A DNA stretch of 62,618 bases, the filler included, from Sphacelaria rigidula (lineage: Eukaryota): the NCBI GenBank assembly GCA_964200075.2. It is 8 parts of 8 records of this genome, joined end to end, with 100 filler letters (N's around TTAATTAATTAA, not from the genome) between each part and the next. Parts side by side here need not be neighbours in the genome. Positions count along the whole stretch, not along the records: positions 23,521 to 31,260 come from CAXNAA020013610.1; 7 more parts are not named here. One strand, given 5' to 3'. This document shows, one piece after another, positions 1 through 62,618 of the stretch. The number at the start of each line of letters is the position of its first letter. The first letter of the stretch is position 1. The position numbers and the translations under genes were made by a program. The notes under the pieces were generated by a model. That model was not told where the DNA came from. It saw only the letters and a program-made list of their open reading frames with translations, and searched no databases.

Positions 1-266
1 TAACCTTGAGTTGCTCGTCTCCCCCACTCATTTCCAGAGTGTGTGCACTGGGGTCCGTAGCAGTCAATTCCAAACATTCTTCCTGTGCTGCAGCAGCTGT
101 GCGCAGCAGGCTATACCCCACCCTTTTTCTCTTTGGGCCAATTTTCTACAGAGGTTTTCTCTCCTCTTTTCTTTTTCAAAGAAAGTGCGTTCGACGGGAA
201 TCGAACCAGCGACTAACTTTTGTGACGGTTTAAAGAGATGACCAACTAGACTACTGACCAGTCAGC
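1..266 (-). mobile_element. tRNA-derived SINE-like element (head ~180-266; body runs off contig start)
   Basis: Minus strand reads ...TAGTCTAGTTGG (A-box-like)...GGTTCGATTCCC (B-box); no complete tRNA cloverleaf. Confidence 0.6.
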
Positions 267-299
267 GCTGACTGATCAGAAGTCTAGTTGGTTGTCTCT
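234..299. repeat. ~66-bp imperfect palindrome centred on AGCGCT, overlapping the SINE head
   Basis: agagatgaccaactagactactgaccagtcagc|gctgactgatcagaagtctagttggttgtctct (4 mismatches); same motif at 15681-15738. Confidence 0.8.
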
Positions 300-859
300 A
301 ATCTCAGTTTCAGACTACCTACTGCCTTCACCGGGAATGTGGTTCCGTCGCCCACGATAACGTTCTCAATACCTCGAGGGGAGAGTCGTGAATCAACAAC
401 ATTTTGCATGCTTCCGGTAATATGGTGTGGAGCGCTAGTGCAATCCACTGCTCAGTACTGTCACCTCTCGTCTACCCGCCTATGTAACAAAAGTATATCG
501 ATGCAAACCAACACTGCCAAGCCGATACCTGGACTCGCCGTTCGGTACGGAACGCGCCATGCAGAGCTGAAGATGCTCCGAGGGTAAGCATCGGTAGGGG
601 GTGACGATGTAGCAGGGGGGCTGTATGTTGATAGCGTTGCCGTTGTGGATTGAAACAGCATGGTGGATGGGTATAGTAGTAATAGGCTGGTGCTGGGTGG
701 GGTTAGAAAGGCGTTAGGTTCTGTGCTTTGATTTTGTTGACTTTATATTATTGTGATCATTCTTTTTTTGTTAGGTCTTAGTCTACTATATCGTTCTGTT
801 CGACTTTTATATTATGATCCTTCTTTTCTTCAGCAAGTGTTTCAGTTTTTGATTTTCTT

Positions 860-943
860 GGGTACACCTATCATGAGGCCACGGCTGGACCCTTGGGGGG
901 TCAGTTAAACTGCGACAATCAATCAATCAATCAATCAATCAAT
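860..943 (+). mobile_element. 3' end of a non-LTR retroelement (LINE/SINE) with (CAAT)7 tail
   Basis: ccacggctgga...cagttaa...(CAAT)7 at 916-943; related tail at 49545-49649. Confidence 0.55.
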
Positions 944-950
944 TCATGGG

Positions 951-1445
951 TGTTGGGTTGGATGGTGGTATTATGGAGGTTGGGATGTGTAGTGGATGCC
1001 CGGTGGTTGAAGTGGAAGTTGTTGAGGTCGCCGTGGTGGTTGCGGCGACTGTTGTCGTGCTGAAGACGAACTCTCCACGCAGTGAGCGACACGAGCGCCG
1101 TCAAAGGCACTCCGTCGTTGGAGACGACATCTTCTCCGTCGGAATGGGAGTACGGAGTGTCGTCTTGTGGTGTGGTGTGCGCTTCTGTTGGGTGAAATAA
1201 GGGAGATTTGTCATAGCATGCGAGGGAGCTGCTGAAGGCGAATCACGGCATCTCTCGCCCCGATATGGTCAGTGTGTGTTCTCTCCTCTCTTATGTCGGT
1301 GGTATTGAACACGATAATAAAACATTATCGATGTACCTTTGTTTCGACTTCCATCTTGACAACTGGTGTTGTGCGAGCTGCATTGTACTTTCTGGTGAAG
1401 CAGTCGGTGCGGCTTGAACTAGTTTATGCCCAGGGTATATCGACA
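951..1445 (+). repeat. 5' LTR of copia (R/U5 part ~1136-1445 alignable; start at 951 tentative)
   Basis: Aligns with ~7068-7377; both copies end ...CTAGTTTATGCCCAGGGTATATCGACA. Confidence 0.65.
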
Positions 1446-4143
1446 CGCTAGCGTTGGCACTTATGATGGACTAGGGCTAGTACGTTAGATTCGCTATACC
1501 ATAAGTGGTACAGGAAGTGAATGCAAACCTAGGAGTATAGTTGAGGAGCAAGAGGCTCCGGCGCAGGCAATCGCAGTCATGCCTGAGGATTATCATAGTT
1601 TCAAAGAATGGCAAGCTAGTAGGGAGATAGGGGCTTCCGCAACAGTGGGGATAACAGGGCCACCACGACAGGATGCTGCTCCGATGGACTTCGGAGCAAG
1701 GGGGGAACCGCTCAGCGGGTGGACCGGTCTTAGATCCGGTTACCCCAGAGAGGGGACTGGAGCTACGCGCTGGGGCGCGACAGGTACTTAAGTCCCTAGC
1801 ACGGCGTTGGGTATGATGGCTGGTCTTAGTTTTCCGAGTGCAGAGGGCTTGGGTACGAATGATAGTATGCAAATTCAGGCCAACACTCAAGGTACATCAA
1901 TACTCTTGAATGCCCATTCTCGAACATTGGAGGCTCGACAAATTCGCCCCTTCGACAGTACTAAGAGTCATGCATGGGTGGTTGTTGAGCGTGAAGTTGA
2001 ACGATATGTTTTCATGTATGGCTTGGGGGGAAGGATTGTTCAGAAAGCCCCCGCTTTGTGTCGATCCCTTTAACGAACAGCAGCCGCTGGGTGTGGTTTC
2101 GGAAGACATGAAACAAGCACGATTTGCGTCAATTTTGCTTTTGAACACTGTGAAAGATGGGGTCGGTAGACACATATTTTTCGAATCGCAATCATCATCT
2201 ATATATCATCGCGTGCATTGGATGAATAACTTTGTCCGAAGACCTCCGAATCAAGTATGGATGTTCTGGCCGAGTTCAACAACCAGAAATGCATCAAGGG
2301 TCAAGACACCGATGAATTCTGGATCCGATTACGGTCGTTGCAGTCGCGTGCAAGGTTGCTGGGATTGGGGATTACTCAACAGATCGTCGTGGACAAGTTT
2401 CTTAACCCCGTTTCCCCCGAGTACACCACCGTTCGAGATCAACTGCGCTTTGACCCGACATTGTTCAGGGGTTAAAGACAGTTTCCTGTCACTCAAGAAA
2501 ACAGGTGGTTTGCGTGGTACAAATCATGATCATGTACTCTACGCAGGGAACAAATGTTCCGCCCCCAAGAGTAAGAGTAGAGAGGTTGGGAGTAAGTCGC
2601 AGACATCCGTGACGATAGCCACTGACGGTAAGGCTCAGGCTGATGGTGCCGCAGCAACTGGTGACAGTAGTTCGTCGGCCACAAATAGGAGGCAAGATTA
2701 ATCTGACGTGTTTCGAGTGTGGTAAGACCCGCCATTTCAAGTCTGAGTGCTCTCAACGTGTTGGTGAAGTATGTGGTGGTAAGGGTCACTCGAACGGATT
2801 TCATAAAATGATCGCCGTGTGTACATCCGATAGTTTAAGGACTCTCTTTGCTTGGGTTTCATTGCAGTTGAGACCAAGACAGATGAATTCGCGTCTACAG
2901 CCGACGGTGTACCAGATGACCGCTCGATTTCGGATGACGGGGGGAGGAGGTTTCCATAGCCGGTAGTGCGGCATCATGCCATATGACCCCTTGTAAAGAC
3001 AGTATTTTTTAGTAGAGCCATGCACCGGGTTGTCAGTCACAGTAGCTAAAAGCCAGGAATCATCTATACTGGGCTTCGGAGGACTGCTCATGTCAACAGG
3101 TAGTGGGAACGATCAACTAGCCTTCAGCGTTAGCCGTCTCGGAGCTTAATGTGGATGTATTTTCCTTGCAGAGTGTGGTGGTCGAGCACAATCTGCCGGT
3201 TAGTTTAACGAGGAAGGGGACATTGATTACTTTGCCTGGCGCGAAGGAATTGATTTTTGAGAGGGCTGGGGGAAATGATGCCATGACTGCTACCCGTACT
3301 TCACCGTCTACCATTTCGTCGACAACTCCGCAATTTGACAATTATGAAGCCGCTAGAGCTGTTCTCGCCCCGGGCAAGGTGTCCATCAACCTCAATCAAG
3401 GGGATATCAATCTGTTTCACCAGTCTCGTGGCCACCTACATGAGGGTTTATTGCGAGAAACGGCGAAACAGCAGAGGGTGATTTTGGTGGGGACTTTGCA
3501 GGAGTGCAAGGGGTGCCCTATGGGAAAGAGGCTGCGCGAGCCCATTCCTACGTCCCACCAACACAAGAGCAGCAGTTAAGCCGTTTGAACGTGTGCTCAT
3601 AGATGCGTATGGTCCCAAGTTAGTTGAGCACGGGTAGTGTAAAGTATTCATCTCTCATTCGAGATGATTTTTCGCGGAAAATCTGGATGTGTTTCGGCAA
3701 ATACAGTCGGACACTGCGAGAGCATTTGAGCAGTACCTCGCAGATGTAGGGGCGCAGTGCATTCCCTCGGTGGTGAAGACTGTGAGATCGGACGGGGGAG
3801 GAGAGTGTGCAGAGTCTTTTTCAGCTATCTGTGCAGGAAACGCGGTATCAGAAAGGAGCATACCCCCAGCAAATAGTCCTGAGTTGAACGGTGCGGCTGT
3901 AGCGATAGTTGAGCAAGCCGTTATGGCTGATCGAATTCAAGCGAAGGTACTTCACAATGTGGATGTCCCGACGAGGATGTGGGCAGAATCGTATCATTGG
4001 GCAGCAGGTGCATTAAACCGCTCTGCTACCACATACCACGGCAAACCCTGGCAAGAAGTCCCCAGATAAACTGCTCTTTGGGGAAGTACCCCCGGTTCAA
4101 GCTTCTCCCTTGCTTCAAGCCCGAACACTGTACGTACTAAAGG

Positions 4144-5303
4144 GCGTCGAAGTGTTTTTTCTCTCAGCGCAAGCTAGCGCTGTAGCTACTCTGTTGGTTA
4201 TTGAGAGAGGGGTTGGTGAGAACGTTGGAACATCGTCAATCTCTTGACGATCACCCCCGAACACCAGCCGAGCCTTTGCCTTCATAACGTAACCATGTTC
4301 GTCAGTTTTTCACTTACAAACTCACTTGGAATCGACCGTTTTCTCTCCCTCCGGCTGTAAATCCACAACTGTCCGAGTGTTGTTATGTTGCAATCCTTCC
4401 ACCTCTCTGTTCATTGCATCAGCCCATACTTTCTTGAACTGAGAATTTGATACATTCTTTACCGTCTTGGGTGCTGCTTCTATCTCACCAAGAGTAGTAA
4501 CACATGGGATCGACTGCAACTCAGACTCCCCTGATTTTCTCGGGTCGTCCTTGCCGGCCAGCTGAGCCAAAATCCGATCCGTGGCCAACAAATCACCGTC
4601 GACGCCCACACACTGTGATCATCTTCTTGCCGCAGTAAATCAGGAACGCGTTGATGCAGTCACTGTTCTTGGCCTTGTTGCTGTAGCAGTCGTGTCTGCT
4701 GCCTGGTCCGACCAAGCGTCGGCTCAACCGAATCTGGTTAGCTCGCGGCATCCTCGCCATCGACAGACAACCCCTCCGACGAGTCACGATCACACGACGG
4801 TGTAGACGATGAAGACGACGTAGGCGATGCACATGACTACTCCACTATGTTCTCGCCGTCGTCGTTGCCTGGTTCCTACTCAGGTTCCGACCGCTCATCT
4901 CCATGCTGTTCAAGTTTCTCAGACACTGCATCACCCGGAAATCCCCCCCCCCCCCCCCCCCCCCGCCCCACCCCACCCCCCACCAACCCACCCCCCCCGC
5001 GTCCACCCCCTTCGCCCCTTCTGCCCCNNNNNNNNNNCTCTGGTTCCCCCCCCCCCTCTTCCTGCTGTTCAAATTTTTCAAACCACGCCCCCCCCGGAAA
5101 CCCCCCCCCCCCCCCCCGCCGAGGTCCGACTCATCGAAATTAGAGCCCTCGACATCGCTCTCCCCGTGTTCTGCATTCTGCGAAGTTTCCCCCCGCTGCC
5201 TAGAAAACGGAACCGCTGGCTGTGAGGTTTAGGGGGGTAAATGACACCAATTGACATTGCGAGTAGTGATCACGTATCTATCTTTCGTGTGCATTTTCAT
5301 GGA
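4144..5303 (-). pseudogene. Inverted copia segment: integrase C-terminal region, linker and RT N-terminus
   Basis: Minus strand encodes YVITTRNVNW...APKTVKNVSNSQFKKVWADAMNREVEGLQHNNT...KAKARLVFGGDRQ..TFSPTP...HFD. Confidence 0.85.
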
Positions 5304-6497
5304 GTCACGAGGCTACGTGTAGCCAGGCCCCGAGTGAAAACATTCCTGTGCATATGCGGTCGCCGCCAGGTCTAGGTGAACGGACAGGTACTGTCGTACA
5401 CCTGAGGAAACGTCTGAACGGGATTCGACAAACGGCTAGAGAATTGTTTGGTAAGCTGGGGAAAACTCTGAAAGGTCTGGGTTTCGAGCAGAGCTTGGCT
5501 GACGCGTGCATATACAGGCTGATGGACGGAGAGGAGTTGAAGGTTCTGGCTGTGTTTCATGTCGATGACATGCTCGTGGTGGGTGATGAGGCTGTGTGCA
5601 AGAAGTTGGCTGCAGATATCAACTTTCACCTTCCGCCGGAAAAATTCGAAGAAATGGTCTTGTATGCGGGGTGCGAGTACAGGCACGACCTCAAGAAGGG
5701 CACTCTGAAGTTGTCACAGACTACATATATCCGACAACCTCTAGACAAGTTTTCCATCATCAGGACCGCCGCGACCCCCGTGAATGTTTCACCTTCTTTC
5801 AAGGTTGATGAGCAAGAGGACTTTAGGGGAAGGTATCGCGAGGCGGTGGGATCGCTGATGTGGCTCTCTACCAACACTCGCTCGGACATCGCCGATGCCG
5901 TGAGAGGTGCGTCCAGGCACAACGAGAACCCGACATCGGAAGGCTGGCGCAAAGTGCTGAAGATTTACGGATACCTGAAGACTGGGGTAGATTTAAGGAT
6001 CATGTATGTCCAGGGTGCGGGCGATGAGTTGGTAGCGTATGCAGATGCCGACAACGCAAAATTCGCCGATCGGCGTTCCGAGTCGGGAGGGGCAATATTT
6101 TCTGTGTGGCTGTGGCTGGATTTTCTCTCCTACTCGGAATAATGTTACGCTGTCTACGACGCAGGCTCAGTATCTGGCGATGGAGGACTTGGTGAAGGAC
6201 GCTCTTATTGTGAAGGCAGTGCTGAAATTCACGCGAGCGCAGAAGAAGTAGTTCTGAATCCCAGTGACAAGTATACGAGGAGAACCAGGGGGGCATTCAG
6301 CTTGCTAATAACCTACGAAGCTGCCACAACAGCAAGCACATAGATGTACGTCATCATTTCTTGAGGGAGTTGGTGTCAGAGCAGATCGTTCGAGTGCAGT
6401 ATGTGACATCATCCCAGCAGCGTGCTGATGTCTTGACAAAACCTTTGTATGTGGACAGCTTTAGATAGCACACGAATGCTTTGATGAACAAGTAGTA
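5304..6497 (+). pseudogene. Copia reverse transcriptase (C-terminal part) and RNase H
   Basis: ORF 5348-6142: LRKRLNGIRQ, GFEQSLADACIY, VFHVDDML, YREAVGSLMWLSTNTRSDI, YADAD..DRRSESG; continues via frameshifts. Confidence 0.9.
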
Positions 6498-6822
6498 ACT
6501 TCGGCAACTTTGCCGATTGAAGTATGACTGCTATATATTATCGGACCCTGTACTGTTTCTACGTCAAGCTATGAACGTTTTGATTGAGGTGCCGCTGCGA
6601 GATAAAGCTTAGTGTTTCCCACTGGGGGGAACGTGCATTCTCATGAAATCCGTGCCATAGCCGAGGCTAGACTACATTTCGGTCAACACTTGGATACGAC
6701 TTGTGTTCTTAGGAAACAGGAATTTGTTTTGGGGGGTTGAAGTGTTCGAACATTTTTGTGAGGGATATTGATGAAATTTTCCGGCGCGTATTCGAGTTTT
6801 CAATGTGCAAAATGAGGGAGGG

Positions 6823-7377
6823 TGTTGATCATGTGGTAATTTCACTCATGGGGAATAGCGCAGGATGTAGTATACTGTTCGGAGATTGTTGGAAAAAAAT
6901 GCCGTGGATTAGCTGATGGGAAACGGTACTGATAACGTCGTTCCACGAATGGTACTTCAGAGTGACGGTTCAGATTGATCCTCGGAATGATCTTCCGGTT
7001 GTTTTCTCATTATTGTTTCCAAATTATCTAGGAAGGAACGCAGAGTTCTCCCTGTGCTGTACCGTACGCTCCAGCTTGATGGAAAGTACAGTGTTGTCTT
7101 GTGATGTGTTGTGCGCTTCTGTTGGATGAAAAAAGGGAGATTTGTCATAGCTTGTGAGGGAGCTGATGAGAGTGCACCGCCGCATCACTCGCTCCTATAT
7201 TGTCGGTGTGCTCTCCCCTCTCTTATGCCGGTGGCATCGAACGTGAAAATAAATAAAAATATATACACATTTATTTTGACTTCCATCTCGACAACTGGTG
7301 TTGTGCGAGCGGCCTTGTACTGTCTAGTTGAACAGTTGGTGCGGCTTGAACTAGTTTATGCCCAGGGTATATCGACA
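6823..7377 (+). repeat. 3' LTR of copia (555 bp, TGTTGA...TCGACA)
   Basis: Directly follows PPT; near-inverted termini; internal AATAAA; similarity to 5' LTR. Confidence 0.85.
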
Positions 7378-7740
7378 AAACAATCCTGCTGTGGAGGCTC
7401 TGGAGAATGTTGGGATACAGCGTCGAGATGGCGAGGAAGTCAAGGCGTAACTGTTACCTTTGCCCCCGTCAAAACCACCATACCTGGATTGCTAATGGTC
7501 GTGGTCAGAGTTGTGGTACTGGCGACCCCCCCCTTGTCCCTGCCTACTCCGTCGCGATGGATCGTCGGGACGGTGGTTCTGCCGGTGATACGGAGTACTA
7601 CAACCCCTACTGTTGGTGCAGCAGTCACGGTACTGATGATGGGGGTTGTGGTAAAGACGGTAGTCGGACTGATTGTTGTGGGTGCGGTGGTTGTTGGAGT
7701 AGTTTGTGCACCATGAGTCGATGTGGGATCGCCCTTTGCC

Positions 7741-7840
7741 NNNNNNNNNNNNNNNNNNNNNNNNNNNNNNNNNNNNNNNNNNNNTTAATTAATTAANNNN
7801 NNNNNNNNNNNNNNNNNNNNNNNNNNNNNNNNNNNNNNNN
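7741..7840. other. Artificial contig spacer (also 15581-15680, 23421-23520, 31261-31360, 39101-39200, 46941-47040, 54780-54879)
   Basis: 44 N + TTAATTAATTAA (stops in all six frames) + 44 N, separating 7740/7739-bp contigs. Confidence 0.98.
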
Positions 7841-8268
7841 CCCCCCCCCCCCCTCGAAAGGGAGGGGGGGGCAACGGCCAAACACACCAGCGAAACAAAA
7901 AAATAGTCCCCCCCCCCCCCCCCCCCCCCTCCCTTGTCTGGTCTAGCGGCTACGGTATTCAATATAACGAGTTCATCCTGTCTTGTAGTGTGTTGAAATG
8001 CCTACACGCATCGTCAAACACGATATCTTCACATATGCTAAAACTTGTCGCCTGTATGTTTCTCGATCAAAACAGTACAGGAGTAAAATGTTCAATGTTT
8101 GGTAATACAGTAGGCGGAACATGCTTCACCGCGAGACAAATGGCTATTTTGTGACACGTAGTTCGAACTTATATCATGTCATTTATTGCGCGCCTTCCTG
8201 TGTGTGCTCGCGTTTTTTTTCCGTGTTTTCTGTCTTTTATTGGCTACATCTTTCACTTGGCGCCGAAG

Positions 8269-8356
8269 AGATGCGCAAGCGATGAGGGAGAAGCAAGCTC
8301 GCAAGGCTGCAGAAAAAGAAGCAGCGGCGAAAGAAGCCGCAGAAGCGAAGAAGTAG
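8269..8356 (+). CDS. SERF: Last coding exon of a SERF/4F5 (small EDRK-rich factor) family gene
   Basis: After pyrimidine tract and AG (8267-8268): (R)DAQAMREKQARKAAEKEAAAKEAAEAKK*, matching the 4F5 C-terminal RD..M.EKQ..A.EK motif; missed by ORF track. Confidence 0.75.
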
Positions 8357-11300
8357 AAGTAGTGGCGTATCAGCTCCCGGCCCCCACCCTTTTTTGGTGC
8401 GACCATCGGTCCAGGGTTGAAGCGACGGAGGAACCATGCGTCCGATTTGGTGTCGTGTGTAGCTCTCGGGAAATTTTGACCAGAAAGGGGCGATAACATC
8501 CAAACTACGGGAGAAGGAGGAAATAATCAAGTTTTTTTCTTTGTTGTTGTATCTGTCTGATCGTATCACGCCAACAGCGGGGCATGTAGCAGCGCAGTAG
8601 TGCAGTTCTGTGTCATCGTTGGTGGCGGGAAAAAAAAAAGACTCGTGTGTTGGTTGTCGTGTGCTGCAGAAGTTGCGGGATATCCGCTTTCGAGTTGACA
8701 GCGATCGAACTCTGCCTGTCGCTCGATGGGAAGGAAAACACGAGTGGGTTTCTGCCCCTTCAATATTTGCCCTCCACCCTCCTCGGCCTCCTTGTCGTCA
8801 TGGTTGTCTTAATATGTGTGGAGTTGCATGTCCAGGCGGCGTACACTTGGCGGAGTATGTCTTTCAACCTCTCTGCTCCTTGCAACCGTCTTCCCAATGA
8901 CCATTGCGGGCCGGGTAGAGAGGGGGGGCGTACTCATTTGTTGCCTGCCTCACTCGTTTGATCATTGACCACGCATCGCTTTCGAGACAGAGCATGTAAG
9001 GGGGGAGGGTGTACTCATGATGTTGCGTGCCATAGTTATATGACCATTGGCCTCGGTGGAGAGGCGGGGTGGAAGGAGTTGAACACAGTTGTGTGATGGT
9101 TTTGTCGATTTCCGTTTCGGTTGTACTTCGCTAAGGGGGGAAGGTAAACGATTTTTTACGAAGAGTGTTATCCCGATCGGGGAGGCGGCGAATTTCAGAC
9201 GGATGAAGGAGTGTCATCGGGAACATGAAAGAAGAGAATACCCTTTAGCAGCATTAAGAGGCTCTACTTTGGTTCTATTTCCCTCTCCCCTCTGGAAATG
9301 AAACACGCGGGTTCGAGCTTTTATTGTTGCCCCGCAACATAGCACGGTGACATGACGCGGCGCACCTGTAGTAGAGAGTAGAGAGCGTGCCTGTCGCGGC
9401 GGTGAGAATCGTCGGGGGGAAAAGAGAAGAAGAGTAGCCGATTCCGACGTCGGGATTGTTGTTGGTTACATCCTCATTTACGCATATATTTTTGTTTCTG
9501 GTCACCGTTCCTAAATATATATATATATATTTCTCGTTTGTAGGAGGCGATGATCGCGCGTGTGGACGGTTGGTCGTGTCCCACCTCGCAGATCGTGTCG
9601 CTTGTCGGCGGGCAGCAGCCGAGCTTGCCCGCGAGCAAGAGCGACGTGATCGGGGGGTCTCAGACGCTCCAGACTCATCCATTCTACCGGTTAGTTTGCC
9701 TTGCGCGATCCGGTCCCAATGTATTGTGTACTGCTGTTTCTGTTTGTTGTCGTTTCTTGCTTGGAAGTTCTCCACGCCTCCTTGACCTTTCCCTGGCGGA
9801 CAAGTGCCCCCCCCCCTCTGTGCTGTGCATGATGTAGCACGATAGATGAGCGATGAGGGTGTGCTGCTCGCTGGTTGCCGGTGTGGAGGGCAAGCTGAGA
9901 AGTAGAGGGCGGTGGCACTGTGCGGCAGTAGGCAAACGGGGCGAGTTTGACTTGTTATGTCCAGGGAATGAGGTTATTACGGTAACCTGAGAAGGAGGAG
10001 GGATAGGCGGGTGGGGATAAGGTCGGCGAGAAAAAACTGTTCCTTGTGTTTCTTCTTGACGTGCGTGTAGTTGCTCGCAGCGTGAGCGGCGGGTGCGTAG
10101 CCTGAGCACAGGTTTGGAGGGTTGTGGGTGACGTCCTTCGCGTGTAGTGTGATCAACGCATCACGGTGAAATAGTTTGTGGAAGTGGAAGAGATTTTCGA
10201 GAGGGACAGGCGGTGGACAGGGGGGGCGGGGGGAGGGGGGCGGGATCGAGACGTGCAAGGCCGTCGAGGATGTGGTTACTCACTTGTGAGACGTGGAAAT
10301 ATTTGTGTTTTGGTTGTCGGTGGCTGTTCGAACGCGCTTTTAAAAAATGATTGGCCGTTGTTGAAGATGAGGTATGCACAATTAATTAAGTAGCGGCTAC
10401 AGTAACCCGAGCTGCCCTGGCTTCCGTCTGTTCATTCTTGCCGCTGTCCGAGCGTGTGCAAGTTGGTGTTCTGGGCCTGACACGTGTTCCGTACATTATT
10501 TTTTGACGTGATGATGTGGCGCACAACGACAAGTGAATAAAAAGAAAGATTTTTGTTGCCATGAATGATAGTCGACAAGATGCATATCATCCCTCATCTC
10601 CGCGGAGCGAGCGCGATCCCGACGCCCAAAGAGGGTGTGTGTCGGTTCGAGGCTGCAGTGCAGTTAAGGTAGCGGGTGGTATCATTCCGAGCACGCTCCC
10701 CGTCCTTCTGCTTATCCGTGTTTACGCGGCGTTGCTTTTTTTGTTCGATGTAGGACACAAAAAGATGCGTGTGTGAAAATTAACGTTTTTTACTCCGTTC
10801 CACATACTCCTGACGGATAATCAGGGCGTGTTTTATCACGTCATGTTTCGGTCGAAAAAAGTGCGGTGGAGAACAGAATTTCTTATCTGATGCGATTGGT
10901 GATATCGACCATCTTCAAAGTAAACTATTACAGTTGAAATCACGACCCGTCAGATCGGAGTTTTCCTATTTCACCGCACATTCGAGACCCGGCCTCAGTT
11001 TGGAAAGTCTCGGACCAGCAGATTGATTAATGCATGTGGCCGACTAAAACTCGGGCTGTAACCGGTGTAATGTCTCACGATGATGCTATATATAAAAACC
11101 ACGGTCATAAATAATAGTGCGTGTTTCATCGCATGGTATTTTTCTTGTTCCGCATTGGTGTGCGTCGTTTTGCAACCATTCGCGTGATGACGGTGAGTCT
11201 GGCGATTTGTTCGGGGTCGACTTGGATTTTTGGGTTCCACGATATGTTGCGATCACATTTCCCCCCGGAAGTTTTCGGAGGGTATTGTCACGGTTTTTGC

Positions 11301-12396
11301 GTTCAATTTTGAGGAGACAACCAGGCAGGGGACGGGTGGGGACGCTCATAAGTCGGTGCTCAGGACGAACGGACGGAAGACGAGGAGTGTGGCGTGTTGT
11401 GATGGGCGCAGAACAAGGGAGAAACGTTTCTTGACTTCCCATCATGTCTGACTGGCTTGGCGTTGCATCTCGTATTTTTCTCCGCGACCCTCCTTTGGGA
11501 GGGTTTTGCCGCGCAGCATCGACGGGTTATGCGAGGTGGTGCGACTGTGGCGTGTTCTCGATGAAACGGTAACGGAGTGATGCTGCCGTGATAGCCCTCG
11601 CACAAACCAGCCCCGAATATGTCACCGAGAAAATGCCGCATGAAGCGCCTCATACAGGCGACACTGGCGAACACGATCCCAGGCGCGGAAAATCCTAACT
11701 GCGCGGAGTGCTTGGCTTTTGTAGTTATGATTCGCATGCTTACAGCTTTTGCCTTCTCGAACCAGCCACTTTTCTGGGGGGTGCTATCGCCATATCACTC
11801 AACGGACCGACAAGTACTACCGTGTATAGCTTTGTAGTATGCTTTGCGCAGCAAGCCGAGCACAAAGAAGTGTGGGTCCAATCATCCGTCCGGGACAGCC
11901 CGCTGTATGCGCAGTCGTTGCGCACGCATTCTCCGACCCGTGAAAGACAAGGTATGTGCCGATGTTTTTTCTGTGGGTGGCTGTATATGTATCATACGCC
12001 TTCCTTTTGTCTCCCTTTTCACACGCGAAATCCGCATACCAGACGATTGCGTCTCCCGCGCACGCACATGTATAATGCGAATCGGATATCCTCATGAGTA
12101 TTACGACACACCTCCGGAGCGACACACAACTCGATGACGGCATAACTCGCTACCGACAAGGATTGTGGTGAAAATACGGTGATGTCCGCGCGCTTTTCTC
12201 TTGTGACTCTGAACGTTCGTTTTGCGATGTGAAGGGTGCGTGGTCGTAAGTTTTTTCGTAAAGTCGATTTTGTGTTTCCTTTTTCAGAAGAAAAATAATC
12301 CAACCCCAACCCAAATCCCCGGGTTCGCGTAGACGCTTCTCCACGGTTCCAACGGTAGAACATAAGTCACAAACGTCAGACTTTTCGCTCGTTGGT

Positions 12397-13018
12397 CAAG
12401 GGTCTGTCGAGATAAAAATATCGGAAGCGGAGCCCCCCCTGCCCCGCCTCCCTTCCGGAGGGCAATTTTTTTTAAATCGTCATGATTTTGTGGTTATTTT
12501 TCATTGAAATTGTTGAAATAAATTGATCAACAGACGCTGTCAAAAACCGAAAAGTCTGGCGGGCTTTGCGCGAGGTTCGTATATTTGCTTTTTCTCCTTG
12601 CCCGCCTTTTTGTCCCGATGACCTCGGCTGCCGGCAACGCTCACACATATCTACAGTATCTACAATACACGAGCACACGGTTGCGACAGCCTGTAGGCAA
12701 GGTAGCAACATTATCTCACGCCTCGTCAAATTTGCCCGGACTACTAGTGGTCGGCAGCCGAGGCACACGACACGGAACATGATCCCATGCATGTGATCGT
12801 GGTAGGTGATGAGTTTGGAGGGGCGGTGTATCCGTGATCTCAGCGGTCTCCATGCCAGTAAGGATCACTGTACACGGCAGCTGACCGCATCCGCCAACGC
12901 CTCGGCAATAGTCTAGGGGACAGTAGGCTGGGTGTCCTCCTTCCCCCTCCCCCCTCAAAAACTCGAATTTTCGATCTTGGGGCCTACGTATCCCGAAATA
13001 TATTTTGACAGACCCTTG
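12397..13018. mobile_element. Non-autonomous P-like DNA transposon (622 bp)
   Basis: TIRs CAAGGGTCTGTC...GACAGACCCTTG with longer imperfect extension; 7-bp TSD CGTTGGT (12390-12396, 13019-13025). Confidence 0.8.
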
Positions 13019-13114
13019 CGTTGGTTGATATTTGCCATTTTTTTTGCCGGCATACTCTTAATCAAACTTCACTCTCATGGCGTCTTCACCGGCTCGGAAG
13101 CCCCAACAAGTCCC

Positions 13115-13371
13115 GAGTCATGCTACGATATGGGGGGGCGGGTATTTTGGGCCGTTTTCTTCCACGAACTTCCACTTCAATCGCCGTTGAAAGCAGCCAA
13201 CAGCAACCAACAGTTGTTCGAGCGCGTGTGCTCCCGACAAATAACGCTCATTCATAATGCTTTACACCGCTTTTACGCACCACGAGTGTTTTCGGTCGTT
13301 TGACGTATATATGAGTACGTTTTTGCCGTGGGATCCCCCCCCCCCCCCCTCCCCTCATCGTAGCATGGCTC
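13115..13371. mobile_element. Sola2-like MITE, copy 1
   Basis: TIR GAGTCATGCTACGAT...ATCGTAGCATGGCTC; 4-bp TSD TCCC; interior matches 35407-35784 in reverse. Confidence 0.8.
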
Positions 13372-14385
13372 TCCCCTTGTTGATGACTCCTCTAGCGCAT
13401 CACACCTCTTTTCGAAGAACCTCCACAGCCTCCACCAGCTTCTCATCAACGCCGGGGAGCCCAAACGCTACTTCGTATAGCTAAGTGCTTGTCCTCTACT
13501 TGAGAGTACCAGCCTAGATGACGGCATACACGCGCAGTGAGGGATGCCGCGGTATCCCCCCCCTACCCCCAGCTATCTGCATTCCTCATATTAATGGAAG
13601 TGTTCGTATATAAAATCAGGCGATTCCCAGTGGTATCTATTTCGTAACGTCGATGTTGGGCATCTTACGCGCAAGAAGCGAACGAATGTAGAGGTTCAGG
13701 GCATGGTGGGATACAGGGTTAGAAGAACTCCGCAGGCGGGAGTCGAAGGCAACATGCGGCCCCGCGCCGGAGGGGGCCCGCGGAGCTAAAACTTTTTGGG
13801 TTTTCCTTTCAAAACGACGCCTAGATTTTGTCAAAATGGGGTCATTTCGACGGTATGAGCCTCGCGGCGAACCCCCCCCCCCAAACCCTCCGTCTCGAAA
13901 GGGATGCGTGGTCAATGGTCAAACGACTAAGGCAAGCAACAAATGAGTACGCCCCCCCAAACATTTTCGCCTCCGGTGAAACAAGGAGGGCCGCAGAAGG
14001 AAACGTCGCCTCCGGCGAAAAAAGTGCGTCCCATTTTTTTTCCTGCGGCAAGCCGCAGAGAGAGACTCCCAACAGCTGCGCATCGGCCATTTTTCCCTGA
14101 TAATCTGTGCCAGCGTAGGCCCGCGTGGAATTTTTTCAACCCTGGTGGGCTATATCTGATCTGCGGTTTACGGGGCGTTACTGAATACGGAGAAAGATCG
14201 ATCGGATCGGGGAAAAGGCGCGGGATTCAAATTCGACACTTGAAGCTCGGGGAACGATAGTCAGCCAGTGCGGTGAGCTGGTCATGTGGCAGTGCTACAG
14301 TGAGCGGTACTGTAGTATTGTAAGCTGGCTGTAGGGGATCGCGGACATGTACAGTGTGCCCTAACAAGAGCCAAGCCCTAAACTT

Positions 14386-14770
14386 TGTGTGTGTGTGTGT
14401 GTGTTATCATCCCATCTCCTCTGTATTCTGGACGCCAGTCTACACCTTTCGGTATACGCGGGCGCATCAGCCAGGTTCACACAGGAGGGAGGCCAACACA
14501 GGAGTTTTTTTTCGTATTTTGTTTTAGTACCCCACCTTCCTCCTGCGGTGCTTGGCTTCTTCTTTATCGCGAGAGGGGTTGAACAGGCCCTTTCCCTCAT
14601 CGACCGTAAAGTCGATTTTTGTGTATACCCACGACAAAGTCGCTCTCTACTGTCTATCGAGAGTTGTGTGAGAAAAAATGCCAGATCGTGTGACTGCACC
14701 GAGGTTCGAACCCACGACCCAACCGTCCGAAGGTTTCGAGGTTACCATCGGAGCCACCGGGGCGACCGGC
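14386..14770 (-). mobile_element. tRNA-derived SINE, full length, (CA)n tail
   Basis: Minus strand head GCCGGTCGCCCCGGTGGCTCCGATGG (A box)...GGTTCGAACC (B box); (TG)n at 14386-14403; other copies in window. Confidence 0.85.
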
Positions 14771-14936
14771 TTCGTGATGCACGTTTGTTTCGAGTTTGAG
14801 TTCACCTAGGCAAACTAGCACGGCAATGCGTACGCAGCCGGGGGCAGATCTGCCTTGCCCCCTGGACAGGGCAGGTGTGGAGGGCAGAGGTTTCAGCTTA
14901 CCCTCTTTTGACCATTATTTCTTCATTGGAGCTTTA

Positions 14937-15310
14937 GTGTGTCGTGTGCTGCCACCCCATGTATTCTGGACCTCAGTTTAAGCGTTCGGTATATGTGGAC
15001 GCATCAGCCGGGGTCACACAGGAGAGAGGCCAACACAGGAGGAGTTTTCACTTCTTTTGGTTTTGGTACTCCGCCTTCCTTCTGTGGTGCTTGACTTATT
15101 TTTTTAATCATCGCGAGAGGACTTCGGCTGTCCCTTTCACTCGTCGACCGTGAAATCGAATATTTTGTACTCACGAAATGGCCGCTCTCCACTGTTGAGT
15201 AGCGTGTGAGGAAACATTACATACGTTCAGACTGCACCGTGTTTCGTATCCTCGACACCCAACTGCCAGAACGATTCAGGGAGACTGCAAATGTACCACC
15301 CGAGGGTTGT
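14937..15310 (-). mobile_element. Second, more diverged copy of the same SINE
   Basis: Shares tattctggac, gcatcagcc, tcacacagga, ggccaacacagga, tcgaccgt, gactgcaccg blocks with 14386-14770. Confidence 0.8.
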
Positions 15311-15521
15311 CGTGGGTAATCTCAGGCTTGTCGGATCAATCAAGCCGTTGTTTAACCGTCCGTTACTTTCCAATATATAAGCACTACGCAATTCAATTGG
15401 GTACAAGTCAACGCAGTTTCATGTGCGATTACTCATCCTCTGCAAAATAAAAAGCAAGGAAAGAAAATCCGTACTTTGAGCCACCGATATTCTTTCATTT
15501 TTTCGCGTGTGGCACAGGAAA

Positions 15522-15580
15522 CAGTGTTTTCTTGAGATTGAGAGTAGATGATACGATTGAGAGTGAAAAGCGGTCAATCA
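15522..15580 (+). repeat. Terminus of a dispersed repeat family (also 24249-24290, 39047-39100, 62084-62140)
   Basis: CAGTGTTTTC.TGAGATTGAGAGTAGATGATACGATTGAGA; two contigs end inside it; CAGTGTT start resembles hAT termini. Confidence 0.7.
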
Positions 15581-16469
15581 NNNNNNNNNNNNNNNNNNNN
15601 NNNNNNNNNNNNNNNNNNNNNNNNTTAATTAATTAANNNNNNNNNNNNNNNNNNNNNNNNNNNNNNNNNNNNNNNNNNNNCTGACCAGTCAGGCCTGACT
15701 GGTCAGTAGTCTAGTTGGTTGTCTCTTAAACCGTCACAGTATCGACGACACGTGGTGTATGGCCCAACGGCCAAGGCATACCAAACACGAGGTACACCTC
15801 TCACCCCTTCTCCATCCATATCCTTGATCGACTCACCTCCCATAGGCCCTCTCCCCAAGACCACCATGCGTTGCACCCTGGATATTCTCGTTGTCATGTC
15901 CTTCACCCCCCGCTCCCCGTCTCCCGTCGCCATGTACCCCTCTATTGGGTTCGCTGATTGATTTTGTCATCGGCGGTCTCGCCCGCAATACCGAATCTCG
16001 ACGCGCATCCGGTGGCGACTGGCGTGAATATGAATAGCAGCAGCGCTACTCGTTAACGCCGCACCAGGTGTGAACGGGCATTTCACCTACATCTACCGGG
16101 GAAAGACCCTGTAACACCGTTCCGTTGACTCGTCGGATGAATCACCACATGATTACAAGCAGCTGTCCATTATCTCATCAAGTGCCAACACAAAAGGTGT
16201 CGGACACGCAGAATGGATCAAACACCTGTGAATCCATCCGTTGCCGAAGGCTTAAAACTGCCCGGTAACAACAACAGGATTCACAACATTTGAACTGTAG
16301 CTACCTTGCTGCAGCGAATAGCCCACACGATTTCTGAAGAGATTTATCGGCGTAGCCCATCGAGCGCAGTCGATGAAATCGCGTGAGAAAATGCGCATGC
16401 TGTCCACTGCACGCAGGTACTCTACACGATTCACTGAACGCCTAGTAGAATCGAAGTATCCAGCGAACT

Positions 16470-19400
16470 TTACGCAAATTTTATCGACTCAGTTTCACAT
16501 ATGTCGTGTCTTTCGCTTACATTATTTTCTGCCTCGCCCGAAGTCCCGACACCCTCTGTCCTACGCCCCTCACGTCCACGCTCCGCACGCTCCGGGGATA
16601 TTTTCTCCCCCGAAGGTTTTGATGTTCCCTGCCCCGTCCAAATATCGATGGGTTTTCTTTCCCCCCTATCCCCGACCCTCGACGCCGTCCTACCATAGCC
16701 TCTACTGGTACCGCCTCGACCCGGCAGTTGACCTTCGCTTGACCATATTCCCGGAGGAGCTGCCGGCATGGTACTGCTCCGCTGTAAGCTCCGTGACAGC
16801 GTTTGATCGCCACTGCCTCGGTTCGCACTGCTGCGGTTGTGACCCCGTCGCTGCCTACCTGGTTCGGATGTTTGCGCTGAGATTCCGCCGGAGGTCAATA
16901 TTCGTTGCGCAGCTTCCGCTGCCTCCGCCTCTCTTTGCCTGCCTGGTTTGGGTGTCTTATCTCTGTACTCAGCTCCGCCTGCTTCCGCTGAGACTCCGCC
17001 GGAGGTCAATATTCGTTGTGCAGCTTCCGCTGCCGCCGCCTCTCTCTGCTTGCCTGGTTCAGATACCTTGTCTATGTCCTCAGCTTTGCCTGCTTCCGCT
17101 GAGATGCCTCCGGAGATCAATACTCGTTGTGCGGCATCCGCTGCCGCCGCCTCCCGCTGCCTGCCTGGTTCGGACGACTTGTCTGTGTACTTAGCTTTGC
17201 CTGTTCCCGCTGAGATTCCGCCGGAGGTGGATAACCCTTTTACAGCTGCCGTTGCCGCCGCCTCTTGCTGCTTGCCTGCTTTAGATGCCTGGTCTGTGTG
17301 CTTAGCTTTGCCTGTTTTTGCTGAGATCCCACCGGGGGTCACTATTCCTTGTGCAGCTTCCGCTGCCGCCGCCTCTTGCTGCCTGCCTGCTTTAGATGCC
17401 TGGTCTGTGTGCTTAGCTTTGCCTGTTTTCGCTGAGATTCCACCGGGGGTCAATACTTCTTGTGCAGCTCCCGCTGTCGCCGCCTCTCGCTGCCTGTCTG
17501 GTTCAAATGTCTGGTCTGTGTGCTTAGCTTTGCCTGTTTTTGCTGAGATCCCACCGGGGGTCGATACTTCCTGTGCAGCTGCCGCTGCCGCCGCCTCTCC
17601 CTGCCTGCCTGCTTTAGATGCCTGGTCTGTGTGCTTAGCTTTGCCTGTTTTCGCTGAGATTCCACCGGGGGTCAATACTTCTTGTGCAGCTCCCGCTGTC
17701 GCCGCCTCTCGCTGCCTGTCTGGTTCAAATGTCTGGTCTGTGTGCTTAGCTTTGCCTGTTTTTGCTGAGATCCCACCGGGGGTCACTATTCCTTGTGCAG
17801 CTTCCGCTGCCGCCGCCTCTCCCTGCCTGCCTGCTTTAGATGCCTGGTCTGTGTGCTTAGCTTTGCCTGTTTCCGCTGAGATTCCCCCGGAGGTGAATTC
17901 TCCTTGTGCAGCTCCCGCTGCCGCCACCTCTCGCTGCCTGCCTGGTTTGGATATCTTCTCTCTGTCCTCAGCTCCGCCTGTTTCCGCTGGGATTCCACTG
18001 GAGGTCAATCTTCGTTGTGCGGCTTCCGCTGCCGCCGCCTCTCGCTTCCTGCCTGGTTTAGATGTCTTGCCTATGTCCTTAGCTCTGCCTGTTTCCGCTG
18101 AGATTCCGCCGAAGGTCACTATTCCTTCTACAGCTACCGTTGCAGCCGCCTCTTCCTGCCTGCCTGGTTCGGACGTCTTGTCTGTGTACATAGCTTTGCC
18201 TGTGTCCGCGGAGATTCCCCCAGGGTTCACTATTCCTTGTGCAGCTGCCGTTGCCGCCGCATCTCGCTGCCTGCCTGGTTTAGATGTCTGGTCTGTGTAC
18301 TCGGCTTTGCCTGTTCCCGCTGAGATTCCGCCGGAGGTCAACATTCGTTGTGCAGCTTCCGCTGCCGCCGCTTCACCCCGCCTACCTGGTTTAGATACCC
18401 CGTCTGCGTACTCATGTTTGCCTGTTTCCGCTGAGATTCCGCCGGAGGTCAATACTCCTTGTGCAGCTTCCGCTGCCGTCGCCTCTCGCTGCCTGCCTTG
18501 TTTAGATGTCTGGTCTGTGTATTTAACTCTGCCCGTTTCCGCTGAGATTCCGCCGGAGGTCAATACTCCTTGTGCAGCTTCCGCTGCCGCCACTACCGCC
18601 GCCACCGTCGCCACCGTGACAACAGCGGACGCCGGGGAGATAGTAGCAGTGCCGCCGTCAGCTGTCAAAGTTGTATCGATGGCCCCTCCACGAGTTGGTG
18701 ACGAGTTTCCCTGCGCGGTGCCTCTTTGCTGTCCGCGTTTCCATGACGCTTGATTGTCAATGCCTCGGCCTGCACTGCTGCTGTTGTTATCCAATCGCTG
18801 GCTACCTCGATCGGGTGTCTCGTCTGTGTACGCAGCTCGGCTTAGTCCCAATAGCATATCGCTGCCAGGCGATCTTCGCTGTGTAGTCGCCGCCGCCACC
18901 GCTGCCCCCGCCGTTCCCGCCTTCGCCACCTGCAAATAGGGCGGCGGAGAGGCGTCACCATTGCCACCGTCCACGATGTCACCCGCAGAATTCCTGTTGG
19001 AGACTTTCCGAGAGGTCGACGACGGGTTCTCCGGGGAGGGAGGAGCTGCTCGTGCGGTACGAGTCCGCTGTCCGCTTCCGCGTAGAGTTTGATCGCGACT
19101 GCTTTGACCCCCACTGCTAATGAAATTATCGTTTCGTTGGCTTCCTCGTTCGAATGTCTCGCCTGTGCACCCAGCTCGGCCTATATTCGCTGGGACGCCG
19201 CCGTGAGACTCTCCTTGTTGTGTAGTAGCTACTGCCGCCGCGGCTGCCGCTGCTTCCGCTCCGGCCGCTGCCCCCGCTGCCGCCGCCTCCGAATAGGGCG
19301 GTGGGAGAGAATCATCGTCCCCGCTGTCCGAGGTTTCAGCCGCTGAACTCGAGTCGGAGACCTGCCAATACATCGACGGTGAATCCTCCGGCGGTGGATG

Positions 19401-21034
19401 GTCTATTCTCGTCGCGTCACGTGACAAAGGAGGCCGTCCGTGACCCCCTCCGTTCGATAGCCTTTGTTGTTGGTCACTTTTCTCCCCTCTTGAGCTTGAA
19501 ATGCCCGCCCTCTTCATGGCGGGTAGATTCACATCATCAGCGCTATTACTTGCGACACCACCATCTCCCAGACTCGTTGGTGCAGACGGCCCACCAGCGA
19601 CCGGTTCACATTCACTTGCGCGTTGTCTCGGAGGGTCTTCTCGCGCAGTACCTCTTCGTGGCCCGCTTCCCGGCAAAGATTGGTCTCCACTCTCTCGGTC
19701 CGCGCTGCTGCAATCGTGATCCTCGTGCTGTGTGCCTGGTTTGGTAGTCTCATCTGTATTTTCAGATCGATCTCTTCCCGCTGACATGTTGCCGTCAGAC
19801 ACTCTTCGCTGTTTAGCTGCCGCTGATCCAGGCACCGCTGTCACCTCCGTCGGATAGGGTGGCGGAGGGGCCTCATCGTCGCCGCTGCCCAAGGTGTCGG
19901 TGGCTTGCGTCGGGTCGACGACCTTGCGTCCACCGTTTACGCCCGACCTGCTGCTGTTGCGGACCCCTCGCTGGCCACCTCTCTCGGCTGTCCTGCGTGT
20001 GTACCCAACTTGGTCTATTTCCGTTGAGGCGTCACCTTGAGCAGATATTCCTTGTCTTGCCATCATCATCGCCGCTTCAGCCGCGGACGGCGTCGGGGAG
20101 ACAGCATCGTCGCCGCTCTTCGTGGTTTTAATCGTTGAAGTTTGGCCCATGATGTCCGCCCAAACTGTAGGCGAGTCCGCCGGCAATTGCCTGTCTCGTC
20201 TAACTATATCACGAGTTAAAGGAGATTGTTTACGATGCAAATCGCCCGATTGTTGTCGGCAGATTTTCCCCCCTCCCGGAGTTGGAATTCCCATCCCACC
20301 CTTCGCCAATCCATGTCCTGCATCAACGTTAACGCCGTCAATTATGTTGGTGTGGTAGCCACTGCCGCCGCCGGCATCTCTGCCGCCACCATCACGGCCT
20401 CCGCTCCCATGAAGATTCCCCTTCTTTGGAGATTTCTCTTGAAAGTATGAGTCGATCCACTGTAGCTTCGCGGGTGCAACCGCGATAGGGCTGCAGTGTG
20501 GAGCTGCCACGCCGCTGCCACCCGTGCCAGACGCTAACTTCTCGTCTAAATGAATCCCCGCTTGTCTGGGCGCCGTTGCAAATTTAGCTACCGCGTGGCT
20601 TGAAACATTGCCACCTTCGAAACTGTTGCGCGTGCTCCTTTGTGCGCTTGCCTCGCTGTTGAAAATACCTCTGTCAACCTTCTGGGGGACCGGAACCGGA
20701 TAGATATTCGACGCGAAGTGTCCCAGAGTGGTCTTATCAAGCGTGCCAAGTGCAAGATCACGATGCGAGTTGCCGTTTTTTCGCACAGGACTCCGACCGC
20801 TCGGAAGCAGTTCGTCGTCGTCATCCTCGCTACTACTCTGCCTCGAGTCCCCTGTCATCCACGGTCTCCAGTATGTTTGACCTCTGTCATAGCTAGTCCC
20901 ATTGCTGCTCAAAAGGAGTGCACCTTCACTAGCGCTTCTGCGACGCAGCGCAGGAGACGGACCTTCGACACGTGTGATTTGCCGCTCGCTTCTGGATGCT
21001 CTGACATCTCCACCTCCACCTTTGCAATCCCCCC
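16470..21034 (-). CDS. Very large (~4.5 kb) exon of a low-complexity tandem-repeat protein of unknown function
   Basis: 1538-codon stop-free ORF; acceptor AG at 21036-21035 in phase with upstream exon; 3' end either stop at 16470 or donor GTAAGC at 16520. Confidence 0.8.
16860..18590 (-). repeat. Coding tandem repeat, 111 bp / 37 aa, ~15.5 units
   Basis: Unit GGISAKTGKAKHTDQASKAGRQGEAAAAEAAQGIVTP; period measured 17283 to 17394. Confidence 0.95.
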
Positions 21035-21308
21035 CTATTTTTCCAGGAATAACGATAAAAAAAACACTGTTCAGTGATAGCCTCATGACATGTTCAAAAC
21101 GGTAGGCGGTGTCTGATCACGGATATCATTTGCAAGGCTCTGGAAACAGCTTTACACAATCCTGTAGCTCTGCTGTAGCGACCCAGTTTCTCTCACCACC
21201 ATCTCGTGAGCCGCGAGCTATGTCAGGCATGGGCGACAGCATTTTTGGTCAACACATAAAAAAAAAAAACATCGCAAGCTCTGAAAGACAGTGAGCATGT
21301 AACGTTAC

Positions 21309-21561
21309 CTCCGTTGTGAAGTCGCGTTTGCTGCCCCTCCCCCCCTGCAAAAAGTGGTATACGGGATTCACGCGATGACATCGGCCGATGCGCAGGAGTG
21401 TAATGGTCATCGTCATCCACGTGCGCGCTCCCCATGCTCCCCGTACGCAACAATCGGCCGCCAGCGTGGACGTTTGGCCTGGATTTACCAGCCTTGACAG
21501 TACTTGAATAGTTGCTGCTGAGAGTGCTCGGTATTGAGAGCTGCTGCTCACCGGCACGTAC
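21309..21561 (-). CDS. Upstream coding exon of the repeat-protein gene
   Basis: TTAG| acceptor, open frame VRAGEQQ...HVDDDDHY...RLHNG, donor AG|GTAACG; phase 1 matches next exon (274-nt intron). Confidence 0.65.
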
Positions 21562-21729
21562 CTAAGTTGTTCAGAAATATACAGCGGGCGGAGATTTGGG
21601 GTTCCAATCGCCCCCAAGAAATATACAACATGTGCCCCTTCCGCTCCAGGAAAGCTATCAATCTTCCACACCCTGGACAATACAACATGTTTTCAAAATA
21701 TATGAGTCGATTATATTGGAATTTTGGTA

Positions 21730-22866
21730 CAGGTTGGTTCACGCTTATCACCTAAAATTGTGTCATCAGTAAATGTCTTTCGCAATACCTACCCAATAGT
21801 CGCATGCATGATGTCATACTGACCGCCATGGACAGCTGAAGAGCGTGACATTGTATTGATGCTCCAAATGGCAAAATTGTATTCTTGGCAATATTTCATG
21901 GTTTCTCCGTTCTCTACCGGCTTCCGGGGGTCCCCTAGGAAGACCCCGGGAAGCCGGTGTATAATGTTCCTAGAGAAAAAGATAAAATGATGCGTCACGG
22001 GATAGTCCAAGAAACACATGTACAAAGTTTGGTGGAGAAAATCGAAAAAATCATACAGTTTTTCTTGCCTTGACGTGAAATTCACCGATGAAGACGTTTT
22101 CATACCAAACCAAGCAGTTAGGAGTTGCACGTTTCGAGCCCACGTCCTCCACACACGCGCAAATCTTCACGCCGTTATTAGAGTGAGACCCCGAAACTTT
22201 GCGCAAGTATGCTATGTGTCATTACGCAACCTTCTATGGACGAGGTGTTCTTCTTGAGTTTTTCGCCGTTTTTCGGGGATCCGACGGGATCCACGTCGTT
22301 TTCTCGAAGTAGTCTCCATTCTCGGAACCCGGAAAAGCGGCACTACGATTTGTTTTCCATTTTTTCGGGAACGAGCCGTCGCCGCATAACCCAAGGGAGA
22401 GCCCCACAAAATTTCGTCGCAAAACTCGATCAACTGATGCTTGCATTTTCATGTTCACGTCGAAGAAGGCCCAAAAACGCCGTTTTTGTACTAAAATCAA
22501 GTAGTTTGCGGTTTCACCGCGGCACGATCGCACAAGAGCGAAAAACCCCACGCCGTTTTAAGGAGTTAGACCCTGAAATTTTGCACAACTATGCTATGGT
22601 TCATTGCACAACTTTGGATGACCGAGGGTTTTTTAGTTTGTTTTTCTTTACCGTTTTACGGGGGCCCGATTAGATCAATGTTTCCCTGAAAACACGGGGA
22701 CCCCCCGAAAAACGGTGAAAAAAGTGAAAGGTCGAAAAACCTCGACCTTCGAGAATTGGGTAATGGCCCATAGAACATATGTTCAAAATTTCAGGGCCTA
22801 ACTCCTTTGAACGGCGTGAGGTTTTGCCGATTAGTGTTTTTTGGGTGGTAAGCCTGAACCAACCTG
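21730..22866. mobile_element. Non-autonomous Tc1/mariner-type element (1137 bp)
   Basis: ~28-bp TIRs CAGGTTGGTTCA(C/G)GCTTA(T/C)CACC(T/C)AAAA flanked by TA on both sides; internal ~130-bp repeats at ~22160-22285, ~22540-22670 and inverted ~22695-22828. Confidence 0.88.
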
Positions 22867-23520
22867 TATATATTGCCGTTGTAATGTATATATATATATA
22901 TACATATGTTGGTACCCTTGGACTGCACACGTATTGCGCGCCCAATATATAGTGGTACCGTGGGGTTGAACAAATATTGTCCCATCTATATACATTGGGG
23001 CAGTGTGGACGACCGCATATTGCACGACGAACATATATTAGGGTCGCATTGGTGAGAACATATTGACCGATTAATATATATATATATATATTGAGTCCGC
23101 GTGAGTGCCAATGTATTGGCTGGTCAATTTATGTTGGATATTATAAGCATGGTGTACGCTTTGAGAAAGATCCAGACGCGATGGATGCCGGAGCCCGTGC
23201 AGATTGGGAAAAGCTTCAAATGGAGCCGCAGAACTTAGAGTGCATTGCTACGGAGGGGTCAAATACGTGTGTTATGTGTGCACATATATATATATATATA
23301 TATTGGTAAAAAAATATGGTGACAAAAGAGGCGACCCGGTATATAGAGGGAAACGTACCAATTATGATACGATCAAGGTACCTGGCGGGAAAAACTCTAT
23401 ATCTTGGGACCCATGGCACGNNNNNNNNNNNNNNNNNNNNNNNNNNNNNNNNNNNNNNNNNNNNTTAATTAATTAANNNNNNNNNNNNNNNNNNNNNNNN
23501 NNNNNNNNNNNNNNNNNNNN

Positions 23521-23629
23521 CATGGGGATTCATTCATCACGAGTCAACTTGTTATACTAAAACCAAGTAATTTCCTGACGAATCATCATTTGTCCTAACC
23601 TTGGAAATTTTTCTTTCGGCAGACCCTTG
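23521..23629. mobile_element. End of a P-like element (related sequence at ~52944-53030)
   Basis: Ends CAGACCCTTG like 12397-13018; shares tcacgagtc..atactaaaaccaagtaatt..gacgaatcat with 52944-53030. Confidence 0.55.
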
Positions 23630-26166
23630 GTGATGGCGTAATATACTAGATCAAGTAAGTGCAGCAGGCGCCAAAATGTTCGCCAGGAGGAATGTGCCGA
23701 CGATTCTGCCACGTATGATAGGTGTGATGGGACGATGAAACATGTGGATGTCTGCGCGGTGTGAGATTACTCGCTATGGGTCGGCAGTATCCACAGGCAC
23801 GAATCCCACACTCCCAGCAGGTGCGTTGTACTTCCTCCAATGTTAATACACGTAATACCTACTCCCTTGGCTGCCACGACTCCTTTCGGAACAACGTCAT
23901 TGTTGGAACCTCATCGCCACATCACAGCTGCCGTAACATAGTACGTGGAAAAACCGCCCGTGCTATCCTCTACAACAATACAGCAGAGTGTCATTTTTAT
24001 TTTCAACTCGCGGAAGTACTTTGCGCCGGGTTCGGCACCAGAAAGGTACATCAGAAAACATTGTTCCGAAAGAAGGCGTGGCACGCAAGGGGGGACACCA
24101 GAGAAATCGTACTGAGGCTTGCCCTGTCCCTCCTTTGGCTCATATTTTCATTTTTTCTCGCATACCTCGAGAAATTCGAAATTAGCATCGAATCACCTGT
24201 ATTGTGGCGAAACAATAACGGGAAAGGCGATGCTATGGGCTCAAGGAACAACGTGTTCGGGAGATTGAGAATAGAGGATATGATGAGGCCCTTGACATTG
24301 CTGAGTAGGATATCGACGTGTAGCTGTGAGCACACATTAGTGATTGAGGCAAAGGAAAGCACACACGGCGCGGAAGAATGGCTACGTTCAAGCGAATCAT
24401 TACCGAAGTCGAAAACAACACTTCGTGTTGTCTCTCTGGTGCCAACATTCAACAATCACCTCAAAACTCGAAAAATTATGCTCTGCGTGGCTTGGATTAT
24501 TGCCACAGAGCTTCGGCCCGCCCAGCTCGTACCATCTTCGTTTTCGACGCTCCAGGGGGAGGGGTGAAATGCCATCATCTTCGACAATATCGACCTGACT
24601 CGGTTTCAGGAGGACAATCCCACTCCCGCTCTTCAGGATCTCCCAGCAAATTCAGAAAAAAAGGCTAAAAACTGCAGAGCAGAAAGTCCTGGGGCCCGTT
24701 TTGTGGCGAACATTCGAGAATCATCAAGGGATATCACGAGGCCAATCGATCATATTTTTCACAGACGAGAATCCGAACTGCGCGGAAATGGCACGTACAG
24801 TAGTGGAGGTGAAGTTCCGTCGTTACTGTACCTCAATGAAGAAGCGTTTTCATCGAGATTGTATCAGGAAAAAAATTGTTGTCGGAAACGAAACGACACA
24901 CGATGCTTCTCAAGTGAAAATTGACTTCATCATCATGATTCATCTGAAGAGCGCACCAAATGACAAAACATAGATGGCACGAAATTCATCGCCAGGACGA
25001 ATAAAAGTCAAGTCACCCACTCATTTTTGTCGCTTACAACAGACATTACGCACTTCCGCACGTATGTTAGTGGGCTGGCGATGAATTATGCCAAAATACG
25101 CCGTAGGGGACTATCAAAAAACGATATATTTAAAAAATCATGTATATTTTTATTTACTTCTTGTCGATCTACAGCTGCGAAGTCCCGAAACAAAACAAGT
25201 AACACACTTTTCTCGGCTCTCCTCCCCACCCTCCACCCCACCAGGACACTTTGTACCATTCCGCCCTCTGTTCCCTCCGCGCAATGGAACGGTCAAACTT
25301 ACCACTAATCATGCCCCCAACTGCCCTCTTCGGTCTAGCACGCTGTATTTACAAGAAGCGGACCACAAAGAATATAAACATCGATCGACCCTGCTTTCTT
25401 CCAGGTTATGAAGATCTTCAACTGCTGGGTTGCGACGAACCCGTCCGCACGCTGACCACGTACTGCGGAACGGGGTGAACAATACCTCTACTCTATATCT
25501 TATCTTATCCCTTCATTTGCATCACAGTCTCTCTCAGCTTCATGGGAATCAAGTCAGTCGCAATATTCTTCAACACACGCATGGAAAGAAAAAGAAAATG
25601 ATCGAACAATAAAAACACGGCCCACGGAAAAATGAAGCAGACCCACGGCAACTATTATCAAAACACGCGAAAAAAAATCAAGTACCTGAGGCGTTCGGTA
25701 CGTCCCCGTGCTCGACTCAGCAACTTCGAAGGCACATGGGCTAGCACCAATTTTCGCCTGGGTTTTTGTTGTAAGTCAGAAATCACCTAGAAGCTTGATC
25801 TATCTCATCTCGAAGCATACCGTACTTTTCTCTTGAAACTCGTTGAAAATCTCATGTACTGAAACCATCAAATTAAATGGGTAAGCCTCCTCCCCCCACA
25901 GGAATAGATCACTATCAAGCGCTGACCCTCTTCGTGAACCCCCCGCACGTTCCCGCTTGTACTCTTTGCGACACATCGCAACCATGCCTCACCTTCTGTT
26001 TCCAAACCTTCTCAAAGCCCACACACGTATATCGCAGTACAATATCAGCACGCGCTAAACTCATCATGTTTTCTAATCGTATTCCCTCCCCTCCCCCCCC
26101 CTACGGACTCTTCCGTTTCAGGTTTCCAAGTGCTGCGACGTTTTTAAATGCGCCCGTAACAGCGCT

Positions 26167-26747
26167 TCAAAGTGCAATCACTGCACTGGGTGGCGAGACG
26201 AAGGTTGCCCCACCATTTCCTCCACTGTAAAACATGAGCAGCTCCTCATCTGCCCCGATCCCGATACCGCTGGCATCCACGGCCCCCGAGCCACCTTCAT
26301 GTATGTCTTCGGTCATGAGGTCCGCGAAGAGGTGGTCGACGGCGTCCTCGGCGCTCGTCAAACACCCCCCTTCCGTGCTCTCACCCTCTCCCTCCCCGTC
26401 ACCTCGTTCGCTGTCGGAGGAGGACGTTGAGCAAGCACCGGACATGAGCTCCTCGTCTTGATCCTCCCCATCTGTGCAACCATCGCCTATCGAGCCGTCG
26501 GCGCTGCTGACGCTACGCGGCGCAAAGTCGGTGCTGCCGTCCGTTTTTTGTTCCATCTCTGCCCCTCGTTGGGTCAATGTTCCTTTCGTGTCGACCACGG
26601 TCCGCTGCGTCAAGGCAGGCGCGGGAACACTTTTGCTGTCATGGTCGTTTTCGTTGTTGATCCTGTGGCCATGCAGGACGACGGCTGTTGCAGGGGGTCT
26701 TGCAGTCTGCTGTTGCTTCTGTTTCATGCTGGGTTTTGTCTCCGCTG
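26167..26747 (-). CDS. Acidic C-terminal region of the bZIP factor, reached after removal of the unconventional intron
   Basis: Same frame as bZIP ORF; ..AAETKPSMKQKQQQ...DGEDQDEEL...AVDHLFADLM...DEELLMFY...SAVIAL*; in-frame TGA at 26763-26761 lies just upstream of the 3' hairpin. Confidence 0.75.
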
Positions 26748-27092
26748 CTGGAAGACTGGTTCAGGCCGGGATCACGGATCTTTGCACCCCCCAGCGCCAC
26801 CACCCCTTCCCCTCTTTCGGCCGACAGACTTTGTCCCGATCCTCGGTACGCTTTACCCCACACGTGACTTCCCCCGGATCCGCCATCCCTCCCCCCCCCA
26901 TCCCTAAAGGGACAGAGGTGGGGAGCAACGAGAGGAGGGGGGGAGGGTACGCAGTGGGGTCGAACACATAACGAAGAATTGAGAGAAAGGGACAGGTCGG
27001 CGGGCGGGAGAGGTGGGAGGGTGGCAGGGAAGGAAAACACAAGATATGTGTGATGCTACCCCGGCCCGATTAAAAGTGTTACGCAAACACTG
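26748..27092 (-). other. Putative IRE1-type unconventional intron (345 nt)
   Basis: 5' hairpin CGCGAC-[CAG|CAGU]-GUUUGCG; 3' hairpin GUCUUC-[CAG|CAGC]-GGAGAC; inner 12-bp and outer 8-bp stems; in-frame fusion on removal. Confidence 0.8.
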
Positions 27093-27732
27093 CTGGTCGC
27101 GACATATTAAAGCATGAAGAAGTAGCCATGGCAGAATAGGCAGTGGACCCTGCAACCGTCGCCGAAGATGAAGCGCCGGTGTTGCTGTCGGGGGCCAAAA
27201 GAATCATGGAGTCGAAAGACGACGATAACGACGATGCGGATGCCCGGCAAGAGCAAGGCGCTGACGCCTGAGCCGGACGCGGGTACCAAGTGTACGGCGG
27301 CCGCGGCGCAGGGGTGGTGACCGCAACGGCGGGGGTCCCCGCGTGGTTGTTGATGGTGCCACCAGACTCCAAAGTTTTGATGCGGCGGCGCAGGCGGCGG
27401 TTCTCGTCCTCCAGGGATCCCACCTGCACCTCGAGCTCGCCGATGCGGTCGCTCTTGCGCTTGCGGGAGAGAGCGGCTGACTCCCGGTTCCTGAGCATCC
27501 GTTGCTGCTTGCGCTCCTCCTTCTCGTCGGAGGATCCACTAGCGGCGGCACCCGGAACACCCGGCCTAGAGTGCGCCGCCTGGGCCACGAGCCGTGCGCG
27601 GGCGGCGGCCAGCTTCTTGGCCCGCTCGGCTCGTGCCTGTGCGGCGTTGGGATTCATGAAGGAAACCTCGTCCAGGATATCGTTGCGCGAGGTCCTTGCT
27701 GTCGCGAACGGGGATATGGGTGTAGGTAGCAT
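27079..27732 (-). CDS. bZIP transcription factor, HAC1/XBP1/bZIP60-like (unspliced 217 aa; spliced 406 aa from this Met)
   Basis: ERKQQRMLRNRESAALSRKRKSDRIGELEVQVGSLEDENRRLRRRIKTLE = basic region N-x7-R plus leucine heptads; ends SRPAVFA*. Confidence 0.92.
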   Translation of the reverse strand: MLPTPISPFATARTSRNDILDEVSFMNPNAAQARAERAKKLAAARARLVAQAAHSRPGVPGAAASGSSDEKEERKQQRMLRNRESAALSRKRKSDRIGELEVQVGSLEDENRRLRRRIKTLESGGTINNHAGTPAVAVTTPAPRPPYTWYPRPAQASAPCSCRASASSLSSSFDSMILLAPDSNTGASSSATVAGSTAYSAMATSSCFNMSRPAVFA

Positions 27733-30700
27733 GGTGTTCGTAACGTCTACGCTTCCTCCTTGTGGATTCCCAGATTTCCCTCCGCTTGCCCCTGCTTCGA
27801 AAACGTTGTCCGTCTCGTTTCCTGTCGTTCACTCCCCTCGGAACTGAAAATATCGTGATGACGAACGACGAACCAAAACGATTACCAAATCTTGTTATAA
27901 GGAAACAGTCGGATCAAACGGCGTCCGGCCTCTTGGCGATTGAGGAATTCGATCACCCCGGGGGATTCTCGGGTGGTGCTGTGTGTTGTGTAGGCGTGAG
28001 TTCGTGGATATCCATATCACGAACGGAATATCAGCGCGGTGGAGGTATGGTTGAAGTGATGAGTCACCTAGAGTTCAGCAATCCATCTGTTTTGATGAAG
28101 TGGTGAAGGGTCCGCCCGCAAACAGGAAGGGGGAGGAGGAGGGAGGGGGGGGCGAGGAGGAGGGTTGAGTACGTGGTCAGAAAATTCAGCACATACCGTA
28201 CGAGTACTGTAGACGCACCGTGATCGAAAAACCCGTAATCAAATCTGACTCATTTTGGGAGTAGGACGAGAAGCGGAAAATCATGCGGGGGATTCGCTCG
28301 GGTGTTTTTGAAGATACAGTATCTCAGGATTTCCGGTCGATGAATGTAATTGGGCCACGGTTTGATGTGCGACATCACAAAAATCATCATGGTTGAACCG
28401 AGTATCATGGGTACATCCTGCAGCAGAAGTACGAGGTTGCCAAACGAATCCCCGTTGCTGGAAAATCCCGAGACTAGACGTGGTGCCACGGCACTGTACG
28501 GAACGATAGAGCGAGCCGCACACGACGCTGGTACCGGCGGGATGAGTACTGCCGAGCAGAGACCTAGATTCAACCACTCCTGGTGAATGTGTCAAGAGCC
28601 CACCAGAAACCATGGTTGTTGGCACTTCGTTCGTGTTACCTACTCGTGAGTGGTTCATGTGGAGTCGTATGGTTGGATATCTAATGTACGTACTTCAGTA
28701 TGTATAGCGAACGCGGGTACATATAAGCACCGTGTACAGAAAGAACCTTCAAAACCACATATCATGCCGTACAGCATAGCAGGGTGAGCCACAACCGGGG
28801 CTGGCATCGGCGGGATGAGCACTACTGAGTCAAGCAAAATTCCATCAATTTTCATGATCGTCGTACGGAGAAGATGAACTACGAACTTCAACCCAAGGAG
28901 ATAATAATGTGTTTTTGTGCCGTTGTACCAATGTACAAGGCAATTTAGAGCGCAGGGTCATGAGCTCAATATAATAAGACAGTTCAACAGTACGCGACAT
29001 AAAATGGCGTGAATCTTGGGCGGACATGGTACAGGCGCGAGATACCTGCAGCGACGACATCAGAGCGCGCTGTGGTGACGCAGACAAACGGGTTTTCATC
29101 ATGCGACTGCATTGTTCTGTGCCATCTTTCTCGACGCCAGACGAACTAGCCATGTTCCAAGTTGACCGCTGTACAGGTTGTGTAGAAAATGAGACGGAAG
29201 GACCCCGTGCCCTGACCGCAGAGAGTTATATTATATGTGGGTCATACTACTGTGTGAGACACACATCTGCAAGTGCTACTGCAGTGAAGAGCGAAAGCCG
29301 GCTTTGTGGCAAATCGTTAACTGACGACAGCGAACGAGCACACGGTGATGTTGGGCATTGAACTGCGCAGTCTTTGCGGTCGAAAATGCTACGGCTACCA
29401 GCTACAGTCCGCAAATCGTACTGTGTGACGCAACTTGTATCTGGGCTGTGTTCGAAGTTGTAGGGCAGGACATGGCAGGGAAGTAGCTATACTAGAGGAC
29501 CCCCAGCTTCTGCGCGCAGACCGCTTGGGGTTATGGGTATACTACGGTGGTGGATGGGCTCATCTACAGGGGCTGCTTGTACTGCAGTCAAAGGGGGAGG
29601 GAAGGCTCGCTGCGAAACCTCGAGTGACAGCACCGAAAGAGGGCATAGCGGTGTCAGCCACCGAATCAACAGTCTACACATCTGAAATATTGCTGCAACT
29701 GTCAGCTAGCCTCGAAGTACAACGCTGTAGTTGAACACAGCAGTACAAAGTATTACGCAGTTTGTCCATCTCATTTTCAAGTCATGCTTCACGTACATTT
29801 TTTTCACGTCCTTGTATCTCACACACGGCGCCAAGAACAGCACACCCCGACTACTGTCGGATCAGATAGATCTCAACGTCTATCGCGCGTACTAGCGGAC
29901 CCATCTACCGGTTGACTGCACATGAGTACGCGTCGTGAGAAGGCTCACCTCGAATGATACCGTAGCAGTTGAAACTTTCCAGTGTTGTGAGAGCAAGATC
30001 TTCAGTTGTGACGGTGGGAGGCTCCAACCCAAATCCAGAACATGTGACAGAACTTTTTCATAGGGGAAGACACGTGGACAAACGAGAATAGCAATAATGA
30101 CGCATAGAACCATTCCACGGGTTCTTGAAGTTCCGCTGTTTGAGAGTTCGAATATACGGTGAATAGACTGGAAGAGGTATATAATGTAATTTTTCACCTT
30201 GGAGGGTATAGTGGAGAAACGCGAACTCAACTGATAGCGGTTTTCTCGTCTGTCTGGTGAAAAACATCACCATTATAGCGCAGTCACTGCAGGCAAAATA
30301 TCGGCACCGCACCGAATGATTAAAGCTACTGTATTCACAATCCCCGAATACCCTTCGTGCAGCCTTCTTAGATGGTATGTGAGTTGCCAGCAGTGGTTGT
30401 ACTACTGTTGGCGTGAAGTGCAATCGCGGACAAATCTAGGAGAATTTGACTTGCTCTCGAAGTCAAGAGAAGGAAAACTCCAGTATGAGTAGCAACCTAT
30501 ACCTGCCTGCTGTGCTGCACAGACTGCACGCCACGACACCGTCTGCACGATAGGTGATGTCTACAGCTCGTGGTCTGGTGAGTATATCTAAACGCACGAC
30601 TGACATAAATCAAGCGTATAAAATATATACAAACTTTGTGTTGATCTTTTGAGGGCCTCTTGTTTTGTTCGGCAGAAATCTACTGCCTGCCGCTGACGAC

Positions 30701-31034
30701 GCCAGCAACAACAGCAAAGATGAAAACCTTAGCGATTTTCCAAACGCAACGCAGCTGCCCGGCTGTCTGCGCAGATACAACAACAGATCACAGGATCATG
30801 AAGCAGGTAGTGTGCTCGTGGAAACAGACCGTATGGTTATAACCAATGATGTATGTAGTCATCAAGTCACGCGTCAGATAACTCCTTCATTCATCTCCTG
30901 CTTGATCGGAAAAAAAAAAGGTGCGAAGACACGCCCTAATGAAAGATTTCATAGATGCTCTCCGCATGACTATTACCAGTATGGCCCGTATGGATTTCCC
31001 TACTGGCCTGTATCCGTACGCCCCCCGTAATTCC

Positions 31035-31116
31035 GCATCTCATACGAGCTGGGCCAGCAGTATATGCCGCATTTACATCTCCAACCATAACTCATCAAGT
31101 GTACCAAATCAGCTCG
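31035..31116. repeat. Dispersed repeat shared in reverse orientation with 39201-39280
   Basis: ctgggccagcagtatat.ccgcattt.catctccaaccat.actc.tcaagt.taccaaatcagctc. Confidence 0.75.
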
Positions 31117-32899
31117 ACTCGAGCATATCGCTGTGAAGTGCAGACCAACCTGGTAATGCACGGCACTGCCGCTGGTCGATTGGCGAAGTTTTAGCGATGA
31201 TAATATTATACTGCACTGAGTACCGGGAACGTCTCGTGTCGTTGCGTGATAGCGTGTCTGNNNNNNNNNNNNNNNNNNNNNNNNNNNNNNNNNNNNNNNN
31301 NNNNTTAATTAATTAANNNNNNNNNNNNNNNNNNNNNNNNNNNNNNNNNNNNNNNNNNNNCCACGGCTTATACACTGCCTCATGGGTGTCTCACCATATT
31401 AGCACGACGTAGTACGATCATCCCCATTGTGCGGAGTTCAGGTTCTCCCACGCCGCACGACATGATCTGGCTTGACTATCATCATGGTTACCGCAAAAAA
31501 ACGCAAGTGCGCAAAACAATCGGTAACCTGGTTGCCTAGCTTACGCGGTCAGTGGCGTGTTTTATAGCGTCAGCGCTAACCGACGCCAACCTCATCGGGG
31601 GTCCGCCCCTACAAAACCGGGACGGACCACCCCGGGTTCTCGCCGGGCCAGGCTAAAGGGTGGGTATGTGGGGACGGGGTTTGGTTGTTTCGGAGTGATT
31701 TGGCCACGAGCAGACAACAAACATAGATATATATATATCATGTGTCTACCCTGGTACAAATTTCACAGCAATGTCACGTATTGCATTATGTTTAGTTTCG
31801 AAATGTTTCCTCATATTGCAGTCGGTTGGGAATAATTGCCAAAGCGCATTCATGTAATGTTCCTGATTTGGAAAACTACCCGAACCGTTGGCGGATATAT
31901 AAAATGCCCATTCAGAACAACTCGTCGAACGTTGACGAACATCTGTTGGTGCAGAGCAAGTTGACCAAGCATTGCGGACAATCGACAGCCTCCTAGAAGA
32001 GCTCCTGAGTAACCCCGCAGATTGTTTCCCAACTTAGGTGTGCCTACATGAATATTCCCCGCCTGAACTGGTGCATCAGTGGCAAGAGCGCTCTAACTGC
32101 TGAGAAAATATGGCTCATGAGCAGAAACCCTTGCTCCCTTAAGCTACAGCTTGTCACGGACGGATACACTCCACTCCTTGTCCGTAGCCCCTTGAGCAAC
32201 CGCGGCATTCGTTCCGAGATTATGGAGACTGACAGTTCAACTAGTGCGGTTAGAAAATTACCTTGACATAAGCATACATGACCCCCACTAGTAGGCCGTT
32301 TGGGCGTGATTACATACTTAGTTCTATATTCTTTGTTGAGACCAATAGGATCACGAGGTGAGAATTTCCTGCCTAGACCACACGTTCAAAACGCGAAAGG
32401 CGATCGGGATCTCTATCCCTTCTCCTACTCTCAGCGCCACGAGCTCCCACTTGGGCAGCAGGAGGGTGTAAGGGGGACAAGCCCGCCATTGCGGCTTCAT
32501 GTGCATTGCTTGGGTGGACGTCACGGTATATCGTGCTCGTTCTGCTCAGTTGACTATCGAGGTGGAGAACAAAACTACGCGAAGGTCAGGCACAAGATGA
32601 AAACAATTCCCAACCACTTGTGAACGCACCGCTTACAGTATCCGGATGATCGTGTCGGTCAGATGATCGTGTGGATACAACAGCCCCGTTCTGTGTACTC
32701 AAACAGATTACTGCCCTCTTGCACTTGAGTAGGTGAGAAGAAGATGGAATATATGTGTTTCAAGTATTTTTACGTCACTTTTGACACGTAGAACATTTAT
32801 TTGATGAAAAGGCGCGAGGGAAATGAGTGAGGGAGGAGGGCGTCAAGCACCAGCCTGTCTCGACTGCCTACGATCTAAACTCTACTGTCGGCGCAAAAT

Positions 32900-34800
32900 C
32901 CGCGACCAGATTCCCGTACTGTTATGGGCGCGGCTGACCCCCCAGACTGGGCAAAAATAGTGTCACCGACCAAAATCACGAGAAGACACAAACATATCGA
33001 CTTTTGGAGCTTATTCAGGCTCGTCGGGTAAACTTTTCTCAACGTCATCGGAAGAAAACGACATGGATCCAAAATTCATACGGAGAACCCTACCGTTACT
33101 TCCGTCGTTGTTCCTCATATATTGCACGCCACTGCGTAGCTTTTGGTCCACGCTTGCGATACGCTGGAATGCCAGGAGGCTGGTTGGGTTGATCCAACCC
33201 AACGCACACCGAGAACCCTCGGGCAAGAGCGGTACATACGCCCTCTGAACAAAGTGAGACCTTGGTAGAGCCCAAATCTGTGCATGTGGCGCCGATTTCA
33301 ACGAAAACCCGTTCTGCTCACACGAGGAGCCCACGGAACTGTCAGTGCCACTTGAATTCCAATTCTCGTTGTACACACTCAAACCGAGTAGTATCAACCA
33401 TGAACATTTGTAGCCCAACGCCTGAAACGGGAACGCTGGACCATTTATTTTTGCAAAATCATAATATGCTCAATATGCGACAGAACCATATGTACTGATG
33501 AACTTCGACGAGGACGGCCCTTAAACAGACGAGTGGAGTACAGTCGCCGGGTGTGTCATGTAGGCTGGGCGGATGTTGGTCGGCTTCCTCGTCATGTTTT
33601 GAGGAGTTTGGTTTATCGGATCCCATCGTTCTATAAATTTAGCGGATGAATGACTCGCCCTGTGCAAGCGTATTTGTTGTTCCGTGGGTATGCCTTTTCA
33701 TTTCATGAACATGCATGATTTTCATCGAACTCCTCGGATATCGAGTTCCAAGAGGAAATGAAAACAAACCGTCGGTCGTCACCCACCACTGCCGATACAA
33801 CGGACGCGTGAATTGAGACGGGTTGGTCCACTCAAAGACATGAGTGGGGCTTCGGTACCATGTGGCTTCAGCAAAAGTGGACTGACGACTCTATGCTGTC
33901 TTCTGTGTCGCCTTGACGCAGTATAGTTGACCATTCGGGAGGGTGAGTTGATCCATCTTGATTTCATTGTGAACACCGAAATCCGGATCTTTTCATGGGA
34001 GCTGTGCTTATATTATGCACCTAGCGTGCCCACAACGCGTTTTTGTCTGAATCGGGGCCTGAGGCAACGATTTGAGGTCTGGCAACGCACACTTAGCTTA
34101 GGGAACACGTTGCACCCGCCTTGCCCGAGGATTCTCGGCATGCCCTTGTTGTGGTTAGGGATAGGTCTGGCGTTCTCATTTGTTCGCTTCGCTGCTGCAA
34201 GGTCGCAAAGATGATTCTTGATTTTGTTCATGCGACTCATGATCATGTCTATAACGACGGGTGTTGGAGTGTGTTGCCATTGCGGATACCGCTCTCTCTT
34301 CTTGAACGCCAGCTTGCTATGTGGCTTTCTTATCTCCTTCAGTTCAGAGTTTGTCCACACTTGCCGCCAGGTGAGATTAGATACAAAGCTACGCTATCGA
34401 TGGTGGCGTGGTGATGGCACCGGGTGCAGGAGAACGAGCGCTACTCTTGCCACAGACGAGGGTAAATATCCGCAGACACGGAAGCCTCTAGGGGTTCGGT
34501 CAAAGGTTCAAATTCTAAACCTGCCGAACATTCTACACATGCGATGTATCAACCATCTGCAGTATCAAGAGTCATTCATGGGTTTACTCTATTCTGAGGA
34601 CGTTGGACAGGGATGAGGTTTTCGCATGTCGTGGAAACCGGCGAGTGTTGGAGGCGCTGGTTTGCGCTCATAGCCCAAACGATTGGGATGCGTTTTTTTG
34701 CATCATCTGCGCCAAGACGGCAGCTACAAATCCGGAGGTCGATTTGTTTCATCTCATCAGGATTCACGTTTTATAACAAATTAAGTGAAGAAAACATGTT
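32900..34800 (-). pseudogene. Possible decayed XPG/PIN-type nuclease region of an AcademX-like transposon
   Basis: HDEEAD (33596-33579) and, 132 codons later in the same frame, VCTALARGFSVCVGLDQPNQPPGI resembling the GCD..S...G motif; stops present; boundaries approximate. Confidence 0.35.
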
Positions 34801-35406
34801 TTTGTTTTTCGCGATTTTCTCGATCACCATAACTCCTTTGGCTCCACAATTCTATCAGATTGTAGCTTGGACAAATACACGCCGGTGAGTAGCCTAGGCA
34901 CGCCGTGGTTCGTAGTCCGGGACGACGAAAATGGGAAATCGTCAAGTGGAAACCCCACTCAAATCACAAGTACTTTGGGGGATTTTACGGCGTGCATAAT
35001 CAGGGGATGAACGAGATCTCCGGTCGGTTCGTGCTTTTGATCGGTGACCCTTTTTTTGCCCATTTTGGGGGGTCAGGCGCGCAAGGAACCTTCTGAATAA
35101 CACTCCTAGAACACTCGAATACCCTGCAATTTCTCCGCGCTCGTGCTTCTGGCTTGTGGTTGTAGATCAACTATATTTATATTGAACACCCTCCCTAGCC
35201 TTATTGACTAACAACGCTAAGCACGACTTTATTATCGTCGAATAGACTACATGAGATCGAACTCCCTGCCATCATCGTTTTTCCAATAATGGTGTCTACC
35301 TCAAGAATAGAAAGAGAAACGGTGAAATGTACACCCTACTTGAGAGGAAATCATGGTGTCTTCCGAAATCTCTCTGCCAATGGCTTTCGTGAGAATATCC
35401 GCATGC

Positions 35407-35784
35407 GAGTCATGCTACGATAGGGGGGGGGGGGGGGGGGGGGGTTCGTTTCTAAAAAAAAAGGGGGGGGGGGGGTGTTGGAAGGGGGCGACCCCCCGCG
35501 GGGGGGGNNNNNNNNNGGGGGGGGGGGGGGGGGGGGGGTTGGGCGGGGGGGGCGTTCGATTCCACGAAAAAACGGTGTGGTAGGTGCTTCAGACGACGTC
35601 GCACACTCGCGGTGCGCTTGTATTCGGGTGAAGGCGGTGTCAAGCAGTATGAATGAGCATTATTCTTCGGGAGCGGGCGCGTTCAAACAACCGTTGCTAC
35701 TCTCAACGACGATTGCAGGTAGAATTTTGTGGAAAGAAACGGCCCAAAATAACCCCCCCCCCCCTCCCTATCGTACTATGACTC
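35407..35784. mobile_element. Sola2-like MITE, copy 2, inserted in copia RNase H
   Basis: TIR GAGTCATGCTACGATAGGG...CCCTATCGTACTATGACTC; 4-bp TSD ATGC; removal restores QHADILTK. Confidence 0.88.
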
Positions 35785-38700
35785 ATGCTGGTGTCTGATT
35801 GAGACTACTTTACAGGGGTCTCACCACTAGCAGCCAGCCTCCTCAGAAAATAGTACCGTACATCGATGTGCTTGCTGTTGGACGAGCTCAAGAGGTGTCC
35901 AGCTGCGTCTATCGCCCCCTTGTTGTCCTGGAAAATGCCAACGCGTTCCGACCCCAAACTGGGCGTTAGAAACTTCAAACCCCCCTCACACACAGGGCCT
36001 TTTTGACATCGTCTGCCATTTGCTCTATACTCTGCCTCAGTGGTAGATAGGATGACGCATTTTGCGTCCTAGAGAACCAAGACAATAGCGTACCTCCGGG
36101 GCAAATAGGTACACCAAAGACAGAACGTCGGTCCTCCGCCTTAAGGGCGTAAACTACCTCAACGTACGTTTCCAAATCAATCTCCAGCTGAATGCATCCC
36201 AAGTCGGTACTGCGTTGAACAGTAGACTCGAGGATCTTCTGTGTCGTCTTGCAATGGGTTGGCTTGGGGTCATGGAAAAAGCAAGCGATTACCCGAACCG
36301 CATTCGCGATATCGGGTCTCATCCGGTTCGCTATCCACATCAAGCTGCCCACGACCTCACGGAGAGGCATATCCACCACAGTCTCCTCCTCGCCTGCATG
36401 CCTGAGATCTGAGGAAGGGGTAGCGAGAATGGTGACAGTCCTCGAGACGTCAAAGCGGTTGAGCACACTCGTAATGAACTGGGTTTGTGAAATCTCCAGG
36501 GTACCTTTCGCCCGGCCCTTTTTGTACTCACTCCCTATGTACTACTCCACCTCCCCGATATCTTCGGTGGGACTCCACTCCCTGAGTGCATCGACCATAA
36601 CTGTGGTCACCTCCTCAGCAGCTGCTATCATGATATCGTCCATATAAAAGACAATCACTGCCACAACGTCACCGTCAACCCTCAGTCGAAACACGCAGGG
36701 ATCTACCAAGCATTGCTCGAATCCACTGCCAGGGTTGACGACGACAGTTGATACCACGCACGACCTCTCTACCTTAATCCGCATAAAGCTTTCTTGAGAC
36801 GCACTACCTAACCAGATGCTGATCCGCAACCGGGGGGGAGGTGGAACTAGATATGGGTGTTCAACTCCGACTGAATGAAGGTGTGGTCTACAGTACATGC
36901 AAGTGCCTCAAATCTCAGTCTAGCTTTCGTACCATCGCCGTCACCAACCTCCTGTACTGCCAGCAGCCCATTAACTATTCCCCCCCTTCAACGGGCATTG
37001 AGTGCGAGCCTGGTCCGGCGAAAACCCGGCGTGCTCCGCCCCGGCTTTGTAGGGATGCGAGGTCAATGGTCTGATGACTATGGCAAGCATGATCATGAGT
37101 ACAGATCGACCAGAATTTGTCTCAAGTTGGCGCGCCACAGTCCGCGCTGCCTTTGGAACTGAAACATTTTCGTCAGATGAAGGCGAATCGCTCCCCTTCA
37201 CCGAGAAGTCGCCGCCGACAGACGGCTCACTACTGACAGGTGGCAAATAAACACCTGAACAACTAGTTGTGCTGTCGGGGGCCGGCTGATTTTCATCGCC
37301 GAGAGAACCCCGCTCACCTTCACCACGGCTTGCACTCTTCGCCCGAGAGATCATTCGGCGCTAATGGAGGTTTTCTCTCCACAGTAGCGGTGATTAGTGG
37401 GTGGGGCAGAGTCGAAATCATCTAACCCCCCGCCTCTGGGGTTTCTCCCAGCTCCGACTTCCCTCCCGGCGGTGACGCCTCGCCCGGCTCTGTCGCCCCT
37501 GGAAGCTTCGGCGAAGCTGGCTGCTGCTCGTACCGGCGGCATCACCATAACCTGCGGCGCCTCCCAGGTGACGTCTCTTGTCTTCACTACGTCATTTGCG
37601 ATCGGCCTCCGGTAAGCTTTTGCCACGGAGAATCTTGTACACGGTCTTGAGTTACTCAATAACTCTATCCCTAGCGACTTGGCTGTCTTTTTCAACAGAA
37701 ACCCATAGGTATGTCCCAGCACGTGGAAATCGTTGATATCTACGGTAATCTCACGTGAGTCATCACTGCCAGGGACTATCGCAGGGAACGCCAGGGGAAC
37801 ATGGTGGTAAGATTGCACTGAATCTTCTTCCATCCGCCTTTTCGTATCGTCCTTGCTGATGTCGCGCTCGCCCACGGCATCCTCCTTATATTGCGCACCA
37901 GTCGACAAACACGCATTGGTGTCACCAGAGCAACCCTGTGCTTTGTTTGCGACTGGGATGGCGTGTGCGGACAGTCGGACCATCGATGGCCCGGCTCTAA
38001 GCAACGGCGACGCTTGTTTCGCATGTCGTCGTACTTCTTGCCTACGTTTTCGTGCTGCTGTTCTGGTCGTTCTTGTTTGCTTCAGATTCACTGGAAGCAC
38101 CCCCACCACCCATAGCGCCATCTTCATTGCGATTTCGGAGGGTGGGCTAGGTCGTAACGAGAGCTTGTCCTACGTCACGGTTCTTCATACCATTACCATT
38201 CCTAAGCGTGTATCTTTGTCCTTCAATAGCGTCGATCTCTGCTGGGGTGATGTGGTCTCGGCACAAGATTGTACGCTGTTCGTACTCGTAGTCGGTTGTA
38301 AGTACCTCTACTATCTTGAAGTTGACATCCTCCATAGGCATATGTACTCCCAATGACACTAGTACACCCACAATCTCGTCTACGCCTACGAAATTGACCA
38401 AAGAAATAAAAAGCGCCAGCCCGGACTCGGGGAGTCTGTGAGAAGTACCCTACTTGATCATTCACGGTCCGTGGTGCTCTCCGTTAAACACGTCCAAGCA
38501 ATACGTGCCGTCTTATGCTTGTTTCACGAAAACCTTGGTAAACCAAAAATCCTTGGTAGAAGCCTGCACACAATTATTCAATAGAGCGAGACCCGCGAAG
38601 CGCCTTTTCCATAACGGGCAAGGAACACTATTATCTAGCTTGGGGACAGCAGTTTCGATTCTACTTACTTCCCTGGGACTCATCGCGAAAGTGCTACCTC

Positions 38701-39391
38701 CTGCAATCCCAACCTCACCGACAGCTGGCAGCAGGCTACCGGTGGTGACTCGACCTCTACGACCGGAAGCAGACCCTGCCCGCTCCCCGGCCACAGCACC
38801 ATCAAGATACGATGATTGATCTTGACCGACGTTCCCCTCTATTCGCCCAACTGTGTTTTCCTCAACAGCGTAGATGCGCGACAGCCTCTCTGTCAAGGTC
38901 CTTGTCTATGCCTCGAGCAGCGTACAACAACGATCCAAGTTCGAACTACCAGGTTAATGTATTCGAATGATTGTGATCATCACATGACCGTGTACCAGCA
39001 ACTGCCCCGTGCTGTGTGCTCAAACAGATTACTGCCCTACTGCAAACAGTATTTTCGTGAGATTGAGAGTAGATGATACGATTGAGAATGAAAAGCGGTC
39101 NNNNNNNNNNNNNNNNNNNNNNNNNNNNNNNNNNNNNNNNNNNNTTAATTAATTAANNNNNNNNNNNNNNNNNNNNNNNNNNNNNNNNNNNNNNNNNNNN
39201 GAGCTGATTTGGTAAACTTGACGAGTAATGGTTGGAGATGCAAATGCGGAATATACTGCTGGCCCAGTTTGTACAACTCTCATTTTCCTTCAGTCGGAGG
39301 TAGACCGCTGACGTTATGTTGTAGAATACGAAGTGGTACTTTTGTACGCCAAATAAGTACCTGCAGTATACCTCCTCCGTGCTCTCTATTC

Positions 39392-39454
39392 TTCTCTGTC
39401 TCAGTCTCTGTCTGTCTCTGTCTGTCTCTGTCTGTCTCTGTCTCTGTCTGTCTC
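39392..39454. repeat. Compound (TCTCTG/TCTG)n microsatellite
   Basis: Direct inspection. Confidence 0.85.
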
Positions 39455-39600
39455 CCCTTGAAACCACAGACCCAGCCTGGATATCGACACCGAGCAGCAG
39501 TGGTTCGAAAATCTGTGCTGATTTCTGATGTTATGTTTGATCTTGCGCCACCAAACCAACAAGGTTCAAGGACGTTAAATCTATAGGAACCAATTTCACA

Positions 39601-39682
39601 CGCGCCCTGGTGGTGCAATGATCTAACTGTCACCATTAGGGCGGAGAGAACAGGGGTTCGATTCCCGATGCGTTGAGTTTTT
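39601..39682 (+). mobile_element. tRNA-like SINE head (third family)
   Basis: TGGTGCAATGA (A-box-like) and GGTTCGATTCCC (B box); arms do not form a canonical tRNA. Confidence 0.55.
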
Positions 39683-40437
39683 TCTTCGTAATGTATGATT
39701 TCCACCGTGGAAAGCGTGAGAACGTGAGTAAACAAAGGAGTCGACTGGGTCTGTATGACGTGAGTTGACGCGGTGCGGGAGTGCTGACCCAATCCGCGAG
39801 ACCAAAATGAAAGCCACAACCTGAACGACCATCCCTCTCAGTGTTGCGCCAAAACAAGAAGCAGAATCACTTTTTTTCGGAGCAAAATCTGACCGCTTTC
39901 CCTCTAGCGCGCACTGCTGCAGCGCACAGCACCAGATTTAGCGACATGGAAGTGTTGGCTGTAGTTCGCGTAGCATGTGGCCGAAGTTTCAGCGTCTTGC
40001 AGCGGCTACAGCGCGCGTACGGCCGTGCGTCATGAACCGCGCCCCTCTACGGACTATATGCCGATCGGTACAGTACAGTTGATCATGATCCAGAAAGGGT
40101 CGCAGTACAGATCAGTGTCTATTTACTACTACATCGGCCGCCCAGCCGCTCAATGTGTCGAAGTTAGTGCACTCGCGCGTACAGATATGCATTCACCTGT
40201 AGTACACAAAGTCTGGGCTACGGGATAGCCGATTTGAGGGCGCATCAACGACATTCCCCGGATTCGGTTGTCGCTATGATATAATTTTGTCCGGGGCCCA
40301 ATGGTGCGGGCTCTTGGTGCATATGTTGCCTGTGTTGTGTCCGACTAGTGCGCAAAGTTCCGTTATGGAACGCGAAGTCGCAGGCGAGATGTCCCCGGGC
40401 AAAGTTGCTCTGAAAATTGGTAATTTACCGTAGCCAC

Positions 40438-40859
40438 CTATCCATATGAACATGAGATGCGGTCACGCCGCATATCAAATGTGGTTATGTCGCGTATCAC
40501 TTACGCCACCATATCTGTGGCATATTTGCACCTCTTCGACTGCACGGTATTGGAGGGAACGGTAAATGTTGAACTTCATGTGAGGGCGTAGCGGATTAGG
40601 GTTCGATACATGGCCCTCCCGTGCGTTAGGGGTTTCATGGTGTCAACGCAATGCCCATCCCAAATAGATCTATCATGTCGCGCGCCAGCGTGGGTGTGTA
40701 GGGTGCCAGGTTTAACGGACCGACAGCAGCTGTACCTGTCGCTTTTCAGGACTTTTTTCTTTTAACCCTGCATTTTCCTTAATTTTTTCCCCCACTGAAG
40801 CGCACCGAAGGATCGCCAAATGTAATTTTTGTTGTCGCGCGTAAGAAGTCACGATTGCT
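40438..40859 (-). pseudogene. Possible degenerate SET-domain remnant
   Basis: LRATTKITFGDPSVRFSG/EKI ... IWDG..GRAMY/N ... IRDIT..ISCSYG in SET motif order; needs frameshifts. Confidence 0.35.
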
Positions 40860-42666
40860 GTCTCGTAGGTGAGTAGCCTGTCGCCATCGTCACGGGGTAG
40901 ACATCTCATAATTAGTATGGGACATCCTCAAATCAACCATCCTTCATGAAGACGCAAAAATTAGTTGATATATTCCCGCACCTGCCGCACCGGCGAATGT
41001 TCGCAGAACGAGGGATAATAAAAAGAGGCGGCATGTGGTGACACAAGAGCTACGTGTAACCATGTCGTGGCCAAGACACCTCAACAGGGATGTATCCCGC
41101 AAGCGAGTGCATGCCCTTCTGCCGTGTTACCGGGGGAAACGAATCCCAGCGTGCATTCTTCGCAAGGTACTTGGTGTCCTGGCACTCACGAGCATGAGAC
41201 GGAGTGAACACGCCGTGAAGCCTTCGCCGTGCTCAAACAGCGGGGGGTTAACATGACCACGGCACGACACACGGCATGTCGTGCATTTGCGGATCATCGG
41301 AAGGAATTCCTCTCTGGGGTCTCACAGGCAATGCCGTCGCTGTTTCCCCACGGCAATGATCCCCTATGAGCCACATTCCAGGCGGCAAAGGACTGGCATC
41401 ATCAACAACTCCCCTCAACTCATCAGAACACGATAACAGCCTGACCATCGAAAACGTTTCTTCTTTCATGGTATATACCCGGGGCCCATCCTTATACCAT
41501 CCCTCAAAGTATCTCCAACAACTCGCCATGTGCGAATCGAACAGCGGATCAATAGCAAGGGTCGAAAGTACCAACAATGCTGCGGCATCGCTCCACGGCC
41601 GCCTATCGTTTGCACCGGGAATCGAAATACGCGGCTGCAAAATACGCCCGCCTACCAAAGTCTCAACCGCCGACGCAGCCACCATCAGAGCGCAGCTGTG
41701 CTCGCGGAGCAGTTCCCATGACGTGAAAAGCCTCCGACAATCGCACGTGCCATTATGGAATCTACGGTGTGCTTAGTCTGGCGCAATCCATAGCCTACCC
41801 GGCCTCGTCATTCCCCCCCCACCTCGCCGACATCGGTGTGTGAACCTGACAGGAAACGTGAAACGCGCCGCGGACATTCAAGGTACAGGTGGAGGACGAG
41901 ACGAGCGTCCGTTAGGTTCCACCCATGTCATGTCTCATGGGGTAATACCCCGGGACAGTATGGCAAGTAGGACTTATGTTCCTGTAATTGCGTGCAACCC
42001 TCCACCTCGTGCAAAAAACTTCTGCGGTATGTTAGAGAGAACACTGGAAATTGAAGACGGGAATGTTTAGTGGTATTTCCGACACATAGCAGGCGGTGAG
42101 TGCGAAGGACCCACGCTCGTATATACCACCCCAATGGTATCATGCGTGTATCATACATCGTCGCGACTTTCCCCCTCCTCCTGGTCGCATCACGCGCGCC
42201 CCTCGTCTGCTATCGCGTGCCGGGGGAATATCTGTATATCTCGAGCGCTAAATTACTCCTGTTCGAAGCCGACGACGGCAACTCAATATGTATAAAGCTT
42301 ATGTTTTTCAATGGTCGCGAAGCCGCCAAGTAGAAACAACAACGACAACATTCCCGGGCGATCACGTTATGGCCGCTCGGGCAGCAAATATGGAGCGGAT
42401 CAGGTGTCATCATACCTTGCGCCTAAACATGCGGAGGGGTGGACAAGAACAAATTCTGACCCCCCTCTTCGGCAAGATGGCGCCTTTGCCGTAGTACTGC
42501 GCGACACATTCGTGTAAGAATTTTTAGCATAGCCTGTGTACAAGCGGTAGTGACCACCATGTTCCTACACTCTCACTTGCCACTCGAAGCACCACTCTCT
42601 CAAGGGCGGCATCCACTTCTTCACCCAAAGATAACCCATTCTAGATAGTGCTCCACAGCGTTTCGC

Positions 42667-43340
42667 TCACCGTCCCCATCCCAATCGCAGCCAAATAGCC
42701 GTGCAGATACTCCGATCACTGTCCGACTCTTCCGTACCACTCCCCGACCCCTTGCTGTGGTCCATCTCCCCCCAGTCCTTTTCACTCTCCATGGTGCTCA
42801 CCAATCCTCCAGGGATAGCATGCCCTTGTGGACCGATCGTCAGATCGCACCGCAATTTGCATCCACACCCGTGGCAAACCTTCCCCAACTTGGCGCAAGT
42901 GCAGGTGTGCTTGCACCTGTACTTGTCTGCAGACGCGGGGGTGCATCGACACAAACGGCGTTTAACCTTCCCGGTGGGGTCGATCTGTGCGTATTCGGAA
43001 AGACAACAACAATAATGTCTTTCGTCATAGCGTGGTGCGCGTCGCTCGACGCGATGGTCCACCCCCGATTGTCGAAGTCGACAGAGGGCATCGATTCCGC
43101 TATCTGCCTCAACCAATACTCCAGCACTGCCCCTACCCGCTTCGCTTGGAAGCGCAAGGCATCCTCAGCCGGGACCAGATCTTCCGGCTTCGTGCCGTGT
43201 TCTTTCCACCTCAAGAATTTCACGCAGTTCACAAACTTTGTAATATCCTCCCAGCTTGGTTCTCCAGGATGCTCTCCGGACTCGTTCCCTTCGTGGAGAA
43301 TGTCGATTCTTTCCTCTATTATAGTAGAAAGCGACAGCTA
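42667..43340 (-). pseudogene. C-terminus of an AcademX-like transposase with Cys8/CXC-like zinc finger
   Basis: LVPAEDALRFQAKRVGAVLEYW..MP..DNRGW, one frameshift, then LCRC..RCKHTCTCAKLGKVCHGCGCKLRC. Confidence 0.6.
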
Positions 43341-46300
43341 TTGTAGCAGGTATTACGTTGAGAGGTGATGCCATGGTGAAGAAATGAGAGTGATGGAAGA
43401 TGGGGGCGAAGGGGGTGGAGTGGGGGATGACCTGAACTGTTGGCAGGACTTATAGTTGAGCAGACTCCTGCGGTGTTGCGAAGCGATGCTGCGCAATGCT
43501 TTCCGAATACGAGAGGAAAGCCTTGTACTGGATTGTCGCGAAATCCCTACATCATCGATCTTCGATTAAAGGAATTGCAAGAAACGAAGTCACACCAGCA
43601 AAGATTCTACAGTACCTACGAATCGAATACATGACGTCAATAGTCATCCAATAACTCGTGTCACATATTTGCATATACACTAATTAAACTAGTCCGATTT
43701 TTTCGTCGAATACTGATGTGAAGTTGTAACTCGCTATGATCGTCAACAATATTACACAAGGTATGGCCTGCGTCGGCGTTATATCATGAACGAGTGACCT
43801 TTCGAAATATGAACCGGCCAGTCGTCCGGCTCTCGATTTTGTTCACTCTCAGGTCTTCGGATTATGCCACAGCAGCAAGCGACTATTGACCCTCTCATTT
43901 GTTTAGCAGTCGCTGCGGGTGGCACTTGATATTTGGAACTATGCTCATTCACCAGATTGCCCGCTATACTATATCTTCGTCACTAAGTTGGTGAGGCCTG
44001 CACTTGTTGTCGTACGCGGATGCTTTGTACATACGAGATGAAAGCCATCGCACCGAGGACAGAATGTGAAAGGATCGTCGACAATTCAACAGGTCTCAGG
44101 TCGTCGCCCCTACAGCTTAGTGTTGATCCGTTGAATGATATTCACATGGTTGATTGTATCGAAAAGTCACGGGGGGACCCGCCTCGCAGTCCACGAAAGG
44201 GTGAACGGCGTCATGTCGGTAACGAACAGAAACAGTCCACTACCAGCCAACATCATATTTCAAACCCGATGATATTGCGTGAGATCGGGAAGGAGCGAGC
44301 CTCATGACATGTAACGCCGACGATGGCGGGTGCTGGTCCATCTGCTCAAGTGAATGAATGTACTCTGCAAAAAAATAGTAGACACGGTGTATTCAAATTT
44401 TCGATCGCATATGGGATGCTACCATCCCCTCACACTCTACCATGCCTTTATCGGAAGGATCGAACGCTTCCATAGGCACGCAAAAGCTCTTGCAGCGTAG
44501 CTTTATCAGAATGTGTCGGGTCTCTGTCGCACAACTTGAACCAACATCGTTGGGTGAACCTCAAAGATAGTCGGGTGTTCGGAACCTGCAAACCGCGATA
44601 CGAGAACATAGCTTCATCGAGTCGTTCGCTCCATTGGTGTGTCTGACGGAAGATGTTGGGGATACATCTTTGAAAGATCTGCCACCCAATACCCACCTGA
44701 GGGGAATCGTTGACAATCACCGCGTTACAACGTTAAAGGTCAATGACGAGGAGGACGACAAGGCGGCTCCATCCATCATCGTGCGTGTCCACGCCGCGAT
44801 GGATAGCACGATGATGCGAATGGTGGCTGAAGGGAGGCGGCTCTAACAACCGTTTTGAGGATGTCTGGATCATGTCGCGCAAATGTTTTGGGGTCGCAAA
44901 TAGAACGTGCTGGAGTGCCTCAGTATGACGGTTGGAGAAACGGAGGGTCCCACGCGCCGATATTTGCGTCGGTATTGCACTGTAGCACAGGCACACTCAC
45001 GCCTTATTTTGCGTACTGCACCTGTAACTTAACCGTCGCGTGTTACTACGGATTGTATGGAATGCCGCACCATAGTTTGCAGGTCGGTCCTGGGTATTCT
45101 CCAGTCCTCCCCATCTGTAGTGGATGCTTGTCCTTGGTCGGTTGTGCTGCACAGTTCGCCCGTTGATCTGGTCGACATGAAGTCATATTCCAGCCAGCCA
45201 ACCCATGAAGGTGTCGGTCGTTTGCACAGTCTCCAAAGGTTCGTCTATGGAGACACTTCTTGAACCAATCTGAAACTCGCACCGCTTGTCTCCGTCCGTC
45301 ACCGTTAATTCTGCGTTGCACAGGTATGAACAAGGTAACCTCGACGATTGTGGAGCATGTTCTCGTCGACGAAGTTCGGGGTATCGGGGTATAGATCGCT
45401 TGTGCAGGACGAAGAGCAGAAATACCAAACGCTGGGACCCACTGCTCTCTGCACGAAGCTGACGAAGGCGTTTGGGGCGGTGAGTGCCCTTCTTTGATGC
45501 TCTGGATGATGCTATCTTTTACTGTCATGATGCACAACGTGTCTCTGATACGGTACTGGCTACGGACCAGTGTCACTTGACCAGGCCGTGTTTTGGATTC
45601 ATTTTTCGATCCACTTTGTGCTGTGGGAAAGGAAAACCCTGATCCGACAGGTCCTGATTTCAGTCACCGCTACAGGCATCTCAAAATCGAGATTCCCGGT
45701 ATTTTTTACTACATTTAACAGTCCAATATATCAGGAGCATCGAGTTTGAGATACCTTTTTGTTGTTGAGAATACCGCCCTTTTCCTCGGAATCTTTGTTT
45801 TGCACTGCACTTTGTACCATTTTTTATTTTTTCACCACCCTTTTCCTCGGAATCTTCTTTTTACACTGCACTTTTTCGATCGAAAAAAGAGTTGCCTTAG
45901 ACCGTTTCGTACGCTCCTTATTCGTTTGGGCTCGTACTTTCCACTTTTGAGGCATCTGATTCGAGGTTTTGGTCGCAAAACAAAGAATATCGCCATCACA
46001 CGTCTTGGACACTTTTCATCGCCTCGCCGGGAAGGAGGGGTCTAGCCCACTTTCGTGATTCGCTCTACTCCGAGGTTCCGAGAACGGCCTCCGGACAAAA
46101 ATACGGCTGGAGAATAAAATGCGGCGTCTGCAGGTATAAATACGTTCAGACACCACATGTATTATACGTGCAGGCACCGGTATTTTTTCCAGCCGCACTT
46201 TTGTCCAGAGACCCTTCTCGGAGCCGTAAGGGCGTATCTACAACACACAATTTTTCGATCGCAAGAGTGCGCTGTAAGACAAAAAATATCAACAGGTGGT

Positions 46301-49300
46301 GATTTTTACTCGGATGGCGATAGTTGAAATATCAACCTTAGAACTCGGAATGTTCCTCTTCCACCACACACATGTCAGCAGAAAATATTGTGCGTTGACA
46401 CGGCCCAAGACACGGCCTTACCAATAATACGTTGGCCCCGAACGAATTGGTGCAGCGGAGTGCAATTGGTTTGCTTGACTGCGTTTGGGTCCGAGCCAAT
46501 TTGCACGCTCCCGATGGAAAAAGGGTGAGGATTTCGTGATACGGTACTCGGTTCACTTGTATTCAGTACAGACAGTGCAGTGCCGTCTGCACTGTCTGCA
46601 TAGTGTGTGCATGTTCCGTACAGTGGGATGTGAAGAAGGGGGCAACATGCAGAACAGACAGCACGTTTCGACCATACACTGCGTAGAGGAGAATACTCAG
46701 AAGATGTAATCAACATGCAATATCATACGGGGTTCATGAAGGCGTGCGCAAATTCCTCGCCCACCATACCACGCAGTTCCGTCGCCAACTCCTACAATAG
46801 AAGATGCTCAAGTTTTTGCCGGCCAAAAATGAAGGCATCATCCCTGAACGATGGTATTTCTAGTTCCCAATCTCGTAACCTTCTGATGGTTGAGTTGTGG
46901 GGTTCGATTCTCGGAGCGGTCAGGGAATTTTTCTTACACCNNNNNNNNNNNNNNNNNNNNNNNNNNNNNNNNNNNNNNNNNNNNTTAATTAATTAANNNN
47001 NNNNNNNNNNNNNNNNNNNNNNNNNNNNNNNNNNNNNNNNTTTCCTTTTTTTTTTTCTCAGTCAGCTTCGTCTGTACGTTATCTCTCTAACGAGCCCAAC
47101 TGTAGCATGATCGTGAGCATTGAAATACCCACACGATTAAACGTCCGTAACGATACAGACTTATGGGACAGAGGAAGTATTAATTTACAAAAAGGTTCAA
47201 AAGGGTAGTTCTCAGAGAGTTTTTTTTTTCAGTCTAAATAAGCGGCCTAAGGGTGCGGGGTTGTTTTTCATTCTTCATCATTGAATTTCATGGCAAAATG
47301 TCCTAGGGTGGAAAAGTAGTTTTTCTCATCATTCGCCCGTACCGATTCTCCACGCAAAGCAAACTTTGAATTGCAACTCTCAAAATTTAGGTGAGAATCC
47401 GCCTGCAATGTAGAGATCCACTTTTAGGCTAGCCCACCTCTCGATTCCAGCCGACGGGGTTTTGCCCCAGTACCCAGTCGCACGTACAAGAGAAAAACGA
47501 AAAGCATCTAAACGCTTCAATATATTGAATGATAGTGGAAACACTGTGCAAAGCATAGATAGCTATTTCGTGTGATTTGTAAATTTAAATTCACTACCGA
47601 TTTTATCCGATTGGTTATCACTACTGAGGAAAACAAGCTAACCCCCATATTCTCTGGATCACGGATCTGAGAATGTTTCGTTTTATTCAGTACACACATC
47701 GCGGCAATATTGTGGCATATGACACGATGAAGAAACGTTTTTAATTCTTTACAGCGTCACAGAGTTGCAAACGTCACGAACCCAGAATATACGGTCTTCC
47801 AGTGGAAAACCGCCACCGCATCACCGCCACCAGCAACCGCTCAGCAAACACCTCTTTAGTACAGAACTGTATTCTACAGCTGCATTCAAAAACAGTCCCG
47901 TGACCATCGCTCTGTTTTTTAGCCGTCCCGACTGGTGTTCTACAGCTTTTGTGTGTCTGTTCACGCGAGTCAGGCCACGGAGGGAGTGTCAATTAGCGTA
48001 AGAGGAGGTGAGGTGCTGTTGTCACGTAGCCTGTATTTTGTTGCGAGAGCTATCCCCAAACGTTGCGACTCATACCTGCGGTGCTTCGATCAACGCTATT
48101 CCCCCTATCGTCGTGTCACTGGTTGTGCTTGTATCCCTCTGCTAGCTATCGAGGAAGTTGAAGCTCTCCCCCTTTCACCGTGGCCCAACGTAGGGATAGT
48201 TCGTCATCAGTCCAGACAGAGTAGTGAGGGCAGTCCCATACATACCACTTGTATTGACAAGCTTCCATGGCGGAGTGCGGCGACGTCAAAACGGCGTATT
48301 ATACTCTACTATAAGCCAAATGTGGAACAACCCCACGCACAAGGTACAGTATATAGAAGGCAGCAGTCAACTGTTTTCCCGATGATACGACTGCTCAGTA
48401 GAGAGACGACCAGCACTTGCGGGGATGAATGTGACGTGACTGTTGTCTCTCTGTTGATCATACTTGCCCTGCTGTTGTACTGACAGAACTAATCTGTACT
48501 GACTGAACCGTGTACTGACTGTTCTTCTCGTAATAACTAAATCATACAGTATCGTCCTCGTGTTTTAACTATTTATACAATGCAGCCCTCACCAACTTAA
48601 AAAGGCGATCTTGCCCACTTGAGACATTATGTTTCACAGCATTTTGAGCCGACGTGGAGCAAGGTCGTGAGACCGATCGTGCTGATTCATCTGTAGCCAT
48701 GAGTCGATGTTGTTGATGCGCATGGCCTCCAGCGCTTCGGTGCTTGAGATAGTCAGGTGCAGCATAATGTTGGCATTCAGGCGTACACAAAACCCTCTCG
48801 GCGTTTGAGGCTGGCCGCACGTGTATGTTTCCCAGTTTCTTGTTTGGTCTGGTACGGCAAGTACTACTGTTGTTGTCCTGTCGCTGACTTATCATTGGAT
48901 TAGCCGCTGTGAAAATGCAAACATCAAGTGTGACTCGATGACTCGATGTTGGTGTCCACAACAGAAGTACCGAACTCAACATGCTCGCGGCATGACAGCA
49001 GTTGAGGCGGGTTCTTACCGAAAGTGGCTACGAGTACTGATATCGTTTCTCAGAACGTCACGTTTGAAGCATGATTGACCCAACAAAGTCCAGTTTCGAG
49101 TCACATCGAGACACAGATTTGCCCAGATCGAGGCCCAAAACTGAATACCGCTTCACAAATTCGGCGGTTGTTCAAGTGGTCGTTAGTCCAACATCTCTGT
49201 ACTGCCTCATTGAACAAGGCAACACAACACCTACACACCGAGTCCCGAAAACCCACGAATAGAGATCCACCACTCACACGCATTAGCTCCAGCGCTAGCT

Positions 49301-49544
49301 CTGCTCATCTGCACACGGCAGCCTTCGACGGAAATTCATCCAGTATTGGATGGGGAGGAAAACGTGTGTCGTTGCTGACCGTTTGTGCGCGTGTGCCGTG
49401 TGCACGTCTCACGCAAATCATCATTTGCCACTGAATTCTGGACAAGGTTGAGCAAGGTCACGCACAGCGTGCTCAGCGGATGAGTAGCGATGGGTCGAGC
49501 TGTGTGTTACGGTTTGTAGGGGAGATGCAGGCAATGCTTCTTCT

Positions 49545-49649
49545 GTCCCTTGCCTTCTTTGTCAGCCCGCTTTTTTGTTGCTGCCCCTGACCACGGGCTG
49601 GATTGTTAATCAGCTAATGTGAGATGATCAATCAGTCAAATCAATCAAT
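49545..49649 (+). mobile_element. Non-LTR retroelement 3' tail
   Basis: ccacgggctggat..cagctaatgtgag followed by degenerate (CAAT)n; resembles 860-943. Confidence 0.5.
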
Positions 49650-51688
49650 GCGACCCTCACGTACCCGTTTGGTTGTGTTGGGTTTCCAATCCTTTGCATG
49701 TATACGCTCCTGTCAACGGGACGTTCATGTTCCCGTTCGAGATATCACGAGATGAAATTCCAAAAATGATTTTGACAAGTGAATTTCTATCTTGAGAGTC
49801 TATTTCAACCAAGAAGAGTGGGGAACAGCCGCGAGAGGGTGATAGTGCTTATGACATTTATCGTGATTTGTTTTTCTTCCGTGCTTTCAGTTTGTTGCCC
49901 ATCAGCTCTCCGCCATTCGGAAGGACAAACAAAATCGCCAAAACCGCCAGAATCACTCTCAACGCTCACGGCGCGTTCTCACGTTTCTTGTCTCGTTAAT
50001 CCTGTTGGGACGGGACTCCCATCAACCAGGGGCGAGCACCTGGCTTGCACGCCGGGGCCACTTGTGCATCGACATTTTTTTACTCGTTTTCAAGCAAAAA
50101 TGATGCTGCTTCGTGAAAGAGACCCTTACTCCCTGCATCACTCTTGTGAAGATATTGTTGGGTCACTTGTTTGTTTTTTTTGGGGGGGGGTTGCAGCAAT
50201 CAGTCACCAGCCGTTCTCTCGAAAAGTGATTTTTCGACAAGTGGTGAAAAAGGCCGTGTCCTACCAGGACCGAAAGAGGAAGCGGAAAATGGAAAAAACG
50301 TCCGAAAGCAGCTTTTGATTGATCCCCGGGGGTATCCACGGTTGCGGCGACTAATCAACATGCTATGATACTTCTGGAAGCTTGTTCCTTCTCCCGCTTC
50401 TTTTTTTGGTCTCTACAAGACACGGCTTCACCCTTAGACGGCGAGGTTAGTCTTCTGTTGGATCGGCATCAATTTCAAGTGAAGAACAAATATGCATGAT
50501 CCAGAGAGACTAATCTCGCGGTCGAAGGGTTAATCACTCCCAACAAGAACCTGCCTGAGGGGTGACTGAAACCCGCAGCTCACATGGTACTGCGCAGCTG
50601 ATGTTTCCCGCGATTGCAGGGTAATGGTGGATGTCGTTGTGAGAATAACGCGTCCCTCTTTTTCATGGTGCCCATGGTCGTCTGCCCCGTGTAAGAGTAT
50701 GGATGTTTATTATATAGTCAGCGTAGCAAACTGGATTCGTATGTATTGGTGATATGCTGTCTGCATCAGACCTGTTTGACCCCGCAGCTGACGACAACAA
50801 ACAGCAGTTGATACTTGCCGCACAAGGTTTGGGTATTTGGGCACATCGGTTTTGTGCTAACCCATCGCGCAATTCTACTGCGGCTTCGCCAACCTCCTCC
50901 CCCACGACACTGCGACTTGAACCCTGATGAGTCGAGCAGCATACGCAGCGTGGTGATGCTACTGAACAACCCACCAGCCATCATTACCCGGCCACGTGCA
51001 ACCATCCGATCCGTGATCCGATACAACTTGATGGCTGATTCATCGATTGTCGCACTTTAACTCACCCCCCAGGGATCCACCCGTGGTCACATGATGGACG
51101 TACCAATGAAGAAACACAACTGAAACACTCGCTGAAGGAGAAAAAGAAGGAAGAGAAAAAGTCGAACAGAACGACATAGTAAGACTTGAGACTTGTAAAA
51201 AACAGCAAAGGTCAACAGAAGCAAAGCATGAGCTGACAACTGCATATCAGGACGATGGGTTCCCCGACTCGCAACCCCCAGATCTCGCTACACGCCCTGA
51301 TCCTCCACCTGAGCAAAATGGGGTAAAAAATTCAGGTGTGAGCTACCTGTATGTCGCATGGATACATGAATCATCACCCACCCCTGCGCCATATCAAAGG
51401 TCTTACGACTACGACGTTCAAGATCATGGGTAAACCTGCCCCTCTTCCGTGCCTGGTACGAGATAGAGAGAATATGCGGGAGAGTGAAACGAACAAGGGT
51501 GATCGTCCGAGTCACAGTCTCGAAGGAGAGAGGGTCGATGGAGTCACGAATAAGGTTTTGCCTCGAGCCCATGATTATTACTGTGCATGCATGTGATCCG
51601 CCCGCCCCCCCGTCCCCTCTTCATCCCCCTCTTCATTGCGCGACTTTTCCCCAACACCAAGGTTCCCTGAAACCAGCCAGTGCATCAT

Positions 51689-52253
51689 ATGCTTCGGGGC
51701 GCTATTGGTCTGGCTCTGCCACCCTCAACACTCCCCTTGCTGGCGGTGTCCCTGAGTCGCGTATTGCTGGCGGGAAGGCTGTTGGGCGCATCAGCCTTCG
51801 TTTATTTGCCAAGAAATCCAGCGTTCGTCCCGTCGTTTTCGCGCGCGACCCAGTTTCCCACTTGCCCGCCATCTTGGCCGTCCTGCAGTGGTGCCGTGAC
51901 GCCCGCGACTGCTGCGTTCGCGACCAGGCCTCAGAAGCGTGTTCCCGGGTCGCCGTGTTTGAGCTCCTTCTCTGAGTCATCCCCATCCTGGGCGCTATCG
52001 CCATCGCGCACGCTTCGAGGAGACGTACCACCGACGAATCGAGAACGACCCGCTCCACTGAACGCTGCTGCAACTGCGGACCCTCCGCTGACCAGCCAAT
52101 TTGAGGCGGTTTGCGTGTCGGACATGAGTACTGATGCGGCGAGCGCTGTTTCGGGTGCAGCGACAGCTACAGTGGACAGGAAGGCTGCGTTTCCTCCCGT
52201 GACGATGGATCCGGATGCTACGCAGAAGTTCGCGGAAATCGTGGTTCGGTGGG
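51689..52253 (+). CDS. PHPT1: Janus/Ocnus-family phosphohistidine phosphatase, first coding exon with signal and transit-like presequence
   Basis: ATG preceded by in-frame stop; hydrophobic leader ending GASA|FV; Ser/Pro/Arg-rich stretch; FPPVTMDPDATQKFAEIVVRW resembles PHPT1 N-terminal core; donor G|GTGAGT. Confidence 0.75.
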
Positions 52254-54107
52254 GTGAGTTTGGTGAGGTGTGCATGCTGCTGCTTTGCTTTGCTGAGAGC
52301 TCTCACTGATTTGACTCCGAGCTGATCATGAAGCTGTTGGTCTGCTTGCCCATGCTTGCGGATGGAGGAGGACGATCCGACATTAGCCGTGCCGAATAGT
52401 CCGAGTACTGTTTCGATCCGAAATGCTCTTGGTACCTTGCGCATGCTGTACGACTTGTTCCCCTTATAGGGTAGGTGTAGTACGAGAGTGGTGAAATGAA
52501 ACAGGCTGGAAATTCTCGTCTCGTGGGGCAGGGTGTTGGGGGTCCGAGTAGTCAAAGTATAATTTGTGCGAAAATATCGTTTTCCTCTAGGTGAAGCTCA
52601 CATTTCGGTAAACTCGATCCTGCACGCTTTGTTGACCCGAGGCAATTAGAAAGCATGTAAGGCCTCGCTTCGTGTTGGCGCTCTCCTCTTCTGATTTTCA
52701 GGTCAGCATTTGACCCACTATATTCGTGCTGTTCGTTATCGAAACAGGAGGGAACCGAAATATTGCACGGTTAGGACAAAGCATCACGACTCAAAATCAC
52801 TAAGTTCACGATTTCTTCGGCCCGACTGCGTGCCCAAAAGGGGGAAAAAACGTGATCGCCGGTTCCAGGGGTATCCACGCAACTTTTGCGCCATTCTACG
52901 TGTCTGGGCTGCGTGTACTTGGGTTGCAACGCTGAAATGAAGCCTGGGGATTGATGCGTCACGAGTCGACTCATCATACTAAAACCAAGTAATTGTCAGA
53001 CGAATCATTCTTTGTCCGACCCTTGAAATATTGTCGCGTCCTTCTATTCTCTTTTCCCTATGTGTCGGGGGGGGGTGTTGTTTGGGAAACGTCCTTTTGA
53101 CGAGATGGGTTGCACTCGAATCCACTCGTATTTCTGTGTGCCAAGAACATAACGGGAATACTAACCAATATCAGCCCCCCCCTTCTCATGTGTATATCGG
53201 CACTCTCGCGTCAATTCTGGAATGATACTGCGATTAAAGGGGGAGGAGAGAGAGAGGTTGAAACGGCAGTTTTGAAAATTGTTACACAATAGAGCCTCGG
53301 GCCACAGTCGCATTATTTTTTTTAAACGTATCAGCTGTTCCATACACAAACTCCACCATGACTTCATTGACCCCCTGCCGCACGAATCTCTGATTGAAAC
53401 CCCGGTTCACTTCACTACTCTCCTACCCACCCGCCTTCCTATCCCTTATCCTGTACCGGGATGGCGGGAAGTCCGAGCCACTTCGTGGACAGAGGTAACT
53501 TTGAAACGTCGCTGCAGGCAGGAAGTTTTATTTGGATGCCGTTGGTATCAACATTGTCACATGCATTCAGACTTTGTGGCAACAACTTCACCCATATAAA
53601 AAGCCTAAAACGAACAGAGGTGGTCGAGGAGGTCGCACGGCGAGGCTTCGTAGCTTCCAGGAGGTCTTGTGCGAATCTCTCGTAGTGTAGGGTGTCTTCG
53701 CTTTCGTGTAAATGTTTTGTTTATCGCCTTCCTCTGTTTGGCTGTTTGATTCATGGGTATGGATGGTGTGCTCCCCGTACTCGGTGACGACGGGTCCGAG
53801 AGATCCGAGCTAATGTGACGGATATGATGAACGAGTTCGTGAGGTCGTGGACACCACTCATCAACCCTTTTGTTTCGGTCGATCACCCCCCCCCGCGCCA
53901 CACACACGCGCGCGAAAGGAATGGAATTTGCTTGTTTCGACTGGCGAGTGCTTCCATTTGCATCTCCTCGATCATGTACGTCTTCTGGCGGCCACAGCTA
54001 GATTGGGAGAGGATGACTAGATATGGCGAGTCAATCATTTCACTCTGCTCAGCTGGGATTCATGTCGAGAGTTTGACGGCCACCCTGTGGTGAACCCTAT
54101 ATCGCAG

Positions 54108-54282
54108 ACAAAGAAAGCGAGGAAGAATCAGTTCTGATCAGAGGCCTTGCAGCGGCGGAGTATCACGTTCAGGCTGGGGAGCCGACTATGGACCAGCTCG
54201 AAAAGGCGGGCATTGAGGCTAGGATTACAGGAGGAGGCCGGATCAAGCACGACTCGAAAGACAAGACCATATTTATATTCGG
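54108..54282 (+). CDS. PHPT1: Janus/Ocnus-family phosphohistidine phosphatase, second coding exon (gene continues beyond contig)
   Basis: CAG| acceptor in phase 1; DKESEEESVLIRGLAAAEYHVQAGEPTMDQLEKAGIEARITGGGRIKHDSKDKTIFIFG has IRG..AEYH and GGGRI.H motifs; donor GG|GTATGT. Confidence 0.9.
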
Positions 54283-54734
54283 GTATGTGGTGCATCCTGG
54301 TGTTGTCTCGTTGTCAGCCTCCGAGTGAATGCTTAACTGCAATTGTGAATTTTGCTATCGGAAGAGTGCTTGCCCTGACAAGTCGCACTGTGGGGAAGCG
54401 TGATGACGTGTCACTTTCACCTCCTCTTATCTTCCTGTACTTTCGATATCCGCACTCGCATACGTGGTATTTTCATTACAGTTATCTCACGTTAGTCCCC
54501 GCCGGGGGAGGGGGGGGGATAAAGCGAGGAGATTCCAACCTTGTTTTTGGCCCGACAATGGCCGCTTGGAGACGTCGCTTGAAGCAGTGAAGAGGATTTG
54601 GAATAGTCTGCATGTTGATGTTCGGTGGCGTGGCTGTTGTAGATTGACAACCCTTTGCCCTGCAAAAGTGCTGGCAGACAATTATTTTGGTTGTACGCGG
54701 TACTCGTCAACCGTGTTGCCTCGGGCAGCGATAT

Positions 54735-54766
<32 letters not shown>

Positions 54767-56286
54767 CCCCCCCCACCGCNNNNNNNNNNNNNNNNNNNNN
54801 NNNNNNNNNNNNNNNNNNNNNNNTTAATTAATTAANNNNNNNNNNNNNNNNNNNNNNNNNNNNNNNNNNNNNNNNNNNNTCCTCTTCAACTCTGCATCCT
54901 ATTTCTACCCCCTCTTTCTCCCATGACTCTTGAATTCCTGCGATATTTAGGTAGTGTTCACGCACTCGTTTCGCCATCTCTAGTGGTTGAGTGGGGGGAA
55001 CGTGTTCAAAGGATGGGATGGAGTCGAGTCAAGTATGGTTTGTGTATACGTTGCATACGATGTTGTCCGCTCTTGGTGATGTTAACTGAATCCCAACGAT
55101 GGAACGACTTGGTCGTTGACGTTGATGAACCACTTCACGTCATGTCGGTATGGGAGTTCAGCTGCAAGGACGGATGACACTTCAGATCGGAGGACCACCA
55201 CCCGCCTCCTCATGCAGGGATGGTGTCGTGTACAGCGACAATCTGGCGGTGAGCGCACGGGTGGAGCGGAGGGGGTAGTCGACGGCACACGCTGAGTGCA
55301 CTGATGCCCGGTTGGTATTGGTGTGTCGAAGGCGGTGTCGTCTGCTTACGTTCTCCGCTGTTATTGATCACAACAACCATCTCGTTGCGCCCGTGGTTCA
55401 GGCCCGCGATTCGCATCGCACTTTCTTCGCCCTTGTCTGTCGCTGATTTGTATACCTACTGTTTGGAGATCTTTTGAGCGGCGCCGAAGGTGTGGCACAT
55501 TTTTTGAAAACAAAGTGCAAGGATTTGGTAGACATTGTCATTTTATCGGCTGCTCGGTACGCTCAGATATAGACGCGTGGATGTATTGTGCTGCGTATGT
55601 GTCGTGTAAATGACAGGGAATGATCTGACCCTCCGACAGTCACCATATAAAATAGGACATCTACTGAATCGCCAATGGTCCTGACGGCCTACCCTGGGGG
55701 TCAAAGGGTCAGCCCTTGGACCGCGATGCTGGTACAGTGGTCAGCGTCAGAAGTATGCAGAATTCGTAATTACTTAGTTTCTCAAAGATGTCCAAATGCT
55801 GTTCCCTCGCCACCGGGCCTCTGAACATATGTTTATCTTTTTGACAAATATTGAAAGAAAGAATATCGGCGATCAATATTGAGTGACTCACGGGCTTGAC
55901 CAATTATCGAGGGTGCTGCGGAAGTGCGACCGCAGGTTCTAGCTTTTCGGTATTTTCGGTGAACCGACTCGATCGCGATCATATGAGTGAAGACTCAAAA
56001 TGTTTTTATTGTTTTTCTCATTTTCACCTTTTCACTGCGCGTGAGCCGGATGACTATGTTTCTAGGACTATTCACGGTCAATAACACCCTCCTGATAAAC
56101 GGGGTCTTCACTTCGTATCGCCCTCACAACACCAACTTGGGCATTGTCATTTGAGCACGGTCTGATTATTTTGCCGAAACTGTCGACGCTAGCACTTTCG
56201 AGTGCTCATGGAAAATGTTATGCGAAAAAAACGGAAAGAGGCCATCCACAGAAAGTGCTTGACTGAGGTCTGTACAGTACAGGAGG

Positions 56287-56565
56287 TGTACCCAAATGAT
56301 ACCAAGCCGTAGGTTTCAGTATAATCGCATGCATGATTTGAGTAGTAGCAGGGGACAAGGGATCCAGGATTGATGACCCTTATCTGTGTAGCCCCTTGCT
56401 GTTAGCTCGTGATGTGGTCTGTTTCTAGATCACTCCGTGTCAGTTTCGAATCACTCCGTGATAATGACAAGGGATAATAAATGACTTGTTGAGCACGAGG
56501 CCAGTGCTACTCGAGGAGTCCCTCGTGGATAGTTCTCTTGTTCAGATCGTCTGGCAGAGGCTATA
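56287..56565 (+). repeat. 5' LTR (279 bp)
   Basis: TGTACC...GGCTATA; matches 60826-61071 apart from two indels (21 and 12 bp) and substitutions. Confidence 0.92.
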
Positions 56566-59500
56566 ATACCTAGATATTATTCTTCTGGCACTCTGTTAGA
56601 GGAGTTTGGCTGCGGAGAAAAGTGAGCTGCAGTTTAGAGTCAGCTCAGCCCGGAGACGGGAGGAGAACAGCCTGAAACGCACAGCATAGGAGACGCTCCG
56701 TGAGCTGAAGGACGCACAAGTCAGGCAAGAGTCTCTCCGTGAAGTGGTTGAAGCATAGACGACATGGCTCAAGCGGCGGCAGCGCCGCTGGTGTCAGGTG
56801 AGCCACTACAGCCGCCAAAGTATGGTGAAATGTGGAACGAGGAGGCATCACGGGTTGCTTTTGCAAGATACGTTGAATACATACAGCGGTGGAATCTAGT
56901 GAATTCCGAAGGAATCATACAGCATGAGAGGGTGAGCATATGTCAACTTATCCCTACATACGTTCACCGCTGCTTTGAAGACCTGTACAAGGACGGTCGG
57001 GCTATGACCCCCGATTAGTTGCTTGATGCTGTGAGGCAGCATGCCGGGTATACTACAACCGGTGGAAAGCATGACGCTACGCATGCTGCAGCAGACCTGC
57101 GTAGGGTGCTCACAATGAAGCAAAGCGATGGAAAGTCCGTGAAGGATCGTACTATGATGGTTTGCTCAGATTTGGAACGTTTGTTTGCTGAACGTTTTAT
57201 GGTGCAATGTGCCGTGCGGAGGACAGGAGTTGGTTGCCTGGCCCGGCCGAGTCGGTGGTCATAGCTTTGGTGGATGGGATTTCACCCCCGGAATTCAAGG
57301 CGTATGTTCGAAGTGTACAAACGTACGTCGACGGCTGGAAAAAGAACCCGACGGTGGTGTTCAAAACATATTTGAGGCGGCCGACCAGTGGAAGTTCATT
57401 GAAGCACATGGCCGGCGCGACTATGCAACAAGTGCAGGTGGTATGCGCCGCAAACAGCAACTGCAACAGAAACAGCAGCCGTCTTCGCGAGAGTAGTCTA
57501 TTCGCGCGTTTACAACTGCGGCGACACCGGACATATGGTCAAGGACTGCCCCAAACCTCGCAATCAAGGCGCTGCACAGAGCAATGCACGAGATTCATCA
57601 GGATCTCGGGGCGGTCGTCACGGTGGACGGGGCCGTGCCAATCAGGGACGCGGGCGCGACGGCCGCGGTAGCAAGCAATCCCCGGCGGATGGTGGTTCCT
57701 CCGCTGCTGTTTCTTCCACGACGTCATCAGGTGGTGAATCTGGATCTTATGGTTCGTTCGTAGCGGGGCGGACGGTGTACGTGGGAAACGCAAATAATTC
57801 GGTGGGGAGTGCTGGAGCGAATAGCTCGCAACCCATCGGCCAGTCAGGATCCGTGTCTGGTGCATTCCCTACGGCTGCGATGGTTGTAACAGCGCCGTCT
57901 GTATATTCGGCGACTTGGTCTAATTGGACCGACGATTCGCAGCTATCGATGCCATGTGCTGGAGGGCAGCCCTGGCGTCAGGTGACAATTGGGACAGAAC
58001 AGGGCTCTTCGACAGGCGTGGTACCTGTCGATCGCAAGGGTGAATGCTTACGCGCGGATTTATCCTTGCCTGGTTCTGTAGGTTACTTTATGGCCCGCGT
58101 TATTCTGGATTCTGGGTCCGCGCTCACGTCGATCGGTGTGAGATTGTGAGAGCAAATGTCTTCGCAGTTTGGCGGCGCCCAGCTTCAAATTCCGTTTGAA
58201 AACGGACCGTAAACGGCGCAGACCGCCACGGGTGCTCCCGTGACGCTTACACACAAAACAACGCGAATTGCTGTGAGCGTGTGTATGCAGTAGGGGGCTG
58301 TGCAGTCGCAGCCCATTACTTTCGCTGTCATGCCCGGCAGGGACGACGTGGTTCTATTTGGGATGGCGACAATCAAGGAACTTGGGATTGACCTGTATCC
58401 GCTGGCGTTGGAGAAGTTACGTCCGCGTGCTGTGCCGGTGCACACCGGCGTGGAAAACCCCAGTTACCTTGCTGCAAGGCGTGTGATCGTATCCATACGG
58501 TCATTCCAGAGCGAAAATGAGGAGGAGGCTCCTGCTGATGAAGCAGTAGAGCGCTTGGTCGATCGGGGGCCTGATATCTTCATGGACCCAGCAGAGAAGA
58601 GAGGTCCACGGGAGCGTGCGCTTGAGGATAGCGTGCGGCAGGCTGAGCAGAAGGGCCTGAGCGCCGATGGCGCACATTGTCTGCGCGATATTTCGGCTCG
58701 TCGCGTAGATACATTTCGCCGTGCGCTGCGTGGTGATCCGCCAGAGCGCTTTGAGCCCATGATGTTGCATCTTAAGCCCCAGGCAAAGGCAGTGAAGGCC
58801 AAGCCTCGCCGCTGCGATCCTGTGAAGACCGTGTGGCTTACTCCGTGCATCGCAGTTTTGGTGGCATTTGGTTTGTTGGTTAGGAATATTCAGGCTGTGT
58901 GGGCGAGTCCGGTGACGGCGGTGCCGAAGAGGGACACAGTCCGTTTGGTCAGCGACTATCAGGCGGTCAGCGCGCAAGTGGAACAGTCTCCGGGGGTGAT
59001 GCCAAGCCAAGAGAACATGCGGGAGTTGCTGGGCGCCCAACATCAATATCGGTATGTCAGTGAAGACATCCCTGGAGAGCGCATTTTTTCGAGCGATTTG
59101 TTGTCCCACTGGGTGAAGGTTCCTACCGGGCCTATTCGTTCTGTTGCCGTGTACAGCCCATGTGATGCCGATGATTCGCTGCCCTTCATAGATGTCATTC
59201 GTACCGCGCAGCCCAAAACAGTCAGCGACGGTGTTAATGCTTTTCCTACGACTTTCGGCCAAGCTACCTACTATGGCTGAAGATAGTGTGTTTCGTGTGC
59301 GTGTTGGCAGTAGTGATGTGTTGTGGATTCCGTCGGATGATAAGGCTCTACAAAATCGCATGATGGTGTGCGCTCACATGCGGTCATCTAGTCAGCGTGG
59401 TGTGGCGCCGACTCTGTTTCGTTTGAAACAATACTGTGTGTGACCTCACATGGATTCCCACGTTCGCGAGTTCGTTCGACAGTGTTTGCATTGTGTAGAC

Positions 59501-59685
59501 ACTTATGCTGGTGAGATTGTACCTCGCCCATATGGCGATACTGTGCATGGTACTGCGCCAGGTAAAGTTGTTCACCTTGATTTTCTGTACGTCGGAAGTA
59601 GCGGACCTGAAGGTGCTAATGGTCTGCCTGAAGAGGATGGTTTTCTGTAAGTTTTAGTCATCATGGATGATTTGTCCAATTTCGT

Positions 59686-60747
59686 TTGCTTGGAGCCGAC
59701 CGAGGCTTGCACCGCCGAGGTTNNNNNNNNNNGGTTACGGCTAAGCACTTGCTCCATTGGTGCAAGACTTTGGGGGTGCCGCGTGTTTGGGTTAGTAATA
59801 CAGCCACGCACTTCGAGAATCGAGTGATTGCGCAGCTGAGCGATGCGCTGAAGGTTCAACACCATTTTGCTGTGGCGTATACCCCTTGGTCGAATGGTGC
59901 TTGTGAACGCATGGTGAAGGAGGTTATTCGTGCGTTGCGGTCTATCTTGTCGGAACAGCGACGGCCGGTGTCTGAATGGGTTAATGTTTTGCCAGCCGCT
60001 CAGTGGGCGTTGAATACTTACTTTCGTGAACGCTACCGTAACACTCCGTATTGTGTGATGTTTGGGCGTACGCCGCGTGCAGCGTCTTCCGCGCTGGCTT
60101 CTGTCACTGGCGGCGAGTGGAACGTCGACGTCACGGATGCTGATTCGCTGCGTGACAAGGTTCGAGGCGTGGTTGACGAGCGAGTGCGGTTTTGTAAGGA
60201 AGTGCAAACTGCTGTCGCGGTGTCTCGCGAAACCAAAAGCAAGCTTGCTCAGGGCCAGGCTGTGTTGCCCAAGGTTTCAGTTGGAGATTTCGTATTGTAT
60301 GCCCGTGTTCGTAGGCAAGGTGTGACGCCAAAGTTGATGTCCACATGGACAGGTCCGTGGCGAGTGGTCGGAGCCGATCACGCTCACGTGTGTTCGGTGC
60401 AGAACATTGTTTCTGGCACCGTGCACTCGGCCCATGTCGCTCGTTTACGTTTCTATGCTGACTCGCAGTTGCACATCACTGCAGAACTACAACAAGATCT
60501 ATTTCAGCATTCGTATGCTCAAGGTGAATGTCGGATGATCGCTTTGGTGCACGTTGCTGAGAATGACAATGATGATGTCATTGTTTTGGTCGATTGGGAA
60601 GGGTTCGGTGCTAAAGAACGTACGTGGGAGTCTCTTCGCAAAATGTATTCTTCTGCGCCTGAATTTGTTCTGAAGGACCTGCGTAAAATGCGGTTGACTC
60701 GGGCGCTGACCAGTAAATTAGCGTCGGAGTATGGTATTTCTTTGTGA
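59686..60747 (+). pseudogene. Gypsy integrase core and chromodomain
   Basis: GVPRVWVSNTATHF, YTPWSNGACERM, PKLMSTWTGPWRV, chromodomain. Confidence 0.88.
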
Positions 60748-60825
60748 TCTGGCGCATGCGATTCCGCCTTGGTTTTTGTTGGTTGTCAAGCTCGTTTGTT
60801 TGCCTTGAACTCGCTTTGGGTGTGC

Positions 60826-61071
60826 TGTAGCCAAATGATATCAAGCCGTAGGTTCCAGTATAATCGCATGCATGACTGGAGCAGTAGCAGGGGACAGGGG
60901 ATCCAGGATTGATGACCCTTATCTGTGTGGCCCCTTGCTGTTAACTCGTGATGTGGTCTGCTTCTGGATCACTCCGTGACAATAACAAGCGAGAAGAAAG
61001 GATTTGTTGAGCACAAGGTCAGTCCTACTCGTGGATAGTTCTCTTGTTCAGATCGTCTGGCAGAGGCTATA
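60826..61071 (+). repeat. 3' LTR (246 bp)
   Basis: TGTAGC...GGCTATA followed by GAGG. Confidence 0.92.
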
Positions 61072-62458
61072 GAGGGAAATGCGATTTTAATCGTTGTTGT
61101 AAAGGATTGTATACGTATTTATAAATCCGAATTTTCACCGTTTCGTTGCGGAAAAGCCAGAAAACTGCTCTCATTGGACGAAAAATGCTCAATAACACTC
61201 TCCTGATAAACGGGGTATCTAATTCGTATCGCCCCCAAAACACCAATTTGGGCACTGCAGTTTGAGCGCGGCCTACCCGCGGCCTACCCATAGCACTTTC
61301 AAGGAGTAATGAAGAATTATACTCGAGAAAAACTCAAGAACTGCAACAACAACGAATTCTGAAAACTTGTCATGCTGACCGCTATAGTCCATCTGGATCA
61401 CGTTTAAGTAAAATTGATGCCGATTCAGCCGGTGACATACTCTCCCCGCCAAAGGGTAAGCCGTTTGACTGCGAGGGCCGGTCATCTGAATCAAGCATAC
61501 GTTTTTATATCAAATTGATGCCGATTCAACAGATGACCTACTCTCCCCGTCAAAGGGTCAACTGGTTGATCGCGGCGGTAGTTCATCTTGGGTCATATAC
61601 ATACACAGCGGTACAGCAGGTAGGCGACTGGACTGATGTGCAGAAGAAATCGTTGTCAACGTACTCGGCGTCGGGCACTTCCGCCGACCACGGCTATCCG
61701 ACTACGCAAAAGCTGAGAAGCAACGAATTCTCTGGAACTCTTTGGCCCGCCCAAAATCAGTAGGAAAATGTCGGTACATGCAATCACCGCCCATGATATT
61801 CCTGTAGGAAATACCCCTGTCGTAAGACACAGTTTGCGAAGAAATCAAACTGTACGGCTCCAAGCAGAAAACCTCGAGGAATAAAAATGGCCAGCAGCGA
61901 TCCACACTGGCTTTCACTTGTCGTTGTTATAACACACTATTCTCGGATATATACCGTGCACGTTCGCGCCACAGCTTGGCACTGATGTACTGAGAGACAC
62001 ACTCTGAAAGTTCTCGACGCCGCATCCCCCGCCAGGCCCCAAGCTTTCGGTAAACACCTCTAGCGAGGCAGGTGTTGATTTACCAATGTTTTCGTGAGAT
62101 TGAGAGTTGAAGATATGATTGAGAGTGAGGTCTTATTCGGACGACGGGTCGCTTCCACGGTTCCGATAATGGGACGAGACGTTTAGATGTGTAGCATGAA
62201 CATTCCTGCCACCCGTTGCGTGGATGGAATGACAGAATAATCTTGAAAATGTTGCGCGCTGGACCACAGGTCACATTTGTAAAAAAAATGCACCGTTCAA
62301 GATGTCACCTCCAAAGTAGAAGCGTCGTGCGGTTCGAGTAAAAGATACGATTGAGCCAGAACTTATTCGCCAGTGGAAAGTTATGCCACCATTCGTTGCG
62401 TTGACGTGGAACTCGTTTGCGCTCGGAGTCAGGAAAAAGGCGGCTCGTTTTTGACAAG

Positions 62459-62618
62459 ACTGTGTGTGTTGTGTTGTCGTCTCATCTATTCTGGACGCCA
62501 GTCTCCACCTTTCAGTATATGTGGGCGCATCAACCGGGGTCACACAGGAGGAAGGTCAACACAGGAGCTTTTTATTTTTTAGTTTGTTTAAGTACCCCAC
62601 CTTCCTTCTGTGGTGCTT
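62459..62618 (-). mobile_element. 3' part of the (CA)n-tailed SINE (third copy), cut by window end
   Basis: tattctggacgccagtct..ggtcacacaggag matches 14420-14550. Confidence 0.85.

Follow-up and report, generated by a model that had tools for sequence, protein, structure and literature searches.

A bZIP gene of the brown alga Sphacelaria rigidula is very probably a switch of the HAC1/XBP1/bZIP60 type. It is encoded on the minus strand of the window, the 62,618-nucleotide stretch analysed here (eight parts of assembly GCA_964200075.2 joined end to end), within positions 23521-31260. Its last exon carries a bZIP ORF ending just after a first hairpin, then a structured 345-nt segment, and then an acidic coding part that starts from a second hairpin (Table 1). 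Without stress, the mRNA would be translated into a 217-aa bZIP protein lacking the acidic part, while under ER stress the RNase of IRE1 would cut after G3 of each hairpin loop (CAG/CAGU and CAG/CAGC, slashes marking cuts), an RNA ligase would join the two exons, and the product would be a 406-aa protein whose bZIP domain is followed by a C-terminus that is acidic and probably activating. A rod formed by the segment itself, together with a predicted exon-exon helix, would bring the two loops next to each other and keep the exons together, and the rod may tune cleavage or exon holding. That the cut is made in vivo, by IRE1 and in response to stress, and that the C-terminus activates, is inferred. 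This IRE1-type reading was proposed in a first-pass annotation of the same DNA, and it gains support from the placement of all these elements in one exon, the retention of the hairpin-1 protein tail in 25 of 32 homologues, the conservation of the second ORF and the presence of twin loops in six marine metagenome loci (L001-L006).

Table 1. Features of the candidate switch gene, in window coordinates
Feature	Position	Strand	Basis
5'-UTR exon, upstream, partial	31150..31251	-	X1 and X4 contigs join 31150 to 30052
Conventional GT..AG intron, 1097 nt	30053..31149	-	joint skips 1097, CT..AC on plus strand; in X1 and X4, not X6
5'-UTR exon, 104 nt	29949..30052	-	RNA contigs
Conventional GT..AG intron, 1862 nt	28087..29948	-	joint skips 1862, CT..AC ends on plus strand; in X1 and X4, not X6
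Last exon: rest of 5' UTR, bZIP ORF, 345-nt segment, acidic ORF, 3' UTR	25266..28086	-	RNA contigs
Unspliced ORF, 217 aa plus stop TAA (27081-27079), ATG at 27732, ends SRPAVFA	27079..27732	-	translation; 32 homologues
bZIP domain, residues 70-122	27367..27525	-	Pfam bZIP_1 E 1.4e-10, bZIP_2 E 1.4e-7
Predicted exon-exon helix, 5' arm	27111..27122	-	pairs with 26716-26730; MFE and forced-hairpin fold
Hairpin 1, proposed 5' site, CGCGAC[CAGCAGU]GUUUGCG, loop 27095-27089, cut 27093/27092	27082..27101	-	sequence; bulged pattern only
Segment proposed for removal, 345 nt = 115 codons, CA..AG ends	26748..27092	-	in-silico cut; kept in RNA contigs
Long rod, C-rich 5' half paired with G-rich 3' half, limits approximate	26765..27069	-	MFE fold, base counts
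Hairpin 2, proposed 3' site, GUCUUC[CAGCAGC]GGAGAC, loop 26750-26744, cut 26748/26747	26738..26756	-	strict published pattern
Second coding part: CA + 192 codons + stop TGA, acidic, in frame only after the cut	26167..26747	-	conserved ORF in P0033-P0035
Predicted exon-exon helix, 3' arm	26716..26730	-	MFE and forced-hairpin fold
Most conserved motif of the acidic part, D-H-L-F-A-D-L-M-T-E-D-I-H-E-G-G	26290..26337	-	columns mostly invariant in alignment A4

One transcript with two coding parts

Contigs of runs X1 and X4, of the DNA run X6 and of run X5 were mapped onto positions 23521-31260. X1 and X4, presumed to be RNA at the outset, behaved as RNA once mapped, and they hold spliced transcripts, since both show a pair of GT..AG joints within the 5' UTR, neither of which is present in X6. 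The ordinary GT-AG introns of the gene are confined to the 5' UTR in these contigs. A single X4 contig (2979 nt) spans the last exon free of gaps, and an X1 contig over 25586-27920 has no differences from the window. Because the contigs run unbroken over 25266-28086, both ORFs lie on one mRNA, with no ordinary-splicing link between them in its bulk form; joining of the acidic ORF by GT-AG splicing, which the first-pass annotation had named as a finding that would speak against its proposal, is thus not what the bulk transcript displays. The 3' UTR may extend further, to about 24644. Run X5 (organism B) was considered as a source of an orthologue and rejected, its single 229-nt contig being identical to 26870-27098 at a depth of 2.4.

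The elements described earlier (the bZIP ORF, both hairpins with their loops, and the acidic ORF with a stop just upstream) were recovered exact to the base. In a sequence search of the PDB, the nearest solved chains to the bZIP ORF are generic bZIPs, CREB and Jun (E 1e-3 to 8e-3). The ORF has 32 homologues, every named one from a brown alga, and in 25 of them the C-terminal end is PAV[FI]A followed by the stop. In an alignment of 24 homologues with that tail, P213, A214, V215 and A217 are invariant, and the preceding ~80 columns barely align. A scan of genome contigs with alignment A1 for orthologous brown-algal DNA gave 53 pattern matches and no relatives, and a 21-nt pattern had no matches in either genome or viral contigs; we therefore infer the hairpins of other brown algae from protein tails only.

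The acidic frame runs from 26760 to 26167, with a stop TGA (26763-26761) directly upstream. An exhaustive search with this ORF recovers three proteins, each a separate ORF: P0033 (78% identity), P0034 (48%) and P0035 (51%). The frame displays invariant blocks and codon-sized gaps across these three relatives, and its GC content at codon positions 1, 2 and 3 (0.63/0.51/0.65) is coding-like, with flat values in the UTRs. Its most conserved stretch (Table 1) is a putative activation motif. In hhalign comparisons with three single-ORF relatives, which carry D-x-L-[FV]-x-x-L-M near their C-termini, the D-H-L-F motif again gives the top match (E 1e-3 to 2e-3, probability 15-21%); by BLASTP the acidic part matches these three weakly (E 0.010, 0.65 and 0.058).

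Separate expression of the acidic ORF from the same mRNA, through reinitiation or internal entry at the ATG at 26726-26724, with the PAVFA tail serving as a protein motif such as a degron or localisation signal, would account for several of these features. In databases the acidic ORF exists as a separate protein only, and P0033 starts at exactly that methionine, which lies just past hairpin 2 and is kept in all three brown-algal sequences that cover it. Moreover, searches for longer proteins with the bZIP ORF or the acidic ORF returned no fused, spliced form, a result that weighs little. The conservation of P0034, however, begins upstream of the methionine, right over hairpin 2, where it reads TSLPAAET as in the window, and the TSLP of this stretch lies within the segment proposed for removal. 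The methionine codon falls within the helix predicted between the exons (CAUGCU/AGCAUG), and this pairing would equally account for its conservation. Furthermore, no methionine is conserved past the site in L001-L006, although all six have an open frame in the phase that the cut creates, and separate expression leaves the identical CAGCAG loops, with G3 and G6 at both sites, unexplained. We therefore regard this alternative as improbable beside an IRE1-type switch.

The segment and its boundaries

Cutting after G3 of both loops in silico reproduces the products first described: 345 nt are removed, and 214 + 192 residues are joined into a 406-aa protein instead of 217 aa, with the protein junction SRPA/AETKPSMKQ and the predicted exon-exon RNA junction CCAG/CAGCGGAG. 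Three in-frame stops (27081, 27072 and 26763) lie inside the segment, making readthrough unlikely. The segment is kept in RNA contigs from which both GT-AG introns are gone. The proposed joint, 27093 to 26747, is not among the 15 joints listed, out of 31, for contigs of the four runs, in which rare variants are lost, such that contigs prove the presence of a joint rather than its absence.

As the gene has ordinary introns and the segment ends in AG, the segment could conceivably be an alternative or rare non-canonical intron that the spliceosome, not IRE1, removes. This is very unlikely: the segment begins with CA, as noted from the start, rather than with GT or GC, and bulk mRNA keeps it, whereas neither true intron of that transcript is left. 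Additionally, in the window and L001-L006 alike (7/7), each boundary lies between positions 3 and 4 of a 7-nt loop, which is the cleavage rule given for IRE1 (PMC549064).

Hairpin 2 fits the rule for 3' sites, which calls for a C1/G3/G6 loop closed by a Y-G pair on a stem of 5 bp or more (UCUUC[CAGCAGC]GGAGA at 26751); its stem has six contiguous base pairs, with pair probabilities of 0.44-0.85. Hairpin 1 has arms of 6 and 7 nt and hence a stem of 3 bp, a bulged U27085 and 3 bp. Its loop CAGCAGU and C-G closing pair fit the rule, and this interrupted stem is the reason that it fails the strict contiguous-stem pattern, for which we used the published yeast form (4 bp plus Y[CNGNNGN]G; PMC549064). 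The inner pairs of hairpin 1 have probabilities of at most 0.02, the local fold preferring a competing hairpin (AGUGUU/AACACU), and a fold constrained to contain both canonical hairpins is about 5 kcal/mol less stable. Taken alone, the short hairpins are no more stable than their shuffles (z -0.21 and -0.88), and neither the window region nor L001-L006 has an Rfam match at gathering score.

In the window, single sites of this type are no denser than chance predicts: over both strands, the strict pattern has 6 matches versus 4.7 +/- 1.9 in block shuffles, and the bulged variant has 7 versus 5.0 +/- 2.3. Their placement and conservation are non-random. For example, the 13-mer CCAGCAGCGGAGA at hairpin 2 occurs once in the window, in none of 100 shuffles, and once in each of L001-L006. 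Hairpin conservation, expected if the proposal held, is found at the nucleotide level in these six loci and is predicted from protein sequence in the 25 of 32 bZIP homologues with the conserved tail and in P0034. The covariation of stems that had been looked for is not significant in the window plus L001-L006, a set with six distinct rows only; a single double-sided change, from G-U to U-A, occurs in hairpin 1 and is matched by 75 of 500 shuffles, and hairpin 2 has none, its two outer pairs being present in the window only. That the sites are a coincidence or a relic, with the acidic frame an untranslated piece of 3' UTR, would agree with the chance frequency of single consensus sites, the ordinary folding of the short hairpins and the thermodynamically disfavoured hairpin 1, but it is the least likely explanation of all, given the conserved and coding-like second frame, the retention of both sites in two deeply separated groups and the unique hairpin-2 13-mer.

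Between the two sites, the segment is predicted to fold strongly. The 411-nt fold has an MFE of -191 kcal/mol versus -152.3 +/- 5.75 in shuffles (z -6.73), none of 100 shuffles being as stable, and the predicted exon-exon helix encloses the entire fold of the segment. Pairing of the segment with the 5' UTR was also assessed, over the mapped part of the UTR, whose 5'-most exon is partial: Watson-Crick matches do not exceed 8 nt, a length that 89 of 100 shuffles also attain, and admitting G-U pairs extends the longest match to 12 nt, attained by 74 of 100 shuffles.

Marine relatives and known IRE1 substrates

Six of twelve marine metagenome loci, L001-L006, encode a related bZIP together with the same two loops and the same inner stems, and their hairpin 1 has its loop and bulge position as in the window. 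They are distant marine relatives that probably represent a second lineage, of diatoms. The other six (L007-L012) were rejected as relatives: they have a different bZIP, come from a GC-rich organism and carry neither loop. Cut in silico, L001-L006 lose 50, 54, 49, 49, 54 and 49 nt versus 345 nt in the window, and the removal shifts the frame in four of the six. In the window and all six loci, the stop-to-stop frame is longer after the cut (249 to 438, 170 to 312, 236 to 354, 233 to 309, 202 to 352, 217 to 339 and 230 to 396) and the junction reads PA/AE. The predicted folds of L001, L002 and L004 have an outer GUGC/GCAC helix and a central hairpin. With CAGCAG loops and PA/AE common to brown algae and probably a diatom lineage, we lean towards a switch ancestral to photosynthetic stramenopiles, in which the segment later grew from about 50 to 345 nt through a self-pairing rod of C-rich and G-rich halves.

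Among known systems, yeast HAC1 has an unspliced tail that likewise starts with PAV, an intron that pairs with the 5' UTR to block translation, and a new C-terminus far shorter than the 192 residues here. In Saccharomyces cerevisiae, Ire1 and tRNA ligase remove a 252-nt intron from HAC1 mRNA (PMC549064). The window resembles this system in having a bZIP factor, two 7-nt loops with C1, G3 and G6 to be cut after G3, a long multiple-of-three segment (252 versus 345 nt) bearing the stop of the unspliced ORF, and a short tail swapped for a C-terminus whose activating role is here presumptive. The comparison with yeast drawn in the first-pass annotation stands for the length of the intron and its in-frame stop, which the gene shares with the long-intron HAC1 subtype. 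The likeness does not extend to intron-5' UTR pairing, which at 8 nt is at chance level; the segment instead self-pairs into a rod.

XBP1 mRNA has an exon-exon RNA zipper, which the predicted exon-exon pairing here resembles. In metazoans, IRE1alpha and RtcB remove a 26-nt intron from XBP1, lengthening the human protein from 261 to 376 aa and adding a C-terminus that carries an activation domain (PMC3216516, PMC13149111). The Sphacelaria gene shares with it the twin 7-nt loops, an unspliced mRNA that presumably makes a shorter bZIP protein, and a spliced form with a longer C-terminus (217 to 406 aa). In contrast to the 26-nt frameshifting intron of XBP1, the segment in the window is long, in frame and acts via stops, and it thus falls outside the short-intron subtype of XBP1 and bZIP60 (20-26 nt, frameshift); L001-L006, with their 49-54 nt segments and four frameshifting cases of six, are in this respect nearer XBP1 than the window is.

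In plant bZIP60, 23 or 20 nt are removed, which drops a transmembrane domain and shortens the protein from 295 to 258 aa, and conservation across 16 plant species is reported for the loop nucleotides, with the protein sequence around them drifting (PMC3216516). Chlamydomonas bZIP1 is named as an IRE1-bZIP case in a review (PMC13545648). The algal gene shares with bZIP60 and bZIP1 a photosynthetic host and loops conserved amid drifting protein sequence. Unlike bZIP60, it has no evident membrane anchor, its protein nearly doubles in length, and its host is a stramenopile rather than a green lineage.

IRE1 is the most widely conserved ER-stress sensor, and to our knowledge no splicing substrate of it is known beyond animals (XBP1), fungi (HAC1) and green plants and algae (bZIP60, bZIP1). 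That no substrate had been described in brown algae agrees with our literature search, which found none in brown algae, diatoms, oomycetes or other stramenopiles, with subscription journals and supplements outside its scope. In the relevant passages of two reviews, such splicing is reported in very few systems (2026; PMC13149111) and the Dictyostelium factor is still unidentified (2018; PMC6025073). If the switch is indeed ancestral, it would be the first IRE1 substrate from a lineage other than animals, fungi and green plants and algae; the IRE1-bZIP module would be older, reaching towards the eukaryote root, and a long HAC1-like intron would have arisen independently, working by in-frame stops and not by frameshift. 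A stramenopile substrate would close a large gap in the eukaryotic tree, provide a molecular marker by which ER stress in brown algae and diatoms could be followed directly, as a simple RT-PCR size shift, and allow a natural comparison between short and long forms of one unconventional intron. As for the enzyme, a transcript annotated ERN1/IRE1 is listed for the brown alga Saccharina latissima (PMC6742357).

Anatomy of the two-frame gene

When the minus strand of 25900-28100 was read and all frames were listed, the layout proposed in the first-pass annotation was recovered in full. The bZIP ORF (domain at residues 70-122; Pfam bZIP_1 E 1.4e-10, bZIP_2 E 1.4e-7) has the C-terminus ..MSRPAVFA and its stop just after hairpin 1, CGCGAC[CAGCAGU]GUUUGCG, which is built from its last codons. 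Hairpin 2, GUCUUC[CAGCAGC]GGAGAC, heads a separate acidic frame that is preceded by an in-frame TGA at 26763-26761, is free of stops down to 26167 and has no Pfam match. An in-silico cut after G3 of both loops takes out a segment that begins with CA rather than GT, ends with AG and carries three bZIP-frame stops (at 27081, 27072 and 26763), and joins ..SRPA to AETKPSMKQ.. in the claimed 406-aa product (214 + 192 residues).

We regard an IRE1-type switch as the likely reading of this arrangement. The resting mRNA would yield a 217-aa bZIP protein, and cleavage after G3 of both loops, then ligation, would yield a factor of 406 aa whose acidic C-terminal end is probably activating. The unusual feature of the proposed switch is its long, self-pairing segment.

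Features of the bZIP gene and the evidence for each (X1 and X4, runs behaving as RNA; X6, DNA run)
Feature	Coordinates	Strand	Evidence and remarks
Exon, partial	31150 and above	minus	X4 contig
Ordinary intron, 5' UTR	30053-31149	minus	joint in X1 and X4 contigs; absent from X6
Exon	29949-30052	minus	X4 contig
Ordinary intron, 5' UTR	28087-29948	minus	joint in X1 and X4 contigs; absent from X6
Last exon	25266-28086, unbroken	minus	X4 contig; both ORFs and retained 345 nt
bZIP ORF	ATG 27732 to TAA 27081-27079	minus	frame listing; 217 codons
Hairpin 1	27101-27082, loop 27095-27089	minus	sequence reading
Segment proposed for removal	27092-26748	minus	in-silico cut; 345 nt
Hairpin 2	26756-26738, loop 26750-26744	minus	sequence reading

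Conservation and chance occurrence of the proposed sites

Metagenome contigs scanned with an alignment gave 12 loci. Six of these (L001-L006), with a bZIP region 40-55% identical, carry ..GCUAC[CAGCAG(U/C)]GUA(C/U)GC.. and, 49-54 nt downstream, CUCC[CAGCAGC]GGAG. All six contain a single copy of the 13-mer CCAGCAGCGGAGA, which the other six loci lack; the window also has one copy, against 0/100 of its shuffles, and hairpin 1 of L001-L006 repeats the window design of three pairs, one bulged base and two or three pairs. Cutting these loci in silico removes 50, 54, 49, 49, 54 and 49 nt, leaves the junction LPA|AE(T/N) and in every case opens a longer frame (gain 76 to 166 codons) with an acidic new C-terminus. 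Removal shifts the frame in four of the six, a likeness to XBP1 and bZIP60; the other two match the window in having an in-frame segment that contains the stop. The nearest protein-atlas cluster is a diatom bZIP cluster (score 0.90, a lead only). The remaining loci, L007-L012, come from a GC-rich organism, code for another bZIP and lack twin sites, serving as a small negative control. Covariation comprised one double-sided change in hairpin 1, a level reached by 75/500 shuffles, and none in hairpin 2. The proposed cleavage is supported by independent comparative evidence, and there are clear signs of a module common to at least two stramenopile lineages.

Of 32 homologues of the bZIP ORF (119-380 aa), those with a source name come from Laminaria, Ascophyllum, Ectocarpus and Hapterophycus, which places the window in a brown alga; 25 of the 32 have PAVFA or PAVIA as their last residues, with an immediate stop. 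Across 24 of them in alignment the bZIP core is conserved and P213, A214, V215 and A217 are invariant, with some 80 scarcely alignable columns between; an invariant short end and stop behind a fast-drifting region is the protein trace that a constrained RNA site would be expected to leave. In three longer relatives (P0026, P0028 and P0029, 366-379 aa) a single frame covers the bZIP domain as well as a C-terminal region. Their best profile match to the acidic-ORF alignment is a D-x-L-[FV]-x-x-L-M motif, weak at E 1e-3 to 2e-3 (probability 15-21%), and BLASTP of the acidic part against the three gave E 0.010, 0.65 and 0.058, hinting that the acidic and bZIP parts belong together. P0028 (371 aa) reads through an internal ..NQPAVFPT..; in P0026 (379 aa) and the kelp paralogue P0029/P0023 the motif region likewise shares the bZIP frame. 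Such relatives may have no stop in the segment, no segment at all, or be assembled spliced forms. A more distant, AT-rich bZIP relative, P0032 (144 aa), ends in ..CNSSQEPAAFKLF, similar to the hairpin-1 tail (C-x-N..PA[AV][FY]), and may represent this site in a further lineage.

Single sites of this kind are not rare. The pattern used for yeast genome searches (four pairs, Y, CNGNNGN, G; PMC549064) has 6 matches on both strands of the window versus 4.7 +/- 1.9 in 200 block shuffles, and a one-bulge variant 7 versus 5.0 +/- 2.3; hairpin 2 is among the strict matches, and hairpin 1 fits the bulged variant only. In isolation, neither hairpin 1 (z -0.21) nor hairpin 2 (z -0.88) folds more stably than shuffles, so the argument depends on where the sites lie and how they are conserved rather than on the motifs themselves.

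The second frame and the predicted fold

The 192-codon second ORF, searched exhaustively against 1.84 billion representatives, matched three proteins, each a separate ORF (P0033, 78% identity; P0034, 48%; P0035, 51%), which have invariant blocks in common (e.g. ..LMTEDIHEGG..) and gaps in whole codons. The acidic frame has GC1/2/3 of 0.63/0.51/0.65 against flat UTRs (0.44-0.55), indicating that it is coding. P0034 begins further upstream, where TSLPAAET is identical to the window and the next 30 residues differ widely. Those eight codons form hairpin 2, and the first four lie inside the segment proposed for removal, so the spliced protein does not explain their conservation.

The 411 nt around the segment are predicted to fold at -191 kcal/mol, versus -152.3 +/- 5.75 for shuffles (z -6.73; 0/100 as stable), into a single long rod in which the C-rich 5' half of the segment pairs with its G-rich 3' half. 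Both hairpins and the rod lie inside a predicted exon-exon helix (27122-27111 paired with 26730-26716). L001, L002 and L004 have a predicted miniature of this plan, in which hairpins 1 and 2 flank a central hairpin and an outer GUGC/GCAC helix closes the whole. In the ensemble, hairpin 1 seldom forms its inner pairs (probability at most 0.02) because a competing hairpin is preferred, and a fold with both canonical hairpins imposed is about 5 kcal/mol less favourable. The competitor (AGUGUU/AACACU, 27074-27090, minus strand) shares bases with the stop codon and with the 3' arm of hairpin 1; it could be a switch masking the 5' site, or may be a prediction artefact. Yeast-type pairing between intron and 5' UTR was not found in the window gene, and Rfam gave no family at threshold in the window region or in L001-L006.

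Separate translation of the second ORF has in its favour a methionine kept in 3 of 3 sequences, but is unlikely, given that the codon of this methionine lies inside the predicted exon-exon helix and that conservation begins upstream of it.

Transcripts, known systems and surroundings

Contigs of four runs were aligned to 23521-31260. Contigs of X1 and X4 have two joints, CT..AC on the plus strand and hence GT..AG on the minus strand, whereas X6 has even word depth (~62) and a 6212-nt contig spanning the region without either, showing that X1 and X4 contain spliced transcripts of the bZIP gene. A single 2979-nt X4 contig links all three exons, placing two ordinary introns in the 5' UTR and both ORFs, with the 345 nt retained, on the last exon. 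GT-AG joining of the acidic ORF, named at first pass as a contrary outcome, is thus ruled out as the bulk route, and retention fits an unspliced resting mRNA. No joint at the proposed splice sites is among those listed for the four runs, whose contigs cannot show a minor form. Removal of the segment by the spliceosome is very improbable: the segment begins with CA and is retained beside true introns that are fully removed. Coincidence or a relic is least probable of all, with both sites and the frame conserved.

DNA depth across the segment (62-72) is at single-copy level, which means that the rod itself is not repeated at high copy number. High-copy repeats do flank the gene (23521-23778, 24295-24552 and 31003-31260; summed word depth in X6 1.9e5 to 3.1e5 versus ~62 over the gene), and loose ends abound at 24284-24342 in X6. 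X5, a run labelled with another organism, has a 229-nt contig (depth 2.4) identical to the segment interior (26870-27098), covering nothing else of the gene, which may be sample-to-sample carry-over.

PMC549064 sets out what defines an IRE1 site and describes the 252-nt HAC1 intron, and PMC3216516 covers the XBP1 (26 nt) and bZIP60 (23/20 nt) introns with their effects. The available text of a 2026 review names XBP1, HAC1 and plant bZIP60 alone and describes such splicing as confined to a very small set of systems (PMC13149111); another review's table lists IRE1-bZIP1 in microalgae, citing Chlamydomonas work (PMC13545648), and a 2018 review gives the Dictyostelium factor as unidentified (PMC6025073). 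Heterokont bZIPs have been grouped with ATF6/OASIS, fungal HAC1 and plant proto-B, with splicing unmentioned in the portion available (PMC4736632), and Saccharina latissima has an ERN1/IRE1-annotated transcript (PMC6742357). No paper in the literature searched, chiefly the main text of articles outside subscription journals, reports an IRE1 substrate from any stramenopile, whether brown alga, diatom, oomycete or other.

Elsewhere in the window, paired 44-N runs with 12 letters between are spaced 7840 bases apart (7839 for the final interval; 7741-7840, 15581-15680, 23421-23520, 31261-31360, 39101-39200, 46941-47040, 54780-54879), apparently record masking rather than biology. Retroelement remains lie at 5270-6139 and 57403-58146 (both plus strand): a piece of a copia-type reverse transcriptase (RVT_2, E 4.8e-13) and a frame that encodes a zinc knuckle (zf-CCHC, E 8.1e-6). 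A stop-free frame of 1548 codons at 16470-21116 (minus strand), with no Pfam match, contains in its second half ~18 tandem copies of a ~32-residue unit (..AAAAEAAQG.LTSGGISAETGKAKHTDQ.SK.GRQRE..).

Follow-up and report, generated by a model that had tools for sequence, protein, structure and literature searches.

IRE1-dependent splicing of bZIP mRNAs is known from animals, fungi and plants, and hairpins with CAGCAGN loops are the kind of site at which IRE1, the RNase of the ER-stress response, cuts and a tRNA ligase reseals the RNA. The 26-nt intron of metazoan XBP1 shifts the reading frame, splicing of the 23-nt intron of plant bZIP60 causes a frameshift with loss of a transmembrane segment, and the HAC1 intron of Saccharomyces cerevisiae spans 252 nt. 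By contrast, the candidate intron described here, from a gene of the stramenopile Sphacelaria rigidula, has 345 nt and is in frame, and its removal deletes a stop codon; the encoded protein shares only the bZIP domain with bZIP60.

A consensus of the type CAGCAGN / C(C/U)G|CAGC has been reported for the loops of IRE1 sites (available parts of PMC12530127 and PMC4687415). The account of XBP1 by Peschek et al. 2015 (PMC4687415), in its available part, describes a bZIP mRNA with two 7-nt CAGCAG-type cleavage loops on short arm stems, a basal stem S1 and an 'RNA zipper'. The present locus has the same pair of loops, a long exon–exon duplex as the counterpart of S1, and a predicted exon hairpin that resembles the zipper after intron removal. 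The same source presents a three-way junction without an intron helix, whereas our locus adds a fourth, intron-only helix of 114 bp within its 345-nt intron. Yeast HAC1 introns, as covered by the available part of Iracane et al. 2018 (PMC6222058), reach 379 nt in Candida glabrata, 626 nt in C. parapsilosis and ~850 nt in Lodderomyces. They resemble our candidate in being long, unconventional introns between two hairpins whose length varies strongly among relatives, and in that the reading frame of the unspliced mRNA stops shortly after it enters the intron, with a different C-terminus produced by splicing; a continuous intron-internal rod is not described in that part of the paper. The HAC1 intron of S. 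cerevisiae pairs with the 5′ UTR and blocks translation (PMC8881652, available part). Plant bZIP60 (PMC4891664 and PMC11077094, available parts) is likewise an unfolded-protein-response bZIP gene of a photosynthetic eukaryote with twin hairpins cut by IRE1. A literature search found no paper joining IRE1 bZIP splicing with stramenopiles, brown algae, diatoms or oomycetes, and none of these groups is mentioned in the available part of the 2016 cross-eukaryote survey (PMC4891664).

The window, i.e. the whole stretch of S. rigidula DNA that was analysed, comprises 62,618 nucleotides. The gene is encoded on its minus strand and was divided into the following features:

27093..27732, minus strand: coding portion of the first exon of the bZIP gene, with the ATG at 27732 (from the ORF list, Pfam and homologues)
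27367..27525, minus strand: bZIP domain, residues 102–154 of a 249-residue stop-to-stop frame (Pfam)
27079..27081, minus strand: in-frame TAA, 12 nt into the candidate intron, at which the unspliced protein ends after 217 residues
26748..27092, minus strand: candidate IRE1-type intron of 345 nt (3 × 115), with two CAG/CAG loops; once it is removed, the frame continues in the exon-2 ORF
26167..26747, minus strand: coding portion of exon 2, ending in the stop at 26169–26167 (from the ORF and protein homologues)
27082..27101, minus strand: 5′ IRE1-type hairpin, in which two 3-bp stem segments and a single bulged U carry the 7-nt loop CAGCAGU
26738..26756, minus strand: 3′ IRE1-type hairpin, in which a 6-bp stem with one G–U pair closes the 7-nt loop CAGCAGC

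Pfam identifies the product of the host mRNA as a bZIP transcription factor, with bZIP_1 at 41.2 bits (cut-off 27.6, E 1.8e-10) and bZIP_2 at 31.5 bits (cut-off 22.3, E 1.8e-7). The protein has 32 homologues, the named ones being from brown algae, among them Ectocarpus, Laminaria, Ascophyllum and Hapterophycus; there are also relatives at 81% and 54% protein identity. Across the 25 aligned sequences the RNRESAA..SRKR columns of the domain were invariant, and all 25 orthologues end in ..PAV(F/I)A, the peptide encoded at the 5′ hairpin, followed by a stop, with the rest of the tail variable. Exon 1 closes with position 27093; the Ala codon that starts there is completed in exon 2. In-silico removal of the 345 nt kept the frame, deleted the stop and extended the protein from 217 to 406 residues through a conserved, acidic C-terminal domain of 193 residues, which is contributed by exon 2 and carries the conserved motifs D.L...LM and LLMF. 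Exon 2 is retained as an ORF in P0033 (96% identity), P0034 (77%) and P0035 (43%), and the last of these, although only 43% identical overall, retains the TSLPAAET of the 3′ site, ahead of which lie 22 Gly/Arg-rich residues encoded by the intron. The exon-2 domain is also C-terminal in P0026, P0028 and P0029 (366–379 residues). In P0028 and P0029 a PAVF- or PAIF-like stretch continues without interruption into this domain, so some lineages may not need splicing. A profile search gave 665 matches, most of which are taken to be generic bZIPs because the profile included the bZIP columns. Among these matches were stand-alone exon-2-type domains (P0045, P0047, P0072, P0105, P0125 and P0161), none of which extends back to the 3′ hairpin with certainty. 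Longer, spliced protein forms were not found among 8000 scored candidates, a search that gives weak evidence.

The candidate intron starts with CA and ends with AG, and is therefore not a GU–AG intron. Both sites lie in 7-nt loops that follow the consensus given above: the loop CAGCAGU occupies 27095–27089, with the predicted 5′ cut between 27093 and 27092, and the loop CAGCAGC occupies 26750–26744, with the predicted 3′ cut between 26748 and 26747. In structure predictions the stem of the 3′ hairpin had pair probabilities of 0.44–0.85. Those of the 5′ hairpin were 0.007–0.35 (0.007–0.02 for its upper pairs); it was absent from the minimum-energy fold, and forcing it cost +4.7 kcal/mol. The minimum-energy fold prefers instead the following element:

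27075..27091, minus strand: competing hairpin of 6 bp (27091–27086 / 27080–27075)

This hairpin is entirely intronic and begins one base past the cut. We infer IRE1 cleavage and stress induction at this locus: IRE1 would cut both loops, the intron would leave, and the protein would lose its stop and gain the acidic C-terminal domain.

Twelve metagenome loci were returned, six of which (L001–L006) contain both sites; the remaining six (L007–L012) belong to a different, more distant bZIP group. Throughout L001–L006 the two sites are 49–54 nt apart, and removal of this segment gives a single frame from the bZIP into the downstream coding part at all six. The introns are not always a multiple of three, unlike that of S. 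rigidula, and those of 49 and 50 nt shift the frame. Spliced frames of 309–396 residues were computed for five loci; at L004 the script took an upstream CCAGCAG, so that no frame was output for its 49-nt intron. The C-terminus is thus exchanged for the downstream domain, whose activation function is putative, in the in-silico product of S. rigidula and in five computed frames of relatives. The loop cores are identical to those of S. rigidula, with CAGCAGN loops in all six and the same 3′ loop and stem core. The bulge of the 5′ stem is also kept, with one pair changed on both sides (G–U to U–A). An RNAalifold consensus of the six relatives comprised 50 pairs, 14 of them with changes on both sides, and included the bulged 5′ hairpin; a hairpin analogous to the competing one was predicted at all six loci. 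An intron helix stands immediately before the 3′ hairpin in every case but amounts to a small hairpin of 5–9 bp in the relatives, and the 10-mer CACTTTTAAT directly 5′ of this helix is shared by S. rigidula, L004 and L006. The relatives likewise have a long exon–exon duplex (z −4.7 to −11.2; none of 100 shuffles per locus paired equally strongly) and a spliced frame that leads into the acidic C-terminal domain.

In S. rigidula, most of the candidate intron is predicted to form a single rod:

26761..27069, minus strand: rod of 309 nt and 114 bp in the predicted folds, with 22 small internal loops or bulges and an apex loop at ~26908–26905

The preliminary description had proposed that the intron folds as such a rod and docks the two IRE1 hairpins in a four-way junction. 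All the helices it listed were exact in coordinates and letters, and each was present in the predicted fold. The inner stem (27069–27058 / 26772–26761) has 12 bp including 2 G–U, with a mean pair probability of 0.95, and the helices farther along the rod had probabilities of 0.99 (ACCCCAC/GUGGGGU), 0.92 (GCCACC/GGUGGC), 0.79 (UGUCCC/GGGACA) and 0.68 (AUCUU/AAGAU). GCCGAC/GUCGGC was present but only partly formed, at 0.40. The outer exon–exon stem (27118–27111 / 26730–26723) has 8 complementary bases, 7 of which were paired in the minimum-energy fold (mean probability 0.91, minimum 0.43). The preliminary description also pointed to a C-rich first half that complements the G-rich second half; the 114 bp of the predicted rod comprise 71 G–C, 25 A–U and 18 G–U pairs. 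The shuffle check envisaged for this structure gave −187.1 kcal/mol for the 396-nt region compared with −149.0 (sd 5.7) for dinucleotide shuffles (z −6.64; none of 100 equally stable). Among 580 stretches of 345 nt taken from both strands of the 62-kb window, none had a lower energy or a lower GC-corrected residual than the intron, and the rod was the same in the 661-nt and 1497-nt folds. Tandem repeats were not found in the intron.

The rod, the outer exon–exon stem and the two CAGCAGN-loop hairpins meet in one junction in the predicted folds of 396, 661 and 1497 nt. The four-way form was obtained when both IRE1-type hairpins were forced (−182.4 kcal/mol, 4.7 kcal/mol above the minimum-energy fold), whereas the unconstrained fold has five branches because the competing hairpin replaces the 5′ IRE1-type hairpin. 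The likeness to the XBP1 bifurcated stem-loop extends to a basal exon–exon stem S1 that can be prolonged outward. It ends at the number of stems, in that XBP1 has exactly three, and an intron-only helix is added in S. rigidula (309 nt) and in all six short-intron relatives. Since a small hairpin holds its place in these six, the rod may be viewed as the fourth arm of a conserved junction, grown larger in S. rigidula.

The exon–exon pairing extends ~150 nt outward on each side, a feature overlooked in the preliminary description:

27102..27251, minus strand: exon-1 strand of the extended exon–exon duplex, including the outer stem at 27118–27111
26588..26737, minus strand: exon-2 strand of the extended duplex, including 26730–26723

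This duplex, seen in the 661-nt fold, comprises the nested inverted repeats I1, I4 and I3. The energy gained by the pairing was −34.8 kcal/mol, compared with −12.5 (sd 4.6) in shuffles; it stood out from dinucleotide shuffles (z −4.8) and from codon-order shuffles (z −5.4), with none of 300 equally strong in either series. After in-silico removal of the intron, all seven sequences were predicted to fold their exons into a single extended hairpin whose loop, at the joint, has 6–8 nt.

The earlier suggestion that the rod compensates for intron length and pre-aligns the exons is supported in part, as it fits the junction layout shared with the six short-intron relatives. Under this model, self-pairing of the extra 300 nt would bring the distance between the loops to that of the relatives, IRE1 could then reach both sites, the exon–exon duplex would hold the ends for ligation, and the cut intron could leave as a self-contained hairpin. 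The rod may accordingly have a geometric role, keeping the sites together despite the length of the intron, and we infer selection on its pairing, as distinct from its mere presence.

Contigs from four sequencing runs were inspected. Run X1, presumed to be RNA, contained a 2335-nt contig with a depth of 942 that is unbroken through the candidate intron, although contigs give no local depth; beyond 28227 the depth was 4. The adjoining 5′ contig (27952–28088) departs from the genome at 28088, beside a CAG acceptor. This pattern looks like mRNA from which a 5′-UTR spliceosomal intron was removed and in which the candidate IRE1-type intron was kept. A spliced joint was not seen in the contigs of the four runs, which show presence and not absence. 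Run X10 provided a diverged 43-nt piece (27060–27102, 3 differences) and an identical low-depth piece, and run X11 an identical 180-nt piece only. The only other long-intron DNA obtained was that of a 1.3%-diverged relative in run X9, with 6 intron changes. An exact-pattern scan for the 5′ site returned five genome-contig matches and one viral-contig match, which were discarded as chance hits because all lie in bacterial-type or viral contigs without a bZIP motif.

Several other readings of the locus were weighed. That the rod is a compositional artefact, such that any C-rich stretch followed by a G-rich one is predicted to pair, is scarcely credible. The 5′ arm is indeed rich in C (42%, with 15% G) and the 3′ arm in G (46%, with 18% C), and several helices are plain C-run/G-run pairing, but the intron remained exceptional when the two arms were shuffled separately (z −6.1) and when four blocks per arm were shuffled (z −4.6), as it did in a full shuffle of the intron alone (z −5.8). 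None of 200 sequences was equally stable in any of these series, and the arm-wise and block-wise results largely refute the artefact. Mixed-sequence helices, namely the 12-bp base, ACCCCAC/GUGGGGU and UGUCCC/GGGACA, moreover had high probabilities (0.79–0.99). Only slightly less improbable is that the CAGCAG hairpins are coincidental and that the segment is a conventional spliceosomal intron, a retained one, or not an intron. The 3′ end ..UCUUCCAG resembles an acceptor, a GU is found at 27090–27089, and the four runs gave no joint at the IRE1-type sites; yet pairing that GU with one or the other nearby AG would excise 343 or 346 nt and lead to a stop after a few codons. The intron is kept in the contig of run X1 while the adjoining 5′ contig departs at its CAG acceptor, the loops and stems are conserved across taxa with otherwise unlike introns of 49–54 nt, where the frames are restored only by cuts within the loops, and exon 2, though it follows the stop, is conserved as coding sequence. 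We also consider an independent function of the rod improbable, be it to block or pace ribosomes, to protect the unspliced mRNA or the excised intron, or to act as a source of small RNA. Such a function would suit an unspliced frame that stops at 27079, 10 nt before the rod base, an unspliced transcript that looks abundant, and weak miRNA-precursor-like cmscan matches at the rod apex (E 1.6–8.5). These matches are far below the gathering scores and of a kind that any C-rich/G-rich hairpin gives, and the Rfam/cmscan search of 25500–28500 found no match near a gathering score, only weak hairpin-like ones. No test result speaks specifically for an own function. When the 1497-nt transcript was folded, neither the minimum-energy nor the centroid structure showed pairing of the intron with the 5′ UTR as in yeast HAC1, and the earlier proposal that the rod may control translation or stability is not supported.

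The most substantial competitor, though still unlikely, accepts the intron as real and regards the rod as a neutral passenger: a self-complementary insertion, an inverted duplication or a C-tract and G-tract grown by slippage that arose within the loop of the ancestral intron hairpin, is tolerated only on account of its self-folding, and would neither be under selection for pairing nor have a role other than staying out of the way. A hairpin of 5–9 bp suffices in the short-intron relatives, so 114 bp are not required; yeast HAC1 introns vary from 19 to ~850 nt (PMC6222058, available part); and the 22 bulges or internal loops of the rod may be tolerated rather than selected. The antisense strand of the intron also beats its shuffles (z −3.9), as expected of an inverted repeat at the DNA level, but the sense rod is 14.8 kcal/mol more stable (−164.6 versus −149.8 kcal/mol) and has 18 G–U pairs compared with 4 opposed A/C mismatches, a count biased by the folding algorithm. 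An inverted-repeat transposon (MITE) in the intron would be expected to have further copies in the genome; the 62-kb window contained no second copy of the intron sequence, only short low-complexity matches (E at least 0.2). In the relative from run X9, four of the six intron changes hit unpaired bases, even though 72% of the intron is paired; the other two break pairs. This variant folds 2.8 kcal/mol better, compared with +6.6 (sd 5.8) for random six-change sets, 6.4% of 500 of which were as benign, so that the signal reaches only p ~0.06. In the exon flanks of X9, three of seven changes break predicted pairs, two of them in the exon–exon duplex, and the 741-nt variant is 4 kcal/mol less stable. 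Against a passenger also stand P0035, which at 43% protein identity is still Gly/Arg-rich, and hence G-rich, upstream of the 3′ site, and organism B, in which a C-run follows the conserved 5′ part; together these suggest that the two-arm design is old and undecayed.

We therefore prefer, and regard as reasonably probable, a HAC1/XBP1/bZIP60-type unfolded-protein-response bZIP gene of an ochrophyte alga, with brown algae as its closest named relatives and a 345-nt IRE1-type intron whose fourth arm is enlarged. As judged from sequence and predicted folds, the locus would be a variant of the known XBP1/HAC1 architecture, and the enlarged fourth arm would be new. A stronger version, in which the rod of this ochrophyte four-way-junction IRE1–bZIP switch is itself selected as a spacer-neutralising scaffold and the excised 345-nt hairpin is perhaps a stress-released RNA (a small-RNA precursor or protein sponge), is a long shot.

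If the preferred reading is true, it would extend the switch to a fourth major lineage and provide an ER-stress marker for brown algae and their relatives. Gene predictors end the proteins at ..PAVFA, and all 25 aligned database entries represent the unspliced form, so that the active factor would be missing from annotations. The same loops and exon–exon duplex bear a fourth arm of either 5–9 bp or 114 bp, which would constitute a natural experiment on RNA geometry. It would allow tests of how far IRE1 and the ligase depend on RNA geometry, and of the ways in which an unconventional intron can lengthen while the switch stays intact.

The candidate IRE1-type intron interrupts a minus-strand gene whose unspliced exon-1 frame encodes a bZIP domain (Pfam bZIP_1, E 1.8e-10; bZIP_2, E 1.8e-7). 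PMC12530127 describes IRE1-dependent introns with CAGCAGN loops in short stem-loops, and PMC4687415 gives the cleavage-loop consensus C(C/U)G|CAGC. The relevant features, all on the minus strand, are as follows.

27732 to 27081-27079, minus: exon-1 frame from ATG to TAA, 217 residues unspliced
27101-27082, minus: 5' IRE1-type hairpin, possible 3 + 3-bp stem with one bulged U
27095-27089, minus: 5' loop CAGCAGU, 7 nt, 12 bases ahead of the TAA stop
26756-26738, minus: 3' IRE1-type hairpin, 6-bp stem around CAGCAGC
26750-26744, minus: 3' loop CAGCAGC, 345 nt downstream of the 5' loop
26169-26167, minus: stop of the 193-residue acidic exon-2 frame
27118-27111/26730-26723, minus: outer exon-exon stem, mean pair probability 0.91
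27069-27058/26772-26761, minus: 12-bp inner stem, mean pair probability 0.95

Cutting each loop behind its third base removes 27092-26748, a span of 345 nt (3 x 115). Upon in silico removal, the stop was lost and the frame was fused to the acidic open frame, for a total of 406 residues.

Every helix listed in the preliminary description was found with its letters as written and was present in the predicted structure. Besides the outer and inner stems, these comprise AUCUU/AAGAU (mean pair probability 0.68), GCCACC/GGUGGC (0.92), GCCGAC/GUCGGC (0.40), UGUCCC/GGGACA (0.79) and ACCCCAC/GUGGGGU (0.99). The predicted rod (27069-26761) contains 114 pairs (71 G-C, 25 A-U and 18 G-U) interrupted by 22 small loops or bulges, and the proposed complementarity of a C-rich first half and a G-rich second half holds, with 42% C in the 5' arm and 46% G in the 3' arm. 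The predicted energy of the 396-nt region was -187.1 kcal/mol, compared with a mean of -149.0 (sd 5.7) kcal/mol in dinucleotide shuffles (z -6.64; 0/100 as stable). Since two such arms, one rich in C and the next in G, might pair in any case, the arms of the intron were also shuffled separately, either each alone (z -6.1) or inside four blocks per arm (z -4.6), with none of 200 shuffles as stable in either case. Among 580 windows of 345 nt, taken from both strands of the 62-kb window, the intron had the lowest energy (-170.2 kcal/mol; runner-up, -163.0) and the lowest GC-corrected residual (z -4.0; 0/580 as low). The rod and the junction were unchanged in longer folds of 661 nt and 1497 nt. 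Folded as sense RNA, the rod gains 14.8 kcal/mol in stability over its antisense strand, which fits a constraint on the RNA beyond a DNA inverted repeat alone, although this is a single case and the algorithm favours the G-U count.

After the intron, the 345-nt folds with the greatest excess stability in the window, at ~46001-46345 and ~50201-50545, are stable on both strands and are thus probably DNA-level inverted repeats. Elsewhere, a 1548-residue open frame (16470-21116, minus strand) lies in GC-rich sequence of strong AT skew and had no Pfam match at E <= 0.001, and a plus-strand open frame at 5270-6139 matches the reverse-transcriptase family RVT_2 (E 4.8e-13) and is probably a Copia-type retroelement remnant.

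The four-way junction proposed to dock the two IRE1-type hairpins was obtained exactly when both were forced (-182.4 kcal/mol), but this fold lies 4.7 kcal/mol above the minimum, and the unconstrained fold lacks the 5' IRE1-type hairpin. Its place is occupied by a competing 6-bp hairpin (27091-27086/27080-27075) that begins one base past the predicted 5' cut. The outer stem continues outward into an exon-exon duplex of far greater length, in which nested inverted repeats reach ~27236 and ~26640. Pairing of the two 150-nt flanks gained -34.8 kcal/mol, compared with -12.5 (sd 4.6) in shuffles, and 0/300 were as strong among either dinucleotide (z -4.8) or codon-order shuffles (z -5.4). The coding sequences flanking the intron (27102-27251 and 26588-26737) are mutually complementary over 120-150 nt, as they are in all six short-intron relatives.

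These relatives came from a metagenome scan that yielded 12 loci, six of which (L001-L006) carry both sites, just 49-54 nt apart. With the short intron removed, a single frame ran on into the coding part downstream, despite frame-shifting lengths of 49 and 50 nt; spliced frames of 309-396 residues were printed for five loci, none of them for the proper site of L004, where the second CCAGCAG is the relevant 5' site and the frame script took the upstream one. Among the indirect indications that the loop cuts are real, frame restoration is the strongest. Exon-exon pairing was stronger than in all 100 shuffles at each locus (z -4.7 to -11.2), and the RNAalifold consensus of the six had 50 pairs, 14 of them changed on both sides, and included the bulged IRE1-type 5' hairpin. 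The core around the 5' loop is invariant between the window and these loci. After in silico intron removal, the exons of all seven sequences are predicted to close into one hairpin whose loop, at the joint, spans 6-8 nt. In addition, a small intron-only hairpin is predicted between the two site hairpins in 6/6 loci, and the 10-mer CACTTTTAAT, directly ahead of the intron helix, is common to the window, L004 and L006, so the rod sits in the place of an ancestral fourth arm.

Among long introns, a comparison came from X9, a sequencing run with a 1.3%-diverged relative, in which four of six intron changes affect unpaired bases and the other two disrupt pairs, set against 72% of intron positions predicted to be paired. 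The variant intron folds 2.8 kcal/mol better, whereas random six-change sets cost +6.6 (sd 5.8) kcal/mol, and 6.4% of 500 such sets were as benign; this result is suggestive, not significant. In the X9 exon flanks, 3/7 changes break predicted pairs. Run X10, from another organism, keeps 27060-27102 with three differences, followed by a C-run. Exon 1 of the 1.3%-diverged relative has just 2 substitutions in its 640 nt. In exon 2 (window 26519-26710; relative protein P0033), ~7/8 substitutions change the amino acid, all in the N-terminal half, and the linker part of exon 2 is fast evolving.

For the exon-1 protein, 32 homologues were found, and those that are named all come from brown algae (Laminaria, Ascophyllum, Ectocarpus and Hapterophycus). 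All 25 sequences of the orthologue alignment end in ..PAV(F/I)A and a stop, the tail being otherwise variable or unalignable, which indicates that the database entries represent the unspliced form and that the 5' site is conserved. This peptide is encoded by the 5' loop together with the 3' half of the stem, and CFN stands a few residues before it in most orthologues (window 27082-27120, minus strand). The RNA hairpin explains much of the conservation of both motifs. Part of that of ..PAV(F/I)A could lie at the peptide level, and the fact that neither stem strand varies may likewise point to a role of the peptide, e.g. a nascent-chain signal like that of XBP1u or bZIP60. Beyond the hairpin, exon 2 is kept as a separate open frame in relatives (96, 77 and 43% identity). 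The 43% relative, P0035, begins inside its own intron with 22 Gly/Arg-rich residues, then TSLPAAET identical to the window, which implies that the 3' hairpin is kept, preceded by a G-rich stretch. The exon-2-type domain (D.L...LM, then LLMF-like) forms the C-terminus of P0026, P0028 and P0029 (366-379 residues) and also occurs in stand-alone frames in further organisms. P0028, P0029, P0036 and P0037 run as a single frame of 262-371 residues from bZIP to the C-terminal domain by way of a PAVF- or PAIF-like stretch, and derive either from spliced RNA or from lineages with the intron in frame or lost.

A 2335-nt contig of sequencing run X1 (depth 942) covers 25700-27920 unbroken, intron included; depth beyond 28227 is 4. 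At the 5' end, an adjoining abundant contig (27952-28088) leaves the genome at 28088 beside a CAG acceptor (..AAAACAG|AUGG; 28086-28090), which points to a 5'-UTR spliceosomal intron whose upstream exon lies outside 28400. On the guess that X1 is RNA, its contigs behave like mRNA, with the 5'-UTR intron gone and the 345-nt intron kept, and such retention would be in keeping with an unconventional intron that still waits for a stress signal. The remaining 5' UTR contains two upstream AUGs (28015 and 28086; peptides of 3 and 20 codons). At 28124-28164 lies a purine-rich tandem repeat, AGGAGGGGGGAGGAGG (2.4 copies), which matches many unrelated contigs in 3/4 runs compared (X1, X9 and X10) and is a dispersed low-complexity repeat.

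The observations of the preliminary description are thus confirmed, and its interpretation is partly supported. Pairing within the rod may be under selection, and a role of the rod in translation or stability is conceivable. In the proposed mechanism, the two cleavage loops would be held on one junction, from below by the exon-exon duplex and in the middle by the intron helix, and, as the 300 extra bases are self-paired, the loops would lie no farther apart than in 49-nt introns. Once the intron is cut out, the exons would close into one hairpin, as in the XBP1 zipper model, and the competing hairpin at the intron 5' end could help intron release. No intron/5'-UTR pairing of the yeast translational-block kind was predicted. 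Relative to the XBP1 bifurcated stem-loop, as described in PMC4687415, the exon-exon stem S1, extendable outward, and the two arm stems are alike, whereas a fourth arm is added here. Yeast unconventional introns reach ~850 nt, according to PMC6222058. Literature searches on IRE1 in stramenopiles (brown algae, Ectocarpus, Phaeodactylum, Phytophthora and Nannochloropsis) found no report of such splicing, and the text of PMC4891664 does not mention these taxa. Comparison of the sequences gives the putative junction architecture good backing.
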